Part shown: positions 1 to 64,000 of the stretch, one piece after another
How the letters are laid out: every line of letters starts with the position of its first letter
Position numbering within the stretch: position 1 is the stretch's first letter
NCBI GenBank assembly: GCA_017623455.1
Contig: JAGAPA010000012.1
Location: 982-64,981, forward strand
Origin: Clostridia bacterium
GTDB taxonomy: Bacteria; Bacillota; Clostridia; Christensenellales; Pumilibacteraceae
Direction: 5' to 3'
Length of the DNA stretch: 64,000 bases
The notes under the pieces: model-generated
What the model saw: only the letters and a program-made list of their open reading frames with translations
What the model was told of the DNA's origin: nothing
Databases searched by the model: none
Position numbers and translations under genes: made by a program

Positions 1-3000
1 ATGCTATTGCGCAAAGTCCTGCTACAAGTCCAAATACGGACATTGCGTTTTGAGCACAACCTGCTGCACCTTTAGCACCAGTTTCGCCTATTTCACCCTG
101 CGGGCCTTGAGGTCCTTGCTCTCCTGTTGCTCCTTTAATATTACCAATCTTTTCCCACACGCTATTTTTATACTGATATAAATCATACGTTTCGGTATTG
201 AGGAAGAAATCGTTTTCTTTCATATCGGCCGTAGGAAGCTCAGTTCCGGTAAACCACTTGTTTCCATCCGAGCCGTTCAAACCAGGCTGTCCGTCAACTC
301 CCGGCTTTCCGTCTTCGCCGTCCACGCCGTTATCTCCGGTTTCGCCCTTGATATTGCAAATCTTTTCCCAGCCGTTTACAAACTGATAAACGTCGTTAGT
401 TTCGCTATCAAGATACATATCTCCGGGGAATGCGGAAACGGTAGGTGCACCTTCTCCGGTATACCACTTGTTGGCTACCTTTGATCCGCTTTGGATATAC
501 GCGGTATCGATGATGATCTTTTTGATTTGAGCAGTCATTTCTTCGGCAGACGTAGTTCCAACGTTTTCAATTACCTCAACTCCATTTTTACCGTAGAGTG
601 TAATATTTGAATTATGTCTGTACTCGTTAGTTCCCTCTCCGCCCTTTTCTTCGATATCTACGGAATAGCAATCCTTAAGCCAGATATTGTCCTCTTCTGC
701 GTATTCTCCCGTAAGAACGTATCCTACGATTCCGCCTGCAAAATACTTATCGCTGTTTGCAAGAACGGATTCTGTTTCTTTAGCATAAAGATTGTAGCAG
801 TTCTCTACAAGGAAAGGATATTTATCCTTATTGATATCAAACATTGTGCGAGCGTGTCCAACGATTCCGCCCCAATAAACGTTCTTGGTAAGCGCCTTAT
901 TTCCAGTATACTTGAAGTATCCGCTATTGTAAGAATTTTTAATAACGAGATTTCCTTCCATATTATCTTCCGCTTTACCACCGTTAGTAGTAGAAGCAGA
1001 GGGAGAAACAAGTCCTACGATTCCACCAAACGCACCGTCATATAGCGTTACGTCCTCGGTAAGAGTAATTCCGCCTGTAAACGAGCAGTTTTCGATTACG
1101 GAATTATAACCTGCATTACCTGCAATACCACCTACGATAGTGTGATTTCCGTCCACTTCGATTTCTACAGCCGAAGTACAGCCTCTGATTGTTGTAGCGT
1201 AAGCCGTTCCAACGATACTTCCTACAACGCCGATATGATAATATCCGTCAAATTCTCCACCAGATATGGTTTTACGATTTGATATGGTTGTATAAATCTT
1301 AACACTATCGGTAAGACGACATCCTTCGATTACGTTAAAATCCGAAGTTGCAAGTCCGTCTTCGTCTGCAATTGCACGACCTACAAGTCCGCCCGTTACG
1401 CCTCTGCTGTAAATATCGAGGTTGTCAAGAGTAAGATTTTTAATGGTTGCGCCATATATACATCCGAACAAGCCGTCCGTCCAGTTACGATTTGTTCCGT
1501 GTCCCAAAAGTCCATTGCTTGCACTTCTGGGAAGGAAGGGAACTACTCTACCGTTTTTGATAGAATAACCATTTCCGTCATAAGTTCCACCAAACGCGGA
1601 CATTTGCTTACTATTTGCCGAATAATATGCTCCAATCGACTGAATTGCCATTCCCTGAAGGTCAATATCGGCATCCTGCTTAAAATATACACCGTCGAAC
1701 GTTACGTCTTTGGGTGTAGATCCCGAAAGGTCGCCCTTCTTAATCTCGTCAGCCATCCACAAAAGATGTCCGGGATGATTGATAATATAAGGATCAGACT
1801 CTGTTCCCCGTCCATTGGGCTTAACTTCAGCGCCACCCCATACGTAGTTTGTTTCATCTTTATCTGCATCAAGATCGAAAGTGAATTGGTTAGCGGAATA
1901 GAAGTACTTTTCTTGGGTTACGGAATAATACTCAACGTCCACCTCACTACCACCATTGCTAAAACGGAATAATGCAACGGCTGCTATACCGTCTACTTCT
2001 CCCCAACCAAACGTGTCGTTATCTGCAGCAGCGGTATCTTTAGGATCTAAAGCATGCATAAGTGCCGAGTCAATCATCTGAGCATCGATAAGGAACTGCG
2101 AAACGGTATTTCCATGAATACCTTTACTTTGAGTCATGGTTATAAAGTTGAACTCTTGGTGTCCGCTTACAACCATCTTAATGTTTTCATGCAAAGAAGC
2201 AAACTTATTCCATACGTCTACACCCGTGTTGTTTGTTATAGCACTACTTGTTCTTTCAGCATCGGTAAGCATACCGTCGCCATGCATATAGTTGTGAAGA
2301 GTAATTACTACTTTGTGGTCTTTATTTGCCGAAACGATCTTGTTTGCCCAAATAAGAACTTCGTCGGAAGGATCCCAGTCGAGGTTTACAAACATCCACT
2401 TATTATTACCTACGGTTAACTTTTTGTAAGTGTTCTTATAATCATTTGTGGCAAACGTTCCACCGCCGTTTGAGGAAGTAAACTGTGCGGTGTATTGAGC
2501 GTCTTTTCCGAAATAATCATTGATTCCTGTTCCGCCCAACTTATTTTCGGTAACGGTAACGTCGCCCTTAGTATAGCTTACCGTCTTGTTCGGATCGCCG
2601 TAATCGTGGTTACCGTTAATTACCGAATAGTTTGTAACACCGTTAAGCTGAGAAATCGCGTCGTAAGCAACTTTCCACTCGGAAGGAAGATCGTAGTTAG
2701 TTACGTCGCCAAGTCCTGCAACGAACTCGATTTTTTGACTTTCAGCATTATCTGCAATCCATTTATAAAGTCTTTCGACCTGCTTGGTATCGTATTCGGT
2801 ATCGTTTTCGGTAAGATACTGAATATCGGGAACAAACGCGAAAGTATAATCGTAATCCGAAGGTGTGGTAGTTCCATTGTCAAGCCAAACTTTATTGTAA
2901 GTAAGATCAATTCCGTTTGCACTTGCATCCAAAACGTTTTCGCCAACGTTTACATCCAAATTCCAATGAGCAAGAAGACTCTCTGCGTTTGCATCTACTC

Positions 3001-3709
3001 CGTTTGCATAATCGTTTGCAATTTCCTGAGCCGTTCTTTGAGAAGAGAACAACGACATATTGTACAAGCTTCCCTTAAACGTCTGCTCAAGTCCCGGACG
3101 GATATCTCCACCTACGGCAATGGGATAGTCTGTTGCTCTATCGTCAAACGTTACCCACTGAGAGTTTGTGTTTGCACCCGAAATATAATCGGTTTCTGCC
3201 AACACACCGTTCTTGTAGCACGTTGCGGCGCTATGAAGCGGATCGGACACTATTGTAATATGAGTCCACTCACCCGGTTTAATCTCAACCGTATCAAAAT
3301 TTATTGCCAAAGCAGAATTAACTTTGGTGTTAAGAACGTCTTTGTACTCAAATCTGGGGCTGATATGTCCCGAAACGGAATACAAGTCAAAATGGAAATA
3401 CGGAGAATTTGTATTACCCGCATAAGAGCTAAGAAGAGATCCGGGTCTTTTTGACGTATCCCAATTTGCGGGCAAATAAACCCACGTTTCAATGGTAAGC
3501 GGAACCTGATCAAGCTCGTCCCCCACAACAAAATACTGCTCGCCGTTAAAATTATAACCATCGCCTGCAGACGTTGGCTTTACCTTGCTTGCAACAATTT
3601 GAACAATGCTTTGCTCGGCATAGGCGCTTGTGTAAGAAACGCTCGGCAAGAAAGAAAAAAGCGACAATGCCATTACGAAAGACGTAATTCCTGCAATTAA
3701 CTTTTTCAT
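1..3709 (-). CDS. Large secreted multidomain protein: signal peptide, LamG/concanavalin-like domain, calcineurin-like metallophosphatase, GLUG-type repeats, two collagen-like G-X-Y runs. The 3' end lies off the window.
   Basis: My own translation of the minus strand is open from ATG 3709-3707 (RBS GGAGA upstream) to position 1. It is absent from the ORF track because no stop codon lies in the window. N-terminus MKKLIAGITSFVMALSLFSF...AYA is signal-like. Metallophosphatase motifs are FVPDIQYL (about 2815-2838), GDVTN, GNHD (2603-2614) and SGHQE. Repeats of the form G-G-[IL]-V-G fit GLUG. G-X-Y runs sit at 263-346 and 59-133. The hydrophobic tail VFGLVAGLCAIA lies at the window edge. Confidence 0.8.
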   Translation of the reverse strand, partial: MKKLIAGITSFVMALSLFSFLPSVSYTSAYAEQSIVQIVASKVKPTSAGDGYNFNGEQYFVVGDELDQVPLTIETWVYLPANWDTSKRPGSLLSSYAGNTNSPYFHFDLYSVSGHISPRFEYKDVLNTKVNSALAINFDTVEIKPGEWTHITIVSDPLHSAATCYKNGVLAETDYISGANTNSQWVTFDDRATDYPIAVGGDIRPGLEQTFKGSLYNMSLFSSQRTAQEIANDYANGVDANAESLLAHWNLDVNVGENVLDASANGIDLTYNKVWLDNGTTTPSDYDYTFAFVPDIQYLTENDTEYDTKQVERLYKWIADNAESQKIEFVAGLGDVTNYDLPSEWKVAYDAISQLNGVTNYSVINGNHDYGDPNKTVSYTKGDVTVTENKLGGTGINDYFGKDAQYTAQFTSSNGGGTFATNDYKNTYKKLTVGNNKWMFVNLDWDPSDEVLIWANKIVSANKDHKVVITLHNYMHGDGMLTDAERTSSAITNNTGVDVWNKFASLHENIKMVVSGHQEFNFITMTQSKGIHGNTVSQFLIDAQMIDSALMHALDPKDTAAADNDTFGWGEVDGIAAVALFRFSNGGSEVDVEYYSVTQEKYFYSANQFTFDLDADKDETNYVWGGAEVKPNGRGTESDPYIINHPGHLLWMADEIKKGDLSGSTPKDVTFDGVYFKQDADIDLQGMAIQSIGAYYSANSKQMSAFGGTYDGNGYSIKNGRVVPFLPRSASNGLLGHGTNRNWTDGLFGCIYGATIKNLTLDNLDIYSRGVTGGLVGRAIADEDGLATSDFNVIEGCRLTDSVKIYTTISNRKTISGGEFDGYYHIGVVGSIVGTAYATTIRGCTSAVEIEVDGNHTIVGGIAGNAGYNSVIENCSFTGGITLTEDVTLYDGAFGGIVGLVSPSASTTNGGKAEDNMEGNLVIKNSYNSGYFKYTGNKALTKNVYWGGIVGHARTMFDINKDKYPFLVENCYNLYAKETESVLANSDKYFAGGIVGYVLTGEYAEEDNIWLKDCYSVDIEEKGGEGTNEYRHNSNITLYGKNGVEVIENVGTTSAEEMTAQIKKIIIDTAYIQSGSKVANKWYTGEGAPTVSAFPGDMYLDSETNDVYQFVNGWEKICNIKGETGDNGVDGEDGKPGVDGQPGLNGSDGNKWFTGTELPTADMKENDFFLNTETYDLYQYKNSVWEKIGNIKGATGEQGPQGPQGEIGETGAKGAAGCAQNAMSVFGLVAGLCAIA

Positions 3710-3817
3710 GTATAAATCTCCTTTAATATGATTTTTTTTAATTATAGCACAAGATATTGACAAATACAAGTTAAATATTGTAAAATAGTAGCAGAAAGTT
3801 GACCTTTGGAGGGGTTT

Positions 3818-4639
3818 ATGAAATATATTGCATTCCCACAAGAAGAAAAGAACAGGAATATTTTATTTTCGTATTATAACTACGATTATAATTCGCCTGC
3901 ATGTGAAAAGATACATTTTCACAAATACTATGAGTTTATAATAATTGAACACGGAACTATGGAAATTTTTATAGACGGTGTTTCATACGTTGCAAAAGAC
4001 GGCGAATGCGTTATTATCCAACCGTATCAAGCTCACAGTTTTCATCTGAACGAGAATAGCAAAAATTTGACTTATAATTTCTTAAAAAATTATGCCTCGT
4101 CATTTGATGCTTTTAACAGTCAGAAAAGAATTTTAAAGCCAATATTTACAATTTCGTCGATAACGAGCGAATTTATAATAAATAAATCAAAGGAACTCTT
4201 CGGTCGCAAGCAAGTTTTTCGCTCTCCGCCAGATAAGAAGTATGAAACGGATATAAAAGCCATAACCTACTCGCTCTGCTCCGAATTCCTAAAAAGTGCC
4301 GAATTTACTTCCGTAAACACAAAATCTCAAAACATAATAATGGAAGTTATCGAATATATCTGCGACAACTTTGAACAAAACATTTCCCTAAAAGAGTTCG
4401 CGCTAAAGCATAACTATAATTATCAGTATCTATCACGTAGATTTAACACGTTTTTCGACACGGGCTTTAAGGAGGTCTTAAACAGATACAGAATTGAACA
4501 AGCTATATCCTATCTTGAAGAAACCGATCTTCCAATATCATCAATAGCATTTGCAAGCGGATTCCAATCCATACGCTCATTCAACGACGCATGTCTGAAA
4601 TACTACAATAAAACGCCTTCTAAAATACGTAAAAAATAA
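3818..4639 (+). CDS. AraC family transcriptional regulator (cupin-like N-terminus, HTH C-terminus)
   Basis: ATG at 3818 is preceded by GGAGGGG (3808-3814). The track start at 3806 is a TTG. The C-terminus ...SIAFASGFQSIRSFNDACLKYYNKTPSKIR is a typical AraC HTH tail. Confidence 0.85.
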   Translation: MKYIAFPQEEKNRNILFSYYNYDYNSPACEKIHFHKYYEFIIIEHGTMEIFIDGVSYVAKDGECVIIQPYQAHSFHLNENSKNLTYNFLKNYASSFDAFNSQKRILKPIFTISSITSEFIINKSKELFGRKQVFRSPPDKKYETDIKAITYSLCSEFLKSAEFTSVNTKSQNIIMEVIEYICDNFEQNISLKEFALKHNYNYQYLSRRFNTFFDTGFKEVLNRYRIEQAISYLEETDLPISSIAFASGFQSIRSFNDACLKYYNKTPSKIRKK

Positions 4640-4643
4640 AGAA

Positions 4644-4673
4644 TACGCCGACTTAAAAATCGGCGTACTTTTT
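4644..4673. terminator. Bidirectional intrinsic terminator between convergent genes
   Basis: Hairpin TACGCCGA-8 nt-TCGGCGTA followed by a T-run. It overlaps the stop codon of the minus-strand dipeptidase gene. Confidence 0.6.
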
Positions 4674-5457
4674 ATTTGCGTGATAAAAAACTTTCGGCAT
4701 TGGAACACATTATCGCATCCACAACTTTTTTATCGTATCCAAGATTTTTCAACCTATCCTCTATCTTGTAAAAATCGGAATAATCGTCTATACCCACAAC
4801 TCCATTATCAGTACCGAAAAAATCAGTACCGATAGCAAGATTTCGAAAAGAAAACTTCGAACAAAAATAATCAATATGCTTAACTAAATCGTCAATTGAT
4901 GCGCTATTTTTCTCGGTGAGAAAACCCCTAACGAACGTAAGCCCAATTATACCGTTTTTTTCTATTACAGCACGTATTTGTTCGTTGGTAATATTACGCT
5001 TATGCGGATGTACTGCATCGAAGCACGTATGACTTACAAGCACACGTTCGGCAATTTCTATAGCATCAAAGAAGGTTTCGCGATTGAGATGCGACATATC
5101 AAGCGCTATATTATTTTCGTTTAATAGGCGTATGATATCCGCGCCCTTTTTCGTAAGAGAGCCACAAGCGAACGCACCTGCTCCATACTGATTTTCTCCA
5201 TTCCAAGTAAGCGTTATGAACTTTGGGGAAAATGGCAAGATATCAACAAAATCATCAATTCCGCCGATATCCTCTATAGACAAATTTTTAAGAGATTTTG
5301 CCCACGAAAAAGAATTAAGATATCGAGCGTTTTGTCCGCCTAAAAACAACGCGTAACACACGTTTGCGCCGTCCGTTAAGTCCTTTTCTATCTTACGTCG
5401 TTTCTCGTTTTCAGTTAAGTTTTCGTAAGTTATTAAGTCGTTATGCAAATCTATCAT
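4672..5457 (-). CDS. Membrane dipeptidase (peptidase M19) family protein
   Basis: N-terminal IDLHNDL (the H-x-D metal motif of renal-dipeptidase-like enzymes) and ...VSHTCFDAV. Length is 261 aa. Confidence 0.65.
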   Translation of the reverse strand: MIDLHNDLITYENLTENEKRRKIEKDLTDGANVCYALFLGGQNARYLNSFSWAKSLKNLSIEDIGGIDDFVDILPFSPKFITLTWNGENQYGAGAFACGSLTKKGADIIRLLNENNIALDMSHLNRETFFDAIEIAERVLVSHTCFDAVHPHKRNITNEQIRAVIEKNGIIGLTFVRGFLTEKNSASIDDLVKHIDYFCSKFSFRNLAIGTDFFGTDNGVVGIDDYSDFYKIEDRLKNLGYDKKVVDAIMCSNAESFLSRK

Positions 5458-5491
5458 AATTATTTATATTTCGTTTAAGCATAAAACGTTA

Positions 5492-5536
5492 CAAAAAAAA
5501 CAGTCCTTCAGTTAGGAAAGACTGTCTTTTGTTTTT
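5492..5536 (-). terminator. Intrinsic terminator downstream of ispH-S1
   Basis: An A-run (T-run on the minus strand) plus the hairpin ACAGTCCTT...AAAGACTGT. Confidence 0.5.
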
Positions 5537-5544
5537 AAGTTAGA

Positions 5545-7611
5545 TTAGAACTGGATGTCCTTAAGAAGATCTGCGAAAGGATTGTTTGCCGTATCTTCGC
5601 TCCATTCCTTACTCTCTTCGTTTTCATCGTTCTTCTTAGCTCTTACCTTCTTAACCTTCTTTGCAGGCTCTTCTGCATTTTCGGTTACTTCTTCAACGGG
5701 CTTAACTTCCTCGGGAAGGCATGCCTTGATAGAAAGATTGATCTTGCGGTTTGCTTCGTCGTAGGACATTACCATAACTTCTACTTCGTCGCCAACCTTT
5801 GCAACTTCGTTGATATCCTTAACGAAAGTTCTGGATACTTCGGATACATGAACAAGACCTTCAATCTTAGGTTCTACTTCTACGAATACACCGAAGGGAA
5901 CTACGCTTACGATCTTACCGGTAAGCTTAGATCCAACAGGATGCTTTTCCATGCATGCAACGAAGGGATGGGGCTGTAACTGCTTGTAGCCCAAGGAAAC
6001 CTTGTTCTTTTCTCTGTCAGCGGAGAGAACGAGGAATTCGTAGTTCTTGCCTACTTCCAAAACTTCGTCAACAGTCTTGATGTGAGTCCAAGACAAATCA
6101 ACAATGTGTGCCAAACAATCAAATCCGTCTACGCTTACAAATGCGCCGAAAGGAGTGATACGTTTAACAACACCGCTTACAACAACGTTGGGAACAACGT
6201 TAGCCCAGAATATCTCTTCCTTAACTTTTCTCTCTTCTTCCACTACTTTGCGGTGAGAAACTACAATCTTGTGCTTTCCGTCATCGATTTCGAGAGCGGA
6301 AACAACAAACTCTTTGCCAACAAAAGGCTTAAGATCCTTAACAAATCTTTCCTTTACCTGGGACGCGGGCATAAATACGGTATAAGTACCGAGTTTAGAC
6401 AACAAACCTCCCTTTACTTCCTTTTCGATTTTAATGGTAAAGGTTTCACCGTTACGGATTGTTTCTACAATTTTGTCAGCTTCCTTAATAGCGTCAACGG
6501 CTTTCTTAGAAAGGATTACACAACCGCTGTCGGGATCGTTAGCGGTAACAATCTTAACCTCAATCTTATCTCCCTCAGCAAACTGAGCGGGATCATACGA
6601 ACCGTCAAGGTTTACGTCGTCCTTACGAACGAGACCGTCTTTCTTTCCACCGATGTTTACAAGAATACCGTTATCGTCTGCCGAAACTACGGTACCTTTA
6701 ATACGCTTACCGGGCTTGTAGTCAACAAAAGATTCTTCTACTGCTTTTGCAAAATCTTCAGTAACTTTTGCTTCAAAATTCTCCATGTACTTTTTTACCT
6801 CCATAATCGATTCCTCGGGAACCGACGCACCCGCTATTATTCCAATAGCGTCTTTCGTGCTAAAATTTATTCTTTCTAAATCACAAAGGGAAGAGACGTA
6901 ATAGGTCTTAGGGTTTATAGCCTTGCTTACGGAAAACAGCTTAGCAGTATTTGAACTGTTTTTACTTCCGATAACCAAAACTTTATCACATTCGGACGCT
7001 AATTTTTCCGCTTCCTTTTGACGACCAACAGTAGTATAACAAATTGTATCAAAAATTTCAACTGTTTTAAGTTGTATATTTTGAATTTTTTTTAAAAATA
7101 TATTATATAAAGGCACCGAAAAGGTGGTTTGCTCAACAAAACATACTTTTTCGTCGGGATGAAGTGATTTTAGCGACTCAAATTCATCCGCTCCGTCCCA
7201 TATAACCACCTCTCCTTCGCACCTGCCGGCAATGCCGACAACTTCGGGATGAGATGGAGTGCCGAGGATTATTATTTTATAACCCTTGGCAGAATATTCC
7301 TTTACGATAGAATGTATCTTCGCAACGAACGGACACGTTCTGTCAACAATCTCCGCTCCCGTTTCTCTGAGTTTTTGCTCTGTAAGAGCAGTTACCCCGT
7401 GAGAACGAATGATAACTGTATCCTTTTCCGTTATTTCGCTGACGTCGTTTACAACTCTTACGCCTTTAGCTTTTAATCTTTCTATTACGGATTCGTTATG
7501 AATAAGCTGACCGAACGTGCAAGTATTGGAACCTGCTCTCTCAATCGCTGTATCTACAGCATTTTTTACTCCAAAACAAAATCCGCTTTTATCAGATACG
7601 ATAATCTTCAT
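5545..7611 (-). CDS. ispH: Bifunctional 4-hydroxy-3-methylbut-2-enyl diphosphate reductase (IspH/LytB) fused to ribosomal protein S1 repeats
   Basis: The N-terminus MKIIVSDKSGFCFGVKNAV...HNE...SSNT is LytB-like. The C-terminal half has repeated S1 OB-folds (G.V..I..FGAFV type). ATG at 7611 lies 2 nt after the plsC stop; the track start at 7617 is a TTG. Confidence 0.9.
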   Translation of the reverse strand: MKIIVSDKSGFCFGVKNAVDTAIERAGSNTCTFGQLIHNESVIERLKAKGVRVVNDVSEITEKDTVIIRSHGVTALTEQKLRETGAEIVDRTCPFVAKIHSIVKEYSAKGYKIIILGTPSHPEVVGIAGRCEGEVVIWDGADEFESLKSLHPDEKVCFVEQTTFSVPLYNIFLKKIQNIQLKTVEIFDTICYTTVGRQKEAEKLASECDKVLVIGSKNSSNTAKLFSVSKAINPKTYYVSSLCDLERINFSTKDAIGIIAGASVPEESIMEVKKYMENFEAKVTEDFAKAVEESFVDYKPGKRIKGTVVSADDNGILVNIGGKKDGLVRKDDVNLDGSYDPAQFAEGDKIEVKIVTANDPDSGCVILSKKAVDAIKEADKIVETIRNGETFTIKIEKEVKGGLLSKLGTYTVFMPASQVKERFVKDLKPFVGKEFVVSALEIDDGKHKIVVSHRKVVEEERKVKEEIFWANVVPNVVVSGVVKRITPFGAFVSVDGFDCLAHIVDLSWTHIKTVDEVLEVGKNYEFLVLSADREKNKVSLGYKQLQPHPFVACMEKHPVGSKLTGKIVSVVPFGVFVEVEPKIEGLVHVSEVSRTFVKDINEVAKVGDEVEVMVMSYDEANRKINLSIKACLPEEVKPVEEVTENAEEPAKKVKKVRAKKNDENEESKEWSEDTANNPFADLLKDIQF

Positions 7612-7613
7612 AC

Positions 7614-8330
7614 TCAATCAATCTTTATAACGAAATCTCTTTTCTTGTGAATCTTCTTTTGCTCTTTATAAAGTTTTTTAAGTTTCTTTTTCCCGCCGTC
7701 TTCCATATAAGCATCCATAAACTGCTTTGCTTCCAACATTTTCTCCGTAAGCAAGGTATTGGCTTCCTCTATGGCTTCCGCATCAAGTTTTCTGCCCTGA
7801 AACTCCTTAAAATCAAAAGGCTTACCCACGTATAAATAATTGCGAGTGAATATCTTATGCTTTTTATATATCATAACGGGAAGAACCATTGCCCCCGTCT
7901 TTGCAGCAAACAACGCGGTTCCCTCCTTTAACGGTTGCATATCCGTTGTTCCGGTCTTGTTTCTCGTTCCCTCAGGGAAAATCATAACGTCATCACCGCC
8001 CTTAATGGACTTTAATATTCCCTTTACAGCAACAAGATCTCCGCCCGGCTTTTCTCTGTCGATAGGTATTGCGCCTAAGTTTTTAAGCCATCCACCGATA
8101 AGAAACATTTTTCCCGTTTCCTTCTTGGTTACAAAACGCATATACTGATCCATGTGTGCAAGCAATAAGATAGGATCGAAAAACTGTAAATGATTAGAAA
8201 CTATAAACTTAGTGTCATCTCTTGGAATTTCCTCACCAAACATATATGCCGGACAAATAAAGTTGCCCAACCATTTGATTAGTTTCAGGTACTTTTTATA
8301 CCATTCTTGCGGTGTCAATTCTTTTTTCAT
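7614..8330 (-). CDS. plsC: 1-acyl-sn-glycerol-3-phosphate acyltransferase
   Basis: The H-x4-D motif NHLQFFDP and FPEGTR are both present. Confidence 0.8.
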   Translation of the reverse strand: MKKELTPQEWYKKYLKLIKWLGNFICPAYMFGEEIPRDDTKFIVSNHLQFFDPILLLAHMDQYMRFVTKKETGKMFLIGGWLKNLGAIPIDREKPGGDLVAVKGILKSIKGGDDVMIFPEGTRNKTGTTDMQPLKEGTALFAAKTGAMVLPVMIYKKHKIFTRNYLYVGKPFDFKEFQGRKLDAEAIEEANTLLTEKMLEAKQFMDAYMEDGGKKKLKKLYKEQKKIHKKRDFVIKID

Positions 8331-8332
8331 AA

Positions 8333-8983
8333 TTATTTAACAATCTCCGAAATTTTTGCACAAACCTGTTCTATGTTCATACCCGTAGTATCAATCTCTA
8401 TTGCATCATCTGCTTTTTTAAGTGGAGAGGTAGCTCTGTGTGAATCGTTATAGTCCCTTTGCTCAATTTCTTTCTTTATGCTTTCAAAATCCGCACTCTG
8501 ACCCTTTTCGAGCAATTCCTTATATCTTCTATTAGCACGCTCTTCAACCGTTGCGGTAAGAAAGAATTTGTATTCCGCATTTGGAAAAACGACCGTTCCG
8601 ATATCTCTTCCGTCTAAAACCGTACTCTGCTTGCTTGCAATCTTACGCTGCATATCCACAAGCTTTACTCTGACAAAGGGAATCGCAGATACGTCGGACG
8701 CCATTTTTGATATATGATTAAGACGGATATCCTTGCTTACGTCTTTTCCGTCAAGCCAAACAGTCTGAGCTCCGTCTACGTACTTTATTTCTATATCAGC
8801 ACTGTCAAGAAGCTCTTTAACTCTTTCGTGATCGTCTACCCCACAGCCGTCGTTGTACACTTTAAGCCCTATCGCCCTGTACATTGCTCCCGTATCAAGA
8901 TAAACAATATTGAGCTTTTTAGCCAAAAATTTTGCAACAGTACTTTTTCCTGCCCCTGCAGGTCCGTCAATCGCTATAACCAT
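8333..8983 (-). CDS. cmk: Cytidylate kinase
   Basis: P-loop IAIDGPAGAGKST and a conserved cmk-like body. The plsC-ispH/S1 neighbourhood is typical. Confidence 0.9.
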   Translation of the reverse strand: MVIAIDGPAGAGKSTVAKFLAKKLNIVYLDTGAMYRAIGLKVYNDGCGVDDHERVKELLDSADIEIKYVDGAQTVWLDGKDVSKDIRLNHISKMASDVSAIPFVRVKLVDMQRKIASKQSTVLDGRDIGTVVFPNAEYKFFLTATVEERANRRYKELLEKGQSADFESIKKEIEQRDYNDSHRATSPLKKADDAIEIDTTGMNIEQVCAKISEIVK

Positions 8984-10211
8984 TTATTTTCTCCTTTTCT
9001 ACTTTGTTTATATGTTCTGCAACAAGACGTGCTGTTGAGAGCGCAATTTGTATATTATATCCGCCGGTAAGCGCGTCTACGTCGATAATTTCTCCTGCAA
9101 AGTACAGTCCTTTTACCATTTTACTCTGCATATCTGAAGGATTGATTTCCTTTACGTTAACCCCTCCCGAAGTAACTATTCCTCGCGATACGTCGGAAAG
9201 CCTTTTTACTGTAAAACGCATTGCTTTAAGACCGCGAATAAGATTTTTTCTGTCTTCTTTAGTTACTCTATCTGTGCGTTTATCACCCGATACGGAACAA
9301 AATGAAAGATAATACGCAATCATTTTGGTCGGTAACAACGTTTTAGCTACGTCGAGCACGGTCTTGTTTTCCTTTTTGGCAAACTCTCTAAGAAGCCTGT
9401 TTTCCAACGTTTCTTCGGTGAGCGCCGGCTTTAGGTCTAAATATATCTCCAATTGAGAAAGCTCGGATTTGTTTATCTTACTGCTTAAGGAAAGCACGGT
9501 CGGTCCGCACAAGCCCTTTTTGAAAAACTCTGCATCCCCAAAATCCTCGTACGTTCTTTTACCATCCACCACTTTAACTCTAACGTTCTTTAAGTCCAAA
9601 AATGCAAGTGAGGAAACGTCCTCATTCGTTTCAATGGGCACTAATGCAGGATATGGGCCCGTTATGGAATGTCCCAACTGTTTTGCAAGCAAATATCCGC
9701 TCCCATCGCTACCCGTTTCGGGATAACTTATACCTCCCGTACATAATATCAATTTATCAAAATTACGTATTTCCCCCAAACTGTCAGTTACGTTAAAACT
9801 TTCATCCTGATTCTTCGCTACTGATTTTACCTGTGAATACACAAACTCGGTATTATTGTGTTTGCAAAGATTTACCAAAGTTGCGGTAACGTCCGAAGCC
9901 TTATTTGAAGCAGGGAAAACTCTTCTGCCTCGCTCCGTGACAAGTCTAAGCCCGTTTTTTTCAAAAAACTCTACTGTATCGGTTGGAGTAAAAGACCTCA
10001 AGGCGCTGTACAAAAAACGAGGATTAGTAACGACGTTTTCCATAAACTCTTCAACCGAGCACGCATTTGTAAGGTTGCAACGACCTTTACCCGTAATATT
10101 AAGTTTTACGCCCGGTTTTGAGTTTGCCTCAAACACCGTAACTTCCGAATATTTAAGTTGCGACGCTACAAACAATCCGGCAGGACCGGCACCTATTACA
10201 GCTACTTTCAT
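8967..10211 (-). CDS. NAD(P)/FAD-dependent oxidoreductase, HI0933/BaiN-like flavoprotein
   Basis: N-terminal Rossmann motif VAVIGAGPAGLF, length about 410 aa, and C-terminal GEIIDVDALTGGYN. Confidence 0.75.
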   Translation of the reverse strand: MKVAVIGAGPAGLFVASQLKYSEVTVFEANSKPGVKLNITGKGRCNLTNACSVEEFMENVVTNPRFLYSALRSFTPTDTVEFFEKNGLRLVTERGRRVFPASNKASDVTATLVNLCKHNNTEFVYSQVKSVAKNQDESFNVTDSLGEIRNFDKLILCTGGISYPETGSDGSGYLLAKQLGHSITGPYPALVPIETNEDVSSLAFLDLKNVRVKVVDGKRTYEDFGDAEFFKKGLCGPTVLSLSSKINKSELSQLEIYLDLKPALTEETLENRLLREFAKKENKTVLDVAKTLLPTKMIAYYLSFCSVSGDKRTDRVTKEDRKNLIRGLKAMRFTVKRLSDVSRGIVTSGGVNVKEINPSDMQSKMVKGLYFAGEIIDVDALTGGYNIQIALSTARLVAEHINKVEKEKINGYSD

Positions 10212-10291
10212 ATAAACTCCAAACTTTTTCTATATTATACACAAAATTAATAAATTAATCAAGTATTTGAAAGTTATATTATGTACGTAAC

Positions 10292-11152
10292 TTATGCCAT
10301 ATAGTTTTTAATACTACTAAGTCCTTTCCTTATTCCTTCTATGCAATCTTCCGGACCTTCGTATTCTACCGAAAGATATCCGTCGTATCCTATACTTTTC
10401 AGTATTGCATAGCATTGCTCTGTATTTACGTCTCCATAACCGATAGACATTCCCACAAGGTAATTACAAGCTCTGCTTTCGAACGAATGATCGGGCTTTC
10501 CGTTCTTTCTTGGCGTTATATAAAAATCCTTGAAATGCACGTGCACGGCATAAGGTGCAATACGCGACACAGCCATAACGTTATTTTCATCCACACACGC
10601 AAAATTACCCACGTCCAAAAGTATACCGAAATTCTCGTGATTTACAGCGTTGAATAATTTTTCTACTCTATCGCTGTCTTGACAAATTTTACCGTGATTT
10701 TCGATACAAGTAGTAATGCCGAGAGATTTTCCGTAGTCACTTATTCTGCGAATGTTTTTAGCAATAGTGGGTAAAGACAAATCAAAACTGCGATATCTCT
10801 CCAACGCAAAAACCGCGTCGTGACGGAAAACTTTTGCTCCCAATATTTTTGCAACGTCAAGCTTTCCTTTTACTCTCTCATACTCTTTATCGTCTTCCTC
10901 GTCCGTTGCCTTACACATGCAGGCTCCTACGGTGTAAGCATTTATATCAAAACCGATTTCGTCAGCATGCTTTCTCAATTTTTCAGCAAGCTCTATCTCC
11001 TCTTCGTGGCTTTGTACGGGAAGATCTATAAACTCTATAGCATCAAAGCCCATCTCCTTTGCTTTATCCATTGCTCCGAACAAATCGAGTTTTCCCGATT
11101 TTAAATACTGATTAAACGAATACGAACTTACGGATATTTTCATGATTATCAA
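10292..11152 (-). CDS. Sugar phosphate isomerase/epimerase (xylose-isomerase-like TIM barrel)
   Basis: The general pattern AKEMGFDAIEF...ENH...HFKD...EYEG is typical of the AP-endonuclease-2 / TIM barrel family. Confidence 0.65.
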   Translation of the reverse strand: MIIMKISVSSYSFNQYLKSGKLDLFGAMDKAKEMGFDAIEFIDLPVQSHEEEIELAEKLRKHADEIGFDINAYTVGACMCKATDEEDDKEYERVKGKLDVAKILGAKVFRHDAVFALERYRSFDLSLPTIAKNIRRISDYGKSLGITTCIENHGKICQDSDRVEKLFNAVNHENFGILLDVGNFACVDENNVMAVSRIAPYAVHVHFKDFYITPRKNGKPDHSFESRACNYLVGMSIGYGDVNTEQCYAILKSIGYDGYLSVEYEGPEDCIEGIRKGLSSIKNYMA

Positions 11153-11354
11153 TTCCTTTGAAATTATTATTTGTGTTTATGCAACATTTTTATTATACTA
11201 CAATTTTTATATAAAATCAATGGTATATGCAAATTGCTTCTTATCAATTTTTTGGCTGTTTGTTAACATTTTTTACAGAAAACATTAAATATTGTTATGT
11301 AATCATAAAAAAAGCCTAACCGCACTATACACGCGATAAGGCTTGTTTCTTTTT

Positions 11355-12068
11355 TTATAACTTCATTAAATATTCAATCTCTTCGGGTCTGAGATCTCTG
11401 GACTCGCCTCTTGATAATCCTCCCAACTTCAAGTTTCCAATTGCAACTCGTTTTAAGAACACTACCTCTTTATTGATAGTTTCGAACATTCTTCTTATCT
11501 GTCTATTACGTCCTTCCGTTATCGTAATCTCAAAACGCGAGAGTTTTCCATCAAACTCAAGCAAGGTTATCTTGGCTTTTTTAGTACGCGTACCGTCAAG
11601 CTCGACTCCTTTACGAAGCTTTGCAAGATCAGCCTCCGGAACCTGACCTTCCACTTTACAAATATAGGTTTTGCCCACGTCACCCGAAGGATGCATAAGC
11701 CGATTTGCCAAATCACCGTCGGTAGTAAGCAATAATAATCCCTCGGAATCATAGTCAAGACGACCTATTGGGAAAATTCTCTTTCCTTTATAGTTTGCAG
11801 GGAGGTAATCCATAACCGTTTTTCTTTCTCTTTCGTCGGACACGGTGCATACGACCCCTTTAAGCTTGTTCATCATGAGATAAATATGTTTATGAGGCAA
11901 ACGAACGGCTTTACCGTCAAGCATTACCGTATCGTTATCCACGTTGATCTCCGTAGCCAACGCGGTAACAACCTTCCCGTTAACCTTTACTCTGCCCTCT
12001 AAAACATATTGCTCGGAATTTCTTCTGCTTGCAACTCCGCACGATGCCAAAAACTTATTAATACGCAT
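11355..12068 (-). CDS. rluB: Pseudouridine synthase (RsuA/RluB family) with S4 domain
   Basis: S4 N-terminus MRINKFLASCGVASRR and the catalytic motif GRLDYDSEGLLLLT. Confidence 0.8.
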   Translation of the reverse strand: MRINKFLASCGVASRRNSEQYVLEGRVKVNGKVVTALATEINVDNDTVMLDGKAVRLPHKHIYLMMNKLKGVVCTVSDERERKTVMDYLPANYKGKRIFPIGRLDYDSEGLLLLTTDGDLANRLMHPSGDVGKTYICKVEGQVPEADLAKLRKGVELDGTRTKKAKITLLEFDGKLSRFEITITEGRNRQIRRMFETINKEVVFLKRVAIGNLKLGGLSRGESRDLRPEEIEYLMKL

Positions 12069-12089
12069 AACTTAATTTACCTTACGTCG

Positions 12090-13205
12090 TTAGTTTTGCA
12101 AAAATTCTTTCAGTTTATCCCATAGATTTTTGCTTTCGACATTATATATAGTAAATAAATTATCGAAAAAAATCAACTGTTTATCAACAAAAACTTCAAT
12201 TTTTCCGTTTTTTATTCCTTTTTTTACGGGCGCAGTCATATTTTCTATGCCACTCACCTTAATTTCAAGACCGTTTTTCTCGCTATTCTTTAGCGGATAT
12301 GCAAATTCTTTGGATGGGGCAAGATGCACTGTTTCGGATTTTCCGCCCTCAACGCCTGCCTGCGCAACCGATTGTTTATCTATGATCTTAACAAGACTAT
12401 ATTCGTCAAACGCACGGTTTATAAGCTCTGCGCTACGATTAAACATATCCGGACAATCAAGCACTACGCAAATAACGGTCATATCATCCCTTGACGCCGA
12501 AGACACAAGGCATCTGCCTGCCTTTTTCGTATAGCCCGTTTTAATACCGTTCGCCCCTTCAAGCATTGTAAGCATCTTGTTTTTATTTGTCAGCACCCTG
12601 CAATAACCGTCGCTGTTTTGTATTCGCGTTTGTTTTGTAGATACGATTTGCAAAAACTCATCGTTTTTCATTGCATAGGCGGAAATGCGCGCAAGATCGA
12701 GCGCCGTGGTATAATGCCCCTCATCGTGCAAACCGTGAGGGTTTGTAAAATTAGTATTCTGCGCTCCTGCTCTTTGTGCCGTTTCATTCATCATACGTGC
12801 AAACCCGTCAATACTTTTACCTACCGTTACCGCCAACGCCGTTGCGCAGTCGTTTCCCGATCTCAGCATAAGCCCATACAAAAGGTCTCTTATCTTTAAT
12901 TTCTCGCCTTTCTTCAAATAAACTGACGAACCTTCCACCCCAACAGCTTCATCGGGCACGGCAACTTCTTTATCTAAATCCTCACAATTCTCTATTACGG
13001 TAATACACGTTGCAATCTTGGTAGTACTTGCCATGGGAAGTCTGACGTTTTCGTGGCTTGAATACAGCAATCTACCGCTGTCGCGCTCAATTACCGCCAT
13101 TCCCTTTTCGGTATAAGCCTGCACTTCACTCGTTTTTTGCATAAAAGGGAATAGCGATACAATCAATAAAAAACAAACTACTATGCTAATTATTTTTCTT
13201 TTCAT
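12090..13205 (-). CDS. dacB: D-alanyl-D-alanine carboxypeptidase (peptidase S11)
   Basis: Signal peptide, SxxK motif ASTTKI, SGN and KTG motifs. Gene order matches the Bacillus scpAB...dacB...rluB arrangement. Confidence 0.75.
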   Translation of the reverse strand: MKRKIISIVVCFLLIVSLFPFMQKTSEVQAYTEKGMAVIERDSGRLLYSSHENVRLPMASTTKIATCITVIENCEDLDKEVAVPDEAVGVEGSSVYLKKGEKLKIRDLLYGLMLRSGNDCATALAVTVGKSIDGFARMMNETAQRAGAQNTNFTNPHGLHDEGHYTTALDLARISAYAMKNDEFLQIVSTKQTRIQNSDGYCRVLTNKNKMLTMLEGANGIKTGYTKKAGRCLVSSASRDDMTVICVVLDCPDMFNRSAELINRAFDEYSLVKIIDKQSVAQAGVEGGKSETVHLAPSKEFAYPLKNSEKNGLEIKVSGIENMTAPVKKGIKNGKIEVFVDKQLIFFDNLFTIYNVESKNLWDKLKEFLQN

Positions 13206-13578
13206 TGTTTTTACTCAACACAGCTTTTACAAGCTCGGGAACAGCTTTAGCTACGTACTCCATAATACTTTTATCGTCCATACAAACAAGCTTTACGTGA
13301 GAGCCGTCGCAAACCAAGAAACCAACGGGATTTACACTCATTCCCGTTCCGCTTCCTCCTGCAAAGGGGATGTCGGGAAAATCAAAGCTTCCCGTACCGT
13401 ATTCTCCACCACCCGTTAAAAAACCCATAGTTATTCTGCATACAGGAATTATCGAAACTCCGTCGTTGGTGACAACCGGGCTACCAAGCACCGTATCTGC
13501 CGAAAGAATTTTCTTTATTCCATTGTATGAATTATCCATCATCCGCTCAAGCGGTCTGTCCTTTTGTTCCGTTAACAT
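13186..13578 (-). CDS. ytfJ: Sporulation protein YtfJ (GerW family)
   Basis: ...VSIIPVCRITMGFLTGGGEYG... is typical of YtfJ. It overlaps both neighbouring genes, consistent with an operon. Confidence 0.7.
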   Translation of the reverse strand: MLTEQKDRPLERMMDNSYNGIKKILSADTVLGSPVVTNDGVSIIPVCRITMGFLTGGGEYGTGSFDFPDIPFAGGSGTGMSVNPVGFLVCDGSHVKLVCMDDKSIMEYVAKAVPELVKAVLSKNNEKKNN

Positions 13579-14164
13579 TTATATATTTCTCCTTTTTTAT
13601 TTTGTCGAATTTTGCGTTATACTTTATTTTTCCGACAGCAAACGCTATTAACTCTTTTACGATGAGCGCAATCGAAACGTTTACACTGACGCTTACATAT
13701 ATCCACGCAGTATTCTCATTGGATACTTCGCCTTTATAAGAAGCTATCACTTGCTGTGTATCCGCAACGTACCTGATAGCGCTAAACAGTAATCTTTCAG
13801 CAAGCGCATACAGCAAAGCTGAAGCCATAGCATCGTCCTTCTTTCCAACGGACGTAACAACGTCTATGCTTTTAACGTCAACCGTAGGTCTGTACTCGCT
13901 GTTTATAAAGCTTGCCACGGAGTTTTCGTCCTCACTGTCGTTCGTAAGATTAAAAAATATGGTTTTCCCTAATATTTTTATAAAAAGTCTGAACTTTCCA
14001 CTCTTTTGTGAAAAGCGCAGAAACAGCCTAACAATGGGAAGAAAAGACAAGCACACAACGGAATACAACTTTAGTTGCAATACGTCAAGACGGAACTTTA
14101 CCGTCACTGCGAAATTAGAATAAATTATTATACCGAAAATTAAAAAAGCACAACAGATCTTCAC
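13547..14164 (-). CDS. DUF2953/YtfI-like membrane protein
   Basis: N-terminal TM helix and position immediately upstream of ytfJ, as in Bacillus ytfI-ytfJ. No strong motif was recognised. Confidence 0.45.
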   Translation of the reverse strand: MKICCAFLIFGIIIYSNFAVTVKFRLDVLQLKLYSVVCLSFLPIVRLFLRFSQKSGKFRLFIKILGKTIFFNLTNDSEDENSVASFINSEYRPTVDVKSIDVVTSVGKKDDAMASALLYALAERLLFSAIRYVADTQQVIASYKGEVSNENTAWIYVSVSVNVSIALIVKELIAFAVGKIKYNAKFDKIKKEKYINVNGTKGQTA

Positions 14165-14202
14165 GTATCTATTGTGCGTATTGTTTGATTGAATTATGTA
14201 TT

Positions 14203-14904
14203 TTATTCTACTTTTACAACGTCTTCGCCCTGTAAAAAGTCGGGAGTTTCTTCTTCGGGAAGGTTTACTTCCTGCCGGTCGGGCAATTCCGTTTGTGCGG
14301 ATTCTTCTTCGGGGATATCGAAATGATTGTATAAAGAACCTGCATCTTCCTCCTGCTTTACACCGCCCGTTTCAAGCACTCTTAAAGATTCGAGCAAGGT
14401 GTTGTAATCGGGAAGCTGGTCTACGGACTCTATCTGAAAACGCTTCAAGAATTCTTCGGTCGTTCCAAACAGTAAGGGTTTTCCCACGCTGTCTTTTCTG
14501 CCCACAACCTCGATAAGATTATGCTTGAGTAACAGCTGAATAGTATACTCACTGTTGTTTCCTCTAATCTGTTCGACTTCCAATCTGGTTACCGGCTGGC
14601 GGTAGGCAATAATAGCAATGGTTTCGAGAGCAGCCGACGATAAGTCTTTTTCCTTGATGGGGTTAAGAACCAAGCTGATAAGGTCTACGTAAGCGGGATT
14701 GGAAGAAAACTGAACCTTTCCGTTGTAGGTAATAAGGTGAATTCCGCATTTACCGCTGTATTTCTCTTTTAGTTTCTTTATTGATTTTTCTATATTTTTC
14801 TTATCTACGTTCATTTGCTCGGCGATATCGGATATTCTTAGTCCGTCACCCGAAATAAACAACAAACTTTCCAATACTTCGTCCAAAACTTCGGTACTAA
14901 TCAT
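14203..14904 (-). CDS. scpB: Segregation and condensation protein B
   Basis: ...LESLLFISGDGL...AYRQPVTRLEVEQIRG... is the ScpB winged-helix signature. Confidence 0.9.
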   Translation of the reverse strand: MISTEVLDEVLESLLFISGDGLRISDIAEQMNVDKKNIEKSIKKLKEKYSGKCGIHLITYNGKVQFSSNPAYVDLISLVLNPIKEKDLSSAALETIAIIAYRQPVTRLEVEQIRGNNSEYTIQLLLKHNLIEVVGRKDSVGKPLLFGTTEEFLKRFQIESVDQLPDYNTLLESLRVLETGGVKQEEDAGSLYNHFDIPEEESAQTELPDRQEVNLPEEETPDFLQGEDVVKVE

Positions 14905-14911
14905 TTTAGTT

Positions 14912-15775
14912 TTACTCCTTTTGATCCACTACGCTGACGTCTTCGGTTTTTTCTCTGTTTTCCTCGTCCTTATCTTCCTCGGAAGTTTTTTCGATAATAA
15001 TATCTGCAAAAGGACCGTCCTGAATAACGTGCAGATACTGTACCTTCAAAAGCTCCAAAACAGCCTGAAAGGTCGTTATAATCTCTATTTTGCTGTAATC
15101 TTCCTCAATAAGATCTTCGAACAGCAGGCGCGGAGAACGGGTAAATATATCCTTAAGCTCCACGATTCTCTCTTCTACCGTAAACCTATCTCTTACGATT
15201 GTTTTTACCTGATTTTCCTTTGCTTTTTGCTCGATCTTGAAAAACATTTTCTGCAATGCTTTAACAAGTCCATCCATATTCATATCCGCAAGCACAAAAC
15301 GCGGTTTACCTACGGAAGAATCGGGAGCGCGGTAGAAGCTGTCGGTATTCTCATAATCCTTCATCTTCTTACTTGCATCCTTAAAGAGCGGATAATACTT
15401 TTCCTTATACTCCAACAGCTTGCGCATAAGTATCTTTTCCGGATCTTCATCATCGGGCAATTCCACGATAGGAGGCGTGGGCAACATTTTTTTTGATTTT
15501 ATCTCTATAAGACATGCCGCAACCTGCAAAAACTCGCTTGCCTTTTCCATATCGAGCCTTTCAACCTGATCCATAGCCTTAAGGTATTGATCGGTAATAT
15601 GGGAAACGAATATCTCGCTTATGTCTATTTTTGATTTACGGATAAGAAACCACAGCAAATCTATCGGGCCCTCGAAATTCTCGAGCCTGATTACGTATGA
15701 ATCTTCGTCGTACACGTCGGTGTTTGCCAAAGAATCTATATATTTTTGTATATCTGCTTTTCTCTTCTCGTCCAT
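14912..15775 (-). CDS. scpA: Segregation and condensation protein A
   Basis: LENFEGPIDLLWFLIRKSKIDISEI is the typical ScpA N-terminus. Confidence 0.9.
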   Translation of the reverse strand: MDEKRKADIQKYIDSLANTDVYDEDSYVIRLENFEGPIDLLWFLIRKSKIDISEIFVSHITDQYLKAMDQVERLDMEKASEFLQVAACLIEIKSKKMLPTPPIVELPDDEDPEKILMRKLLEYKEKYYPLFKDASKKMKDYENTDSFYRAPDSSVGKPRFVLADMNMDGLVKALQKMFFKIEQKAKENQVKTIVRDRFTVEERIVELKDIFTRSPRLLFEDLIEEDYSKIEIITTFQAVLELLKVQYLHVIQDGPFADIIIEKTSEEDKDEENREKTEDVSVVDQKE

Positions 15776-15784
15776 AAAAATCCC

Positions 15785-16471
15785 TTATACAAACAATGGT
15801 AACCAAATTCTGTAGAACAACTCGATTATCTTTCCGCCCAAAAACTCCATATACCAATACCCCGGATTGAAATAGTCGGGTAAACCGAAAAGCTCCGCCA
15901 CGTAAAAAGTTATTGCAACACAAATAAAAATGTACATTGCAAAATCTCTGAGCCATCTTACGAACGGATGGGTACAACCGAAAATACTTTCTATAACGTT
16001 ATATCCGTCAAGCGGATACATGGGAAGAAGATTAAACAAAAATAAGCTTACTCCCACAGTACAAACCGAAGTAAAAAACGTTTCCATCAACTCATAACCG
16101 CGCAATCCCTCAATACTGTCGGACATTACGGGGTAAAGAAATTTTGCAAGCAATAAAATAACGGGCACCATCAAAAACGAGATAAGCAAATTCAATACTA
16201 CACCCGATAACGCAACGGTAATAATTCCAACCTTTCTGTTCTTGAAATAGTACGGGGTAATGGGAACTGCTTTTGCATACCCGATTCTAAAAACCGCAAA
16301 AAGCAAAAAGCCGAACAGATCGAAATGACGCACGGGATTTAACGTAAGTCTTCCTGCTTTTCTTGCTGTCGGATCACCGTTAAGGAGCGCAACGTACGCA
16401 TGGGCAAACTCATGCAAAATAATACACAGCATAGCTGCAAGTAAAAATATGAGATACTTCAAAATTTCCAT
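15785..16471 (-). CDS. Site-2 protease (peptidase M50) family membrane protein
   Basis: HEFAHA zinc motif inside a TM helix. The protein has multiple TM segments. Confidence 0.75.
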   Translation of the reverse strand: MEILKYLIFLLAAMLCIILHEFAHAYVALLNGDPTARKAGRLTLNPVRHFDLFGFLLFAVFRIGYAKAVPITPYYFKNRKVGIITVALSGVVLNLLISFLMVPVILLLAKFLYPVMSDSIEGLRGYELMETFFTSVCTVGVSLFLFNLLPMYPLDGYNVIESIFGCTHPFVRWLRDFAMYIFICVAITFYVAELFGLPDYFNPGYWYMEFLGGKIIELFYRIWLPLFV

Positions 16472-16626
16472 ACTACGTAAACCTCCTTTTATATATTTTC
16501 ATACAGTTTAGTATTATAACACGAAATCGCTTTTAAGTCAAACGGAAAAATAAGATAATTTTAAGCATTTACAAAATATTTACCCAAGGTTTTATCGTCT
16601 TGTTAAAAACCGCGAATAAACAAAAC

Positions 16627-16662
16627 AAACGGTGCGTTTTATATTGTCAAAACACACCGTTT
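16627..16662 (-). terminator. Putative intrinsic terminator after the DD-carboxypeptidase gene
   Basis: Hairpin AAACGGTG...CACCGTTT with an A-rich 5' flank on the plus strand. Confidence 0.4.
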
Positions 16663-16685
16663 ATATCAGACATAGTACTTCACTT

Positions 16686-17840
16686 TTACCAGTTTTTTGC
16701 AAAATCTACAATAAAATCGCCATAATTTTTACTTTCCACGTCGTTTTTTGCAACAATTTTAACCTTATACTCTTTGCCGTCATCGAGGGTAAAAACAGAC
16801 TCTCCAAGCTCATCACCGGCTCTTATCGGAGCGCAAATATCATAAATTACAGTCTTTTCCGTTATGTTCTGAGCGGAATTTTTCTTTCCAAAAGATTTAA
16901 GTGAATTTTTGTAAACACACTCCACTGTGTCGGATTTTGCATTTTTCACACTTACCTTTTCCTTTACTGCTTCTCCCTCTTTTACTATGCACTTATTCTC
17001 GTAAGAGGCAAAACCTTTATTCAACAGCGCGGTTACACTTGCATTTCTCGTCTTGGAATCAGGTGCGCCAATAATAACACAAACAAGCGAAGTTTCTCCC
17101 CTTGTAGCCCTACACGACAAGCACGACAGCGCCTCTTTCGTAAACCCCGTTTTTCCTCCGTCCATTCCATTGTAAAACCTAACAAGCTTGTTAGTATTGG
17201 TAAGCGATGTTGTCCTTCCGCTCGGATGTTCAATATCATACATCCACACTTTTGCATACTCGAAGAACTTATCGTTTTGCATAAGGTAACGCGTTATCGT
17301 AAGAACGTCTTTAGCGCACGAGTAGCCGTCGGGATCGGGAAGCCCGGTACAGTTTACGTAGTTCGTATTCTCCATACCAAGTTCCTTTGCCTTCTCGTTC
17401 ATTTTTGCCACAAAACTATCCACACTTCCTTCAAGATGCTCGGCAAGAGCAACACAACTATCATTTGCAGACGCAACGATTACGCTTTTTATAAGCTCCT
17501 CTGCCTTATACGTTGAATTCTTGTCCAAAAACGCTTGAGATCCACCCATAGAAAAAGCATACTCACTTACCGTAATATCATCGTTATAGTTAAGCCGTCC
17601 GTCTTTAATTGCATCAAAGACGAGAGATAACGTGGTTATCTTTACCATACTTGCAATCGGATATTTCTCCGTTTCGTTTTTACTCTCAACTATTTCTCCG
17701 CCGTAAAAATCCGCAAGCACGTAGGCTTTTGCGTTTACGTTACAATTTTCTTCCGCATTAACAATTACTCCTACCCGAAAAAAGCTTAACGAAATAAAAG
17801 CAATCGCTAAAATCAATGAAATAAATATTTTCTTTTTCAT
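16686..17840 (-). CDS. D-alanyl-D-alanine carboxypeptidase (peptidase S11, DacA/DacF-like)
   Basis: Signal peptide, SxxK motif ASMVKI, SAN and KTG motifs. Confidence 0.8.
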   Translation of the reverse strand: MKKKIFISLILAIAFISLSFFRVGVIVNAEENCNVNAKAYVLADFYGGEIVESKNETEKYPIASMVKITTLSLVFDAIKDGRLNYNDDITVSEYAFSMGGSQAFLDKNSTYKAEELIKSVIVASANDSCVALAEHLEGSVDSFVAKMNEKAKELGMENTNYVNCTGLPDPDGYSCAKDVLTITRYLMQNDKFFEYAKVWMYDIEHPSGRTTSLTNTNKLVRFYNGMDGGKTGFTKEALSCLSCRATRGETSLVCVIIGAPDSKTRNASVTALLNKGFASYENKCIVKEGEAVKEKVSVKNAKSDTVECVYKNSLKSFGKKNSAQNITEKTVIYDICAPIRAGDELGESVFTLDDGKEYKVKIVAKNDVESKNYGDFIVDFAKNW

Positions 17841-17881
17841 AAAAAAATCCCCTTACCTTAGTTTGGGGAATTTTTTGATTT

Positions 17882-18457
17882 TTATGTAAATAAATTAAGA
17901 ATACCAAAGCTTAGGCATAAAACAATATTAACGATAAGACAAATTAACGCTATTACACCTGCATTTATAAGATACTCTTCCGTTATCCAATCTTTGCATA
18001 ACGTGCGTTTTTCGCTGTTATTCAGCAAATATAAAACCTCAAGCAAAATACAAAACAACAGTTCCGCCACGCACACAATAAGCGACGGCAAAAAAGCTTT
18101 AAGCCCAAAATACACCATTATTACCGCCATACGGTGAAAAACCTCATACGCACGGTAACAAAGAAGAATAACAGCAAGTTTGCAAGTTATTTTGTTAGCC
18201 TTTGACAAAACGAGCAATACAATATATAATATCGCGCTCACAAACACGCTTACAACAATACCGCCTCCGTCCACGTCTGATAGATATACAAAATACACAT
18301 TGCCCGACGTTTCAAATACCGTTTGTACGTTACCACTCAGAGCAACAATGCAACCCAGCACCCCTCCGACGATAATCAATACATTGATAAATATTACCGT
18401 TTTAAGATTTTTAGAAATGAAATTTTTTACGTCAACCTTGATATTATATAAATCCAT
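17882..18457 (-). CDS. Polytopic membrane protein, possibly SpoIIM-like
   Basis: About five TM helices. The N-terminal layout (charged lead, then a long G-rich helix) resembles SpoIIM. This rests on topology only. Confidence 0.35.
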   Translation of the reverse strand: MDLYNIKVDVKNFISKNLKTVIFINVLIIVGGVLGCIVALSGNVQTVFETSGNVYFVYLSDVDGGGIVVSVFVSAILYIVLLVLSKANKITCKLAVILLCYRAYEVFHRMAVIMVYFGLKAFLPSLIVCVAELLFCILLEVLYLLNNSEKRTLCKDWITEEYLINAGVIALICLIVNIVLCLSFGILNLFT

Positions 18458-18800
18458 ACGAATTTATATTCGGTAAAGCTTTTGAATTATGCATCAAAAC
18501 CTGCTTTTTAAGTAAAAAAATAAATTTTTTATTATTAACCTTGCCCGTTTTCCAACAAAGCTTGGCGTATCTTTGTTGCATATCTTGCTCTAAAAATGCT
18601 TTTGCAATGGCATTGGACACACTCTTTTCTATACTATTTGCTTTTATATCAAACCTTTTTGCAACCTCAAAATACACTTCGTTTAACCTTAAATCTTTTG
18701 AGCACAGTATCTTCAATATTTCAAAACAGTACTTATAACCTTTTATGTTTGGTCTTATTTTATTTTCCAATAATACCGATTGTATAATCTTTCCGTTCAT
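18444..18800 (-). CDS. Stand-alone Spo0A C-terminal (DNA-binding) domain protein
   Basis: ...IKGYKYCFEILKI...EVYFEVAKRFDIKANSIEKSVSNAIAKAF resembles the Spo0A effector domain (HIKGYQYL...VERAIRHAI). There is no receiver domain. Confidence 0.55.
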   Translation of the reverse strand: MNGKIIQSVLLENKIRPNIKGYKYCFEILKILCSKDLRLNEVYFEVAKRFDIKANSIEKSVSNAIAKAFLEQDMQQRYAKLCWKTGKVNNKKFIFLLKKQVLMHNSKALPNINSYGFI

Positions 18801-18916
18801 ACTCTAAATATACTACTTATACACGGGCATAATAAATAAAACTTTGTTTTACTTTGGCGTTTCTTAACGATAAAAAGCACCCCAAATCCATAAAATAGAT
18901 TTGAGATGCAATATCA

Positions 18917-20554
18917 TTATTCAATATTTACAATAAACAACTCCGAGCCACGTTCTGTTCCAAATTTATTTGCATAGTTTAACGTTGCGATTACGTATAA
19001 TTTTCCATTACTCTCTACCGCGCAAGGATAATGACAAGCCGTTGCGTTTCCTCTTTCTGTATCCATGTCAAAAAGAACAGCTTTTTCGGTCATTTTAATA
19101 GAATTTTTCTCTGAAAAATATACAACAAGACGACTTCTATCAAACTTATCTACGTTTGCAACCAAATAATTCCTACCGTCTTTTAACGTTCCAGCGTAAA
19201 TTTTAGAATTAACGTAAGGAATATCGTGAGCATACGCCTCACTCCAACTTTCTCCAAAATTCTCTGATTCGTAAACAATAGGCACTTTACGCCTATCATT
19301 GCGGTTAAACATATATAATTTATCCGCACATTCTATAACCGTAGTTTCGGGATGAACAAGTTTTTCTCCATCCGCTAAATCTCCGTTTTGCGCAACCTTT
19401 ACCAATCGCCATTCCACGTCAAGCTTTCCATTATCAGAAATAAGCACTGCAGGGGTTATTGGAAATCCATCAAGTTCTCCCACTCTTCCTGGCAATATAA
19501 GTTTTCCATTAGATAATTTTATTACATTTGTGTTAAGTTTGAAAGGAATAGGGCGCGACCATAGCTTTATGAATTGATCAGTATTTTCATCTAAAACGTA
19601 CAAATCCAACGAATGAATATGATCGGGCGCAACCATTTGATTGAGAAACATATATAATTTACCGTCACCAATTCCGTATACGGGTGGACAAAATAGAATT
19701 TTTCCACTCTTATCTTCGGCTATTATTTCACTATTAATCCAAGTTCTTCCACCATCATACGAACGTTTTTCTATAATTGGGGTATAACCAATAAGTTCTT
19801 TTTTTACACAATTATACCAAGACGCGTATAAAACCCCTTTAAACTCAATTATTGCGCTTTCATGTAAAAACGCGAATTTATCGTCGGGAATTGATACGGA
19901 AACTCTTTCTATTTTAGGCGATACGTCTTGCAAATCACCGCTTAAAAAACTCATAGCGTCCATTTTTGACGTAAGTAGGCAGTCGTTAAGGTCGTAAAAC
20001 GGCAAAAACACTTTATTTTTATTTTTTTCCCTAAACTCGGTGGGCGCACATCCTACTATTTTAGAGAAAATTTCAGTAAAGTATCCTAAATTATTAAATC
20101 CACATTCTTGCGCTATTATAGAAATTTTATCAACTGAAGAAATAAGTAATTTAACAGCCTTCTCCATTCGTTTTTCGTTTCTATACTCGCTTATGGTTTT
20201 ATCGGTTTTCTTCTTGAACACGTGACAAAGATAGTAATAACTAACGTTAAGCCGTTTTGCAATTTCTTCCACGCTTAAATCTTCGCTTAAATTTTCATTG
20301 ATAAAGCGCTTTATATCTTTTACAATATCCACGTCCACGTTTTCGCGCGCGTTTTTTACAATATCAATAATTTCGCCAAGCGTATTTTCATCCCTACTTT
20401 CGCCGTTTTCAAAACACCTAATTAACTCGTCAAGTTTTGCATAGTCAATCCCAACGCTTTTAATACAATTATAGCCAAAAAAATCGAAAACCTCAGATAT
20501 TGGCGAGCCTTCAGCCTTATCTAATAAAATTTTTGCCAGATCAATACTTTTCAT
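18917..20554 (-). CDS. AraC-type HTH domain fused to a C-terminal BNR/sialidase-like beta-propeller
   Basis: The AraC HTH lies at about residues 80-180 (LSVEEIAKRLNVSYYYLCHVFKK...GFNNLGYFTEIFSKIVGCAPTEFR). Asp-box motifs are SYDGGRTW and SENFGESW. HESAIIEFKGVLYASWY is typical of PF13088-like sialidase folds. Confidence 0.7.
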   Translation of the reverse strand: MKSIDLAKILLDKAEGSPISEVFDFFGYNCIKSVGIDYAKLDELIRCFENGESRDENTLGEIIDIVKNARENVDVDIVKDIKRFINENLSEDLSVEEIAKRLNVSYYYLCHVFKKKTDKTISEYRNEKRMEKAVKLLISSVDKISIIAQECGFNNLGYFTEIFSKIVGCAPTEFREKNKNKVFLPFYDLNDCLLTSKMDAMSFLSGDLQDVSPKIERVSVSIPDDKFAFLHESAIIEFKGVLYASWYNCVKKELIGYTPIIEKRSYDGGRTWINSEIIAEDKSGKILFCPPVYGIGDGKLYMFLNQMVAPDHIHSLDLYVLDENTDQFIKLWSRPIPFKLNTNVIKLSNGKLILPGRVGELDGFPITPAVLISDNGKLDVEWRLVKVAQNGDLADGEKLVHPETTVIECADKLYMFNRNDRRKVPIVYESENFGESWSEAYAHDIPYVNSKIYAGTLKDGRNYLVANVDKFDRSRLVVYFSEKNSIKMTEKAVLFDMDTERGNATACHYPCAVESNGKLYVIATLNYANKFGTERGSELFIVNIE

Positions 20555-20745
20555 ATACGCCTCCGTTGTTTACTTCATAATAACACAACTAGACCTAAAA
20601 ATCTATAACTAAATTGTTCAATTTTATCTATTCGCATTTACAATGCTTTATTTTAGTGGTATAATAGGACTATATTCTAAGTTTTTCGTTATACAGTTAA
20701 AAATTTAGCGATTTTATATGAATTTATTGTAAGCGAGGATAGTTT

Positions 20746-21100
20746 ATGTACATACTAAATTCAACCTCTCAAAACAATTATAATTTTCCCGCACGCTTTC
20801 ATTCCTCGTCAAATTATCACGAGCAAGAAAACATTAATCACGTGAAAGGCATGAGTTCATACCAAATTTTAGCAATAATAGATGGGAAAGACACGGTTGA
20901 ACACAATGGTAAAACTTTTCCATTACACAAAGGTTGCGCTTTCTTTACTGCGCCCTCTACACCCGTGAAATATACAAACGAGGGCGGATTAATAAGTATT
21001 TTGTTACGGCTAGGGGAAATGCTATAAACGAGATTTGCCAAACAAATAAAATTAATGTCAATTATAAAGTAAAACACGGTAAGTTAATACACTTACCGTG
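20746..21100 (+). pseudogene. Truncated and frameshifted remnant of an AraC regulator, paralogous to the gene at 30242-31024
   Basis: The 93-aa ORF aligns with residues 1-90 of the 30242 gene (MYILNST...SYQIL...EHNG...PL.KGCAFFTAP..P.KYTNE.GLISI). Similarity continues in another frame (NAINEICQTNK versus CAIQEICNKFE). It then runs into the terminator, and no HTH domain is present. Confidence 0.65.
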
Positions 21101-21104
21101 TTTT
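21071..21104. terminator. Bidirectional intrinsic terminator downstream of GH2-A
   Basis: Hairpin AAAACACGGTAAGT-TAATAC-ACTTACCGTGTTTT. Confidence 0.6.
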
Positions 21105-21150
21105 AATAAGACAAACTATACAATTTTGTATCGTTATTTCATAAAAAACT

Positions 21151-23562
21151 TTATTCTTCAGCAACGGCTTTAATATTAAACGTTGCGCCCGCAAGTTCGT
21201 TGTTATACACCGTCAAAGAGATTTTTCCTGCCTTTTTTGTACGGATTACGGCAAGCGCTCTGCCCTTAAACACGTGGCACTTGTTGCTTGTATAATCATC
21301 TTCGTTGCAAGGATTTGCACTATAGATTCCCAGAAGCTCTCCTCCCCAAACCTTACATTCAATCTCGCCTTCGTAGTCGGTACATACTCTGCCGTTTTTA
21401 TCGGTAACAGTAATATCCACGTAACAAAGATTTCTGTTGTCTGCCTTAATTGTTTTAAGCTCTGAGGAAAGGTTGATTTGCGAGGCTTTATCGCAGGTTT
21501 CAAGTTTGTAAGAAGCGCTAACGCTACCGTTTCTATAAGCAATAGCTTCTATATAACCTTTTATATAAACAGTTTCTAATGACGCAATAGCCTTTTTAGG
21601 CACACTTTCGCCTATCTTCTCACCGTTTACAAACCACTCTACCTTGTCAGCGCTTGTGTAAGTTTCTACCTTGATAGGTTTTCCCACATATTTATCGTCA
21701 TACGTCCAGCTCTCGTTTACGTCGTAAAAATGCCAATGCGTTCCCGAAAAACCTTCACCAAAATGCTCGGGGTGTGTGGTAAAAATTCTAATTTCCGTAT
21801 CTTTACCCCAAACAGCCTGTCTGAAGTATGATTGCGGACGGCGATTGCAACACATATCCAAGTCGCCCTGATAACAGCTTCTCCAGGGATAATACAAAGG
21901 TCTTATCTTTCCCACCTTTCCATCTCTTGCCCATTGAGCTAAGCCTGTTCCGACTTCTCCCATATTATCATAAGCAGTCCAAACAAAATCACCTAAAATA
22001 TAGTTTCTCTCATTGATTTTTTGCCAAGCATCATACGCATCAATGGCGTGAGTTTCGCTGCCCCAAATAGGCTTGTCGGGATAATAACTGTACTCATAAT
22101 CATAAGCCTCTATTTCGTAGTTTAATCCCGTAATATCCAAGGGCTTTTGAAAGCCTTTTGCGTTTTTAGTTAAGCCTTCCCATCTATTTTCCGACTTAAA
22201 TCGATTAAATCTCTCTTCTATATATTGTTTATAATCTTCAGGATCACTTTCTTCAGCAAGCGGCCATCTTGCAAACCCTTTTTGCATAGCAGACGTTACA
22301 AAGTTTTTATCGTCATATTTTCTAATCTCGTCAGACAATGCTTCCGACCACTCTGCCGTACCTTTAGTTCCGTTTATTTCAAATAATTCATTTCCAATAG
22401 AATAAGATATTACGCAAGGATGATTTCTATCTCGTAAAACCATATAAGAAACGTCCCTTATTGCCCAATCACTGAAAAACACGTTATAATCCCTAAAACA
22501 TCTTGCCGTTGTTTTATTCCACTTGTCAAACGCTTCATCCATTACAAGCATACCAAGTTTATCACAAACTTCCAAAAAGGCAAGCGATGGTGGGTTATGA
22601 GCACATCGTATTGCATTATATCCGGCATCTTTCAATCTTTTTATTTTTCTATACTCTGCATCAGGAAACGCGCTTGCACCCAAAACAGCGTGATCGTGAT
22701 GTACACATCCGCCGTAAAGTTTGATAAATTGTCCGTTAAGCAAAAGTCCGTTTTTAACGTCTGCCGTAACCGTTCGGATTCCAAACGCATTTTCACTCTC
22801 ATCTTCAACCTGACCGTTTATTACAATTTCGGTTTTAAGCGTATAAAGATTGGGGGTGTCCAAATCCCAGAGCTGTGCATTGTTTATGGTTATAACACGC
22901 TCAAATTGCTTTTTACTATTCCGTGTTACGGTAATAGCTTCGCTCTCGCTACGCACTTCCGCTCCGTCGTATAATACGGTAAACTTAATATCCGCTTTTG
23001 TGTCGATATCTGACGTTACTACATAACGCAACCTGACGTCAGCATTTCCGTTTTCTATCTTATTTGTAGCGATATACATATCTCTCGGCTCTATTCTAAC
23101 CTTGCCACCTTCCCACAAAAAGACGTCACGATATATTCCATTACCCGTATACCAACGAGTTGAAAAAGGTAAAGGACGAGTTTCGATAACAAGCTTATTT
23201 GTTCTGTTTTTAAGAACACAATCAGTAAGATCCACGAGATATGGCGTATATCCGTACGGATGCATACCCATAAAGTTTTCGTTAAAGGTTACGTACGTAA
23301 GCATATACGCTCCGTCAATATCCAAAACGTAATGCTTATTTTCTTCAAACGTAAGATACTTAACGTACTTTCCGTTTGTGTCGGGATAAAAACCGTTATT
23401 CCTATCCCCACTGTCATACGTTACTTCGTCACCTATATTGGCTTTACGCTTATGCTTAATCTGATAATCGTGGGGCAAATCAACCTCTTCGTATTTTTCA
23501 TACTCAAACCCCGGATTTGCATTGTAAAATTTCCAATCTTTAGAAATACATATTTTCTTCAT
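21151..23562 (-). CDS. Glycoside hydrolase family 2 protein (GH2-A), cytoplasmic
   Basis: N-terminus WKF...DLPHDYQI. TIM-barrel motifs are IRCAHNPPS and NHPCVISYSIGNE (acid/base Glu). No signal peptide. The RBS AGAGGG lies 22 nt after the activase stop. Confidence 0.85.
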   Translation of the reverse strand: MKKICISKDWKFYNANPGFEYEKYEEVDLPHDYQIKHKRKANIGDEVTYDSGDRNNGFYPDTNGKYVKYLTFEENKHYVLDIDGAYMLTYVTFNENFMGMHPYGYTPYLVDLTDCVLKNRTNKLVIETRPLPFSTRWYTGNGIYRDVFLWEGGKVRIEPRDMYIATNKIENGNADVRLRYVVTSDIDTKADIKFTVLYDGAEVRSESEAITVTRNSKKQFERVITINNAQLWDLDTPNLYTLKTEIVINGQVEDESENAFGIRTVTADVKNGLLLNGQFIKLYGGCVHHDHAVLGASAFPDAEYRKIKRLKDAGYNAIRCAHNPPSLAFLEVCDKLGMLVMDEAFDKWNKTTARCFRDYNVFFSDWAIRDVSYMVLRDRNHPCVISYSIGNELFEINGTKGTAEWSEALSDEIRKYDDKNFVTSAMQKGFARWPLAEESDPEDYKQYIEERFNRFKSENRWEGLTKNAKGFQKPLDITGLNYEIEAYDYEYSYYPDKPIWGSETHAIDAYDAWQKINERNYILGDFVWTAYDNMGEVGTGLAQWARDGKVGKIRPLYYPWRSCYQGDLDMCCNRRPQSYFRQAVWGKDTEIRIFTTHPEHFGEGFSGTHWHFYDVNESWTYDDKYVGKPIKVETYTSADKVEWFVNGEKIGESVPKKAIASLETVYIKGYIEAIAYRNGSVSASYKLETCDKASQINLSSELKTIKADNRNLCYVDITVTDKNGRVCTDYEGEIECKVWGGELLGIYSANPCNEDDYTSNKCHVFKGRALAVIRTKKAGKISLTVYNNELAGATFNIKAVAEE

Positions 23563-23584
23563 TTTTTTGCCCTCTATAATAAGA

Positions 23585-24472
23585 TTAACTTACTTTTATA
23601 TCAACAATTCTTCTAATAATCTCTACGGCTCTTTGTCTGTCTTCTTCCGTTGGAACAAGTTGAGGCAACGTGTTTTTAACACCTATCGCTTCATATTTTG
23701 ACGAGGCGTAATTGTGATACGCCAAAACTTTTATAGCAGTTACGTTTTTAAGCGACTTTATAAATTCTGCGATCTTTTCGATTTGATTATCATTATAAGC
23801 CGGAACGTACGGAATACGAATTTCAACCTTTGCTCCCATATCGTCTAAATATTTCAAATTCTCTAATATAGCTTTATTACTTACTCCTGTACACCTTTTA
23901 TGCACGTCTTCATCAAACGCTTTTACGTCGTATAAAAACGTATCCACATATGGAAGAACGCTGTCTATCGCAGTTTTGCTTACACATCCGCAAGTATCAA
24001 CAGCTGTATTTATTCCGTGTTCTTTAAGTTTTTTCAAAAGCTCGGTACAAAACTCGTACTGAAGTAAACACTCGCCTCCCGACAACGTTACTCCGCCGTT
24101 AGAGTCCTTATAAAAGTCAATATCTTGCAATAGAATTGGCAATAAGTCGTCCACGCTATACTCTTTGCCGTACAGCTTGATAGCATCAAAATAACATTCT
24201 TCCTCACACTTTCCGCACGCAATACAGTTTTCGCGAATAAAAACGTGTTTATCGTCTTTTATTGCGTGAGCGCCATTAGGGCAAACCCTTACACAGTTGC
24301 CACATTTCACGCACTTATGTTGATATATTGAAAGTTCGGACTGTTTTTTCAAACTTTCGGGGTTATGACACCACACGCAGGATAGCGGACAACCTTTGAA
24401 AAACACAGTTGTTCGCACTCCATCGCCATCGTGAACGGCAAACCTTTTAATTTCAAAAATATTTGCTTTCAT
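23585..24472 (-). CDS. Glycyl radical enzyme activating enzyme (radical SAM)
   Basis: CPLSCVWC is the CxxxCxxC cluster. There are two ferredoxin-like motifs, CVKCGNCVRVCP and CIACGKCEEEC, plus GGVTLSGGE. The gene lies 11 nt downstream of the GRE. Confidence 0.9.
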   Translation of the reverse strand: MKANIFEIKRFAVHDGDGVRTTVFFKGCPLSCVWCHNPESLKKQSELSIYQHKCVKCGNCVRVCPNGAHAIKDDKHVFIRENCIACGKCEEECYFDAIKLYGKEYSVDDLLPILLQDIDFYKDSNGGVTLSGGECLLQYEFCTELLKKLKEHGINTAVDTCGCVSKTAIDSVLPYVDTFLYDVKAFDEDVHKRCTGVSNKAILENLKYLDDMGAKVEIRIPYVPAYNDNQIEKIAEFIKSLKNVTAIKVLAYHNYASSKYEAIGVKNTLPQLVPTEEDRQRAVEIIRRIVDIKVS

Positions 24473-24483
24473 ACTCCACTCTC

Positions 24484-26715
24484 TTATATAAGCGCTTCAG
24501 CCTGTTTTATAAATCCTTCCTGCTCGTGAGGCGGAATATTGTTCCAAAGCACGTTCCAGCCTGCAACTCTTATTTGTAAGTCCGCATACTTTTCGGGATT
24601 CTTTTGTGCATCTCTTAAGGTTTCCGCATCAACTATGTTTATTTGCAAAGCATGACCGCCTCGATTAAAGTAGGTTTTAACTAAGCCGTACAACGCTTGC
24701 AACCCGTCATCACCCTTTACGGCAGAGGGAAGTACACCCAAATCCAAGCATACGTCACCCACGCAGTTCGTTGCATCAACCTTAGTAACGGTAAGAATTG
24801 CCGCGGTTGCTCCTTCCCTATTTTGTCCAACGCAAGGTGAGGAATTTTTTGCAAGCTCTTCGCCTTTAAGTCTGCCACTAGGAAGTGATGCCGTCTTTTT
24901 GCCCTGCTCGTAGTACTGTCTTGCCACGTGATACCCTGCGTTAAACCAGTATCCACCACGGTTTGACGCGTTTTTTCTGTGGTTAAGATAGCCACTTATG
25001 CTCTCATCGATATCCACTGCTAAGCTATCGGGAAAATCCTTGTTATTTCCGTATTTTTCCCTATCGTTTAATAGTTTTTGACGGAAAAGCTCGTGACCTT
25101 CGAAGTTGTTATCGATAATGCTTACAAATTCTTCAAGCGTGAGTTCTTTTCTGTCATACACGTACTTCTTTAGCATTGTAAGTGAATCCACAACGTCAGC
25201 AATAGCACCAAACATCATAAACGACGAGCACGAAACAGACTTTCTTGCTATAGCATCCAAGCCTTTTTCCAAGCAATCCGGTATTGTTGCGGAAAGCATT
25301 GGCAACGGATTAATTTCCGCAAGATAATCTTCGTAGCCGTTAACTATTTCTACCGTTTTGTCAATTAAGGCAAACAACTGTTTTTTATACTCGGCATACA
25401 AATCATCAAACGTTTTATACTCGTAGGGTGCCGGGCTTTTTTGTAGAATAAACGATTGGTCAATTCCGTCGTACCCACCGTGAAGAACAAATTCTAAAGG
25501 CTTTACAAGGTTAATATAATTCATTCCTGTTCCAAAGTCGCCCTGCTTAGCATACTCGTAACAGCCTTTTACGTCGCAAAGTCTTGCTTCTTCTTCCGTT
25601 ACGCCCAAATTCTTAATTAGCGACTGTCTGATTAGTTTATCACCGACAAGCACAAAGCTGTTTCTTCCACGCCTTATCATATCCAACACTTTAAGCATAA
25701 ACTTTTCGGGCGTAGACTCAGCAACTTTTATTTGAACTTTGGGGTTAAAAATTCCCATTTTGTCATATACGTCTACAAAAATATAGGAAAGTTCGTTGAT
25801 TACGCTACTTCCGTCTGCGTTTTCTCCACCAAGATATACGGGCTGTCCCCAATAGTTGCCAATAGCAGTGAATTGCAAGAAAAAGTAAGCAATCTCTTCT
25901 CTTATCTGCTCTTCGCTCACACCGTTTTCGATATCGTGCTTATAGAATTTGTAAAGTTGACGGTCAAAATTACACAACGAACGAACCTGCAGTCCTTCTA
26001 TATGCTCGCATATCATAAAATAGATATAAATCAAAAGTAAGGCTTCATAAAAAGTCTTGGGGGGATTTTGAGAAATATTGTCAAGAGCTACAGCCAATTT
26101 TTCAGAACCTTTAGTATTCTTTGCAAGTAAGCTCATACGCTTTACAATACCAATAATAGCTTCGTATTCTATTTTGATTGACTCGTAAAAAGCTTCTTTT
26201 TCTTCGCTAAGTTTGCCTTTTTGCTTGCGGATATTTTCACTATCGGCAAGTATTCCACTAAAACCAAGGTCAAATAGTCTATCCCAAATAGGAACGCTAT
26301 GATCGTAGTCAAGCCAAATTGTTGCAACGCCTTTTCTTTGAAGATTAATTCTCTCTGCATGATTTTCGGGAATTACGTTTTGCAAAATTTCGTTTCTCCA
26401 CATATCAGATAAGGTAACTCTCAGCAATCTATCCGTAGAATTGATTGCAGGAAAAATATCCCTACTGTCGCAAGAAATTCTTGTGTTTTTCAAAACAAAC
26501 TCAAGCCCCCTTGCTTTTCGTATGCAATGCGGTAAATGCTCGTACTTCTTGTCGTTTTCAAATATTCCCTGTTTTATATCGTCGCCGTTCATTCCCGTGT
26601 TTTCGTCAAAGATTTCATCTCTGCGAATATATCGCATAAATGGATCAAATGGCTTTTTTGTATCGTGATACTTATTAGAAATGTACTCGTAGTCAGCATC
26701 TTTTATATAAATCAT
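24484..26715 (-). CDS. Glycyl radical enzyme (GRE-A), pyruvate formate-lyase superfamily, substrate unknown
   Basis: The C-terminal glycyl loop is LQIRVAGWNVLW (Gly codon 24559-24561). The Cys loop is DVKGCYEY (Cys codon 25561-25563). Length is 743 aa, with a GGAGG RBS. Confidence 0.85.
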   Translation of the reverse strand: MIYIKDADYEYISNKYHDTKKPFDPFMRYIRRDEIFDENTGMNGDDIKQGIFENDKKYEHLPHCIRKARGLEFVLKNTRISCDSRDIFPAINSTDRLLRVTLSDMWRNEILQNVIPENHAERINLQRKGVATIWLDYDHSVPIWDRLFDLGFSGILADSENIRKQKGKLSEEKEAFYESIKIEYEAIIGIVKRMSLLAKNTKGSEKLAVALDNISQNPPKTFYEALLLIYIYFMICEHIEGLQVRSLCNFDRQLYKFYKHDIENGVSEEQIREEIAYFFLQFTAIGNYWGQPVYLGGENADGSSVINELSYIFVDVYDKMGIFNPKVQIKVAESTPEKFMLKVLDMIRRGRNSFVLVGDKLIRQSLIKNLGVTEEEARLCDVKGCYEYAKQGDFGTGMNYINLVKPLEFVLHGGYDGIDQSFILQKSPAPYEYKTFDDLYAEYKKQLFALIDKTVEIVNGYEDYLAEINPLPMLSATIPDCLEKGLDAIARKSVSCSSFMMFGAIADVVDSLTMLKKYVYDRKELTLEEFVSIIDNNFEGHELFRQKLLNDREKYGNNKDFPDSLAVDIDESISGYLNHRKNASNRGGYWFNAGYHVARQYYEQGKKTASLPSGRLKGEELAKNSSPCVGQNREGATAAILTVTKVDATNCVGDVCLDLGVLPSAVKGDDGLQALYGLVKTYFNRGGHALQINIVDAETLRDAQKNPEKYADLQIRVAGWNVLWNNIPPHEQEGFIKQAEALI

Positions 26716-26846
26716 AACAACCTCCGTTTGATTTTACGATTTTTTCTAATGAAATTATACGATATTACGAAAAAAAAGTAAATGATAAAAATAAAACACT
26801 TGACGAAAACAAAACAATATTATAAAATTATATAAGAGGTAATTTT

Positions 26847-27614
26847 ATGAAAAACAAATGGTCAAATATAATAATAACAGGCATAACGCTTGCTTTACAC
26901 GTATCTACAAACAGCGTTAAATATCACACAAACCGTCCTAATCACGGATTCGTTATCAACAATGAAACAAGCGAAAAAGATTACTACTTTTCGGACGGAA
27001 CGGTTATGCATACGGGTCCAAACGAAATTTTTTATCTTCCAAAAGGATCTACTTATTCTATTAAAGAGAACGAAAAAGGCACTTGCTACGCCATAAACTT
27101 TAACGCAGATATTGAAGATAAGCCGTTTTGTATAAAACTGAGGAACAACGAGGATTTGCTTAAGAACTTCAAAAGAGCTTGCGTTGAGTGGAAAAAACAA
27201 TCCGCTCTTAAAAACTCGTATGCCTTAAGAGCGGTTTATGACTTTATTATACAAGCAAGAAAAGAACTTGATAAGGATTATTTATCAAAAGAAAGCTTGG
27301 GAATTATTGCGCCGGCTGTGAACGTGATTACTACGGATTTTACAAACCCAAATCTTACGATTTCCTACCTTGCTTCTCTATGTAAAATAAGCGACGTTTA
27401 TTTTAGGAAAATCTTTATGAATAAATTTGGAATATCACCTAAAAACTATATAATTCAAAAGAGAATTGAGTATGCAAAGCAACTAATTGACAGCAAACAG
27501 TTTTCGATGTTAGAAGTCGCTCAATCGTGCGGATACGAAGAACAATGCCATTTCTCGCGCGAGTTTTCCAAGCGCGTGGGAATGTCGCCACAGGAATACA
27601 AAAAGCAAAATTAA
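26847..27614 (+). CDS. AraC family regulator (type 1), divergent from GRE-A
   Basis: AraC HTH tail ...VAQSCGYEEQCHFSREFSKRVGMSPQEYKK. RBS AAGAGG. It is a paralog of the gene at 33389. Confidence 0.85.
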   Translation: MKNKWSNIIITGITLALHVSTNSVKYHTNRPNHGFVINNETSEKDYYFSDGTVMHTGPNEIFYLPKGSTYSIKENEKGTCYAINFNADIEDKPFCIKLRNNEDLLKNFKRACVEWKKQSALKNSYALRAVYDFIIQARKELDKDYLSKESLGIIAPAVNVITTDFTNPNLTISYLASLCKISDVYFRKIFMNKFGISPKNYIIQKRIEYAKQLIDSKQFSMLEVAQSCGYEEQCHFSREFSKRVGMSPQEYKKQN

Positions 27615-27622
27615 AATACAAG

Positions 27623-27655
27623 AAAAGACGGTAAACCATTCAGTTTACCGTCTTT
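27623..27655. terminator. Bidirectional intrinsic terminator (homologous to 21071-21104)
   Basis: Hairpin AAAAGACGGTAAAC-CATTCA-GTTTACCGTCTTTT. Confidence 0.6.
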
Positions 27656-27701
27656 TAACAAAACAAACTATACAATTTTGTGTCGTTATTTCATAAAAAC
27701 C

Positions 27702-30095
27702 TTATTCTTCGTCAACGGCATTTATATTAAACGTTGCGCCCGCAAGCTCGTTGTTATAAACAGTTATAGAAAGATTTCCTGCCTTTTTAGTGCGAATTAC
27801 CGCAAGCGCACGACCTTTGAATACGTGACACTTATTACCTGTATAATCGTCCTCGTTACAGGGATTTGCGCTATGTATTCCAACAAGCTCTCCTCCCCAA
27901 ACCTTACACTCTATCTCGCCTTCGTAGTCGGTGCATAATCTGCCCTTACTGTCGGCAACTGTTATATCCACGTAACAAAGATTTCTGTTGTCTGCCTTAA
28001 TCGTTTTAAGCTCTGAGGAAAGATTAATTTGCGAAGCTTTATCGCAAGTTTCTAACCTATAAGACGAGTATGCCTCTCCACCTCTATACGTGACAGCTTC
28101 TATATAGCCTTTTTCGTAAACCGTTTCTATTGATGCAATATTTTTTTCAGGTACGCTTTCGCCAATCTTTTTGCCGTTTACAAACCATTCCACTTTTTCT
28201 GCACTTGTGTACGTTTCCGCCTTTATTGGTCTTCCCACGTACTTATCGTCATACGTCCAGCTCTCGTCAACGTCATAAAAATGCCAATGAGTTCCACTGA
28301 ATACTTCGCCAAAATGCTCGGGGTGCGTGGTGAAAATTCTGATTGGGGCGTTTTCTTCCCAGATAGACTGTCTGAAGTACGATTGGGGCTTACGGTTCAT
28401 ACACATATCCAAGTCGCCTTGATAACAGGTTCGCCAAGGATATTCGAACGTCCTAATTCCGGGAACGTATCCATCTCTGAGCCATGAACTTTTACCTGCG
28501 CCAACCTCTCCCATATTATCGAACGCCGTCCAGTTAAAGTCGCCCAAAACGTAATCGTTTTCCATAACCTCTTTCCAAGAGTCATACGCGTCTATCGAAA
28601 AGGTTTCGCTACCCCAAACAACTCTATTAGGATACATTTCGTGGTCTACGTGATAATTTTCATAGTTGTAATTAATTCCAATCAAATCCAGCGGTTTTTC
28701 GTATTCTTTACAAATCTCGTTGACCTCTGCGTAAGTTTTGTTATTAAGTTTGTTTTTTAGATATTGTCTATAATCGTCGGGATCTATTGATTCGGATTTT
28801 GGATTAGTTGCAAACCATTTCTGAACTCCTGACGTTACGGGTCTTGTTTCGTCGTGCTGTTTTACGTACTGAGTGAGAAGATTTGCATACTTTTCCGCAC
28901 CGTTCTGACCGTTAATTTCGGTAATCTCGTTTCCTATAGAGTAAGAGAACACGCAGGGGTGATTACGTTCGCGCTGTACCATATACGAAATATCTCGCTC
29001 GCACCATGCCTCGAAGAAAAGGTTATAATCCCTCGGTCTTTTTCTGAACTGCCAAGTATCGAATGCCTCGTCCATTACTATCATTCCAAGCCTGTCGCAA
29101 ACTTCTAAAAACGCTAACGAGGGTGGATTGTGGGCGCAACGCAAGGCATTTAAGCCTGCGTCTTTAAGTCTTTTAACCTTTCTATACTCCGCATCGGGGT
29201 ACGCCGCAGAGCCTAAAATTCCGTGGTCGTGGTGAATACATCCACCTTTGAGTTTAATTTGCTTACCGTTAAGCAATAGTCCGGTATTTACACCTATGCT
29301 GATAGTGCGGATTCCAAATGTGTTTTCGCTTTGATCTACAAGCTCGCCCTTTACGTAAATATCAGTTTTAAGTGTATAGAGGTTAGGGTTGTCCACGTCC
29401 CAAAGATGTGCGTCGTTTACTGTGATAATGTGCTCAAACTGCTCTTTTTTACCTTTTTTTACGGTTAAATTCAGCGATTTTGACAATACCTCGTTACCCT
29501 CGTACAAAACGGTAAACTTTACTTCAGCCTTTGTATTTTTATCCGAATTTATCCAATAGCGAAGTCTAACCTCGGCATCGTTTCCTTCAATCTTGTTGGT
29601 GGAAATAAACATATCCCAAGGCTCTATTCTAACCTTGCCGCCTTCCCACAAAAACACGTCGCGGTATATTCCGTTTCCACTATACCAACGCGTACTGTGC
29701 TCTAAAGGAAAGGTTTCTATTGCAAGTTTATTATTCATGCCTTTTAGTATAAAGGGCGTAAGATTAACAAGATAGGGCGTATATCCATAAGGATGTTTTC
29801 CAACCATATTATCGTTGAACGTAACGTACGTCATCATATACGCTCCGTCTATATCCAATATATAATTCTTATTTTCCTCAAAGGTAAGATACTTAACGTA
29901 CCTGCCAGGCGTGTCGGGATAATATCCGTTTCCACTATTACCACTATGTGGAGTCACCCAATCCCCCACGTTCGCCGTACGCTTTTGCTTTATTTGATAG
30001 TCGTGTGGTAAGTCTACGTCGACGTAATTCTTAAACGGACGACACAACTCTGTGCTTGAAAACTTCCAATCTTTAGAAATACACCTTTTCTTCAT
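27702..30095 (-). CDS. Glycoside hydrolase family 2 protein (GH2-B), cytoplasmic paralog of GH2-A
   Basis: It is collinear with GH2-A along its whole length. Motifs are LRCAHNPPS and NHPCVFSYSIGNE. RBS is GGAGGAG. Confidence 0.85.
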   Translation of the reverse strand: MKKRCISKDWKFSSTELCRPFKNYVDVDLPHDYQIKQKRTANVGDWVTPHSGNSGNGYYPDTPGRYVKYLTFEENKNYILDIDGAYMMTYVTFNDNMVGKHPYGYTPYLVNLTPFILKGMNNKLAIETFPLEHSTRWYSGNGIYRDVFLWEGGKVRIEPWDMFISTNKIEGNDAEVRLRYWINSDKNTKAEVKFTVLYEGNEVLSKSLNLTVKKGKKEQFEHIITVNDAHLWDVDNPNLYTLKTDIYVKGELVDQSENTFGIRTISIGVNTGLLLNGKQIKLKGGCIHHDHGILGSAAYPDAEYRKVKRLKDAGLNALRCAHNPPSLAFLEVCDRLGMIVMDEAFDTWQFRKRPRDYNLFFEAWCERDISYMVQRERNHPCVFSYSIGNEITEINGQNGAEKYANLLTQYVKQHDETRPVTSGVQKWFATNPKSESIDPDDYRQYLKNKLNNKTYAEVNEICKEYEKPLDLIGINYNYENYHVDHEMYPNRVVWGSETFSIDAYDSWKEVMENDYVLGDFNWTAFDNMGEVGAGKSSWLRDGYVPGIRTFEYPWRTCYQGDLDMCMNRKPQSYFRQSIWEENAPIRIFTTHPEHFGEVFSGTHWHFYDVDESWTYDDKYVGRPIKAETYTSAEKVEWFVNGKKIGESVPEKNIASIETVYEKGYIEAVTYRGGEAYSSYRLETCDKASQINLSSELKTIKADNRNLCYVDITVADSKGRLCTDYEGEIECKVWGGELVGIHSANPCNEDDYTGNKCHVFKGRALAVIRTKKAGNLSITVYNNELAGATFNINAVDEE

Positions 30096-30241
30096 ATTCT
30101 CCTCCTTTTCTTCATTTTCTGTTTATTCGGTTTACATTACGCATTTTTAATGCTATAATAAGATTATATTCCAAAATTTACCGTTTGTAAATGGAAAATA
30201 TTACATTCATATATGAAAATATTACAATTCGGGAGCTTTTA

Positions 30242-31024
30242 ATGTATATCTTAAATTCAACGAACAATGATAAAATCTATCCTGCCGTTTTACTCACTGC
30301 CTCAAACAGACACGTTCAAGAAACCAAGAACTACAGTAGCGGCATGCGCAGTTATCAGATTCTGATTATTACGGAAGGCAGAGGCACGCTTGAACATAAC
30401 GGTTCTTATTATCCTTTGAAAAAGGGTTGCGCGTTCTTTACCGCTCCAAATATTCCCATAAAATACACAAACGAGGACGGTCTTATCAGTATTTTTGTAA
30501 CCGCCAATGGCTGTGCTATACAAGAAATTTGCAACAAGTTTGAGCCAAGCGGTTTTGCATTTTTCGAAAGTGTTAACACAGACAAAATATTAAGTGATAT
30601 AAACACTATCGAACAAGAATTCTGCAGTCAAAAAAGACAAAGTAAGCTGTCCATTCTTGCTTACGCTTTCTTTTTGGAATTTTTTGAATCAAACGCTTAT
30701 AATAACGGAAACTATCTTGCAAAGATAATGGACTTTATTGACAAGAATTACACGAAACAAATCACGCTTGAAGAAATTGCTAAGGAATGTGGAGTATCCG
30801 TATCAAAGCTTTGCTATGACTTTAAGACTACGTACGGTATTACAGTTTTTAGCCACGTTATAAACTTAAGACTGAATTATGCGCGCTCTTATTTACTATA
30901 CGCGTCCGAACTTCGCGTAAAAGACGTTGCTGCTGCGAGCGGATTTGAGGACGTAAGTTATTTTTGCAAGGCTTACAAAAACAAATACGGCGTATCTCCA
31001 AGCATGGATATGCAAAAGAATTAA
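30242..31024 (+). CDS. AraC family regulator (type 2)
   Basis: ATG at 30242 is preceded by GGGAG and matches the start of the decayed paralog. The track start at 30191 has no RBS. The HTH tail is ...AAASGFEDVSYFCKAYKNKYGVSP. Confidence 0.8.
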   Translation: MYILNSTNNDKIYPAVLLTASNRHVQETKNYSSGMRSYQILIITEGRGTLEHNGSYYPLKKGCAFFTAPNIPIKYTNEDGLISIFVTANGCAIQEICNKFEPSGFAFFESVNTDKILSDINTIEQEFCSQKRQSKLSILAYAFFLEFFESNAYNNGNYLAKIMDFIDKNYTKQITLEEIAKECGVSVSKLCYDFKTTYGITVFSHVINLRLNYARSYLLYASELRVKDVAAASGFEDVSYFCKAYKNKYGVSPSMDMQKN

Positions 31025-31071
31025 AATAAAAACACGTTACCCTGCTGTATTTTGGATAACATGTTATTTTA

Positions 31072-33231
31072 TTAGTCGTTAAGTTCTGATTGTTTTATAA
31101 ACGCGTCCTGTTCAGCTTTTGATAAGTTTACGAAATATGCATTCCATCCACACACTCTTACTTGTAGGTTTTTATAATTTTCGGGATGGGCTTGAGCCTC
31201 TTTTAGCATTTTGGAGTCAAATACGTTTCCGTGCATTGCAAAACCGCCCTTTGCAAAATACGTTTTTAATATCCCGTAAAATGCGTTAAGTCCGTTATCT
31301 CCGCTAACGGCAGACGGATGTAAAACCACGTCTAATACCGAGCCTGTTGGGAATAACGAATGATCGAACGAGGTTACCGAATTGATAAGCGATGTTATAC
31401 CCGTCTTATCCATTCCTATGCTTGCACAAAGGTTTTTTGACAACGGCTCGCCCAATTTTCTTCCGTCGGGCGTTGCCAACGTTTTTGCGCCGATATGCAC
31501 GTAATGGTCAATGGTAAAACAAGCGGGCTTATACACTCCTCCTCTACCGTTTGGGCGATTTAAGAGCAAACTTGAACAATACTCGGCAAATTCCACCGTA
31601 AATTTATCCGCAACAGCGTTGCTGTTTCCATACTTTTCATCTATCGCTCTTGCTTTTAGCTGTAATTCCTCATTGCCTTCCCAATTATTTCTTAGAATTT
31701 CGCCAAGTTTATCAAAAGATACTATTTTTTCATCAAACACAAACTTTTTAACAGCGCAAATACTATCCACTAAGGATGCTAGACAATAAAAGTACAAGGA
31801 CGTATTATTATACTTTGCTCCACCCTCATATACGTCTACACCTCTTTTTATGCTTTCGTCATACTGACACGAAAGCATTGGGTCGGGGTTGATTTCACCG
31901 TAATAACCCTCTATTGCATTAATAAAATGCACGCACCTGTCCGTCATATTTGCTATTTGTTTTTTCACTTCACGAACAAAATCCTCGTACGTAGAAATTT
32001 TACCAACAGGCGCGCCCATAACTTTATTATTTCTATGGTCCACGCCGTTATTGAAAATATACTCTATTGCTTTTCCAAGATTTATTCCACCATTTCCGGT
32101 ACAGCCTATCTCCACTCCCCACACGGCAGGCTCGTAACAACCGATAGGCACGTAGTTTACAGCATCTTTGTGACTTATTCCCACACGTTCTAGCGACTTT
32201 ATAGCAACGTGGTCATTGACAAGCACAAAGCTGGAATTTCCGCCTCTTATGCACGAAAGTACAAGCATAATAAATTCACGAGGGGTTTTATCCGACACTC
32301 TGATATGAATTTTTGGACTGTAAATATTAAGCTCGTTGTACGTTTCGACGATAAGATAGGACAGCTCGTTTACGATACTGTTCTCATTTTCGTCTAAGCC
32401 TGCAAGGCAAAACGGTAAATCATAAGGTACTTTTGCGCTCCAAAACTTAAAGAGAAAATATTTGAGCATTTCCTTGATCTGCTCTTTTGTATACACTCCC
32501 TCTTCTATATCCTTTTTATAGAACGGATATAAAAGCGCATCTACAATACCAAGCGTTCTTACTCTTGTTCCACCCACGTACTCGTGCAAGAAAAAGTATA
32601 AAACGAGAAGTTGCATTGCTTCGTAAGTGTTTTGTGGCTTATCCTTTGCTATATTACGCAACGCCGTAGCATTATCCGTATTATAAGGCTCGATAGCGTC
32701 GGCAAGACGGTGCGCAACCGTTTGCATTGACTTAAGCATTATTTTACACGACAGATAAAAATCCTTTTGTTTATCGGTTAATCCGCCTTTATTCTCAGCT
32801 TCCTCTACCCTTTGCAAAAGACCTGAAATTCCAACGTTTAACAATAGCTTAGAATTTGGAGAGGTATGTCCAAAGTCAGAATGTGCATGATATGCTCCGC
32901 AACCTTGCCACGCTTCGTATATATCGCCAGCCTCTTGCGATAAATGCTCGTCAATAACCTGCTTTTGCCACTTAGAACGCTGTTTAGCCATTATAGAACT
33001 ACCCTGAAGCTTATCTTGAAAAATGTTAAATTTATCAACCGCAATTAGAGCATTAGATGCAATAAACTCAAAAGTTTTGGCTTTTATAATAGCTTTTGAC
33101 GAATATTGATTTTCGATTCCCTCGACAGCTTTTACCACATCGTCGGGATTTAGTCCGCTATTTTCAAGCCACTCGGTTTGCGTAAATTCCTTTTCCAAAA
33201 CGGATCTGCTATTTTCAAAAGACAATTGCAT
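31072..33231 (-). CDS. Glycyl radical enzyme (GRE-B), divergent paralog of GRE-A, with no adjacent activase
   Basis: The glycyl loop is LQVRVCGWNAYF (Gly codon 31147-31149). The Cys loop is VPIGCYEP (Cys codon 32137-32139). Length is 719 aa, RBS AAGGAGAG. Confidence 0.85.
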   Translation of the reverse strand: MQLSFENSRSVLEKEFTQTEWLENSGLNPDDVVKAVEGIENQYSSKAIIKAKTFEFIASNALIAVDKFNIFQDKLQGSSIMAKQRSKWQKQVIDEHLSQEAGDIYEAWQGCGAYHAHSDFGHTSPNSKLLLNVGISGLLQRVEEAENKGGLTDKQKDFYLSCKIMLKSMQTVAHRLADAIEPYNTDNATALRNIAKDKPQNTYEAMQLLVLYFFLHEYVGGTRVRTLGIVDALLYPFYKKDIEEGVYTKEQIKEMLKYFLFKFWSAKVPYDLPFCLAGLDENENSIVNELSYLIVETYNELNIYSPKIHIRVSDKTPREFIMLVLSCIRGGNSSFVLVNDHVAIKSLERVGISHKDAVNYVPIGCYEPAVWGVEIGCTGNGGINLGKAIEYIFNNGVDHRNNKVMGAPVGKISTYEDFVREVKKQIANMTDRCVHFINAIEGYYGEINPDPMLSCQYDESIKRGVDVYEGGAKYNNTSLYFYCLASLVDSICAVKKFVFDEKIVSFDKLGEILRNNWEGNEELQLKARAIDEKYGNSNAVADKFTVEFAEYCSSLLLNRPNGRGGVYKPACFTIDHYVHIGAKTLATPDGRKLGEPLSKNLCASIGMDKTGITSLINSVTSFDHSLFPTGSVLDVVLHPSAVSGDNGLNAFYGILKTYFAKGGFAMHGNVFDSKMLKEAQAHPENYKNLQVRVCGWNAYFVNLSKAEQDAFIKQSELND

Positions 33232-33388
33232 TACATTCTCTCCTTATAAATGAAAATTCGTTTAACTTAGTATTATTGTATCAAAAGAATACGAAAAACT
33301 CAATAACTATTCAATACCGCTTGAATTATTCGAAACTAAAATCACTCAAAATACTTGACTTATCCATAACATTTGGTATAATTAGATT

Positions 33389-34174
33389 ATGAAATTTTTA
33401 GAAAAAGACAACGTAATATCTCAAATTACACTTGCAATTTTGCTGAAAGCAGGCAGAGGAACTCCCGTTCACAAAAACAGACCAACGCACGGACTTGCAT
33501 ACAACGTCAACCATACATGTATCTATAAGTTTGACAACGGTAAAGCGTTGGAAGTAAAATCGGGGGATTGTATCTACTTACCAAAAACATCCAACTACAC
33601 CGTTATAAAATGCGAAACCAATTCCAACAGCTCTGTTTATGCGATAAACTTCAACCTTACCAGCGAAGAAATATTCGAACCTCAGCTTTTCCATACGCGA
33701 GGTAAAAATGAGGTTGAAGCATTGTTTAATAAAGCTTCTAACGCTTGGCTAAACAAGAACGTGGGGTTTTATGAAGAGTGTTTTTCAGATCTTTATAGAA
33801 TAATTAAAATTCTAAAAAAAGAAAACTCGTCTTACGCTCCGCAATCGAAAATTCTTGAAACGTTAGCGCCTGCGCTTAAGTACATCAACGAAAATTACAC
33901 ACAAGAAAACATTAAACTATCCGTTCTTGCCCACCTTTGCAACGTAAGCGAACCATACCTACGACGGCTTTTTAATAACGCATTTTCTACTTCGCCTGCA
34001 GTTTATATAAGGAATTTACGTATCAATTATGCTAAAGAACTGATAAAATCGGGGGAATATACTATCACGGAAATTGCTATTATATCGGGGTTTTGCGACG
34101 TTTCGTATTTTAGCAGAGAATTTAGGAAAGCAACGGGTGTAAACCCTAAAGATTATGCCAAAGTCAAGCAATAA
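33389..34174 (+). CDS. AraC family regulator (type 1), divergent from GRE-B
   Basis: HTH tail ...IAIISGFCDVSYFSREFRKATGVNPKDY. Its N-terminus is paralogous to the gene at 26847 (HKNRPTHG versus HTNRPNHG; VYAINFN versus CYAINFN). Confidence 0.85.
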   Translation: MKFLEKDNVISQITLAILLKAGRGTPVHKNRPTHGLAYNVNHTCIYKFDNGKALEVKSGDCIYLPKTSNYTVIKCETNSNSSVYAINFNLTSEEIFEPQLFHTRGKNEVEALFNKASNAWLNKNVGFYEECFSDLYRIIKILKKENSSYAPQSKILETLAPALKYINENYTQENIKLSVLAHLCNVSEPYLRRLFNNAFSTSPAVYIRNLRINYAKELIKSGEYTITEIAIISGFCDVSYFSREFRKATGVNPKDYAKVKQ

Positions 34175-34204
34175 AAAAGGCTACGCTACAACTATATTAA
34201 AGAG

Positions 34205-34247
34205 AAAACAAACACGGAATCAAAAAGCGATTCCGTGTTTGTTTTTT
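34205..34247. terminator. Bidirectional intrinsic terminator
   Basis: Hairpin AAACAAACACGGAATC-loop-GATTCCGTGTTTGTTT followed by a T-run. Confidence 0.6.
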
Positions 34248-35235
34248 ACGCTATCATATTATCTATATATATTCCATATCCTCGCGTCGGATCGTTTACG
34301 AAAACGTGCGTTACCGCTCCTATTATCTTACCGTTTTGAATAATGGGCGATCCGCTCATCCCTTGCACTATTCCACCCGTAAGTTCGATAAGCCGTTTGT
34401 CCTTAACCTTTATTATAAGACCCTTATCCCTGTCGGTCTTTTGATAAAATGCGCGGATAATTTCTATATCGTAAAACTCCTTACTGCCGGACACAGCAGA
34501 GCATATCTGCGCCTTTCCCGGTTTTACTTCTTCTCTGTCAGCAACGGCGTAAACATCCGAGTCTTTTATAAAGGTATCACCGTAAATTCCAAACTTATTT
34601 ACGGACGTGATATCACCAACTTTTTGACTGCTTAAATATCCACACAATGCGCCGGCGCATCCCTTTTCTCCCTTTTTTATACCGTTTATTATACAGCCAT
34701 AAACCGTTCCGGTTCCACTATCCAACCGTACCGCGGTTTCACTGTCGGTTACGGAATGTCCAAGCGCGCCAAATTCTCCGTCTTTTGTAACAAACGTAAG
34801 CGTGCCAAGTCCTGCAACACTATCCTTTGCCACAATTCCTAATTTTTTAATGCCCGTGTGCTTATCTTTTAGCGGTACAACCTTTACGCAAGACACTTTT
34901 CCGTTGCGTTCAAATTCTATACTCACACTTTTTTCATCGGCAATCCTACTAAGATAAAGTGAAATATCTCCCACTTTTTTTATCTCAACTCCGTCAATAG
35001 AAATTATTTTATCGCCCTTTACGAAAACGTTTTTCAAATTTTCCGTTCCGTTTTCTGTTTCAACGTTGTTCACCGACACTATTCTGACTCCCTCATAGGG
35101 AATGGAAAAACCAACGATATCTCCACCTATATATACGTTTTCCTGCGCAAACGCAACTGACGTTCCAAAGCTAACTAAAATAAGCGCAAATACAAATATA
35201 ACCAGTATGCACGACTTTCTCAAGATTTTTTTCAT
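34246..35235 (-). CDS. spoIVB: Stage IV sporulation protein B (SpoIVB peptidase, S55) with PDZ domain
   Basis: C-terminus GGIVQGMSGSPIIQNGKIIGAVTHVFVNDPTRGYGIYI is the classic SpoIVB serine motif. An N-terminal TM segment and a PDZ-like segment are present. Confidence 0.85.
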   Translation of the reverse strand: MKKILRKSCILVIFVFALILVSFGTSVAFAQENVYIGGDIVGFSIPYEGVRIVSVNNVETENGTENLKNVFVKGDKIISIDGVEIKKVGDISLYLSRIADEKSVSIEFERNGKVSCVKVVPLKDKHTGIKKLGIVAKDSVAGLGTLTFVTKDGEFGALGHSVTDSETAVRLDSGTGTVYGCIINGIKKGEKGCAGALCGYLSSQKVGDITSVNKFGIYGDTFIKDSDVYAVADREEVKPGKAQICSAVSGSKEFYDIEIIRAFYQKTDRDKGLIIKVKDKRLIELTGGIVQGMSGSPIIQNGKIIGAVTHVFVNDPTRGYGIYIDNMIA

Positions 35236-35345
35236 AAATATATTGTTTGCTTATTTTTATTTATTATGATTAAATTTCAAAAATATTTAATACGGCACTA
35301 TTCTTTATTTTTGTTACGTAAACGTCTTGAATTTATTTATAAATG

Positions 35346-35405
35346 CAAAAAAAGACCTATACCAACATTCCTTATAGGAGTTAATATAGGTCTCGTTATT
35401 TTTTG
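35346..35405 (-). terminator. Putative intrinsic terminator
   Basis: Hairpin AGACCTATA...TATAGGTCT flanked by A- and T-runs. Confidence 0.45.
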
Positions 35406-35432
35406 TTATACTGATATAATCAGTCTTGCTAA

Positions 35433-37499
35433 TTAAGCAAAAATGTAAATACCAAAACTGGGATCAACTGTATAAGAGATTCCCGAAGCAATGTTAACTT
35501 CTGCATTGGGGGAACTCTGCAACCAAATACCGTAGTTATTGTTAGAGCTGGTGATAGAACCACTGTTTACGTTAACTACTGCATCTCCATAGAAGCAACG
35601 AACAGCTATATAGTTACTGTGCAATGACGCACCGTTTACAGTTAATTTACCAGTGGTGTAGATATCAACTGCATAAGCCATACCGTACCCCTTCTCGGTA
35701 GCACTTCCTGCCTCACAAACAACCTTTACACCCTCGCCAAGCGTAACAACACCCGTTTCACGGATATTGATAGCAGTATAACGATAACTTGTATTCCAAG
35801 CAAAATCATCATTTGTCATAGAAATAGTTCCGTTTCCAACAATTTCAAGATTACCATTTACACTGAACAACTGAACGCTTGCATCAGAGACAGTACTTGT
35901 GCCAACGATATCGTGACCGTTAAGATTCAACGTTACGGAATCTCCCTTTGCAACAGCCAAAGAGGTTTCGTCTAAACTAATATCGCCTGCTAAAACCACT
36001 ACGTCTGCAGTTGCAAGATCTGCAGCTAAATCGGTTGCGTTGCTAACAACTGCCATAACTACGCCTGCTTCATATTCTGTTAAGTTATCATTAGTATTGT
36101 AACTATAAATATCTCCGTAGAATTTGCAGTTTGCATAATCAATAGAGATTTCCTTGTGTGCATCTGTCTTAACTCCGCCACCGAACGCTACGTCACCGTA
36201 GTATTCGCCACCATTCAAGATTACGGAAGCATCGCTGAAGCTGTTACCGTAAGAATATGTATAGATTACGTCGTAATAATCATAACCACCGGAAACCATT
36301 CCTGTAGAAACTAACGATCCACCGTTTACGGTAAGATTTGCTTTAGCTACAGCTGCAGTGTTACTGCCGGGAAGCTGCATCCAAATTGCGCGAGAACCCG
36401 TTATGGTTCCTCCGTTGATTGTAACGTTGGTTGAAACGGTAGAACTGTTTGCAAACATACGAATTGCATATTTACCACAGCCGTCTACAATTCCGTCATT
36501 AACAATAAGGTTAGCTCCTGGATAGCAATCGATTGCGTAAGATGCTCCACCGGGTGCAGTAATGTTTTCTATAATTGCTCCGTCTACAACCAAAGTTCCG
36601 GAACAACTGATTGCATTGTTAGCATATCCGGGGAATGCCGGTTGACCTACACCACCCCATTCGGTATCAGGCTTAGATGCATAGAAAGAAACTTTACCAT
36701 CCTCTAAGGTAAGAGATTTACCTGTCGGGACTTTAATAAGGTAAGACGTCGACGCTTCAACCGAGTTACCGCTCAAGGTATGTCCGTTAAGATCGATTAC
36801 TACGTCCTCGGAAATTGTAATAGCCTCTGTAAGAGCAATGTCGGATTCGAGCTTAACCTCGCCAAGTCCGTTTACAAGTGCGGATTTGAATGCTTCCTCG
36901 TTTACTACGGGGAGGGGTGTTCCGTTCCACTGTACTGCTTCTACGGTAAAGCGAAGCTCTGCAACCTTTTCCTGATATTCGTTGCCTGCTTCTACGGGAA
37001 GCTCGATAGATACTTCCATAACGTTGTCAGCAAGCGCTGCGTTGGGCTCTACTGTTTCCCAATCGGAAACGATTTCGCCGTTTGTAAGAGTGGTTGCAGT
37101 ATTGTTTACGTTTACTTTAAGACCGCTTAAAAGTCCCGTGTCTGCTCCCGTTTCAACTATTACGGTACGAACCTTAGTTTTTACGTTGCTGTTGTTGCCA
37201 AGTGCAATATTAAACTCAACCTTATCACCGGGGGTAATATTTACGAGCGTAATCTTATTCTTGTCGGTAAGCGTTGCGTAGCCGAGGTTCTCAAACTCCA
37301 TTACGCCATCTCCCATATATCTGTCCATGGAATAAAGCTTGAGGTCACCGTCAACTTCTGCCGTGATGTCTACTTTACCTGCGGTAATAGCAACGTTTAC
37401 TTCTGCCTTGTCCGTAAACAAAGCGAAGGTTGCTCCTCCCATCAGGCAAAGACACATAAGAATACTGATTATTGCGCTGAATAATAGCTTTTTCTTCAT
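35433..37499 (-). CDS. Secreted protein with a SipW/TasA-type signal peptide and right-handed beta-helix repeats
   Basis: N-terminus MKKKLLFSAIISILMCLCLMGGATFALFTDKAEVNVAITAGKVDI matches the camelysin/TasA-type (SipW-cognate) signal region. Two related segments, DLNGHTLSGNS... and NLNGHDIVGTS..., sit within G/N/T/V-rich beta-helix-like repeats. Confidence 0.65.
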   Translation of the reverse strand: MKKKLLFSAIISILMCLCLMGGATFALFTDKAEVNVAITAGKVDITAEVDGDLKLYSMDRYMGDGVMEFENLGYATLTDKNKITLVNITPGDKVEFNIALGNNSNVKTKVRTVIVETGADTGLLSGLKVNVNNTATTLTNGEIVSDWETVEPNAALADNVMEVSIELPVEAGNEYQEKVAELRFTVEAVQWNGTPLPVVNEEAFKSALVNGLGEVKLESDIALTEAITISEDVVIDLNGHTLSGNSVEASTSYLIKVPTGKSLTLEDGKVSFYASKPDTEWGGVGQPAFPGYANNAISCSGTLVVDGAIIENITAPGGASYAIDCYPGANLIVNDGIVDGCGKYAIRMFANSSTVSTNVTINGGTITGSRAIWMQLPGSNTAAVAKANLTVNGGSLVSTGMVSGGYDYYDVIYTYSYGNSFSDASVILNGGEYYGDVAFGGGVKTDAHKEISIDYANCKFYGDIYSYNTNDNLTEYEAGVVMAVVSNATDLAADLATADVVVLAGDISLDETSLAVAKGDSVTLNLNGHDIVGTSTVSDASVQLFSVNGNLEIVGNGTISMTNDDFAWNTSYRYTAINIRETGVVTLGEGVKVVCEAGSATEKGYGMAYAVDIYTTGKLTVNGASLHSNYIAVRCFYGDAVVNVNSGSITSSNNNYGIWLQSSPNAEVNIASGISYTVDPSFGIYIFA

Positions 37500-37709
37500 T
37501 TTTATCTTTCTCCTAATTGTTTTTGCTCATAATATTTAAATATGAACAGTTAATAGTATTTTACAATATTTTATTACTTTTGTCAATAACAACACGTTTC
37601 TTTTGTATTATCATTATAAATATTTTTTATAATTTCTTATTCTATATGTTATTAAAAAAAGTAAAACGCCCGATTTTTGTTTAATCAAGCGTTTTATGCG
37701 TTATAGAAT

Positions 37710-39578
37710 TTACTTCAATTTTACCTTAAATATAGCGGAATCGCAACCTGCAACAGTTTTTCCGTCGCCTTTTATAGGCGTTACGGTTGCACCCTCTGCC
37801 CACTTAACGTCACAAGGACGTTCTTCGTCCACGTAGTTAATAACCACTGCGTAGAACTCTTTTTCATTTATTGGGTGTACTGTTACTGCAATATCGGGAT
37901 TTTGGGTATAGGCGGGCTTTGTCTTAAGAATATTTTCGCCTGCGGTTTTATAGATTTTGTAATAAGGGTACTTATTGATATAATCAACGTTTTCTACGAG
38001 CATTTTCTCTAAAGGACAGTTGAGGAAATACGTATAGCCCTTTCCGTACTTAAACTTTGTAAGAACGGGAGTTCCGTCACTTTCATCCCTTGCAAGAACT
38101 TCGGCACCAATGCTTTCGATAAGGAATTTCTTTCCATAACGGAAGGGGAATTTATCTCCGTTAAACTCGGCAATATGCGTTGAGTTGTCCATAGGTGCTC
38201 CCTTTGATACAAACCCAAAGGCTTCGTAAAGATTGAGTAGCGCTGCGTCGTGTGCGGTGATAAGGAGGCTTGCTCCGTCCTCTTTTACCCTTCTTAATAT
38301 CTCATTGTACGTGGACTTTCTTACAAGTTGCCAAAACTCGTCCGACGCAATTATATACAAGGGATACTCGGGAATTGTTTGCGTGGAATACCTGAAAGTA
38401 GGCTCGAGTCCTGCTTGCTTTGCAAGAACGTATGCTGACGATACCAAATATTGGTATGCGTTCATTCTTTCACCGATTATAAAGCAAGTGTCTTTAATCC
38501 TGTCGGGAAGATCGGCGCAAGGCAAAGAGGAAATCTCGTCGTATACTCTTTTCATTGTTTGCGCAACGGGCTTGGGAGAATAATCGGTTCTGAGCATTCC
38601 AAGCTCGTTTTCCATCAAAATCCACTCGTACGGAGGATTATTTCTTTGCGTATCGTGCGCCATCCACCAAAAATATCCGGTAGAACCGTTAGCCCAACCC
38701 GACCATAAATTCACCTGCATAAACAGAGCGGATTGCTCTTCCGTTCCGTAAAGCGTGGTGAACGTGCCTTGCTCCTGAATCTGAGCAGGCTTTCCGCCAA
38801 TGGACGAATAAAGCTCAACCTGTGCGGTGGGAACCATTGTAGTACGAAGCTTTGTCATTGCTTCAAGATGTCCTCCAACCGTAGGCGATGGGTAGGGATG
38901 AGGGGTGAGCATATCACACCACTCTGCCTGATCCTGAATAAGCCAATGACTCCAGCTCTGATCCTCTACCTGAAGAGCGTGCATGCCCGAATAAATCTTT
39001 CTCGTCTGATCTTCGGACTTGATTGCGTTGACTATGGTATACGTCCAGTTGATTGCCTCGTATCTGGACGCTTCGTGTCCCATATTATTACTCTCGTTAC
39101 CCATATCCCAAGCGTGGATTGCTTTTTTATGCTTGAGGAATTTTACGAAACCCTTAACATACCTGGTCATCCAAGCAAGGCTTTCGAAGTTATTCATTTG
39201 GTTCTTACCCTGAAGCGCGTGTGGCACGTAATGGCGACCGCTCATCCAACCGGTAACGATTGCAACGACGATTTTAATTCCGTTCTCCTCACACAAGTCA
39301 CAGAATCTGTCGAAGTGCGCAATCTTTTCCATATCCAAGCCGTAGATATTATCAAGGGGCTTATCATCTTCAAAAAGCGTTTCCTTGTATTCGCCGTTCT
39401 GTTTATAAATGTTCACAATAGGCTGAAAATCTCTCCAGTTAGGGAAAACACGCATATATTTTACGTTCCACTTTGCAAGCTCTTTAAGATCTCTTGCAAC
39501 AGACTCCTCGTCCCAATATTTCCACATATCGATACCGTACTTAGAGCCCCAATAATTTACACCAACTTCATATTTCAT
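37710..39578 (-). CDS. Clan GH-A (GH5-like) TIM-barrel glycoside hydrolase, cytoplasmic
   Basis: N-terminus GVNYW...DLKELAKWNVKYMRVF. WDMGNESN is the candidate acid/base motif and IQEQG the candidate nucleophile. No signal peptide. Confidence 0.5.
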   Translation of the reverse strand: MKYEVGVNYWGSKYGIDMWKYWDEESVARDLKELAKWNVKYMRVFPNWRDFQPIVNIYKQNGEYKETLFEDDKPLDNIYGLDMEKIAHFDRFCDLCEENGIKIVVAIVTGWMSGRHYVPHALQGKNQMNNFESLAWMTRYVKGFVKFLKHKKAIHAWDMGNESNNMGHEASRYEAINWTYTIVNAIKSEDQTRKIYSGMHALQVEDQSWSHWLIQDQAEWCDMLTPHPYPSPTVGGHLEAMTKLRTTMVPTAQVELYSSIGGKPAQIQEQGTFTTLYGTEEQSALFMQVNLWSGWANGSTGYFWWMAHDTQRNNPPYEWILMENELGMLRTDYSPKPVAQTMKRVYDEISSLPCADLPDRIKDTCFIIGERMNAYQYLVSSAYVLAKQAGLEPTFRYSTQTIPEYPLYIIASDEFWQLVRKSTYNEILRRVKEDGASLLITAHDAALLNLYEAFGFVSKGAPMDNSTHIAEFNGDKFPFRYGKKFLIESIGAEVLARDESDGTPVLTKFKYGKGYTYFLNCPLEKMLVENVDYINKYPYYKIYKTAGENILKTKPAYTQNPDIAVTVHPINEKEFYAVVINYVDEERPCDVKWAEGATVTPIKGDGKTVAGCDSAIFKVKLK

Positions 39579-39778
39579 AATTGACTCCTTATTAGTTAGT
39601 TTTATTACGCCTTGTTTAGGTCTATTTTATTGTAACATATCTGTAGTGGTTTGACTATTCACTATTTGATAAGCATTATGCATTTTTTTGGATTTTTAAT
39701 ATTTTTTTGTTTTTTGTTAAAAAAAACGTTGACACAATACAAAAAATACGGATATAATTATCGGGTAGGAGATTTCTT

Positions 39779-40609
39779 ATGAATAAAACTGAAAGAAACA
39801 ATAAAATTGAACCTAAAGTAATTTCGGACTTGCCTGCCGATTATTTTTTGGCATACAGACAAGTTACGGGAAGCAGATTGCATACCCATACCTTTTTCGA
39901 GCTCGAATTCTACTTAAACGACGGCGGCTTTGTAACGCTTAACAATGATACGTACGAAATTAAACGTAACGCAATTTGTATTTCCGTTCCCACCGATTAT
40001 CACAAACTTACTTCGCCGACAGGAAACATCTTGAATATTTGGAACCTTTCGTTTACAAGCACGACGGTGGATAAAAATCTGCTTAACAAGTTACTCTACT
40101 CTTCCCAATCCAACGTTTATTATTTATCCGAAAAGGACGGCGAAAAAGTTAAATCTATTATCAGACTTATGGAAGCGGAACAAGCCGAAAAACAAAAAAA
40201 CGACAACTTTGCAGAACTTTGTATCAGTTTGATAATAACGTTAGTTTTAAGAAACCGAAAAGATTCTCCACCGGAACAAAAGCAATCTCTTACAAGAAAA
40301 GCCATTCAATTCGTTTTGGAACATTTTAAGGAAAATATTTCTCTTGAAGACGTTGCTAAAGAAGTGGGATTGAACCCGTCGTATCTTTCTCACCATTTCC
40401 ACAAAGAAACGGGATTTAAATTTAAGGAATATCTTACAGCTACCAGAATAAACTACGCTAAAAAATTGATCAGGGCGAACAAAGAAATGATAACGTACGC
40501 TTGTTTTGAGTCGGGCTTTAATTCCTATTCAGCTTTTTCTCGAGCCTTTGTTAATGCCGTAGGATGCTCACCAAGTGAGTATGCAACAAGAAAAGAGTCC
40601 ACCACTTAA
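39779..40609 (+). CDS. AraC family transcriptional regulator
   Basis: HTH tail ...CFESGFNSYSAFSRAFVNAVGCSPSEY. It is divergent from the GH5-like gene. Confidence 0.85.
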   Translation: MNKTERNNKIEPKVISDLPADYFLAYRQVTGSRLHTHTFFELEFYLNDGGFVTLNNDTYEIKRNAICISVPTDYHKLTSPTGNILNIWNLSFTSTTVDKNLLNKLLYSSQSNVYYLSEKDGEKVKSIIRLMEAEQAEKQKNDNFAELCISLIITLVLRNRKDSPPEQKQSLTRKAIQFVLEHFKENISLEDVAKEVGLNPSYLSHHFHKETGFKFKEYLTATRINYAKKLIRANKEMITYACFESGFNSYSAFSRAFVNAVGCSPSEYATRKESTT

Positions 40610-40628
40610 AAAAAACAAAGGAGTTATA

Positions 40629-41780
40629 ATGAAAAATTTTCAATTACCTTCGCAAATTTTATCATTTATTAATACTTCCGAAAACGAGATCTTGTCCTTA
40701 CTTAAAGAGCTTGCCGTTATACCGGCACCCTCCAAAAATGAGAACAAAAGAGCCGAATTTTGCCTTGAAAAATTCAAAGACTTCGGCTATAAAAACGCAT
40801 ACGTAGACAGCGTAATGAACGTTGTTTGCCCAATAAACTGCGAAAATGCAGAGGATATCGTAGTTTTTTGCGCTCATACCGATATTGTTTTCCCCGACAC
40901 TACACCGCTTCCGCTCTTTGATGACGGAAAACACTTGCACTGTCCCGGTATTGGCGACGATACTGCTTGTCTTGTTCTTTTGATGCTTACGGCAAAGTAT
41001 ATCGCAAAATGCAAGCTTACCCCCTCGCGCGGTATTCTTATTGTGGCAAACTCGGGCGAAGAAGGGCTTGGAAATCTTGTTGGTATAAAGCAGATAATGC
41101 GTGACTATAAAAACGTGAGTAAGGTGTTTACTTTTGACGGACAATATAACGCCGTTGTAAACAGATGCGTTGGCTCGCACAGGTATGAAATTTCGATAAA
41201 GACAGAGGGCGGTCATTCGTTCTCGAATTTCGGAAAGCTCAACTCGCTCTCCGTTATGTCTGAACTTATTTACTCGCTTTACAAGTGCAACGTTCCTAAA
41301 AAGGAAAACTGCAAAACCACTTATAACGTGGGCACGGCTGAGGGCGGAACGTCGGTTAATACTATCGCGCAGTCCGCAACATTTACCTACGAATACCGAT
41401 CGGATGATACGGAATGTCTTTTGATTATGAAAAATAGTTTTGAAAGCGCTCTGCAAAACATCAAGACTACATACCCCGAAGCTGAAATTGAAGTAAAGCT
41501 TATTGGCGACAGACCTTGCGGATCGGAGAACGTTGATAGTGAAGTCTTGAAAAAAATGACTGAGGACGTTATTTTTGTAAGCGAAAAATACTCGGGAATA
41601 CCCTGCTCCGCTACGTCAGGCTCTACCGATTGTAACATTCCGATGTCGATGGAAATTCCTGCCGTATGCGTGGGAAGCTTTATTGGAAGCGGTGCTCACA
41701 CAAGAGAAGAAAAGGTACTTAAATCCTCACTTATTATAGGACTGAAAATAACCGCTCACGTTATTCTCTCAAATTTTTAA
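40629..41780 (+). CDS. M20/M25/M40 family metallopeptidase (tripeptidase/ArgE-like)
   Basis: ATG at 40629 follows AAGGAG. Motifs are CAHTDIVFP, GIGDDTA and SGEEGLGNL. The track start at 40575 would overlap the end of the AraC gene. Confidence 0.7.
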   Translation: MKNFQLPSQILSFINTSENEILSLLKELAVIPAPSKNENKRAEFCLEKFKDFGYKNAYVDSVMNVVCPINCENAEDIVVFCAHTDIVFPDTTPLPLFDDGKHLHCPGIGDDTACLVLLMLTAKYIAKCKLTPSRGILIVANSGEEGLGNLVGIKQIMRDYKNVSKVFTFDGQYNAVVNRCVGSHRYEISIKTEGGHSFSNFGKLNSLSVMSELIYSLYKCNVPKKENCKTTYNVGTAEGGTSVNTIAQSATFTYEYRSDDTECLLIMKNSFESALQNIKTTYPEAEIEVKLIGDRPCGSENVDSEVLKKMTEDVIFVSEKYSGIPCSATSGSTDCNIPMSMEIPAVCVGSFIGSGAHTREEKVLKSSLIIGLKITAHVILSNF

Positions 41781-41786
41781 CAATAA

Positions 41787-41825
41787 AACACGTGTTTCCC
41801 GTTTTTAGGAAAGCACGTGTTTTTC
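41787..41825 (+). terminator. Intrinsic terminator
   Basis: Hairpin ACACGTGTTTCC-loop-GGAAAGCACGTGT followed by TTTTT. Confidence 0.55.
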
Positions 41826-41883
41826 ATTATATGAGAAAGTTTTTATTTCAAATTTACAGTACGTAATATTAGATTAAGCACAC

Positions 41884-43095
41884 CTAAAATTTTTCGACTA
41901 CCTCAAACCGAAGCGTTCCGTCACCGTTGGAAAATCCTTCTATAAACGACATTACGTTGCCCCAATACCCCTTGTTCAAAAAGCCGGCAAAGAGCAAGCG
42001 TCCGTCCTTTTGTGCAGACTTTGGTACCCAAGCATATGGGATAACGTCATTTTCGGGCGTAATCATTTCCCCAAACTGAGTTTTAGCGTATTTATAGTGT
42101 CCGACTCCCATAACCGAGTATACAAGATAGTAATAACCGTTATATTCAAAGTAGTCGCTACACTCGGGTTCATCCGCAGTATCGTTTACGTAGATGGGCT
42201 CAAGCTCGGTGAAATTCGTTAAATCATCCGAAACAAGGTGCGCAAGACAACCTTTACCTTCGCTTATAAGTGTTGTCGTAATAAAAACGTGGAATTTGCC
42301 GTCCTCGCCTTTCACGACTCTCGGATCTCTTGCGGTTGCTCCTTTATATTTATCGGACAAATATAGAGAAAAGGTTGCATCCTTTTCGTAGTGATATCCG
42401 TCTTTTGATATCGATCTACACATTGGCGCAGGACTTCCGTCAAAGGTTCGCACCGTATAGTACAGATAGTGCGTATCCTCATTTTTGATATGTGATCCCG
42501 TACAAATGGAGGATTCCCACTGCTTATCAATCTCTACAACGGGTGGATGCTCGTACCAAGTCTTAAGATCAGGCGAGGAAATGTGGTTCCATTGATGAGC
42601 ACCTCTTCTCCACTTGCTTTTGTGGTGTCTGCGGTCTTTAAGATATATAACGTGATAAACACCATCCTCGCTATACGGCATGCAGTCGCCAACAAACACA
42701 AACTCTTCGGGCTTCCAACCTATTGGGTTTGAAAACTCTCTCAAAACATTGGGAAGAACGGGAATCTCTTCCGTTACCTTTTCCATGCTATATTCCCGAG
42801 CCTGCGAAACAATTTCAGCACTTTCTATTCCACATTCTCCATATGGCCACTCCTCATCCAAAAGCACGTCATTTACGTAAAGCTCTATTCTATATGAAGC
42901 GATTTTAATGCAAATTTTATCGTCCTCTTTTGCCTTTCCTACAAGCACCAACGGGAACTCGTCTGCATCATAAAAAATCGTAAACGTGTAAACGTCTTTT
43001 GCGTGCTGACCGGTTGCAATAATCTTATCACCGTTTTTTAGCATAAAGCCAAGCCACTCGGCTTTTACGTTGATTTTGTAAATCTCTCTCGTCAT
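41884..43095 (-). CDS. Glycoside hydrolase family 32-like (clan GH-J five-bladed propeller), cytoplasmic
   Basis: An RDP motif (ARDPRVV) and an EC motif (EPECSDYFEYNGYYYLVYS, compare WECPDFF) are present, with a candidate nucleophile region GDCMPY...YHVIYL. Confidence 0.6.
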   Translation of the reverse strand: MTREIYKINVKAEWLGFMLKNGDKIIATGQHAKDVYTFTIFYDADEFPLVLVGKAKEDDKICIKIASYRIELYVNDVLLDEEWPYGECGIESAEIVSQAREYSMEKVTEEIPVLPNVLREFSNPIGWKPEEFVFVGDCMPYSEDGVYHVIYLKDRRHHKSKWRRGAHQWNHISSPDLKTWYEHPPVVEIDKQWESSICTGSHIKNEDTHYLYYTVRTFDGSPAPMCRSISKDGYHYEKDATFSLYLSDKYKGATARDPRVVKGEDGKFHVFITTTLISEGKGCLAHLVSDDLTNFTELEPIYVNDTADEPECSDYFEYNGYYYLVYSVMGVGHYKYAKTQFGEMITPENDVIPYAWVPKSAQKDGRLLFAGFLNKGYWGNVMSFIEGFSNGDGTLRFEVVEKF

Positions 43096-43096
43096 T

Positions 43097-43810
43097 TTAC
43101 ACCTCGTACATATTGTTATATTTACAATTTACTTCTTCTTTGTACAAGTGCGAATCGTTAGCAAGTTGTAACACTTTGGGAATAACGTATACGCCTTTTT
43201 CGTCAAAATATATAGCTGTTACACTACTGTGAGATAAATCGAAATGCGTACAAAACAGCGGATAGGGAATATCTAAAATACTGCTTAGTATAATCATTCC
43301 TATGCCCTGATGAGCAAATAACGCAACCTTTTTACCGCTTGGTTTTACTGCTTTATATACGTTATTCTCCCTGTCGTGTTCATATCCGAGCGAAAGCAAA
43401 AACTCGTCCACCTTCTCATCTACGTATTCAGAATACTCTTTATATTCCATACCCCTAAAATCAGGGTGATCATACCAATTTTTGCCCATTCTCACAACAT
43501 CGGGGGAATTAAGCATTTTGATTAATTCGTTATCATGAAACAACCACAATCTTTTTCCGTCTTTGATCGTTGTCATTTTTTTCCAGGCGTGATTTTCGTG
43601 TGCCCAATCAAAAACGGTAATATCCTTGCCCAAAAGTTTGGCTGTGGGCTGTGCCGTAAAAAGGGCACGGCTTGAAGATGAGGAATAAATCTCATCAAGC
43701 CCATAACGAGCAAACCTTTTACTAAGCGCTTCCGCCTGTCTATGTCCAAGCTCTGTGAGCGAATCGGGATCATAAATCGGATCTCCGTGTCTTACGTAGT
43801 AAAGTATCAT
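43097..43810 (-). CDS. Histidine phosphatase (phosphoglycerate mutase-like) family protein
   Basis: N-terminal YYVRHGD (RHG motif), with a downstream catalytic His in FAHQG. It lies 1 nt from the GH32-like gene. Confidence 0.7.
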   Translation of the reverse strand: MILYYVRHGDPIYDPDSLTELGHRQAEALSKRFARYGLDEIYSSSSSRALFTAQPTAKLLGKDITVFDWAHENHAWKKMTTIKDGKRLWLFHDNELIKMLNSPDVVRMGKNWYDHPDFRGMEYKEYSEYVDEKVDEFLLSLGYEHDRENNVYKAVKPSGKKVALFAHQGIGMIILSSILDIPYPLFCTHFDLSHSSVTAIYFDEKGVYVIPKVLQLANDSHLYKEEVNCKYNNMYEV

Positions 43811-43985
43811 CTTTTTCTCCTTGCGTTATTTTGCTACATTATATCACATTACTATTATATTTGCAATACTTATTTTAATTTTCTTTTTATGCTCTTTTTT
43901 GATATTTGTTGCTGAATTTTGAAAAACTATTGCATAAAAGCAATTGCTGTGTTATACTGTTTGCGACTATATGAGGAGGTGTTAT

Positions 43986-44825
43986 ATGAAAGCCTTTACA
44001 ACGGATTTTGCAGGCAATACCGGATCTGAGATATGCTTTAGGATAGACAAACGAAAAACTCTGTCTTTTGGATTTCACAATCATACGTTCTGGGAATTTA
44101 TGTTTGTAGAAAAAGGAAAGGTGCTGAATACCTTTGACACTCACGAAAAGGTCTTAAGCAAGAACGAGCTGTGTATCTTAAATCCGTCAACTTCGCACTC
44201 GGTTACAAATCCCGATGAAACTGAGCCGTATTTACTTTTTAACTTTGAAGTAAAAAAAGAGTTTGTCGAGCAGATCTGTTCTACGCTTGGAATTGATCTT
44301 TATGAGGTTTTGCCCACCACCTACACTCAATTTCCGCTCAGTGATAACGAGGTCATCAACAGTATTCACGCCTTAAATCTAATAACAGATAATGATTTAG
44401 AGTCAAAAAAAGAAAGTTTGTTACGCATTACCGTCACAAAATTTATTATGCTTGCATATCAACGGAAAAACTCACATCTTCAAAGTCAAAACCACATTGT
44501 TCTTAAAATGATTGAGGAAATGAAAAACACCGAAAACTTCAGCTTATCTATAAAAGAGCTTTGCGAAAAGCTTGGGTACAGTCACGAATACGTTACAAGA
44601 CTGTTTAAGCAAGAGAATTTTTTACCACCAAACAAGCTTTTTCTTTTCAACAAGCTTGCATATGCACGTAATTTGTTCGTCCACTCTCATCTGTCAATAA
44701 ACGAAGTCGCATCTTTGTGCGGAATTTATTCAATAAGTTATTTCAACAAAACATTTAAGGATTGTTACGGAATAAGCCCTGCTACGTATAAAAAACAAAA
44801 CGTAAAAAACAAACCTAATTTCTGA
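43986..44825 (+). CDS. AraC family transcriptional regulator
   Basis: ATG at 43986 follows GAGGAGG. The HTH tail is ...VASLCGIYSISYFNKTFKDCYGISPATYKK. Confidence 0.8.
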   Translation: MKAFTTDFAGNTGSEICFRIDKRKTLSFGFHNHTFWEFMFVEKGKVLNTFDTHEKVLSKNELCILNPSTSHSVTNPDETEPYLLFNFEVKKEFVEQICSTLGIDLYEVLPTTYTQFPLSDNEVINSIHALNLITDNDLESKKESLLRITVTKFIMLAYQRKNSHLQSQNHIVLKMIEEMKNTENFSLSIKELCEKLGYSHEYVTRLFKQENFLPPNKLFLFNKLAYARNLFVHSHLSINEVASLCGIYSISYFNKTFKDCYGISPATYKKQNVKNKPNF

Positions 44826-44839
44826 TAAGGAGTTTTATT

Positions 44840-47182
44840 ATGACGTCAACGATAAACGTTCAAAATTGGAAGCTTTGCTATATCGAAAACAAAGAAGTAA
44901 AAACAAAAAATCTTAATCTTTCCTCTATAAAAGCAATAACAAATTCTATCTACAGTATTATAAAAGCCTCCGTGCCCGGTAATTTTGAGCTTGACCTGAT
45001 GCGTGAGAAAATTATTGACGATTTGTATTTTGGAACAAATATACTTAATGCCCAAAAGTTGGAAAATCTGCACGTCTATTATTTTTCCGAATTTGAGCTT
45101 ACGAAAAACGATAACACCGACTCTTATCTTGTTTTTTACGGTATTGACACTGTAGCAGAAATTTTTGTGGATGGCGAAAAAATCGGGTTTGTGGAAAATA
45201 TGTTTCACAAGCACGAGTTTTGCATAAACAAGCTTGCTTGCGGTAAACACGAAATAGTTGTGCACATTCTACCCTCTGCTCTCTATGCTCAGTCGTTTGA
45301 TATTCCATCATCTTGCAGGAGCATGAAATACAATGCAGACACAACCGTTATAAGAAAGGCTCCTTATATGTTTGGATGGGATATTATGCCCAGAATCGTA
45401 ACTTCGGGTATTCATAAGCCCGTTGTTATTGAGCAAAAGCCCAAAAGTCGCATAGAACATCCGTTTACGTACACTTCGGAGATTCACCCAAAATCCGCGG
45501 TTTTATCCACAAGATTCAAACTTATAAATGCTGAAGATTTCATAACTGATTTTAAGGTTGTATTTACCGCAACTTGTAAAGATCAAGCTATAACGCACGA
45601 ATTCAGACCGTTTGCCTCAAACGCTTCGTTTGACGTTAGAATCCCCACTCCATATTTGTGGTGGCCCAAAAATTACGGCGAGCAAAATCTTTACGATATT
45701 AACATTAAATTGTTTTATCAGGGCGAAATATGCGATGAAGTTTCGTACAAAACAGGAATCAGAACAGTTTCGCTTAAACGCACGTCGCTTTATCGCGAGG
45801 GCGGAAAATTTTGCTTTGAAATAAACGGCAAACCTGTATACTGCATGGGAACAAACTGGGTTCCCACCGACTCTTTCCCCTCCCGTCACTCTCAGTTTGA
45901 TTTGCGAGGATTGGAAATGCTTGACGACGTAAACTGTAATATGGTTAGGTGTTGGGGTGGCAACGTATATCCCGAAGATTGGTTTTACGATTATTGCGAC
46001 AAGCACGGTATTATGGTTTGGCAGGACTTTTCAATGGCGTGCGCGCACTATGGCGACGATGAAAGAATTTGCGCTTTAATGAAGACTGAAGCAGAAGAGA
46101 TTGTACAAAAATTCCGCAATCATCCCTCTTTGATTATTTGGTCGGGCGATAACGAATGTGATCAACAGGTAGATAGAAAATTTGGCTACAATCACGAAAA
46201 CGAAGAGCCTAGTTCTATCAATCCCAACGATAACAAGCTTACGAGAGAGGTTATTTTCAGGGTTTTGCGCAATCACGACGCTACAAGACCGTACCTTCCG
46301 TCCTCGCCATATATCGATCACGAAGCATTCCTTAAGGGTTTGCCTGCGGAAAACCACTTGTGGGGTCCGCGCGACTTCTTTAAGGGTGAGTATTATATGA
46401 AGTCCGAATGCTTCTTTGCTTCCGAAATGGGATATCAGGGCTGTCCATCACCCTCATCTCTTAAAAAATTCTTACCACAAGAAAGTTTGAACGATTTTGG
46501 TTCAGATCAAGAATGTAAAAATGCCGACTGGCTTGCTCACGCTGTTTGCATGGAACCGTACTGGGGTGCGGTATATTCTTACAGAGTTCCACTAACGGTG
46601 CGACACGTTGTAAAACTTTTCGGAAACTATGATAAAGACGTAAGAATTTTTGCCAAACAAAGTCAAATATCACAAGCTGAAGCGCTTAAATTCTTTATAG
46701 AGCATTTCAGAATTGCAAAGCCGACAAAAACAGGGCTTTTGTGGTGGAATATTATTGACGGATGGCCACAATTATCCGATGCAGTTGTGGACTGGTACGG
46801 ATGTAAAAAACTCGCGTATCACTACATCAAACGCGCGCAACAGCCATTCTGTATGATGTTTGACGAGCCAAAAGACGGCAAAATTACACTTGTTGCCACA
46901 AACGATCTGCAGGAAGCTCAACACGTTTCGTACACGGTTACGAACGTTCAAGACGGTAAAGAAGTTTTAGCGGGCAAAATTACGCTTGAAGCTAACGGAA
47001 TTGTAAGACTTGATTCTATTATTCCTACCGATAATGCTTTCTACCTTATTAAATGGACAGCAAACGGAATCGAAAGCTCAAATCACTTTACTGCAAACAT
47101 CGAAAACACGCTTGATTATAATACGTATCTTGCACAGATTGAAAAGGTGGGCTACGACCAATTTGAAGGATTTGAAGAATAA
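44840..47182 (+). CDS. GH2 beta-mannosidase-like glycoside hydrolase, cytoplasmic
   Basis: VRCWGGNVYPEDWFYDYCDKHGIMVWQDFSMAC and HPSLIIWSGDNE are typical of the beta-mannosidase / exo-glucosaminidase branch of GH2. Confidence 0.7.
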   Translation: MTSTINVQNWKLCYIENKEVKTKNLNLSSIKAITNSIYSIIKASVPGNFELDLMREKIIDDLYFGTNILNAQKLENLHVYYFSEFELTKNDNTDSYLVFYGIDTVAEIFVDGEKIGFVENMFHKHEFCINKLACGKHEIVVHILPSALYAQSFDIPSSCRSMKYNADTTVIRKAPYMFGWDIMPRIVTSGIHKPVVIEQKPKSRIEHPFTYTSEIHPKSAVLSTRFKLINAEDFITDFKVVFTATCKDQAITHEFRPFASNASFDVRIPTPYLWWPKNYGEQNLYDINIKLFYQGEICDEVSYKTGIRTVSLKRTSLYREGGKFCFEINGKPVYCMGTNWVPTDSFPSRHSQFDLRGLEMLDDVNCNMVRCWGGNVYPEDWFYDYCDKHGIMVWQDFSMACAHYGDDERICALMKTEAEEIVQKFRNHPSLIIWSGDNECDQQVDRKFGYNHENEEPSSINPNDNKLTREVIFRVLRNHDATRPYLPSSPYIDHEAFLKGLPAENHLWGPRDFFKGEYYMKSECFFASEMGYQGCPSPSSLKKFLPQESLNDFGSDQECKNADWLAHAVCMEPYWGAVYSYRVPLTVRHVVKLFGNYDKDVRIFAKQSQISQAEALKFFIEHFRIAKPTKTGLLWWNIIDGWPQLSDAVVDWYGCKKLAYHYIKRAQQPFCMMFDEPKDGKITLVATNDLQEAQHVSYTVTNVQDGKEVLAGKITLEANGIVRLDSIIPTDNAFYLIKWTANGIESSNHFTANIENTLDYNTYLAQIEKVGYDQFEGFEE

Positions 47183-47465
47183 CGAAAAAGGGCGGTACGC
47201 AGGCGTACTCCCAATATTGTTATTTAGCAAAACAATAACACAAATTTTGTAAGCACTTTTGCTCTAAATATAATAATTTAAGTTATTATTTGCAAAGTCT
47301 GTAACCGAACAAAACACGCTGTACTTCGTAGTGGTACTAAAAAGCTATAAGTCATATCAAAATTCAATAACCCACTAAAGTTTGTACTTTTCTTTGTTCT
47401 GCAATACTATTTTAGGTCAAGCGTTACGCTTGAAATATCAACCTACTGTTGCGACTGAGCCTTTT

Positions 47466-47765
47466 TTATTTTTTCTTTTTGTTTGGGAGAGAATTATACA
47501 ATTCTTCCAAGCAAGAACTTAGCAAAGACAGGTTCTCAAACTCCTCGTATACGATTTGCGGTTTTGCGCCTTCATACGGAGACTGAAGCTGAACTGACGG
47601 TAACTGCAACCGCACCGAGGGAATGTCTTTTAAGAGCAGTGTGTTGTCGCACACGTTTGCTACGTGCTTGCCCTTGTAGTATAATAAGTATTCTCCCATC
47701 ATAGGTCGTGCGGAAAAGTCCGGATTTAGTGATAAAACAAAATCTAAGAAGTTTTTATCTGTCAT
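47466..47765 (-). CDS. TfoX/Sxy N-terminal domain family protein
   Basis: ...ARPMMGEYLLYYKGKHVANVCDNTLLLK resembles the TfoX_N core. Confidence 0.5.
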   Translation of the reverse strand: MTDKNFLDFVLSLNPDFSARPMMGEYLLYYKGKHVANVCDNTLLLKDIPSVRLQLPSVQLQSPYEGAKPQIVYEEFENLSLLSSCLEELYNSLPNKKKK

Positions 47766-47808
47766 AATTACTCCTTATCTATTATGATAATTCGTTTACG
47801 TTTTGCTT

Positions 47809-47842
47809 TGAGATCCCTCCACTTCGGTCGGGATGACTTTTA
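47809..47842. repeat. 34-bp perfect direct repeat, copy 1 (TGAGATCCCTCCACTTCGGTCGGGATGACTTTTA)
   Basis: Identical to 48246-48279. The two copies flank the GIY-YIG ORF. Confidence 0.9.
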
Positions 47843-47880
47843 TTTTGCAGTTGTGGTAATTCTATGAATAAAAATAATTT

Positions 47881-48180
47881 TTATTTTACAATATCATCAT
47901 ATAGATCGTTAAATTCTGTATTTATTTTAATTATAAGATCTAGTTTTTTATCTCTTCTCCAGTTCTTTAATTGCTTTTCTCGTGCAATTGCATCCTCGGG
48001 TGAATTATAAACTTCGTAATATATCAACTTTTCTAAATTATATCTTCTCGAAAAACCTTCAACAAATTTTCCTTTATGTTCATAAATTCTACGAACTAAA
48101 TTATTCGTTATTCCAATATAAAAAACTGAATTTGACTTATTTGTAATTAGGTATACATAATAATTCATATACATCTCCAT
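47881..48180 (-). CDS. GIY-YIG nuclease family protein (UPF0213-like)
   Basis: YYVYLITNKSNSVFYIGITNNLVRRIYEHK carries the GIY...YIG motifs. Length is 99 aa. Confidence 0.85.
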   Translation of the reverse strand: MEMYMNYYVYLITNKSNSVFYIGITNNLVRRIYEHKGKFVEGFSRRYNLEKLIYYEVYNSPEDAIAREKQLKNWRRDKKLDLIIKINTEFNDLYDDIVK

Positions 48181-48245
48181 AAAAAAATCCTATTGTCATT
48201 CCGAGCGTTAGTCGAGGAATCTATTCCTTATAAAAACATATAAAA

Positions 48246-48279
48246 TGAGATCCCTCCACTTCGGTCGGGATGACTTTTA
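48246..48279. repeat. 34-bp perfect direct repeat, copy 2
   Basis: Identical to 47809-47842. A related inverted copy, GTCATTCCGAGCGTTAGTCGAGGAATC, lies just upstream (about 48195-48222). Confidence 0.9.
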
Positions 48280-48332
48280 GGGGTAGTAATGGCAATTTGG
48301 GGATGACGTTTTTATTGGGATAGGTGGAGATT

Positions 48333-49337
48333 TTATTCCGTCATTTCGTCTTTATAATACGCTCTTGTCAAGGCGCGTCTGCCGTATGCGTCAACTACCT
48401 CTATCCACATATATTCGTCTTTTGGCACGATGATCTTAGCAGATGTCAGAACGCATCCGACGTCTGCGTGACGTTGAACGAAAAAGCGGTTTTTGGTGTG
48501 CATTATAATTGCTTTTACCTCGTCACACTTCACGTTTATTACGCCGTTCTCGACGTAAAGATCATAGATTTGCGGACCTTGGCTTGCATAAAAATCACCG
48601 TTTTCGAGGGCTTTTATAACGCTATCGTAGGTTAAACGTTCTGCCTTTATCATATTAAAACCCCACGGTCTTATATCAATTTTATCATCGTACACGTACG
48701 CTCTGTGATTATCATCGGAGGCAATTGGAAACACCTTGTGCCCCATTCTCAGCATCTGATCGTACATTTGCGGATTATAGTCGCAAGAATTGTAATACGA
48801 GCCCTGATTATGCACTTCCATTGCAAATAAGCCGTTGATTTTTCCAAAAAACTCGGGGGATATAAACGAGTAATGCGGATGGTTTAAGCTTACTAAAAAA
48901 CCGTGCTTTACAGCCTCGTTTACAACCTCTTGCACGCTCTCTTTCGTTAGCTTGCGCTCGTAAATTCCGCCGTGATACGCAAGAGTTTCGCATCTCCATT
49001 TCTCGCCGTGCCACACGTTTTTGGGGTTGAAGCAGATCTGCGTGAGGTTTTTAGGGTCCTTGGGGAATAAGTTTATCTCTAAGGTGCGCGCGTACGAATA
49101 GGGCACGTCTTCCACAAATGCGTACTCGTAACCCGTAAGCATGAGAAAATCCGGCTCGGACAGGTCGGAGTGATCGACCAAAAGCTCGTGATCGGTAAGA
49201 GCAAGAATTTGATAGCCGTGTTCTTTGTAATAGTCCTTCATTTCCTTAGGTGTGTTGCGCCCGTCGGAAACTGTGGAATGAGAATGAAGATTTGCCTTGT
49301 AAAAATTTCCGTTTTGCGGTAAAAGATATTTTGTCAT
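48333..49337 (-). CDS. PHP (polymerase/histidinol phosphatase) domain metal-dependent phosphoesterase
   Basis: ANLHSHSTVSDG...ILALTDHE. ATG at 49337 follows GAGGTG; the track start at 49388 has no RBS. Confidence 0.65.
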   Translation of the reverse strand: MTKYLLPQNGNFYKANLHSHSTVSDGRNTPKEMKDYYKEHGYQILALTDHELLVDHSDLSEPDFLMLTGYEYAFVEDVPYSYARTLEINLFPKDPKNLTQICFNPKNVWHGEKWRCETLAYHGGIYERKLTKESVQEVVNEAVKHGFLVSLNHPHYSFISPEFFGKINGLFAMEVHNQGSYYNSCDYNPQMYDQMLRMGHKVFPIASDDNHRAYVYDDKIDIRPWGFNMIKAERLTYDSVIKALENGDFYASQGPQIYDLYVENGVINVKCDEVKAIIMHTKNRFFVQRHADVGCVLTSAKIIVPKDEYMWIEVVDAYGRRALTRAYYKDEMTE

Positions 49338-49542
49338 AAGTTGCACCTCGCTTTCTTTTATTTTAGCACAGTAAGAATAAAGAATCAACCATTTTTTGAA
49401 ATTGTTTATTTTTTGCTCCGCTTTCTTACTCTCAAGTTTACAAAAAACCTCTATCTTTGTATCTTTATTTAAGCATTAAGATTGCAAATATTTTGTTAGC
49501 AAAAATTCTTTTAATTTTTTTTCAAAAACGGCTTAAATTTTG

Positions 49543-49571
49543 TTGACTTATTTTTCTTTTTATAGTATTAT
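49543..49571 (+). promoter_or_regulatory. Sigma-A-like promoter for the tRNA array
   Basis: TTGACT (49543-49548), 17 nt spacer, TATTAT (49566-49571), about 30 nt upstream of the first tRNA. Confidence 0.45.
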
Positions 49572-49601
49572 ATACAAGCAATCGGCAAAAAGTTGCAATA
49601 A

Positions 49602-49677
49602 CGAGGTGTAGCGCAGCTGGTAGCGCGCGTGGTTTGGGACCATGAGGTCGCCTGTTCGAACCGGGTCACCTCGACCA
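49602..49677 (+). tRNA. tRNA-Pro (anticodon TGG)
   Basis: A cloverleaf can be folded by eye. Acceptor CGAGGTG/CACCTCG, anticodon loop TTTGGGA, T-arm GGTTCGAA-like, encoded CCA. Confidence 0.85.
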
Positions 49678-49688
49678 GAAAGTTTTTA

Positions 49689-49765
49689 GGGCCTTTAGCT
49701 CAGTTGGTTAGAGCAGCCGGCTCATAACCGGCTTGTCCGGGGTTCGAGCCCCTGAAGGCCCACCA
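49689..49765 (+). tRNA. tRNA with CAT anticodon, likely tRNA-Ile2 (lysidine) rather than elongator Met
   Basis: Acceptor GGGCCTT/AAGGCCC, anticodon loop CTCATAA, encoded CCA. The body resembles Bacillus tRNA-Ile(CAU) from memory, so identity is not certain. Confidence 0.8.
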
Positions 49766-49792
49766 AATTTATTTATATATACCATTTTTAAT

Positions 49793-49869
49793 GGCCTGGT
49801 AGTTCAGTTGGTTAGAACGCTAGCCTGTCACGCTAGAGGTCGAGGGTTCGAGTCCCTTCCAGGTCGCCA
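49793..49869 (+). tRNA. tRNA-Asp (anticodon GTC)
   Basis: Acceptor GGCCTGG/CCAGGTC, anticodon loop CTGTCAC, GGTTCGAGTCC T-arm, encoded CCA. Confidence 0.85.
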
Positions 49870-49877
49870 TTTTTTTT

Positions 49878-49953
49878 GCCTCGATAGCTCAGTCGGTAGA
49901 GCAGGGGACTGAAAATCCCCGTGTCGGTGGTTCGAATCCGCCTCGAGGCACCA
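49878..49953 (+). tRNA. tRNA-Phe (anticodon GAA)
   Basis: Acceptor GCCTCGA/TCGAGGC, anticodon stem GGGGA/TCCCC with loop CTGAAAA, encoded CCA. Confidence 0.9.
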
Positions 49954-49960
49954 CCTTTTT

Positions 49961-50035
49961 GCTGGAGTGGCTCAACGGTAGAGCAGCTGATTTGTAATCA
50001 GCAGGCTGCGGGTTCAAATCCCATCTCCAGCTCCA
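49961..50035 (+). tRNA. tRNA-Thr (anticodon TGT)
   Basis: Acceptor GCTGGAG/CTCCAGC, anticodon stem GCTGA/TCAGC with loop TTTGTAA, encoded CCA. Confidence 0.85.
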
Positions 50036-50066
50036 CTACGTTTACTACCCCCAAATTAATATATAT

Positions 50067-50151
50067 GGACAGGTTCCCGAGTGGCCAAAGGGATCAGACT
50101 GTAAATCTGACAGCTCCGCTTTCGGTGGTTCGAATCCACCCCTGTCCACCA
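50067..50151 (+). tRNA. tRNA-Tyr (anticodon GTA), long variable arm
   Basis: Acceptor GGACAGG/CCTGTCC, anticodon loop CTGTAAA, long extra arm, encoded CCA. Length is 85 nt. Confidence 0.9.
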
Positions 50152-50153
50152 CG

Positions 50154-50185
50154 AAAAAAGACATACCAATCGGTATGTCTTTTTT
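50154..50185 (+). terminator. Intrinsic terminator of the tRNA operon
   Basis: Perfect hairpin AAAAAGACATACC-AATC-GGTATGTCTTTTT. Confidence 0.8.
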
Positions 50186-50199
50186 CGTGTGACAGGGTA

Positions 50200-50440
50200 C
50201 ACGATAAGAACGATATTTTGACGTTAGTCAAAAATCGTTCGCGACACGCAGTGTCAAAGGCGCGTTAGTCGCCGCTACTCCACCCCTCCAATCTTGTTCT
50301 TGTTCTCACCGAGTAAATCGTTCGCTGTGCGTAGCACAAAAGGTTGAGATTGCCACGTCGCTTTGCTCCTCGCAATGACGAAAATAATGAACTATTATCT
50401 TAATCAGACGGACGATTCCTGAATCGCCCGTACAATTTCT
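50200..50440. repeat. Cluster of short degenerate repeat motifs (AAATCGTTCGC..., a GAGATTGCCACGTCGCTTTGCTCCTCGCAATGAC element, GACGATTCCTGAATCGCCCGTACA)
   Basis: Two AAATCGTTCGC-N-CAAAAGG-like units. One 34-nt element at about 50346-50380 is related in form to the GIY-YIG-flanking repeats. One unit is related to the motifs at 58110-58211. The region is non-coding. Confidence 0.5.
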
Positions 50441-50563
50441 TTTGTTTTAATTTTTGGGTGTGTACCTGCGCGCATCAGCTACTCAACCTCTTATTATAAG
50501 CGGTTTGATTTTAGTACGCTTAATTATTGCAAAAATCAAATAATGGCGAAATTTATTAACTTA

Positions 50564-50592
50564 TTGACATAATAATTATTATATGATATAAT
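50564..50592 (+). promoter_or_regulatory. Sigma-A-like promoter with extended -10 upstream of the K+ uptake operon
   Basis: TTGACA (50564-50569), 17 nt spacer, TGATATAAT with the -10 hexamer at 50587-50592. This leaves a leader of about 70 nt before ATG 50669. Confidence 0.5.
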
Positions 50593-50668
50593 TAACGATA
50601 ATAATTACAAAAGGAACTATCTGACTGTAGGGGATCTGGTTCCTTTATATTCTTTTTGAGGAAATTTT

Positions 50669-52030
50669 ATGATTAGTAAAAAGAAGTTTACATTTTCAAC
50701 CACGCAAGTAATATTGCTTAGCTTCCTATTAACCATTCTTGTAGGAAGCGGGTTGTTGGCATTACCGATCAGTTCCGCTAACGGAGAAGCCGTTCCGTAT
50801 ATTGACGCGCTTTTTACCGCAACTACCTCTACCTGCGTGACAGGGCTTGTTACACTTCCCACGGTGTCCACCTGGAGCTTATTTGGTCAAATCGTCATTC
50901 TGCTTCTGATACAAATTGGTGGATTGGGTGTAATCACCGTTATGTCAGGCGTAATGCTTATGTTTAATAAAAAAATTGGAATCGGCAACAGTTTGCTTAT
51001 TCAAGACTCATTTAATCTCAATACAATGTCGGGGCTTGCCAAATTTGTTAAGAACGTGCTATTCGGCACTTTGATTATTGAGGGAATCGGCGCTATTTTA
51101 TACATGTTCGTATTTATCCCTGAATTTGGAGCAAGAGGTATATGGATATCAGTTTTCAATTCGGTTTCAGCATTCTGCAACGCAGGTATCGATATTATTG
51201 CCCAAAACAGCCTTTGCAATTATGCCACGAATCCGCTTATCAATATAGTTACGTCCGCGCTTATTATTCTTGGCGGTATAGGATATATTGTATGGTGGGA
51301 CGTGCTTCGCGTTATCAAAAATCACTCACGAAAAAACATCAACGTATTCAAACATCTGACCTTACACTCAAAGATTGCAATTACAGTCACAGGGGTACTC
51401 ATACTCGTCGGCGCAATTCTCATATTTGTTTTTGAATATTCCAACCCCTTAACGATTGGAAAGATGTCACTTTTTGATAAAATTCAGGTATCTTTCTTCC
51501 AATCAATCACCACAAGAACTGCCGGCTTTGCCTCCGTTCCGCAAGAACATCTAACAACCGCTTCCGCCGTCATATCTGTAATTTTGATGTTCATAGGTGG
51601 CTCGCCCGTGGGAACGGCAGGCGGTGTAAAAACCACGACTATTGCAGTTCTTATCTGTTCGGCAGTTGCCACCATCAGGAACAAAAACAATGCAACACTA
51701 TTCAATCGCCGTATTTCTGACGGTTTGGTAAAAAAAGCTGTTGCTACAGTCGTAATATTTCTTATAATCTGCACAACGTCAACGGTGCTTTTGATAATAT
51801 CCAGCAATGCTTCTGCGCTTGACGCTGTCTATGAAACGGTTAGCGCAACGGCAACCGTTGGACTTTCAAGGAATTTAACGGCTACACTTAACACGTTTGG
51901 AAAAATAATCATTACGGTAACTATGTATTTAGGAAGAGTTGGACCCATTTCTCTTGCGGTAGCACTTGGCAGTACAAATAAAAACCAGAACATTATTTCT
52001 GAGCCAATAGAAGATATTAGTATTGGATAG
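50669..52030 (+). CDS. ktrB: TrkH/KtrB family potassium uptake membrane subunit
   Basis: Polytopic protein with repeated pore-loop glycines (TTSTCVTGL, SAFCNAGI, TTRTAGF, SATATVGLS), typical of the Trk/Ktr/HKT family. Confidence 0.85.
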   Translation: MISKKKFTFSTTQVILLSFLLTILVGSGLLALPISSANGEAVPYIDALFTATTSTCVTGLVTLPTVSTWSLFGQIVILLLIQIGGLGVITVMSGVMLMFNKKIGIGNSLLIQDSFNLNTMSGLAKFVKNVLFGTLIIEGIGAILYMFVFIPEFGARGIWISVFNSVSAFCNAGIDIIAQNSLCNYATNPLINIVTSALIILGGIGYIVWWDVLRVIKNHSRKNINVFKHLTLHSKIAITVTGVLILVGAILIFVFEYSNPLTIGKMSLFDKIQVSFFQSITTRTAGFASVPQEHLTTASAVISVILMFIGGSPVGTAGGVKTTTIAVLICSAVATIRNKNNATLFNRRISDGLVKKAVATVVIFLIICTTSTVLLIISSNASALDAVYETVSATATVGLSRNLTATLNTFGKIIITVTMYLGRVGPISLAVALGSTNKNQNIISEPIEDISIG

Positions 52031-52039
52031 GAGGAATTT

Positions 52040-52690
52040 ATGAAAAAACAGAAAACTTACGCGGTATTTGGTCTTGGAAGATACGGCACAGCCGTGGCAA
52101 AAGCGCTTGTTGAAAATGATATTGAGGTTATTGCGGTAGATTCCGATGAAAGAATCGTAAACAGCGCAGCCTTATATCTGCCCGTATGCAAATGCGCGGA
52201 CGTGACCGATGCAGAGGTTATCTCCCGTCTTGGAATCGGAAATATCGATACGGTTATAATTTGCATGGCAAGCAATCTTGAAGCGAGCGTAATGGCAATA
52301 ACTCTTTGCAAAGAAATTGGAGTTAAAACCGTAATCGCAAAGTGCTCCAATGAAATGCATCAAAAAATAATGCTTCGTGTGGGGGCAGATCAAGTAGTCT
52401 TTCCCGAAAAAGAGTCCGGTACTCGCCTTGCAAAGAATATTCTCAGTTCCGGGTTTATCGATATGATTTCTCTGTCAAACGACGTATCTATCGTTGAAAT
52501 TGACGTGAAAGACGAATGGTGCGGTAAAAACTTGATAGAATTAAATCTCCGTAAAAAATACGGTTTCAATATTATCGCAACCAAAAAAGGCGCAAACGTC
52601 AGCGTTAATATCAATCCCGAACAACCGCTTGATACGGAAACTACTTTGATTGTTATTGCAAACACTGCCAAATTAAAAAAACTTAAATAG
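52040..52690 (+). CDS. ktrA: TrkA/KtrA NAD-binding (RCK) regulatory subunit
   Basis: N-terminal Rossmann motif AVFGLGRYGTAVAKAL and a C-terminal RCK_C-like segment. It starts 9 nt after ktrB. Confidence 0.85.
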   Translation: MKKQKTYAVFGLGRYGTAVAKALVENDIEVIAVDSDERIVNSAALYLPVCKCADVTDAEVISRLGIGNIDTVIICMASNLEASVMAITLCKEIGVKTVIAKCSNEMHQKIMLRVGADQVVFPEKESGTRLAKNILSSGFIDMISLSNDVSIVEIDVKDEWCGKNLIELNLRKKYGFNIIATKKGANVSVNINPEQPLDTETTLIVIANTAKLKKLK

Positions 52691-52763
52691 GATCTATTAT
52701 TAAGTGGCGACAATTCGTCAGCGACAATAAACGGTAATTGATATTTTACTTTCTAAAAAACAG

Positions 52764-52810
52764 ATAACTTGCTTCCTTAAAACATACGGGAAACAAGTTA
52801 TTTTGTTTTT
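52764..52810 (+). terminator. Intrinsic terminator after ktrA
   Basis: Hairpin ATAACTTGCTTCC-loop-GGGAAACAAGTTAT followed by TTTTGTTTTT. Confidence 0.55.
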
Positions 52811-53033
52811 AATACTATCTTTTATTTATATTTAGCTAATCCGAATAATAACTAAACGTGGCGATACGGGGCGGAAATCTTAATACGCGCTCAAAATACG
52901 ATAAGTTACTACTCAAATACTGTAAATATATAAAAAACGAGCACGGCATACAGCACCGAGCTCGTTATAATTAATATATTTAATTTTGTCCAAACCTTTT
53001 TGCGTTCACATCATTGCTTACCGTTTTTTGCGT

Positions 53034-54416
53034 TTATTTTCTTTTTTTAGTGGGCTTTTTAGCGGAAAAGCTCTCTATAAAGCTTCGTTCTTTTGCAAGA
53101 CGGTTACCTTTTTGCGCGGTGGGCTTTGCCTGCTTGACGGGCTTGGATTGCGCAGTTTTTTTAGGCTTATTTTTCTTTTTTACACCGTACGGCAAAGTTT
53201 TGCTGTCGGGCAATCTTTTGCGTTTTTCATAAGCTTTCTTTCTTGCTTCCGCCAAGTATTCGTCACGCTTTTCCTTTCTCGTTTGCTTTTGCTCTCCCTT
53301 TAAGGTGAACTTGGTTTCAAACTCCTTTACCTCGTTACCCGTTGCCTCGATTATTGCGTCGAACTTGTTCTTTTGATACGGTGTGTTGATAAGCGTAAAC
53401 GCCTTTCCGCTCTTGCCTGCTCTGCCCGTTCTGCCTATGCGGTGAACGTAATACTCGTTGCTTTCGGGAACATCGTAGTTAAATACAACGTCCAGTCCGC
53501 TTATGTCAAGACCACGGGCGGCAACGTCGGTTGCAATAAGCACGGGAACTTCGCCGTTTTTGAATGCTTTTATAGTGTGCTTTCGCTCGTTTTGAGGGAT
53601 ATCACCGTGTAATTTTACCACAGAATATCCATTTTTATCCAAAGACTCAAACAGGGAGTCTACCATTTTTTTTGTATTACAGAAAATTATGGTACGGGTG
53701 GGAGCAAGCGTATCCAAAAGGTTGCGGATTGCCATATTTTTGTTTTTCGTGTCCGTTCTTACGTAATACTGCTCGATAAAATCGCTATCGTCACCCTCAT
53801 CCGTTTCGATAGATACGGGGGATTTCATATAGTTTTGAGCAAGTTTTTTTATCTCGTCGGGCATCGTTGCACTAAAAAGCGCGGTTTGACGGTCTTGCGG
53901 AGTTTTTTCGAGAATGGTAACGATATCATCCCTAAATCCCATATCAAGCATTTCATCCGCTTCGTCGAGTACGACAAACTTGACTTCGCTTAAATTTAGC
54001 GTTTTACGGCGCAAATGGTCGCAAAGCCGTCCGGGCGTTCCGATGACTACCCTTACGCCTCTTTTTAGGTTTATTATCTGTTTTTCAATATGCGCTCCGC
54101 CGAATACAGGAAGAACGTTACAACCCTCTCTGAACTCGTTAAGCTTACGGATTTCGTCACATTCCTGACTTGCAAGCTCTCGGGTAGGACTTAATATAAG
54201 CACCTGCGTAGCCTTATTTTCCACGTCCACAAGTTCGAGAGCGGGGATTGCGTACGCGTACGTTTTACCCGAGCCCGTTTTGGACTTACCGATAACGTCA
54301 ACTCCGCTTCTGAGTAACGGTATTGCTTTTTCCTGAATGGGGGTAAGCTCTTCAAAGCCCTGTTTCTCAATCGCCTTGATAAGATATTCGTCTTTTAATA
54401 TTTCAGTAAATTTCAT
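53034..54416 (-). CDS. DEAD-box ATP-dependent RNA helicase with a lysine-rich C-terminal tail
   Basis: Q-motif region, GSGKT (motif I), VLDEADEML (DEAD), SAT and HRIGRTGRAG are all present. The basic tail is KKKNKPKK... Confidence 0.9.
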   Translation of the reverse strand: MKFTEILKDEYLIKAIEKQGFEELTPIQEKAIPLLRSGVDVIGKSKTGSGKTYAYAIPALELVDVENKATQVLILSPTRELASQECDEIRKLNEFREGCNVLPVFGGAHIEKQIINLKRGVRVVIGTPGRLCDHLRRKTLNLSEVKFVVLDEADEMLDMGFRDDIVTILEKTPQDRQTALFSATMPDEIKKLAQNYMKSPVSIETDEGDDSDFIEQYYVRTDTKNKNMAIRNLLDTLAPTRTIIFCNTKKMVDSLFESLDKNGYSVVKLHGDIPQNERKHTIKAFKNGEVPVLIATDVAARGLDISGLDVVFNYDVPESNEYYVHRIGRTGRAGKSGKAFTLINTPYQKNKFDAIIEATGNEVKEFETKFTLKGEQKQTRKEKRDEYLAEARKKAYEKRKRLPDSKTLPYGVKKKNKPKKTAQSKPVKQAKPTAQKGNRLAKERSFIESFSAKKPTKKRK

Positions 54417-54419
54417 TTC

Positions 54420-56315
54420 TTAGATTTCTTTAGTCTGTTTAATTAAATTTGCTACCGCGGTTGCGGTTCTGCTGTACAAGGCTGACCACTTACCCGTCAT
54501 TTGCTCCTCAATAAGCTTTTTTACGTTCTCTCCGTCTTCTATTGCAAGGCGCTTATATTTATCGTCGTAAAATTTCTTATACCGCACAAGATTGGATAAG
54601 TACGAATAAAACTTAAGCAAAATCTGCGCTTGATTGTACAGTGAATACGTATAATAATCCTTGTTCTTTTCGGGTTTGAATACGTTTTTAATATCGAACA
54701 ACAACTGTAATAGCGCGCTCATAGACGATTCTGCACCCTTTAGGAAAGCTGAAAGATCGACCGACAGCGAAACTCCGTAATTGTCGTCGTAATCAACCTG
54801 ACGGGATCTTACGTGATTTTTAAGCAACGATAAAATCTTTTCGCTGATCTTAAAAACAAGCGAATCGGTGTATAAACATTCTGTTCTGATATATGCCGAC
54901 ACAAATCTCTCATATACCGTTTTTATCGCATACGTACCGTAGATATCGTAACAAAACATTGCAATAACGTTGGGCGCGACAGACGTGTGCTGGGCAACTT
55001 TTCCAAACACATAAACGTTGAAAATATCCTCTCTGATATTACCAACGCTCAAATATGCGCATTTATTGCATCCTACTTTATCAAGCACCGTGAGGTTTTC
55101 GGGGATGTTAACGTCGGGGAACTGTACTACGTGAGTTCCGTTTTCTGCATTAATACCCATAAAGGCGTAGCCGGAAACGCAATCGTTCTTTGTGCGCTTA
55201 AACTTTTTAGCGATTAACGCAGGCGTATTCAGTTTTTTGACAAGCACGACGTTTTCGCTTGGAGTAAAATATTTCTTTTTGATAGCGAGCGACAGATACT
55301 TATCGTTGTATAGAATAAATGTTGCATCCTTGCCCACGATTTTATTTACGATAGAAATTTGCAAATCAATAACTTTTGCTACCATTTTTGCAAAATCGTC
55401 CTGATTTTCAAACCGTCTTAAATCGTTAAAAACGTGTGTGGAATACTGAGTTTTGAGCATACCGAGTTGGTATACTACCTTTTTGTAGTTACCCCATTTT
55501 TTTACGTACTCTTCCCACACCGTTTCAAAACATTTAGGATTGTCGGTATACGAAGCTTTAAGCTGTTCTTTGTTCTTTGCCGTCCAGTAATAATTCCAGG
55601 TATTTGAGCTTACGCCAAGCGGTTCGTAAAAGTTTTGTGTAATATAAAGACCTCGGCTTGTTACGCACTTTACTACGTCCTCTTCGTGCGGGTTTAGGAT
55701 GTTGAGCATGGTCATTGGAACAAAAAGATTATACTTAAGTCTTAATGCCAATCTGCACGCGTTTACTATTAAATCCGAAGACGGAACGGACGCAAACTTA
55801 TCGTTGTGGGAATATCGTTTTTCGCCGTTTGGAGAAAGCGCAATAAGCTCATCTTCGTCGCTTATGGCAAAACAACGGTATTTGAACGAAAAGGGTGAGG
55901 ACGTGTATTCGTTTATGCGTACATCCTTCATTTTTTCGTATTTACCATCAGTCCAATAAAGGAAAGGCTTTACACCGAGAGTGGACGCGCAAAACTCGTA
56001 TACCGCATACACCGTTCCAAGTTCGCCGTTGCCCAAAATAAAACACTTGTCAAAAGTAACGGCAATCTTGTGACCTTCTTCTATAGAAAGAATATCATTG
56101 TAATGCAAGCCGATATTGTTAAGAAAATCTCGCGTTTCCTGACTATCAAGATTTCCGATAAAGATATCGAAATTCTTATTGTATTCGGTTGTAGCGCCGA
56201 TAACATTCTCGATATCCTTGCACATATCGTCAATCGCATACCTTACGGCATCCGATTCGTGCGCAGAAAGAAAGAATCTTACCTTGTCGTTACTTAAGAT
56301 CATAATGTTCTCCAA
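54420..56315 (-). CDS. GH115-like (alpha-glucuronidase family 115-like) protein, short and cytoplasmic
   Basis: GTVYAVYEFCASTLGVKPFLYWTD, FKYRCFAISDEDE and ACRLALRLKYNLFVPMT resemble GH115 N-terminal and catalytic-domain motifs recalled from memory (GTIYG.YEL...GVSPWYWWADV; KYRGIFINDE; LLLRLKAN.LWPAM). No signal peptide. Length is 631 aa. Confidence 0.5.
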   Translation of the reverse strand: MENIMILSNDKVRFFLSAHESDAVRYAIDDMCKDIENVIGATTEYNKNFDIFIGNLDSQETRDFLNNIGLHYNDILSIEEGHKIAVTFDKCFILGNGELGTVYAVYEFCASTLGVKPFLYWTDGKYEKMKDVRINEYTSSPFSFKYRCFAISDEDELIALSPNGEKRYSHNDKFASVPSSDLIVNACRLALRLKYNLFVPMTMLNILNPHEEDVVKCVTSRGLYITQNFYEPLGVSSNTWNYYWTAKNKEQLKASYTDNPKCFETVWEEYVKKWGNYKKVVYQLGMLKTQYSTHVFNDLRRFENQDDFAKMVAKVIDLQISIVNKIVGKDATFILYNDKYLSLAIKKKYFTPSENVVLVKKLNTPALIAKKFKRTKNDCVSGYAFMGINAENGTHVVQFPDVNIPENLTVLDKVGCNKCAYLSVGNIREDIFNVYVFGKVAQHTSVAPNVIAMFCYDIYGTYAIKTVYERFVSAYIRTECLYTDSLVFKISEKILSLLKNHVRSRQVDYDDNYGVSLSVDLSAFLKGAESSMSALLQLLFDIKNVFKPEKNKDYYTYSLYNQAQILLKFYSYLSNLVRYKKFYDDKYKRLAIEDGENVKKLIEEQMTGKWSALYSRTATAVANLIKQTKEI

Positions 56316-56410
56316 TTGGTTTTATAACAATATAATAACATATATTGAAAAAAATAACAAACAATTTAAGCAAATTGAGAAAAATAGTTGAATTTTTATT
56401 GATTACACGA

Positions 56411-56444
56411 AAAAAGCGATCCGTATTTTTCTACGAATCGCTTT
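56411..56444 (-). terminator. Intrinsic terminator after rplS
   Basis: Hairpin AAAGCGAT-loop-ATCGCTTT with an A-run on the plus strand (a T-run on the transcript). Confidence 0.5.
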
Positions 56445-56456
56445 CTGTTTGTTAAA

Positions 56457-56804
56457 TTAAACGGTTTCCTTAAGTTTTGCAGCCTTACCGGAACGCTCTC
56501 TGAGGTAATAAAGCTTAGCTCTTCTTACCTTACCATGTCTGATAACGATGATCTTATCAATACGGGGAGAATGTACCTGGAAAGTTCTTTCAATACCGAT
56601 ACCGAAGGATACTCTTCTTACAGTGAAAGTTTCTCTAACTCCGCCGTTCTTCTTTGCGATAACTACGCCTTCGAACGCCTGAATTCTTTCGTTCTTTCCT
56701 TCTACTACCTTTACCATAACTCTTACGGTATCACCTACTTCAAACTTGGGAACATTGTCACCGGTTTTCATGTAATCTTTTTCAATTGCTTCAATAATGT
56801 TCAT
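56457..56804 (-). CDS. rplS: 50S ribosomal protein L19
   Basis: ...FEVGDTVRV...[40 protein letters not shown]....V...[12 protein letters not shown] is canonical L19. Confidence 0.95.
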
Positions 56805-56900
56805 GACTTACTAACCTCCTTAATTTTACATTATGTTCTTATAGACCTTTCGCTACATTGGAACACACGAGTCACGCATAATATTATACACAAACGCAAG
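56805..56900 (-). promoter_or_regulatory. rplS promoter plus a structured leader of about 70 nt (possible L19 autoregulatory leader)
   Basis: On the minus strand: TTGATT, 17 nt spacer, TATAAT, then a leader in which ATTATG...CATAAT can close a hairpin before AAGGAGG. The match to the Rfam L19 leader is not verified. Confidence 0.3.
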
Positions 56901-56960
56901 GGATAAATCAAGCGTTTTAATGCCGTTTTTTTAACTTTTTTAAGGTTTTTTTACCTTTTT

Positions 56961-58106
<1,146 letters not shown>

Positions 58107-58149
58107 TTATCGGGCGATTCGGCAGTCGTCACCCTACAGTGGGTGGGTT

Positions 58150-58211
58150 TTGTACGTTCGCAAATCGTCACGACGGGGTATAGTTGTACGTTCGCAAATC
58201 GTCACGACGGG
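58150..58211. repeat. Two perfect 28-bp direct repeats (TTGTACGTTCGCAAATCGTCACGACGGG) separated by 6 bp, preceded by a degenerate third copy
   Basis: Copies lie at 58150-58177 and 58184-58211. The related GGGCGATTCGGCAGTCGTCACCCTACA lies at about 58112-58138. All sit in the queA-tgt intergenic spacer. Confidence 0.85.
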
Positions 58212-58270
58212 AATTGCTACGTTTATAACAGAATATCGGCATTACGCATACGGATCTTTCACTTAAGGGA

Positions 58271-59299
58271 TTATAATATAAACGTAGAGTCGCCGAACGA
58301 GAAAAATCTATATCTCTCCTTTACTGCGCTTTTGTACATATTAAGCGCGTTTTCTCTACCCATAAAAGCAGATACGAGCATTACCAAAGTGGATTCGGGG
58401 AGGTGGAAATTCGTAATAAGAGAGTCTACCATCTTGAACTTATAAGACGGATAGATAAAAATCTCGGTAAATCCGCTTTCCGCTTTCATTTTGCCGTCCT
58501 GAGTGCTTGCACTCTCCAAAACTCTAACTGAGGTAGTTCCGCAAGCAACGATGCGCCTACCTTCGCTTTTAGCTTTGTTTATTGCATTTGCTGATTCTTC
58601 CGTTACCTGATAGAATTCACTGTGCATTTTATGCTCTAAGACGTTTTCTGTCTTTACAGGTCTAAACGTTCCCAAACCCACGTGCAGGAGAACTTTTACT
58701 ATTTCGACGCCCTTTTCTCTTAATTTTTCCATAAGCTCGGGTGTGAAATGCAAGCCTGCGGTAGGTGCGGCTGAAGAGCCTTCTTTGTTGGCATAAACAG
58801 TCTGATATCTCTCTTTATCCTTAAGTTTTTCGTGGATATACGGTGGAAGTGGCATTTCTCCTATCTTGGAAAGAGCATCCTCGAACACTCCGTCAAATAC
58901 AAAACGGACTTTTCTTAACCCCTCCTCGCCATACTCCAAAACCTGAGCCTTTAAGCTATCGGAAAACACAATCTCCTCGCCCGGTCTTGCTTTTCTTGCA
59001 GGGCGAACAAGAACTTCCCAATCGGTAAGATTAAATCTTTTATGAAGCAAAAACTCCACTCTTGCGCCTGTTTTTTTCGTTCCATATATACGCGCAGGCA
59101 AAACCTTGGTATCGTTTATAACCAATACGTCGCCTGCATTAAAATAGTCTACTATATCATAAAAATGCTTATCGTGACGCATCTCACCCGTTTTTCTGTC
59201 ATAAACGAGCATTCTCGAGCTATCTCGTGGCTCTACGGGAGTTTGTGCAATAAGCTCTTCGGGTAAATCGTAATAAAAATCGTTAGTCTTAAGAGTCAT
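58271..59299 (-). CDS. queA: S-adenosylmethionine:tRNA ribosyltransferase-isomerase
   Basis: N-terminus FYYDLPEELIAQTP.EPRDSSR.L and C-terminus GTTS.R.LES are canonical QueA. Confidence 0.95.
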   Translation of the reverse strand: MTLKTNDFYYDLPEELIAQTPVEPRDSSRMLVYDRKTGEMRHDKHFYDIVDYFNAGDVLVINDTKVLPARIYGTKKTGARVEFLLHKRFNLTDWEVLVRPARKARPGEEIVFSDSLKAQVLEYGEEGLRKVRFVFDGVFEDALSKIGEMPLPPYIHEKLKDKERYQTVYANKEGSSAAPTAGLHFTPELMEKLREKGVEIVKVLLHVGLGTFRPVKTENVLEHKMHSEFYQVTEESANAINKAKSEGRRIVACGTTSVRVLESASTQDGKMKAESGFTEIFIYPSYKFKMVDSLITNFHLPESTLVMLVSAFMGRENALNMYKSAVKERYRFFSFGDSTFIL

Positions 59300-60352
59300 T
59301 TAGTCCTTAATATCCTTTTCGTAAAGTTTAGCGTCTTTCGCTTTCTCTTCGTCCATCTTGTAACCCATATGCTCGTAAGCATTGGAAAGCGCGATTCTGC
59401 CTCTTGGGGTACGCGCAATAAAACCAAGCTGAAGAAGATACGGCTCTAATACGTCCTCAATTGTTACCGCATCCTCGTTTATGGATGCAGCCAAAGTGTC
59501 AAGACCTGCAGGGCCTCCGTTGAATTTCTCGATAAGGGTTTGCAACATTTTTCTGTCGTTTGTGTCCAAACCCAACTCGTCTATCTCTAAAAACTCAAGA
59601 GCTTTTCTCGTTATTTCTTTAGTAACTTTTCCGTCGCCCCAGACTTGAGCAAAATCTCTTACGCGCTTTATAAGTCTGTTTGCAATTCTCGGTGTTCCTC
59701 TCGATCTGCCGGCAAGCTCTATTGCCGCGTCGTCATCAAGGTCGATACCCAATATCTTCGCACTTCTGCGGATAATGGTTGCAAGCTCGTTCTTGTTGTA
59801 AATTTCAAGCCTGCAAATTACGCCGAAACGATCTCTGAACGGGCCTGTAAGCATACCTGCTCTCGTCGTTGCGCCGATAAGAGTAAACTTAGGCAGATTA
59901 ACTCTCAAAGTTTGCGCGGACGGACCTTTACCTATCATGATATCGAACGCGTAATCTTCCATTGCCGAATACAGCTTTTCTTCTACGTTGCGCGAAAGCG
60001 CGTGAATCTCGTCTATGAAAAGCACGTCGTTTTCGTTTATGTTGGTAAGTATTGCCGCAAGATCGGCAGCTCGTTCTATTGCGGGTCCCGACGTAATTTT
60101 TATATCTACGCCAAGCTCGTTTGCAATAATATGCGACATTGTGGTTTTTCCAAGCCCGGGAGGTCCGTATAAAAGCACGTGATCAAGCGCGTCTCCGCGT
60201 TTTTTACTTGCCTCAATAAAAATTTTCAGGTTAGACTTAACCTTATCTTGTCCGATATAATCGTTAAAAGTTTTGGGGCGAAGAGATTTTTCTATAGCCT
60301 CTTCATCAAACGACGATAACGAGCTTGTTACGAATCTTTCTGCATTTTCCAT
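59300..60352 (-). CDS. ruvB: Holliday junction branch migration DNA helicase RuvB
   Basis: [25 protein letters not shown] and GTPRIANRL. Confidence 0.95.
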
Positions 60353-60364
60353 ATTTACCCCTCC

Positions 60365-60961
60365 TTAACCTTGCTGTAAAGCTTTGAAAATTATTTGCTC
60401 TACGCTCATTCCGTCTTTTTGTACTCGCTTTACAGCCTGCACCGCTTCGTTTTTATTGTATCCAAACGTCATAAGCGCGGACACTGCGTCCTGATTTACG
60501 TTAATATCGTTCTCAGTTGTAGGCGTGCTTTCCGCTATTGCGATTAAGCTTTCGGAAGGATCGACGCTCATTTTATCTTTAAGCTCCAAAATTATGCGCT
60601 CTGCGGACTTTTTGCCCACTCCCTTTATTTTGGAAAGAGCTTTTACGTCGCCGTGATAGATAGCAAGAACAAGCTGAGGTAACGCCATACCGCTCAGTAT
60701 ATCTATTGCAGACTTTGGACCTATTCCGCTTATGCCGGTAAGCTTTAAGAACATATTCTTTTCCTGCGCGGATGAAAATCCGAAAAGTCTGACGTCGTCT
60801 TGTGATATTGCAAGATAGGTATAAATTTTTGCGGTTTGACCTATTTTAAGATCGCTTACGCAAGATATGGAAGCAATAATATCGTAGCCGATACCGTTAC
60901 ATTCCACAACAAGCGCGTTTCCGTTACACTCTACAACTTCGCCTTTAATAAAACTGTACAT
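60365..60961 (-). CDS. ruvA: Holliday junction DNA helicase RuvA
   Basis: N-terminus MYSFIKGEV..., HhH motifs (ISGIGPKSA, IKGVGKKSAERI) and a C-terminal domain III. Confidence 0.9.
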   Translation of the reverse strand: MYSFIKGEVVECNGNALVVECNGIGYDIIASISCVSDLKIGQTAKIYTYLAISQDDVRLFGFSSAQEKNMFLKLTGISGIGPKSAIDILSGMALPQLVLAIYHGDVKALSKIKGVGKKSAERIILELKDKMSVDPSESLIAIAESTPTTENDINVNQDAVSALMTFGYNKNEAVQAVKRVQKDGMSVEQIIFKALQQG

Positions 60962-61030
60962 GCTTATTTCCTCTTAATTTCTGATTTTTTTGGAGTTATT
61001 TTGTTTACACTATAGCGTTCTTACTCTCTT

Positions 61031-61522
61031 TTATACAAGCGTTCTCTTGTTAAAGCTTACCGTATGCGCGTGGCAAATAGCTACCGCCAACGCGTCGGCG
61101 GCATCGTCGGGCTTGGGAACGGCGGAAAGCTTCAGTAGCATTTTAACCATATACTGAACTTGTCTTTTTTCTGCCCTACCCTCTCCTGTAAGCGCCATTT
61201 TGACTTGTAAAGGAGTATATTCAAACAGTTTTCCGCACGACTTTATCGCAGAAAGAACCAACACTCCGCGCGCTTGTGCAACCTTGATACCCGTGGTAAT
61301 ATTCGTATTGAAAAACAGCTCTTCAAGCGCAATTTCGTCGGGCTTGAACTTATCGATAACGTGGTTCATTGCGTCATAAATCATTTCCAAACGCTCCGAA
61401 ATAGGCTTGTCCTTTGGTGTGGTAATTACGCCGTAATCAATTGCTCGGATTTTTCCATTAAGTTTTTCGATAACCCCGTATCCTATGGTTCCGTACCCGG
61501 GGTCTATACCTAATATTATCAC
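61031..61522 (-). CDS. ruvC: Crossover junction endodeoxyribonuclease RuvC
   Basis: IILGIDPGYGTIGYGVIE, ...E.FF..N and ...DAADALAVAICH. Confidence 0.9.
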   Translation of the reverse strand: MIILGIDPGYGTIGYGVIEKLNGKIRAIDYGVITTPKDKPISERLEMIYDAMNHVIDKFKPDEIALEELFFNTNITTGIKVAQARGVLVLSAIKSCGKLFEYTPLQVKMALTGEGRAEKRQVQYMVKMLLKLSAVPKPDDAADALAVAICHAHTVSFNKRTLV

Positions 61523-62089
61523 TTTTTTTCTCCATTACATAGTTATACACATATAATATATTATTTTTGGACAAAAAAGTCAAGGGTATTTGCCTAAATG
61601 CTTGAGATATGACAAAATACCCGATATGCAAAACGCACGCCGGGTATTTGTTAGTGTTATTAATTTGTGTATCATTTATTATAATTATGCATTGCTAACC
61701 TAATGCTCCGCCTAAAAAGCTCAAATCATCTTCAGCACATTTCAATCTTCAGACAGCTGCAACGACTTCAATTTTTGCAAAACGCTTGGCAATAAATCCA
61801 TAGCAATTACAAACGAATTGACAAGGTTTCCGCTATACGTATGCTCGAAAACGTGACAAAATCCAAACAGAACAAGTTTGTCGGTTACACTAATTTCTTT
61901 TAAGTTAAAGCAAACAAATGAAGGCTTGAGTGCAATTCAAAACAGGGGTAAGCAATACGGAACACCAAACGATTACGCAGTATAAAATAAGGTTTTATTG
62001 CTCGGCATGAAAAATTTTGAGCATATCTTCAATATCTTAAACATTGTTAAAAGCATCTGCGTAGCGCGCAACCCGTTTGCTCGTAGCAG

Positions 62090-64000
62090 TTAGAATATTA
62101 TCTTAACGGATGCCCATTCGCTTTCACGGTAACTGTCGTTGCGAACTATAGCCCTAACGTATACCGTATAGTCGTCACCGGGGAATGCAAACGTGGTTGT
62201 CAAAACCTGCGTTCCAATCTCATCGGAGGGATCAATAATCATTTTTGGTCCATCTTGTCCGAACATTAACTCGTAAGATATGTTCGGATCGTTTACCTCG
62301 ACGGTAAGTCCAATTTCGGGATCGTATGCAATAACGGGTGTCGCAAGCTGTTCTCTCGTATCCTCGCGGATTACGACTTCGCTCCATTCGCCGTACTGTT
62401 CGTATTCTCCGCTATCACACACCGCGCGAACCTTAAAGCTCTGTCCAAACTCAATATTGCTTACGCTCGTTGCCCCAACGGTATTTGCATTGCCGTCAAG
62501 CTCGTACTCGTAGTCGGTTGCGCCTTCAACCCCACTCCAAGATATAATGCCCTCACTTGCAAACAACTCCGTGTTAAGCTCGGGTACACCCATCGTATGA
62601 GCTTGCGTTTTTTCCTCACTCCATTCACTGTCGGCATAACCTGCTTGGGTAGAGGTTGCGCGAACGATAATCCTATCGCCTCCGACAAGCCCCGAAACTT
62701 CGGTCAGAACAGTTGTCTGCTCCGCTCCGTCGTTTATCTTGTAAACGTAACCTGTAGCGTTTTCAATTGCAATCCAGCTTGCCGTACCGCCGGAAACGGT
62801 AACCTCGGGGGTAGCAAGCTTGGTTACGTTGTGGTATATCATTACCCACTCGGAGCTCGTACAGCCCTCGGCATACGCCTGAACGTAAAGCTTTTCGCCC
62901 GTTGGTATTTCGGACAGGGCGAGGTAGTAGTTTCTTGTAGTGGTTTCCGTTCCGTTTTTACCTATTTTGTAATTGTATCCGTCTGCGTATTCCACGCTGC
63001 TCCAATATACTCTTTCTCTGCGAATCGTATCAAACGCGGGATTAGTCAACGTGACGGTGAACAGATAAGACTCGCTCCAATCGCTCGACCTGTAATTTTC
63101 AACGTCGTCAGAGATCGCTCTTACTCGGTAAGTAGCGCCAACCGTTGCGTACCAACCAATATATTCAATCTCAATGGTTTGTATGCTTTTATAATTCTCC
63201 TCGACGATATACTTACTTGCCCCTGCAACCTCGTCCCAAACAATATAACCGTCTTCAACTCTAATGTTCACAGGAGTGCCCAACTTTTGTCTTGCGTCGG
63301 TGCACGTATATTCCACCCATTCGCTGTCAAGATATCCGTTTGCAAGTCCTTCCTCGGAAGCAACGCACATGACGCGAAGCACATCACCGTTGTTAAGCAC
63401 AACCGAAAGGTCTCCGTCAAGCTCAACTCTCACGGGTGTACCGCCGTTGATCGTATAAAGATAATGAGATACGTTTGCGGTATCAGCCGACCAGTTGATC
63501 TCGCAGGTGTCCTTTGAATACTCTCCAAGCGTGGGAGCGGAAATCTTGATACCCTCGAAGGTTACCCATTCGCTCCATTCGCTCTCAAGCCAATATCCCG
63601 ATGCGGGTATTCTAACCCTAACCTTCGTTCCGGCAGAGGGCACGTAGAAGCGAGCGTAGCCTGCTTCGGATGCTATGGTGATATCTACGGGATTTCCGTT
63701 CTCATCTATTGCTTCATACTCGTAGTGATCGTTATTCCAACCATCAAGGCTTTCGGGAGTTACCACGCCGTAATATTCGCCATACAGTTCCTTGTATTCG
63801 ATGGTAGGCTTTTCAATTTGCGCATAAACGGCAACGCTGTCAGACCAACGAGTAGCTTGATAATCTCCGTCCTCGTAGTCAGTACCTATTAGTCTGATAG
63901 AAACACCGAAATTATATGTTCCGGCTTTAAGTTTCGATGCATCCACGGAAATAGTGTAAGAGCTTTCATAATCGGAAACGTATTTTTCAATCAGACCGTC
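62090..64000 (-). CDS. Large surface/secreted protein made of tandem Ig/Fn3-like modules of about 85-95 aa. The 5' end lies off the window.
   Basis: My translation shows the frame stays open upstream of the track start (a GTG at 63946) to position 64000. Modules recur and each ends in a [DS]SEW/SEW motif (SDWSES, SSEWVM, DSEWSEE, GEWSEV, ESEWASV). Confidence 0.7.
   Translation of the reverse strand, partial: DGLIEKYVSDYESSYTISVDASKLKAGTYNFGVSIRLIGTDYEDGDYQATRWSDSVAVYAQIEKPTIEYKELYGEYYGVVTPESLDGWNNDHYEYEAIDENGNPVDITIASEAGYARFYVPSAGTKVRVRIPASGYWLESEWSEWVTFEGIKISAPTLGEYSKDTCEINWSADTANVSHYLYTINGGTPVRVELDGDLSVVLNNGDVLRVMCVASEEGLANGYLDSEWVEYTCTDARQKLGTPVNIRVEDGYIVWDEVAGASKYIVEENYKSIQTIEIEYIGWYATVGATYRVRAISDDVENYRSSDWSESYLFTVTLTNPAFDTIRRERVYWSSVEYADGYNYKIGKNGTETTTRNYYLALSEIPTGEKLYVQAYAEGCTSSEWVMIYHNVTKLATPEVTVSGGTASWIAIENATGYVYKINDGAEQTTVLTEVSGLVGGDRIIVRATSTQAGYADSEWSEEKTQAHTMGVPELNTELFASEGIISWSGVEGATDYEYELDGNANTVGATSVSNIEFGQSFKVRAVCDSGEYEQYGEWSEVVIREDTREQLATPVIAYDPEIGLTVEVNDPNISYELMFGQDGPKMIIDPSDEIGTQVLTTTFAFPGDDYTVYVRAIVRNDSYRESEWASVKIIF

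Follow-up and report, generated by a model that had tools for sequence, protein, structure and literature searches.

A glycyl radical enzyme, its activase and a family 2 glycosidase encoded together in gut Clostridia: operon, relatives and possible function

The locus analyzed here encodes, in immediate succession, a glycyl radical enzyme (GRE1), a radical-SAM activase (AE) and a family 2 glycoside hydrolase (GH2a), and raises the question whether the glycosidase takes part in the same pathway as the radical enzyme. The first-pass annotation of the window, that is, of the whole 64-kb stretch of DNA that was analyzed, suggested that an imported glycoside is cleaved in the cytoplasm and that one of the products then undergoes radical chemistry. 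It also stated that none of the characterized glycyl radical enzyme (GRE) eliminases is known to be co-transcribed with a glycosidase. Full-text literature searches and the June-2026 review of the superfamily yielded no account of a GRE gene linked to a glycosidase gene, of operons or fusions that combine a GRE with a glycosidase, an esterase or a lactonase, or of exported GREs.

The operon and its genomic island

The boundaries and sizes of the three genes are those given in the first-pass annotation (Table 1), and so are the gaps of 11 nt between GRE1 and AE (24473-24483) and of 22 nt between AE and GH2a (23563-23584). Each gene has its own purine-rich ribosome-binding site, GGAGG for GRE1, GAGAGTGGAG for AE and AGAGGG for GH2a. 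This tight unit is preceded by a promoter-like site and followed by a strong terminator, and no strong terminator was found inside it. Promoter-like matches are no more frequent in the sequence than in shuffled sequence, and a weak one lies 5' of GH2a (23604-23576). Taken together, the signals fit a single transcription unit, and the three genes are very probably co-transcribed. The same gene arrangement is present in independent assemblies from at least four ruminant-gut samples. Genes for a transporter, microcompartment shell proteins or an aldehyde dehydrogenase, which the first-pass annotation had noted to be missing from the locus, are found neither in the island nor elsewhere in the window.

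The operon belongs to a 15-kb island with several genes that the first-pass annotation had missed, namely a second GRE (GRE2), a second GH2 enzyme (GH2b), three divergently transcribed AraC-family regulators, an AraC2-like remnant and an open reading frame combining an AraC-type HTH domain with BNR repeats. The paralogy of AraC3 with AraC1 over the full length indicates that an AraC-GRE module was duplicated in tandem. AE is the sole activase gene in the island and presumably serves GRE2 too. The AraC2-like remnant beside GH2a is a rearrangement scar, and the AraC-HTH/BNR_2 gene is missing in the closest relative (L001). An Rfam scan of positions 18000-35500 for riboswitches and other RNAs yielded nothing at E <= 0.1.

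Table 1. Features of the island, in positions of the window
Feature	Coordinates	Strand	Remarks
545-aa ORF, AraC HTH (71-180) followed by BNR_2 beta-propeller (259-521)	18917-20554	-	Island boundary
Truncated AraC2-like cupin remnant, 93 aa	20746-21027	+	60% identical to AraC2 residues 18-103
Intrinsic terminator, 15-bp stem	21070-21105	-	Operon end; 46 nt past the GH2a stop
GH2a, GH2 glycosidase of the BgaA/BgaD/BuGH2 exo-beta-galactosidase type, 803 aa	21151-23562	-	Promoter-less duplicate of GH2b
AE, GRE-activating radical-SAM enzyme, 295 aa	23585-24472	-	CX3CX2C and two ferredoxin-type clusters
GRE1, glycyl radical enzyme, 743 aa	24484-26715	-	G719 in RVAGWN; C385/E387 in GCYEY; H139
Promoter-like site, TTTACT-17-TATAAT	26754-26782	-	Consensus match only; 5' of GRE1, within the 131 nt that separate it from the divergent AraC1
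AraC1, divergent AraC-family regulator, conserved GRE1 partner	26847-27614	+	Divergent AraC in 67/80 related loci
Terminator 3' of GH2b and of the convergent AraC1	27623-27656	-	Homolog of the GH2a terminator
GH2b, standalone GH2a paralog with own ribosome-binding site and regulator	27702-30095	-	68% amino acid identity to GH2a
AraC2, cupin and HTH regulator, divergent from GH2b	30191-31024	+	Same kind of regulator beside the closest GH2 relatives elsewhere
GRE2, paralogous short GRE, 719 aa; C365/E367/H122, RVCGWN	31072-33231	-	35% identical to GRE1; without own activase
AraC3, divergent from GRE2	33389-34174	+	Full-length AraC1 paralog, 33% identity

GRE1 and the radiation of short glycyl radical enzymes

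GRE1 is a genuine member of the glycyl radical enzymes, in which a radical is predicted to form. Both loops reported in the first-pass annotation, QIRVAGWNVLW and GCYEY, are present, the former containing the superfamily Gly-radical motif (IRVAGWN, G719), and the protein scores 291 bits with the PFL-like domain and 79.8 bits with Gly_radical (PF01228). The AF2 model (pLDDT 84.5, pTM 0.87) is a confident GRE barrel that matches more than 50 GRE chains in Foldseek (TM 0.76-0.82) and is about equally distant from all GRE classes (TM ~0.8, identity 19-25%). C385-Y-E387 and H139 align with C433/E435/H164 of glycerol dehydratase (GD) and with C441/E443/H165 of YbiW, and H139 corresponds to H156 of PflD. 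Like the eliminases and isomerases that cleave C-O bonds, GRE1 has kept the Gly loop together with the Cys-x-Glu/His triad (for the definition of the triad and the roles of its residues in these GREs, see PMC13450708). The activase likewise contains the motifs attributed to it, CPLSCVWC and the two auxiliary clusters CVKCGNCVRVC and CIACGKCEEEC, and scores 337 bits on TIGR02494, above the cutoff of 174.

GRE1 falls outside every characterized GRE cluster (184-315 bits on NCBIfam models with cutoffs of 678-1150; closest PDB relative HypD, 245 bits; at most 27% identity to any solved GRE), so that membership in a known family, which would have counted against the first-pass interpretation, does not apply. 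Assignments as CutC, HpsG, HpfG, IslA or an aryl-acetate decarboxylase were rejected (179-233 bits against equivalog cutoffs of 1000-1150). A sulfonate substrate, an idea that came from Arg/Gln residues, was also discarded, since GRE1 does not match the models of HpsG and IslA and no Arg/Gln lies near H139.

The best match in both sequence (245 bits) and structure (TM 0.81) is HypD (PDB 6VXC/6VXE), which shares with GRE1 the GRE barrel, the Gly loop, the CXE Cys loop and a conserved Tyr (HypD Y450, GRE1 Y400). The HypD activase, like AE, has two auxiliary clusters, and AE scores 319 bits on NF043069. However, GRE1 and HypD are only 25-27% identical, GRE1 scores 283 bits on NF043068 against a cutoff of 1100, its N-terminus is shorter by ~45 residues, and its Gly loop reads GWN instead of GYS. 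In the pocket, where positions in GRE1 are assigned by sequence alignment only, HypD D278, D339/F340 and T645 are replaced by Q243, G290/gap and A598, and S334 lies in a segment missing from GRE1. With GD and 1,2-propanediol dehydratase (PD; PDB 1R8W, 5I2G), GRE1 has the 1,2-eliminase architecture in common (TM ~0.8), but the substrate residues S282, D447 and Y640 of GD are replaced by Q243, G397 and H596, and the score on TIGR01774, the PFL2/GD subfamily, is 315.5 bits against a cutoff of 678.2. Moreover, unlike those of GD and PD, the GRE1 island is AraC-regulated and lacks microcompartment, aldehyde dehydrogenase and 1,3-propanediol dehydrogenase genes.

The best mechanistic analog seems to be the C-O scission next to a ketyl radical in the 'anhydroglycolysis' isomerases YbiW and PflD (PDB 8ID7, 8ID0, 8YJO), which share the CXE and His triad with GRE1; the two pairs of paralogs are also alike, GRE1 and GRE2 being 35% and YbiW and PflD 39% identical. 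Nevertheless, at 25-26% identity to GRE1, YbiW and PflD are not its orthologs, and Q243 and H596 of GRE1 correspond in the alignment to H282/S265 and S662/Y617, respectively, of these enzymes. YbiW and PflD act on sugar phosphates delivered by the PTS, and their genes adjoin PTS, phosphatase or aldolase genes in E. coli, none of which is present in the GRE1 island. To our knowledge, they are the only characterized sugar-acting GREs, both with phosphorylated anhydro-sugars as substrates.

GRE1 belongs to a large, uncharacterized radiation of short GREs with loop signatures of their own. As defined here, its members are ~700-750 aa long with a shortened N-terminus, have a Cys loop that reads GCYE and a Gly loop that reads RV(A/C)GWN, and conserve H139 and R245; all these features are present in both GRE1 and GRE2. 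Among 130 representatives, the His is conserved in 128, the Arg in 115, Y386 in 110, W720 in 116 and N721 in 111. Relatives of GRE1 are encoded in 349 species genomes; when sequences are clustered at 50% identity, over 140 clusters are closer to GRE1 than HypD is.

Within this radiation, the pocket signature of GRE1, QNYWQHARW, persists down to 32-36% overall identity and goes along with domain fusions, which are found in six of the 19 signature-bearing representatives compared with three of the 109 others (Fisher p = 3e-4). In five of these six, the partner is AXE1, SASA, GH2 or a 3-keto-disaccharide-hydrolase domain, and in the sixth it is an unassigned N-terminus. The fusions are real, being represented by several full-length members on separate contigs; they carry signal peptides and are located in polysaccharide-utilization-like loci. 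GH2-GRE fusions are not a common architecture, as they make up just two clusters at the 90% identity level. The N-terminal 900 aa of one fusion protein (P0198) have no match in Pfam, NCBIfam or PDB. The hosts belong to a different phylum (Kiritimatiellota/Lentisphaerota-like) and are generally prone to fusing catalytic modules; together with the signal peptides, this implies that the biology of the fused forms may differ from that of the cytoplasmic enzyme of Clostridia.

Origin of the glycosidase gene and variation of GRE1-type loci

GH2a consists of five Pfam domains (GH2 N, Ig, TIM, DUF4982 and GH2_C5), the layout of the BgaA/BgaD/BuGH2-type exo-beta-galactosidases (PDB 5T9A, 4YPJ, 4CU6; 199-392 bits); 7RSK and 6B6L, of unassigned specificity, are in the same five-domain group. 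As the first-pass annotation stated, there is no signal peptide, the N-terminus being hydrophilic, and GH2a is predicted to be cytoplasmic. It is encoded within a GRE operon, in contrast to its relatives, which are either secreted or encoded by standalone genes under AraC control. E392, the acid/base residue, lines up with E461 of LacZ and E413 of GUS, and the SIGNE motif is kept. The likely nucleophile is E503, judged from the motif (PIWGSET against PIIITEYG in GUS) because the MAFFT alignment with LacZ and GUS is misregistered there. Scores with the beta-galactosidase equivalogs GalA/GalB (416-426 bits) are below the cutoff of 900, and therefore beta-galactosidase specificity is only putative; as to beta-glucuronidase, the N-x-K carboxylate motif of GUS is absent at the aligned position, where the alignment is weak.

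GH2a is a duplicate of GH2b, copied from the ATG through the terminator and placed behind AE without a promoter; the two terminator copies differ by compensatory stem changes, and GH2a has acquired a ribosome-binding site of its own at the 22-nt gap. The standalone, AraC2-regulated GH2b represents the ancestral layout, and GH2a in the GRE operon is a recent add-on specific for this lineage. Across 80 species-level loci encoding GRE1 relatives, GH2a is present in only one, that of L001, in which GRE1 is 93% and GH2a 91% identical to the proteins of this species; thus, the linkage occurs in two of 81 species-level genomes, with a third relative outside this check. Nor was a GRE or AE gene detected within 8 kb of GH2a/b relatives in any of 80 metagenomic loci. 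The adjacency is essentially lineage-specific, which counts against the interpretation in the first-pass annotation.

What is conserved in the 80 loci is the unit of AraC, GRE and AE, with AraC in 67 and AE in 50. Many loci of the GRE1 type consist of bare AraC-GRE-AE units among housekeeping genes, which indicates an enzyme without need for a dedicated glycosidase. Carbohydrate-type accessory genes are nevertheless present in 27 of the 65 GRE1-type loci with enough flanking sequence, in particular SMP30-type lactonase (13), EamA (15), SASA (7) and GDSL (7), and are spread over the GRE1 tree as a mosaic; in loci of GRE1 orthologs, lactonase, EamA and acetylesterase genes often sit between GRE and AE. 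Other lineage-specific glycosidases are encoded behind AE in two loci, a GH2 with DUF4838 in L059 and a GH123-like enzyme in L052. Two recurrent partners, c12 (~500 aa) and c68 (~665 aa), have no match in Pfam, NCBIfam or PDB, and no conserved downstream aldolase, kinase, aldehyde dehydrogenase or transporter that would point to the substrate was detected in GRE1-type loci. A sialic-acid pathway, considered on account of the SASA partners, the BNR_2 protein and the BgaA-type GH2, was set aside, with no nan-type lyase, kinase or epimerase recurring near GRE1 genes; furthermore, the SASA domain is also the fold of the CE6 acetyl-xylan esterases.

Proposed pathway and competing explanations

The reading that we favor, and to which as a whole we give about an even chance, is that GRE1-AE-GH2a is an AraC-controlled catabolic operon in the chromosome of a gut member of the Clostridia. 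AE would install the radical on G719 of GRE1; C385 would become a thiyl radical and take a hydrogen adjacent to a hydroxyl group, and E387 and H139 would perform the acid-base steps in which a vicinal oxygen leaving group is expelled. The substrate, sensed by AraC1, would thereby undergo radical scission of a C-O bond, in a dehydration or in an ether- or ring-opening isomerization as in YbiW/PflD. Its most likely identity is a small, possibly anionic hydroxy compound derived from a carbohydrate. AraC, GRE and AE form the ancestral, self-sufficient unit, behind which a copy of a standalone GH2 gene of the beta-galactosidase type was inserted in this genus; in other lineages, that front-end slot holds genes for a lactonase, an EamA transporter, an acetylesterase or another GH. 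The position of the promoter-less GH2 copy behind AE suggests that a beta-galactoside form of the substrate or inducer can be hydrolyzed in the cytoplasm under the same control, and we infer that GH2a feeds the same pathway. As for the pathway proposed in the first-pass annotation, a functional link between this type of GRE and glycan or glycoside processing is plausible because members of the clade are repeatedly linked with carbohydrate-active enzymes, whether through operons or through fusions, although the GH2 gene at hand joined the operon only recently.

Alternatively, a duplicated beta-galactosidase cassette might have landed behind AE by chance, be co-transcribed for that reason only and be metabolically unconnected with GRE1, whose substrate would be some small metabolite with its import and metabolism encoded elsewhere. 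This is unlikely, though it has in its favor the rarity of the linkage, the lack of GRE and AE genes at GH2a-like loci, the frequency of bare AraC-GRE-AE units, and GH2b itself, which shows this type of GH2 working as an independent AraC-regulated unit in a genome rich in AraC-plus-GH units. Furthermore, glycoside hydrolases account for about one in ten genes of the window, so that the chance arrival of one behind AE is not improbable, and the weak promoter-like match lies directly 5' of GH2a. Set against this, the arrangement is kept in two species and in several samples, GH2a has retained its catalytic residues and gained a ribosome-binding site, the slot behind or around AE repeatedly holds carbohydrate-active genes elsewhere, and enzymes with the same pocket are fused to such enzymes.

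A broader, improbable reading is that enzymes with GCYE/GWN loops and the QNYWQHARW pocket form a new functional class of GREs that cleave C-O bonds in carbohydrates or glycosides themselves by radical chemistry and are used like the modules of carbohydrate-active enzymes. In Clostridia, they would be cytoplasmic and AraC-controlled, with exchangeable front-end enzymes including GH2a; in Kiritimatiellota/Lentisphaerota-like bacteria, they would be fused to esterases or glycosidases, preceded by export signals and possibly served by an activase exported through Tat. Under this reading, the sugar ring could, for example, lose its aglycone, a methyl ether or a hydroxyl at the vicinal position by elimination.

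A decidedly improbable variant makes the GRE1-type enzymes radical glycoside or glycan lyases that, as catalytic modules akin to those of carbohydrate-active enzymes, attack glycosides or oligosaccharides directly, abstract a hydrogen by a ring hydroxyl and eliminate an O-linked group at the vicinal position (an aglycone, a methyl ether or the neighboring sugar), with GH2a trimming the substrate or product. The GRE domain does hold the slot of the second GH module in related multi-domain enzymes, fusions to esterases and to a 3-keto-disaccharide-hydrolase domain occur in polysaccharide-utilization-like loci, and ring C-O scission by YbiW/PflD provides a precedent; however, the pockets of characterized GREs are small and buried, a simple small molecule is the kind of substrate to be expected from the bare AraC-GRE-AE units, and the apparent export of the fused forms is hard to reconcile with radical activation.

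Galactolipids are plentiful in ruminant diets. Even so, it is highly improbable that, along the lines of the first-pass annotation, GH2a splits galactosylglycerol, derived for example from the galactolipids of forage, and GRE1 dehydrates the glycerol or another diol as a non-orthologous dehydratase: the Cys/Glu/His triad, a Tyr aligned with GD Y339, the presence of GD and PD among the top structural matches and the recurrence of GDSL-type esterases as partners agree with it, but the replaced GD substrate residues, the low PFL2/GD score and the missing genes for 1,3-propanediol dehydrogenase, aldehyde dehydrogenase and a microcompartment do not, and glycerol leaves the lactonase, EamA and acetylesterase partners and the fusions with AXE1, SASA and mannosidase-type GH2 unexplained.

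Altogether, GRE1 stands for a large and as yet unstudied radiation of short GREs that extends through hundreds of species from animal guts and is repeatedly coupled to lactonases, acetylesterases and glycosidases. The window, with GRE1, one activase, GRE2 and three candidate sensor regulators, is a compact, clonable test case. With the substrate identified, hundreds of proteins now called 'hypothetical' in gut genomes from ruminants and poultry would gain an annotation, and a new route taken by a sugar derivative of plant or host origin might come to light. If the favored reading is true, the radical chemistry of anaerobes in carbohydrate breakdown would be far wider than now recognized.

Operon anatomy and the nature of GRE1

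The operon consists of three minus-strand genes that encode GRE1, the glycyl radical enzyme (GRE) under study, AE, its radical-SAM activase, and GH2a, a glycosidase. The genes are separated by only 11 and 22 nt, with a purine-rich ribosome-binding site (RBS) in each gap, exactly where the first-pass annotation placed them. All the motifs listed there are present, namely, QIRVAGWNVLW and GCYEY in GRE1, and CPLSCVWC together with two ferredoxin-type CX2CX2CX3C clusters in AE; the three enzyme identities are confirmed by Pfam and NCBIfam domains, and GH2a, as predicted, lacks a signal peptide. No strong terminator is found between the three genes, and an Rfam scan of 18000-35500 detects no elements (E <= 0.1). 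The same arrangement is recovered in assemblies of at least four ruminant gastrointestinal metagenomes.

Features of the operon, the surrounding island, the rest of the window and related proteins
Feature	Position	Strand	Remarks
GRE1	24484-26715	minus	743 aa; PFL-like and Gly_radical (Pfam/NCBIfam)
AE	23585-24472	minus	295 aa; TIGR02494, 337 bits (curated cutoff 174)
GH2a	21151-23562	minus	803 aa; five-domain GH2 (Pfam/NCBIfam)
Promoter-like site	26782-26754	minus	precedes GRE1
Terminator	21105-21070	minus	15-bp stem; after GH2a
GRE2 and AraC3 unit	31072-34174	GRE2 minus, AraC3 +	adjoins AraC1-GRE1
Truncated AraC2-like cupin ORF	20746-21027	+	93 aa; 60% identical to AraC2 residues 18-103
AraC-HTH/BNR_2 ORF	18917-20554	-	545 aa; HTH residues 71-180, BNR_2 sialidase-like beta-propeller 259-521
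Mannosidase-type GH2	44840-47182		AraC at 43944-44825
GH32/43-like gene	41884-43095		
GH115-like gene	54420-56315		
GRE fusion proteins (outside the window)			P0167, P0168, P0176, P0178, P0186, P0198, P0223, P0278, P0285, P0289

GRE1 reaches none of the curated NCBIfam family cutoffs, scoring 315 bits against the PFL2/GD subfamily (GD, B12-independent glycerol dehydratase; cutoff 678), 283 against HypD (trans-4-hydroxy-L-proline dehydratase; 1100), 184 against CutC (choline TMA-lyase; 1050) and 211-233 against the sulfonate-enzyme models (1000). The best solved relative is HypD (245 bits, ~27% identity), and the AlphaFold model of GRE1 (pLDDT 84.5, pTM 0.87) is about equally close to all GRE eliminases and isomerases (TM ~0.8, 19-25% identity). 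Glycyl G719, thiyl C385, the CXE glutamate E387 and H139, which aligns with H164 of GD and with H165 and H156 of the isomerases YbiW and PflD, are all retained; eliminases and isomerases that cleave C-O bonds use this set of catalytic residues (June-2026 review, PMC13450708). In contrast, among the substrate-binding positions compared, GD S282/HypD D278 is replaced by Q243, GD D447 by G397, GD Y640 by H596 and HypD T645 by A598, so that only HypD Y450 is conserved (Y400). Given the intact catalytic set and the altered GD and HypD substrate positions, GRE1 is a genuine eliminase/isomerase-type GRE with an apparently new specificity. Its anticipated placement outside the characterized clusters thus stands with respect to both the HMM set and the pocket residues.

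The short-GRE radiation and its carbohydrate-active partners

GRE1 has hundreds of close homologues (~740 aa, ~60% identical), all of them annotated as 'hypothetical' and encoded by uncultured animal-gut Clostridia or Oscillospiraceae; a relative is encoded in 349 species-representative genomes. When 1.8 billion representatives are searched exhaustively, more than 140 clusters (50% identity) of GREs of 680-760 aa outscore HypD. Among the 130 aligned representatives of this radiation, H139 is kept in 128 and R245 in 115. The typical Cys loop is GCYE (Tyr in 110) and the typical Gly loop is RV(C/A)GWN (Trp in 116, Asn in 111), unlike the GC(V/I)E and RVAGYS loops of the classical eliminases. Within 10 kb on either side of 80 GRE1 loci, there are 24 extra GRE ORFs, with strong expansion in L046 and L047 (tandem GRE1 duplicates), L050 (four GREs in 16 kb), L020, L034 and L175.

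The conserved core of the 80 species-level loci is a divergent AraC (67 loci) followed by the GRE and then AE (50 loci). Of the 65 GRE1-orthologue loci whose downstream sequence extends to 3 kb or more, 27 carry carbohydrate-type accessory genes. EamA transporters are found in 15 GRE1-orthologue loci, SMP30/regucalcin-type lactonases in 13, and SASA and GDSL esterases in seven each. The usual position of the accessory genes is between GRE and AE (e.g., GRE-SGL-GDSL-EamA-SASA-AE in L010); in other lineages, a mannosidase-type GH2 with DUF4838 (L059) or a GH123-like gene (L052) is located behind AE. The accessory genes form a mosaic across the GRE1 tree, so these front-end genes are exchangeable; the link between the GRE and carbohydrates, broadly taken, holds up. 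Together with the lactonase partner, the polar character of the pocket (His, Gln, Tyr, His) weakly hints that the GRE1 substrate may be a sugar acid or lactone.

For two recurrent partners, Pfam, NCBIfam and PDB give no hits (L028:14060-15634, L172:3732-5228, L025:12244-14232). One, of ~500 aa, immediately precedes or follows the GRE in at least five loci, and in L172 and L173 this upstream position is taken by an unannotated gene of equal size. The other, of ~665 aa, separates GRE from AE in L057 and immediately follows the GRE in L025. A single 573-aa ORF (L051:13766-15484) combines an EamA transporter domain with the activase radical-SAM domain; this could be a genuine fusion or an artefact caused by a frameshift.

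The signature QNYWQHARW is composed of nine GRE1 residues that are invariant in the family and correspond by alignment to known pocket positions. It is matched at six or more positions by 20 representatives including GRE1, and perfectly by some that are only 32-36% identical overall. Fusion proteins account for 6 of the 19 non-self signature representatives vs 3 of the 109 others (Fisher p = 3e-4). The partners of these six are AXE1, AXE1 plus SASA, SASA, a mannosidase-type GH2, a 3-keto-disaccharide-hydrolase domain and a 900-aa domain without assignment. The GRE-CAZyme fusions are real: full-length members were recovered several times from different contigs, and one fusion is encoded by an uninterrupted 1533-aa gene within a contig of 44 kb. 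Their neighbourhoods are polysaccharide-utilisation-like, with GH78, GH39, GH51, a SASA-GH5 fusion, PAS-AraC regulators and additional GREs. Among the fusion proteins listed above, GRE domains of the radiation are joined to AXE1, SASA, GH2, GH78 and 3-keto-disaccharide-hydrolase domains (contexts L170, L175, L176 and L177). The GH2-GRE fusion is rare, being limited to two clusters at the 90% identity level. The partners of its GH2 module are elsewhere GH5, GH28, GH3 or GH20 modules, and the GRE thus takes a place normally held by a CAZyme module. The fused GRE domains retain the catalytic Gly, Cys and Glu; all N-termini of the CAZyme-GRE fusions are signal-peptide-like or lipoprotein-like (few sequences, by eye), which implies that the GRE domain would be exported. 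Near an AXE1-GRE fusion, an activase-like radical-SAM protein (CPLHCVWC; L177:2553-3380, +) carries ~25 extra N-terminal residues, MIGRREFVGTSFAWVAVEALG (RREFV...), that are Tat-signal-like by eye in this single case.

The surrounding island and the origin of GH2a

The operon belongs to a ~15-kb island (18.9-34.2 kb of the window) in an otherwise ordinary Clostridia chromosome, bounded (18444-18800 and 34246-35235) by spoIVB and a 118-aa ORF that holds only the Spo0A C-terminal domain. In 14 of the 80 related loci, the AraC-GRE unit is likewise next to spoIVB, and this conservation suggests that its place in the chromosome is old. The island comprises three units in which a regulator diverges from catabolic genes: AraC1 from GRE1-AE-GH2a, AraC2 from GH2b, a paralogue of GH2a (68% identity), and AraC3 from GRE2, a paralogue of GRE1 (35% identity). 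GRE2 belongs to the same radiation, with a different pocket, and lacks a dedicated activase; presumably, GRE1 and GRE2 use one common activase. AraC1 and AraC3 are paralogous over their full length, and the AraC-GRE module has thus undergone tandem duplication; GRE2 and AraC3 adjoin AraC1-GRE1 also in L001, L167, L077 and L033.

Two further ORFs are located downstream of GH2a. The truncated cupin ORF is preceded by a good promoter-like match (20637-20665) and oriented towards the 3' end of GH2a; it probably represents a pseudogene left behind by rearrangement. The AraC-HTH/BNR_2 ORF, with the HTH near the N-terminus, shows a domain order unusual for an AraC protein and is missing from L001, the closest relative. 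Additional units of AraC and a cytoplasmic glycosidase span 39779-47182 and 54420-56315. The reported lack of a transporter (specifically, a sugar transporter), microcompartment shell genes and an aldehyde dehydrogenase extends to the entire 64-kb window.

The GH2 linkage is confined to this lineage. Outside this operon, a GH2a orthologue accompanies the GRE in only one of 80 species-level loci, L001 (GRE1 93% identical), and no GRE or AE is found within 8 kb in any of 80 metagenomic loci of GH2a/GH2b relatives (27-50% identical); in a third close relative, the contig stops short of the GH2a slot. The four closest of the GH2a/GH2b-relative loci have a divergent AraC2-like regulator, i.e., the GH2b layout. 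Nucleotide homology between GH2a and GH2b extends from 3 nt before the ATG to ~88 nt beyond the stop codon, including the terminator hairpin, and the RBS regions are unrelated. Between the terminator copies (21064-21151 vs 27616-27703), the stem sequences have changed in a compensatory manner (ACACGGTAAGT/ACTTACCGTGT vs AGACGGTAAAC/GTTTACCGTCT), which indicates that selection keeps both functional. Taken together, the extent of the homology, the unrelated RBS regions, the GH2b layout elsewhere and the confined linkage show that GH2a arose as a copy, lacking a promoter, of a beta-galactosidase-type gene that is self-sufficient, and that this copy was captured behind AE in this genus.

Possible function

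By the criterion given in the first-pass annotation itself, the lineage-confined linkage weakens the specific proposal of a pathway acting on an imported glycoside. The main rival reading, somewhat less probable than the mechanism described next, is that GH2a is a passenger in the GRE1 operon. The probability seems evenly balanced for radical C-O cleavage of a carbohydrate-derived compound by GRE1, with GH2a supplying the substrate or inducer. Under this mechanism, AE would generate the radical on G719, the C385 thiyl radical would take a hydrogen from a carbinol carbon, and the vicinal O-leaving group would be lost via E387 and H139, resulting in dehydration or ether/ring C-O scission. AraC1 would sense the substrate and, in this genus, cytoplasmic hydrolysis of a beta-galactoside by GH2a would release the substrate or inducer.

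The statement that none of the characterized GRE eliminases is known to be co-transcribed with a glycosidase agrees with the literature: glycosidase, esterase or fusion contexts are not mentioned in the review that lists all characterized PFL-like GREs (PMC13450708), and full-text literature searches found no earlier report of such coupling. The radiation is an uncharacterized clade of GREs that is set apart by its loop motifs and systematically coupled to CAZymes.

Follow-up and report, generated by a model that had tools for sequence, protein, structure and literature searches.

Organization of the locus

The window, as we call the whole 64-kb stretch of DNA that was analyzed, is part of a 355-kb scaffold. 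Two genes for family-2 glycoside hydrolases (GH2) and two genes for glycyl radical enzymes (GRE) alternate on the same strand. Between positions 27702 and 33231, the ORF list contains GH2-B (27702-30095, minus strand, 797 aa), AraC2 (30191-31024, plus strand, 277 aa), and GRE-B (31072-33231, minus strand, 719 aa). Three divergent pairs of an AraC-family regulator and its target were found. AraC3 (33389-34174, plus strand, 261 aa; Pfam HTH_18/HTH_AraC) is divergent from the monocistronic GRE-B gene across an intergenic region of 157 bp. AraC2, a cupin-type regulator (Pfam AraC_binding/Cupin_2 plus HTH), is divergent from the monocistronic GH2-B gene, with 95 bp between them, and convergent with GRE-B. 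AraC1 (26847-27614, plus strand, 255 aa; assigned by Pfam) is divergent from a minus-strand operon of GRE-A (24484-26715, 743 aa), a GRE activase (23585-24472, 295 aa), and GH2-A (21151-23562, 803 aa), in which the intergenic gaps are 11 and 22 bp. According to Pfam, AraC2 carries a cupin domain and AraC1 and AraC3 do not. Units of an AraC gene and a glycoside hydrolase (GH) gene are numerous in the window, for example at 43944-47182.

Terminator-like hairpins are located 3' of GRE-B, GH2-B, and GH2-A. The terminator scan returned the site behind GH2-B (27623-27656, minus strand; 15-bp stem followed by a T-run) and the one behind GH2-A (21105-21070). The hairpin behind GRE-B (31025-31071, minus strand) was recognized by reading the sequence, AACATGTTATCC...GGGTAACGTGTT followed by a T-run, and is absent from the list of the simple terminator scan because its stem is imperfect. 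A homologous copy is present behind GRE-B in L007, L012, L096, and L097. The hairpin is probably bidirectional and would serve both GRE-B and the convergent AraC2. Promoter and terminator scans of the locus showed no enrichment over shuffled sequences. The preliminary description had presented GRE-B and GH2-B as a second module parallel to the first. This view had to be given up, since the two genes have separate AraC regulators, hairpins, and histories, and each occurs without the other. They probably form two independent units of one gene each, under different AraC regulators.

Two families of short glycyl radical enzymes

GRE-B matches the Pfam families PFL-like (E 2.9e-102) and Gly_radical (E 1.6e-20). 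Its Cys loop is GC365YE367P, with Cys365 and Glu367, and its Gly loop is RVCG695WNA, with Gly695 in the motif RVCGWNAYF. The protein lengths of GH2-B and GRE-B, both GRE-B motifs (RVCGWNAYF, GCYEP), and the AraC gene between them had been read correctly in the preliminary description, as judged from the ORFs, Pfam, and motif searches. Scores against the NCBIfam GRE models were below every cut-off (TIGR01774: score 377, cut-off 678). At E <= 1e-30, 675 relatives were found, mostly "hypothetical proteins" of ~60% identity from Clostridia MAGs. The fold of GRE-B is predicted to be intact: the AF2 model has a pLDDT of 87.3 and a pTM of 0.88, and Foldseek gave TM values of 0.84-0.87 against GD, PD, HypD, and CutC. 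For GRE-B, comparison of the window with L012 yielded a dN/dS of 0.027/0.28, or ~0.1. GRE-B is under purifying selection with all catalytic motifs intact and is no relic.

GRE-A has the Cys loop GC385YE387Y and the Gly loop RVAG719WNV and was assigned by Pfam, motifs, and family searches. It shares 35% of residues with GRE-B (248/714), close to the one-third estimated by eye. Each of the two has hundreds of relatives of ~60% identity in other Clostridia MAGs. The short GREs fall into 22 families at 48% identity, in which GCYE and RVCGWN are conserved; the whole radiation shares the GCYE Cys loop and an RVCGWN-type Gly loop. Sequence relationships place GRE-A and GRE-B in two different, widespread, uncharacterized families inside this radiation of short GREs (700-760 aa), GRE-B in a distinct family of its own. 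The suggestion that two different GREs, not recent duplicates, had come together was thereby borne out, each family having ~60%-identical members and a cognate AraC of its own.

The regulators follow the enzyme families. Every sampled GRE-A family gene has a divergent AraC of 253-256 aa upstream, and 29 of 37 GRE-B family genes have a divergent AraC. AraC1 shares 84% of its residues with the counterpart in L012. In L006, the regulator preceding the GRE-A-like gene matches AraC1 at 52% identity, and the one preceding the GRE-B-like gene matches AraC3, also at 52%; AraC3 and AraC1 are only 33% identical to each other. Between AraC3 and GRE-B, the intergenic sequence is conserved at >90% identity (about 94-95%) in both L012 and L007. 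These comparisons indicate that each GRE family has a cognate AraC type, AraC1 for GRE-A and AraC3 for GRE-B. AraC2 shares 86% identity with the regulator in L096, where it likewise accompanies GH2-B, and 44 and 42% with those that precede GH2 in L010 and L011, where there is no GRE. In L097, a remnant of ~45 nt from its 5' end is left. AraC2 is of the type that goes with this GH2 clade and not with a GRE.

Histories of the GH2 genes and of the three units

GH2-B has five GH2-type Pfam domains (Glyco_hydro_2_N, Glyco_hydro_2, Glyco_hydro_2_C, DUF4982, and Glyco_hydro2_C5), with Glu390 (SIGNE) and Glu497 (WGSET) as putative catalytic residues. Its orthologues are 95.6% (L096) and 90% (L097) identical. 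In a search of 5.8 billion proteins, the best full-length match to GH2-B was GH2-A, which was also identified by Pfam. The two had been estimated by eye to be about 75% identical, higher toward the C terminus; the computed identity is lower, 68% (543/803) at the protein level and 70% at the nucleotide level, and the C-terminal rise was confirmed with 82-92% in the final ~170 residues.

GH2-B is a mosaic. In codons 1-583, dS between GH2-A and GH2-B is saturated at 3.6, compared with 1.06 in the 3' tract. In the tree of the catalytic core, GH2-B pairs with the L010 GH2, apart from GH2-A (bootstrap 0.96); in the C-terminal tree, it lies inside the clade of GH2-A from the window, L012, and L008 (bootstrap 1.0). 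The gene-conversion tract (27616-28344, minus strand; partner in GH2-A, 21064-21793) comprises GH2-B codons ~584-797, a 3' untranslated stretch of ~45 nt, and the terminator-like hairpin. Nucleotide identity in the tract is mostly 77-93% (62% in one 60-nt window) and upstream of it mostly 50-70%. GH2-A and GH2-B are old relatives of which only the 3' ~0.7 kb was later homogenized by gene conversion, with GH2-A as donor or partner. The high C-terminal identity could alternatively have arisen without any conversion, if purifying selection were stronger on the domains at that end, and the DUF4982 region (columns 601-680) is indeed fairly conserved across all homologues (0.65-0.84). However, columns 681-840 belong to the least conserved ones when other homologues are compared (0.45-0.65). 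At the C terminus, true GH2-A orthologues, L011 for example, share only 51-65% with GH2-B, and GH2-B falls inside the GH2-A clade there. The fall in dS and the 81% identity that runs on through the 88-nt noncoding 3' flank already contradict selection as the cause, and we give it next to no credence. The proposed recent homogenization of GH2 therefore stands only for the 3' ~0.7 kb, where dS is still about 1, and not for codons 1-583. The unequal divergence of the GH2 and GRE pairs is far beyond chance and holds in phylogeny and dS, but only the 3' quarter of GH2 is young; the conversion tract is the reason why the pair had looked so by eye.

The units also occur in other arrangements. L012 and L007 have the order SpoIVB-AraC3-GRE-B-AraC1-GRE-A-ACT-GH2 and lack AraC2 and GH2-B. 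L010 has SpoIVB-cupinAraC-GH2 and L011 has cupinAraC-GH2, both without any GRE. L008 carries AraC1-GRE-A-ACT-GH2-A at a different site, and the GRE-A-activase-GH2-A operon is shared by L012, L008, and L009. In L096 and L097, AraC3-GRE-B is followed by (AraC2)-GH2-B. Between the window and L012, dS is 1.25-2.6 for flanking genes, 0.75-1.08 for the A unit, and 0.28 for GRE-B; between the window and L096, it is 1.96 for GRE-B, 0.58 for AraC2, and 0.55 for GH2-B. The nearest relative and the level of synonymous divergence differ from unit to unit.

These data bear on a tandem duplication of an ancestral module of GH2 and GRE, with or without activase, followed by old divergence of the GREs and recent homogenization of the GH2 genes over their full length. 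The alternating gene order, the best match of GH2-A to GH2-B, the conversion tract, and the adjacency of GRE-B and GH2-B in L096 and L097 would all fit such an event. It is nevertheless very unlikely. GRE-A and GRE-B each belong to a large family with a cognate AraC type in distant genomes, the regulators differ in their cupin domain, the units are found apart, and the first 583 codons of the GH2 genes are saturated in dS; the region-specific trees, in which the GH2-B core groups with L010, already largely refute the model.

GRE-B and GH2-B could also form a functional pair parallel to GH2-A and GRE-A, in which a sugar or aglycone released by GH2-B induces AraC3 and is processed by GRE-B. The adjacency SpoIVB-AraC3-GRE-B-(AraC2)-GH2-B is held in at least three lineages (window, L096, and L097) at a GRE-B dS of about 1.4-2, so a functional link may exist. 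The co-operonic position of GH2-A and GRE-A points the same way, as do the carbohydrate esterases (SASA, GDSL), an SGL lactonase-like protein, and other GH genes near relatives of both GRE families. On the other hand, L012 and L007 retain GRE-B under purifying selection without GH2-B, the AraC-GH2 unit of L010 and L011 stands without a GRE, and the GRE-B and GH2-B alleles differ in history. A GH2 neighbor was found at 0 of 37 species-level GRE-B family loci beyond this clade and at 0 of 4 sampled GRE-A family loci; GH2 adjacency to these GREs is limited to this clade. Because the window is dense in AraC and GH units, such adjacency comes cheap, and we regard the pair as unlikely.

The activase and comparison with known systems

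The activase (TIGR02494, score 336.9, cut-off 174; Pfam Radical_SAM plus Fer4) contains CPLSCVWC at residue 28 and a ferredoxin-like insert. As the preliminary description had claimed, it is the only one in the window: neither tblastn with two activases nor a six-frame scan for CxxxCxxC revealed another within the 64 kb. It shows 57-65% identity to activases beside genes of either GRE family elsewhere. Its nearest matches outside its own clade are activases directly 3' of GRE-B family genes (56-63%), and those behind GRE-A family genes share 59-64%. One activase orthogroup accompanies both GRE families in other genomes. All six loci with both families (window, L012, L006, L033, L050, and L059) have a single activase of that orthogroup; in L033, both GREs lie in one operon with the activase as the end gene, and L006 has an extra activase, less closely related (44%), behind an unrelated third GRE. 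The proposal that one activase serves both GRE-A and GRE-B is plausible and has good support from these comparisons of homology and gene order.

Alternatively, this activase could be specific for GRE-A, with GRE-B either using a dedicated activase elsewhere in the genome or being an unactivated relic. GRE activases are mostly described as GRE-specific, with cross-reactivity mainly between very similar GREs, and the same review holds no experimental precedent for sharing by GREs only 35% identical (PMC13450708). The search covered 64 kb of the 355-kb scaffold, and of the 33 GRE-B family genes whose downstream sequence could be read, 14 have no activase within four genes of them; remote activases therefore exist in some genomes. 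Known cross-activation is, however, tied to conservation of the Gly loop (PMC13450708, section 2.5), and RVAGWNV of GRE-A and RVCGWNA of GRE-B differ at two of seven positions, the glycyl radical domains being 48% identical compared with 35% overall. The shared orthogroup, directly 3' of GRE-B family genes in many genomes, and the two-family loci with one activase speak against a dedicated enzyme, and the dN/dS, motifs, and confidently predicted fold speak against a relic. We consider this alternative doubtful, though it retains some likelihood.

The combined explanation that we favor, and consider probable, comprises three independent AraC-controlled units, two GRE families, 3' conversion of GH2, and activation of GRE-B in trans. 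The units would be cassettes that can be exchanged one by one, in a variable slot beside spoIVB: AraC3 and GRE-B as a one-gene catabolic unit with its own regulator and terminator-like hairpin, cupin-AraC2 and the beta-galactosidase-like GH2-B as a pairing also seen in GRE-free genomes, and AraC1 with GRE-A-activase-GH2-A as the third, neighboring unit. AraC1 and AraC3 would each respond to a different small molecule and induce the GRE that they control. The activase would install the glycyl radical, and GRE-B, without an activase of its own, would most probably be activated in trans by the adjacent one. The thiyl radical of the loop Cys would then take a hydrogen atom from the substrate, and C-O (or C-N or C-S) cleavage would proceed with help of the loop Glu.

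GH2-B has the architecture of a BgaD-like beta-galactosidase, and its nearest solved structures are GH2 beta-galactosidase-type proteins. Judged only from neighboring genes in other genomes and from two invariant Arg residues that align to a GD substrate loop, the GRE substrate is probably carbohydrate-derived and possibly an anionic small molecule. The GCYE loop of the short GREs is the CXE motif of radical 1,2-eliminases and isomerases.

Cassette structure and history of the locus

We infer that three cassettes, each headed by an AraC gene, make up the locus as a mosaic, and that its two glycyl radical enzymes (GREs) represent distinct families, both uncharacterised. Genes were assigned by ORF listing together with Pfam and NCBIfam searches. 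On the minus strand, SpoIVB (35235-34246) is followed by GRE-B (719 aa, 33231-31072), the family-2 glycoside hydrolase GH2-B (797 aa, 30095-27702), GRE-A (743 aa, 26715-24484), the activase (295 aa, 24472-23585) and the second glycoside hydrolase, GH2-A (803 aa, 23562-21151). Three AraC-type regulators lie on the plus strand, opposite to the GRE and GH2 genes: AraC3 (261 aa, 33389-34174), AraC2 (277 aa, cupin and HTH domains, 30191-31024) and AraC1 (255 aa, 26847-27614). They are separated from their divergent partners by 157 bp (AraC3/GRE-B), 95 bp (AraC2/GH2-B) and 131 bp (AraC1/GRE-A), and the gaps between GRE-A and activase and between activase and GH2-A are 11 and 22 bp. A terminator scan located terminator-like hairpins 3' of GH2-B (27656-27623), GH2-A (21105-21070) and SpoIVB. 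At the 3' side of GRE-B lies an imperfect hairpin with a T-run, and a homologous hairpin is kept in the comparison loci L007, L012, L096 and L097. Promoter and terminator consensus scans of the locus gave hits no more frequently than in shuffled sequence; therefore, only the strong hairpins were used and the units were read from gene anatomy. From the small gaps, the divergent AraC genes and the hairpins, the likely units are AraC3 with GRE-B, AraC2 with GH2-B, and AraC1 with GRE-A-activase-GH2-A. The preliminary description had presented GH2-B and GRE-B as a second module beside the first. Its numbers stand, but its picture of a second, rearranged module with a recently homogenised GH2 is borne out only in part, the locus being read here as three AraC-headed cassettes. 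An Rfam scan detected no RNA element within the locus; the sole match was a tRNA cluster at 49.6-50.1 kb, where six tRNA genes lie on the plus strand (49602-50148).

The arrangement was compared with that of related genomes. In L012 (MAG SIG392, the closest species representative) and L007 the order is SpoIVB, AraC3, GRE-B (95% identical), AraC1, GRE-A (93% and 87%), activase and GH2-A, without AraC2 and GH2-B. L010 carries SpoIVB, a cupin-AraC gene, a GH2 gene and a Spo0A_C-like gene, followed further on by S11 and M50 genes; this is the same slot without a GRE. L011 has a cupin-AraC gene with a GH2 gene of the GH2-A clade and lacks an upstream activase, and in L008 the order GH115, helicase, AraC1, GRE-A, activase and GH2-A occupies a different site. 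Immediately behind spoIVB, AraC-GRE units are found repeatedly in a range of Clostridia MAGs (L006, L022, L049, L093, L096, L097 and L012, and 31072-35235 in the window).

Judged from L007 and L012, AraC2 plus GH2-B could be taken for an insertion specific to the window. This reading was overturned by two further loci in which GH2-B orthologues follow GRE-B. L096 contains SpoIVB, AraC3, GRE-B (83%), AraC2 (86%) and the GH2-B orthologue (95.6% over 613 aa, to the contig end), and L097 contains SpoIVB, AraC3, GRE-B (81%), a terminator and the GH2-B orthologue (90% over 510 aa, to the contig end). Both contigs stop before the C-terminal tract of GH2-B, and the orthologue identities cover the upstream part of the gene. 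In L097 (4174-4353) a deletion has removed most of the cupin-AraC gene that would stand between GRE-B and GH2-B; what survives is ~45 nt of the AraC2 5' end and the GH2-B promoter, so that GH2-B has no regulator of its own there. By gene order, the GRE-B/AraC2/GH2-B neighbourhood is ancestral within this small clade, and L012 and L007 are read as having lost AraC2-GH2-B.

The units differ in their divergence from relatives. Between the window and L012, dS was 1.25-2.6 for flanking genes, 0.75-1.08 for AraC3, AraC1, GRE-A, the activase and GH2-A, and 0.28 for GRE-B. Against L096, values of 2.3 for SpoIVB, 1.96 for GRE-B, 0.58 for AraC2 and 0.55 for GH2-B were obtained. Nucleotide identity between window 31080-33800 and L012:9400-12160, a segment that takes in GRE-B with the promoter in front of it and the 5' portion of AraC3, was 91-98%, compared with ~85% in the rest of the GRE island and 67-77% in flanking core genes. 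Because high identity is confined to this segment, a recent recombination or transfer of GRE-B with a breakpoint inside AraC3 is suggested. Its GRE-B allele thus ties the window to one lineage and its AraC2-GH2-B allele to a different one, and the unit histories fit independent cassettes rather than one module. Catabolic cassettes headed by AraC genes appear to have a hotspot in the slot from spoIVB to the Spo0A_C-like, S11 and M50 genes.

The GH2 paralogues and their association with GRE genes

GH2-A and GH2-B each contain five Pfam domains, including the GH2 sugar-binding, Ig-like, TIM-barrel, DUF4982 and C5 domains. The motifs SIGNE and WGSET identify putative catalytic residues E390/E497 in GH2-B and E392/E503 in GH2-A, which we take from general knowledge of GH2 enzymes to be the acid/base and the nucleophile. 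The same five-domain architecture, with DUF4982 and C5, is found in BgaD-type GH2 β-galactosidases (4YPJ, 7CWD) and in the NCBIfam families GalA and GalB, and these also share the NE motif of the acid/base and the E motif of the nucleophile. Both proteins fell below the GalA and GalB equivalog cut-off of 900 bits (455 and 416 for GH2-B, 426 and 416 for GH2-A). Identity between GH2-A and GH2-B is lowest, at 30-37%, around aa 400-500, between the two putative catalytic glutamates, and from this divergence the two enzymes may differ in specificity.

By eye, the preliminary description had put the GH2 pair at about three-quarters and the GRE pair at about one third identity; BLASTP yielded 68% (543/803), below the first estimate, and 35% (248/714), in agreement with the second. 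The similarity of the GH2 pair is unevenly distributed. In sliding windows, nucleotide identity was 50-70% over most of the gene and mostly 77-93% from ~28344 to 27640 (partner tract 21793-21090), and the 88-nt non-coding 3' flank, terminator included, is 81% identical. By the Nei-Gojobori method, dN was 0.29 and dS 3.6 (saturated) for codons <584, compared with 0.09 and 1.06 for codons ≥584. Neighbor-joining trees (200 bootstraps) of the two regions were incongruent. For the catalytic core (aa 231-560), GH2-B paired with the L010 GH2 (0.96) and the GH2-A clade was monophyletic (1.0); for the C-terminal region (aa 625-797), GH2-B fell inside a clade of GH2-A from the window, L012 and L008 (1.0), with L011 outside. 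In this tract the distance between the two paralogues matches that between GH2-A and its true orthologues, which are 91% (L012, codon alignment), 86% (P0242/L008) and 79% (P0244/L011) identical to GH2-A. The incongruence of the trees and the C-terminal closeness to GH2-A indicate that the C-terminal quarter of GH2-B was converted from a GH2-A-type gene; the pair combines incongruent trees, a local drop in dS (3.6 to 1.06) and an extension into non-coding DNA, as gene conversion demands. The rest of the pair is, at synonymous sites, as old as can be measured, and the genes are to be regarded as old relatives. The recent homogenisation proposed for the GH2 genes is accordingly restricted to the 3' quarter and does not extend to the remainder, where synonymous sites are saturated.

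Association of GH2 with GRE genes was assessed across genomes. In a species-level survey of the GTDB genome collection, the GRE-B family alignment was used as query, giving 80 loci whose ORFs were clustered. A divergent AraC gene lay beside 29 of 37 full-length GRE-B family genes, and outside the window's clade none of the 37 members had a GH2 neighbor. GRE-A family contexts were taken from four look-ups and from loci that chanced to hold both families; in the look-ups, a GH2 neighbor was found in 0/4 and a divergent AraC in 4/4. The GRE-A/GH2-A operon is restricted to the window, L012, L008 and L009; L006, L033, L050 and L092-L095 lack it. GRE-B/GH2-B adjacency is confined to the window, L096 and L097, with separate regulators and terminator-like hairpins. 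A conserved functional module of GH2 and GRE is not supported, since in the loci surveyed the two do not co-occur beyond this clade and, for GRE-B/GH2-B, regulators and hairpins are separate. By this distribution the association is clade-specific, at the operon level for GH2-A and as adjacency alone for GH2-B. Recurrent GRE neighbors elsewhere were a lactonase-like SGL protein, SASA and GDSL esterases, an EamA transporter and an FAD oxidoreductase.

The window is dense in AraC plus glycoside hydrolase units (e.g. 43944-47182, plus strand), and such pairs are common in this genome. A cupin-AraC gene (43944-44825) immediately precedes a third GH2 gene that is only distantly related (44840-47182, both plus strand). 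Within 37710-40609, another AraC gene (39779-40609) is divergent from a gene for a 622-aa protein with a faint GH42M match, and 41884-43095 holds a GH32/GH43-like gene. An ORF of 545 aa (18917-20554, minus strand) has an unusual regulator architecture, with an N-terminal AraC-type HTH (residues ~85-176) and a C-terminal BNR_2 sialidase-like β-propeller (~259-521). The syntenic position in L012 lacks this ORF, along with a segment of ~2.2 kb (18874-21064). The architecture of the locus is ordinary, consisting of AraC-headed catabolic cassettes in a recombining slot and a gene-conversion tract between GH2 paralogues.

Families and active sites of GRE-A and GRE-B

GRE-B matched the PFL-like domain PF02901 (E 2.9e-102) followed by the C-terminal PF01228 (E 1.6e-20), and GRE-A has the same two domains, which makes both of them PFL-like, non-RNR members of the GRE superfamily. 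The motifs RVCGWNAYF and GCYEP previously noted for GRE-B were verified in the ORF sequence. The Gly and Cys loops are RVCG695W and GC365YE in GRE-B and RVAG719W and GC385YE in GRE-A. Both contain the CXE motif, defined as Cys-x-Glu in the Cys loop (PMC13450708), as C365-Y-E367 and C385-Y-E387, which places the enzymes by sequence with radical 1,2-eliminases and isomerases. GCYE and RV(C)GWN were without variation in both family alignments.

At E ≤ 1e-30, 675 relatives were retrieved for GRE-B and 920 for GRE-A. The two have separate sets of relatives at ~60% identity, largely encoded in uncultured Clostridia/Oscillospiraceae MAGs and for the most part annotated as "hypothetical protein", and they are best classified as different families rather than diverged duplicates. 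Both scored below every curated NCBIfam GRE model, the broad TIGR01774 included (377 for GRE-B and 315 for GRE-A against a cut-off of 678), and for the HypD, CutC, HpsG-HpfG, HPAD, IAD and PFL equivalogs their scores were 3- to 14-fold under the cut-offs. The best solved relatives, at ~245-275 bits, were Archaeoglobus fulgidus PFL2 for GRE-B and HypD for GRE-A. Across the fetched loci, 92 full-length GREs of 700-760 aa fell into 22 families at 48% identity, a minimum for the short GREs; the clustering covered loci L006 and L012-L091. GCYE and RVCGWN[A/V/E] occur in almost all of the 92, a divergent AraC beside the gene in most. AraC1 shares 52% of residues with the L006 regulator that precedes the GRE-A-like gene, and AraC3 likewise 52% with the one that precedes the GRE-B-like gene; between AraC1 and AraC3 the figure is only 33%. 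That the regulators co-vary with the enzymes favors different inducers, and hence different substrates, for GRE-A and GRE-B. Full-text literature searches turned up nothing about either GRE family or about a connection between GH2 and GREs; the one useful source was a general review (PMC13450708).

An AlphaFold2 model of GRE-B from a 22-sequence alignment (pLDDT 87.3, pTM 0.88) had low pLDDT at the Gly loop (693-697) and at 602-610. Foldseek matched it at probability 1.00 and TM 0.84-0.87 to B12-independent glycerol dehydratase (GD), propanediol dehydratase (PD), HypD, CutC and PflD, and the ten-stranded barrel fold is intact in the model, so that the loss of fold named in the preliminary description as counter-evidence does not apply. 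Together with dN/dS of 0.027/0.28 relative to the L012 orthologue, this makes GRE-B look functional. Active-site residue equivalences derive solely from the HMMER alignment to GD. In it, GD His164 corresponds to the conserved His122 of GRE-B, GD Ser282 is replaced by an invariant Arg223 and GD Asp447 by Gly379; the two replacements place GRE-B outside the canonical diol dehydratases. The family-invariant GTRVRTLG of GRE-B (residues 221-228, including R223 and R225; window ~32550-32571) and the QVRSL of the GRE-A family (residues 241-247, including Q243 and R245) align to the His281-Ser282 substrate loop of GD. Arg223 and Arg225 hint at an anionic substrate for GRE-B, and both loops may point the same way.

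The activase and comparison with known systems

The preliminary description had assigned the single activase (23585-24472) to both GREs. A tblastn search with two activases and a six-frame CxxxCxxC scan confirmed that the 64-kb window holds only this one. It scored 336.9 on TIGR02494, the PflA/PflC family (cut-off 174.35), with CPLSCVWC at residue 28 and Fer4 at residues 49-99, and its gene lies 6.6 kb from GRE-B. Among GRE-B family genes, an activase is found at position +1 in 12, at +2 to +4 in 7 and not within four genes in 14, with the contig ending in 4. Beyond its own clade, the nearest relatives of the window activase (56-63%) directly follow GRE-B family genes, and its identity to activases that follow GRE-A family genes is 59-64%. 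The similar identities indicate that one orthogroup goes with both families. Each of the six loci in which the two families occur together (window, L012, L006, L033, L050 and L059) has a single activase of this orthogroup; L006 additionally carries a more distant one (44%) behind a third GRE that is unrelated. At L033, a reverse-oriented AraC is followed by GRE-A, SASA, SGL, GRE-B, GDSL, EamA and activase genes, and the run from GRE-A to the activase looks like one operon. Clusters of this type recur in other Clostridia MAGs (L006:5900-14800, L059, L095:7100-12000), and the combination, in one apparent operon, of both GRE families with carbohydrate esterases and a single activase is a lead toward the pathway.

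The Gly loops are RVAGWNV in GRE-A and RVCGWNA in GRE-B, and the last 75 residues are 48% identical compared with 35% overall. Documented cross-activation of GREs involves conserved Gly loops, and Escherichia coli PFL-AE activates both PflB and TdcE (PMC13450708, section 2.5). Given the single orthogroup, the similar Gly loops and this precedent, sharing of the activase by GRE-A and GRE-B is, within the 64 kb searched, the most probable reading, and we hold it with reasonable though not strong confidence. What sets activase-GRE specificity is listed as an open question in a 2026 review (PMC13450708, section 2.5), and the locus offers a natural test case, with one orthogroup for two families sharing a Gly loop and 35% of residues.

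The novelty is modest, and the worthwhile leads are the GRE families and the apparent arrangement of one activase for two families. These are two sizeable families without assigned function, "hypothetical protein" in public records, and their dedicated regulators could be used to find inducers. Should the GH2-A/GRE-A operon correspond to a genuine pathway, glycoside hydrolysis and radical chemistry would be connected in gut anaerobes. More speculatively, and rather doubtfully, both enzymes could belong to a large radiation of short, AraC-paired, CXE-type GREs of herbivore and animal gut Clostridia, with new radical C-O cleavage on carbohydrate-derived, possibly anionic substrates, all activated by one interchangeable activase orthogroup; a single GRE activase would then serve enzymes that are only ~35% identical and differ in function.

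GD (1R8W), PD (5I2G), HypD (6VXC) and CutC are 22-25% identical to GRE-B and have the PFL-like barrel and glycyl radical domain, the CXE Cys loop and the RVxG Gly loop in common with both GREs; their activase type with a ferredoxin-like insert (TIGR02494) is also that of the window. However, the N-termini of GRE-A and GRE-B are ~60-100 residues shorter, scores are far under the equivalog cut-offs (HypD 295 vs. 1100, CutC 236 vs. 1050, TIGR01774 377 vs. 678), and, unlike these eliminases, the GREs have a dedicated AraC each and no microcompartment genes nearby.

YbiW and PflD are GRE sugar isomerases acting on 1,5-anhydroglucitol-6-P and 1,5-anhydromannitol-6-P (PMC13450708), a related CXE-type pair for related, carbohydrate-derived anionic substrates. 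GRE-B matches PflD (8YJO, 8ID0) at E ~1e-65 to 1e-68, although by overall sequence match the YbiW/PflD hits (185-233 bits) are no closer than other eliminases. Neither the window nor ~90 loci had PTS, kinase or aldolase genes of an anhydroglycolysis context near the GREs; GRE relatives elsewhere lie instead beside genes for esterases, for a lactonase-like protein and for an EamA transporter. A. fulgidus PFL2 (2F3O), the best solved-structure sequence match of GRE-B (E 1.1e-80), resembles it in its CXE loop GCVE and Gly loop RVAGWSAYF, but is 776 aa long, ~25-30% identical and itself uncharacterised.

For the activase, the closest parallel is PflB/TdcE with PFL-AE, where one radical-SAM activase serves two GRE paralogues with near-identical Gly loops, as proposed here. 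PflB and TdcE differ neither in their Gly loop (RVSGYAV) nor in their chemistry, whereas GRE-A and GRE-B are 35% identical, with different regulators and presumably different substrates.
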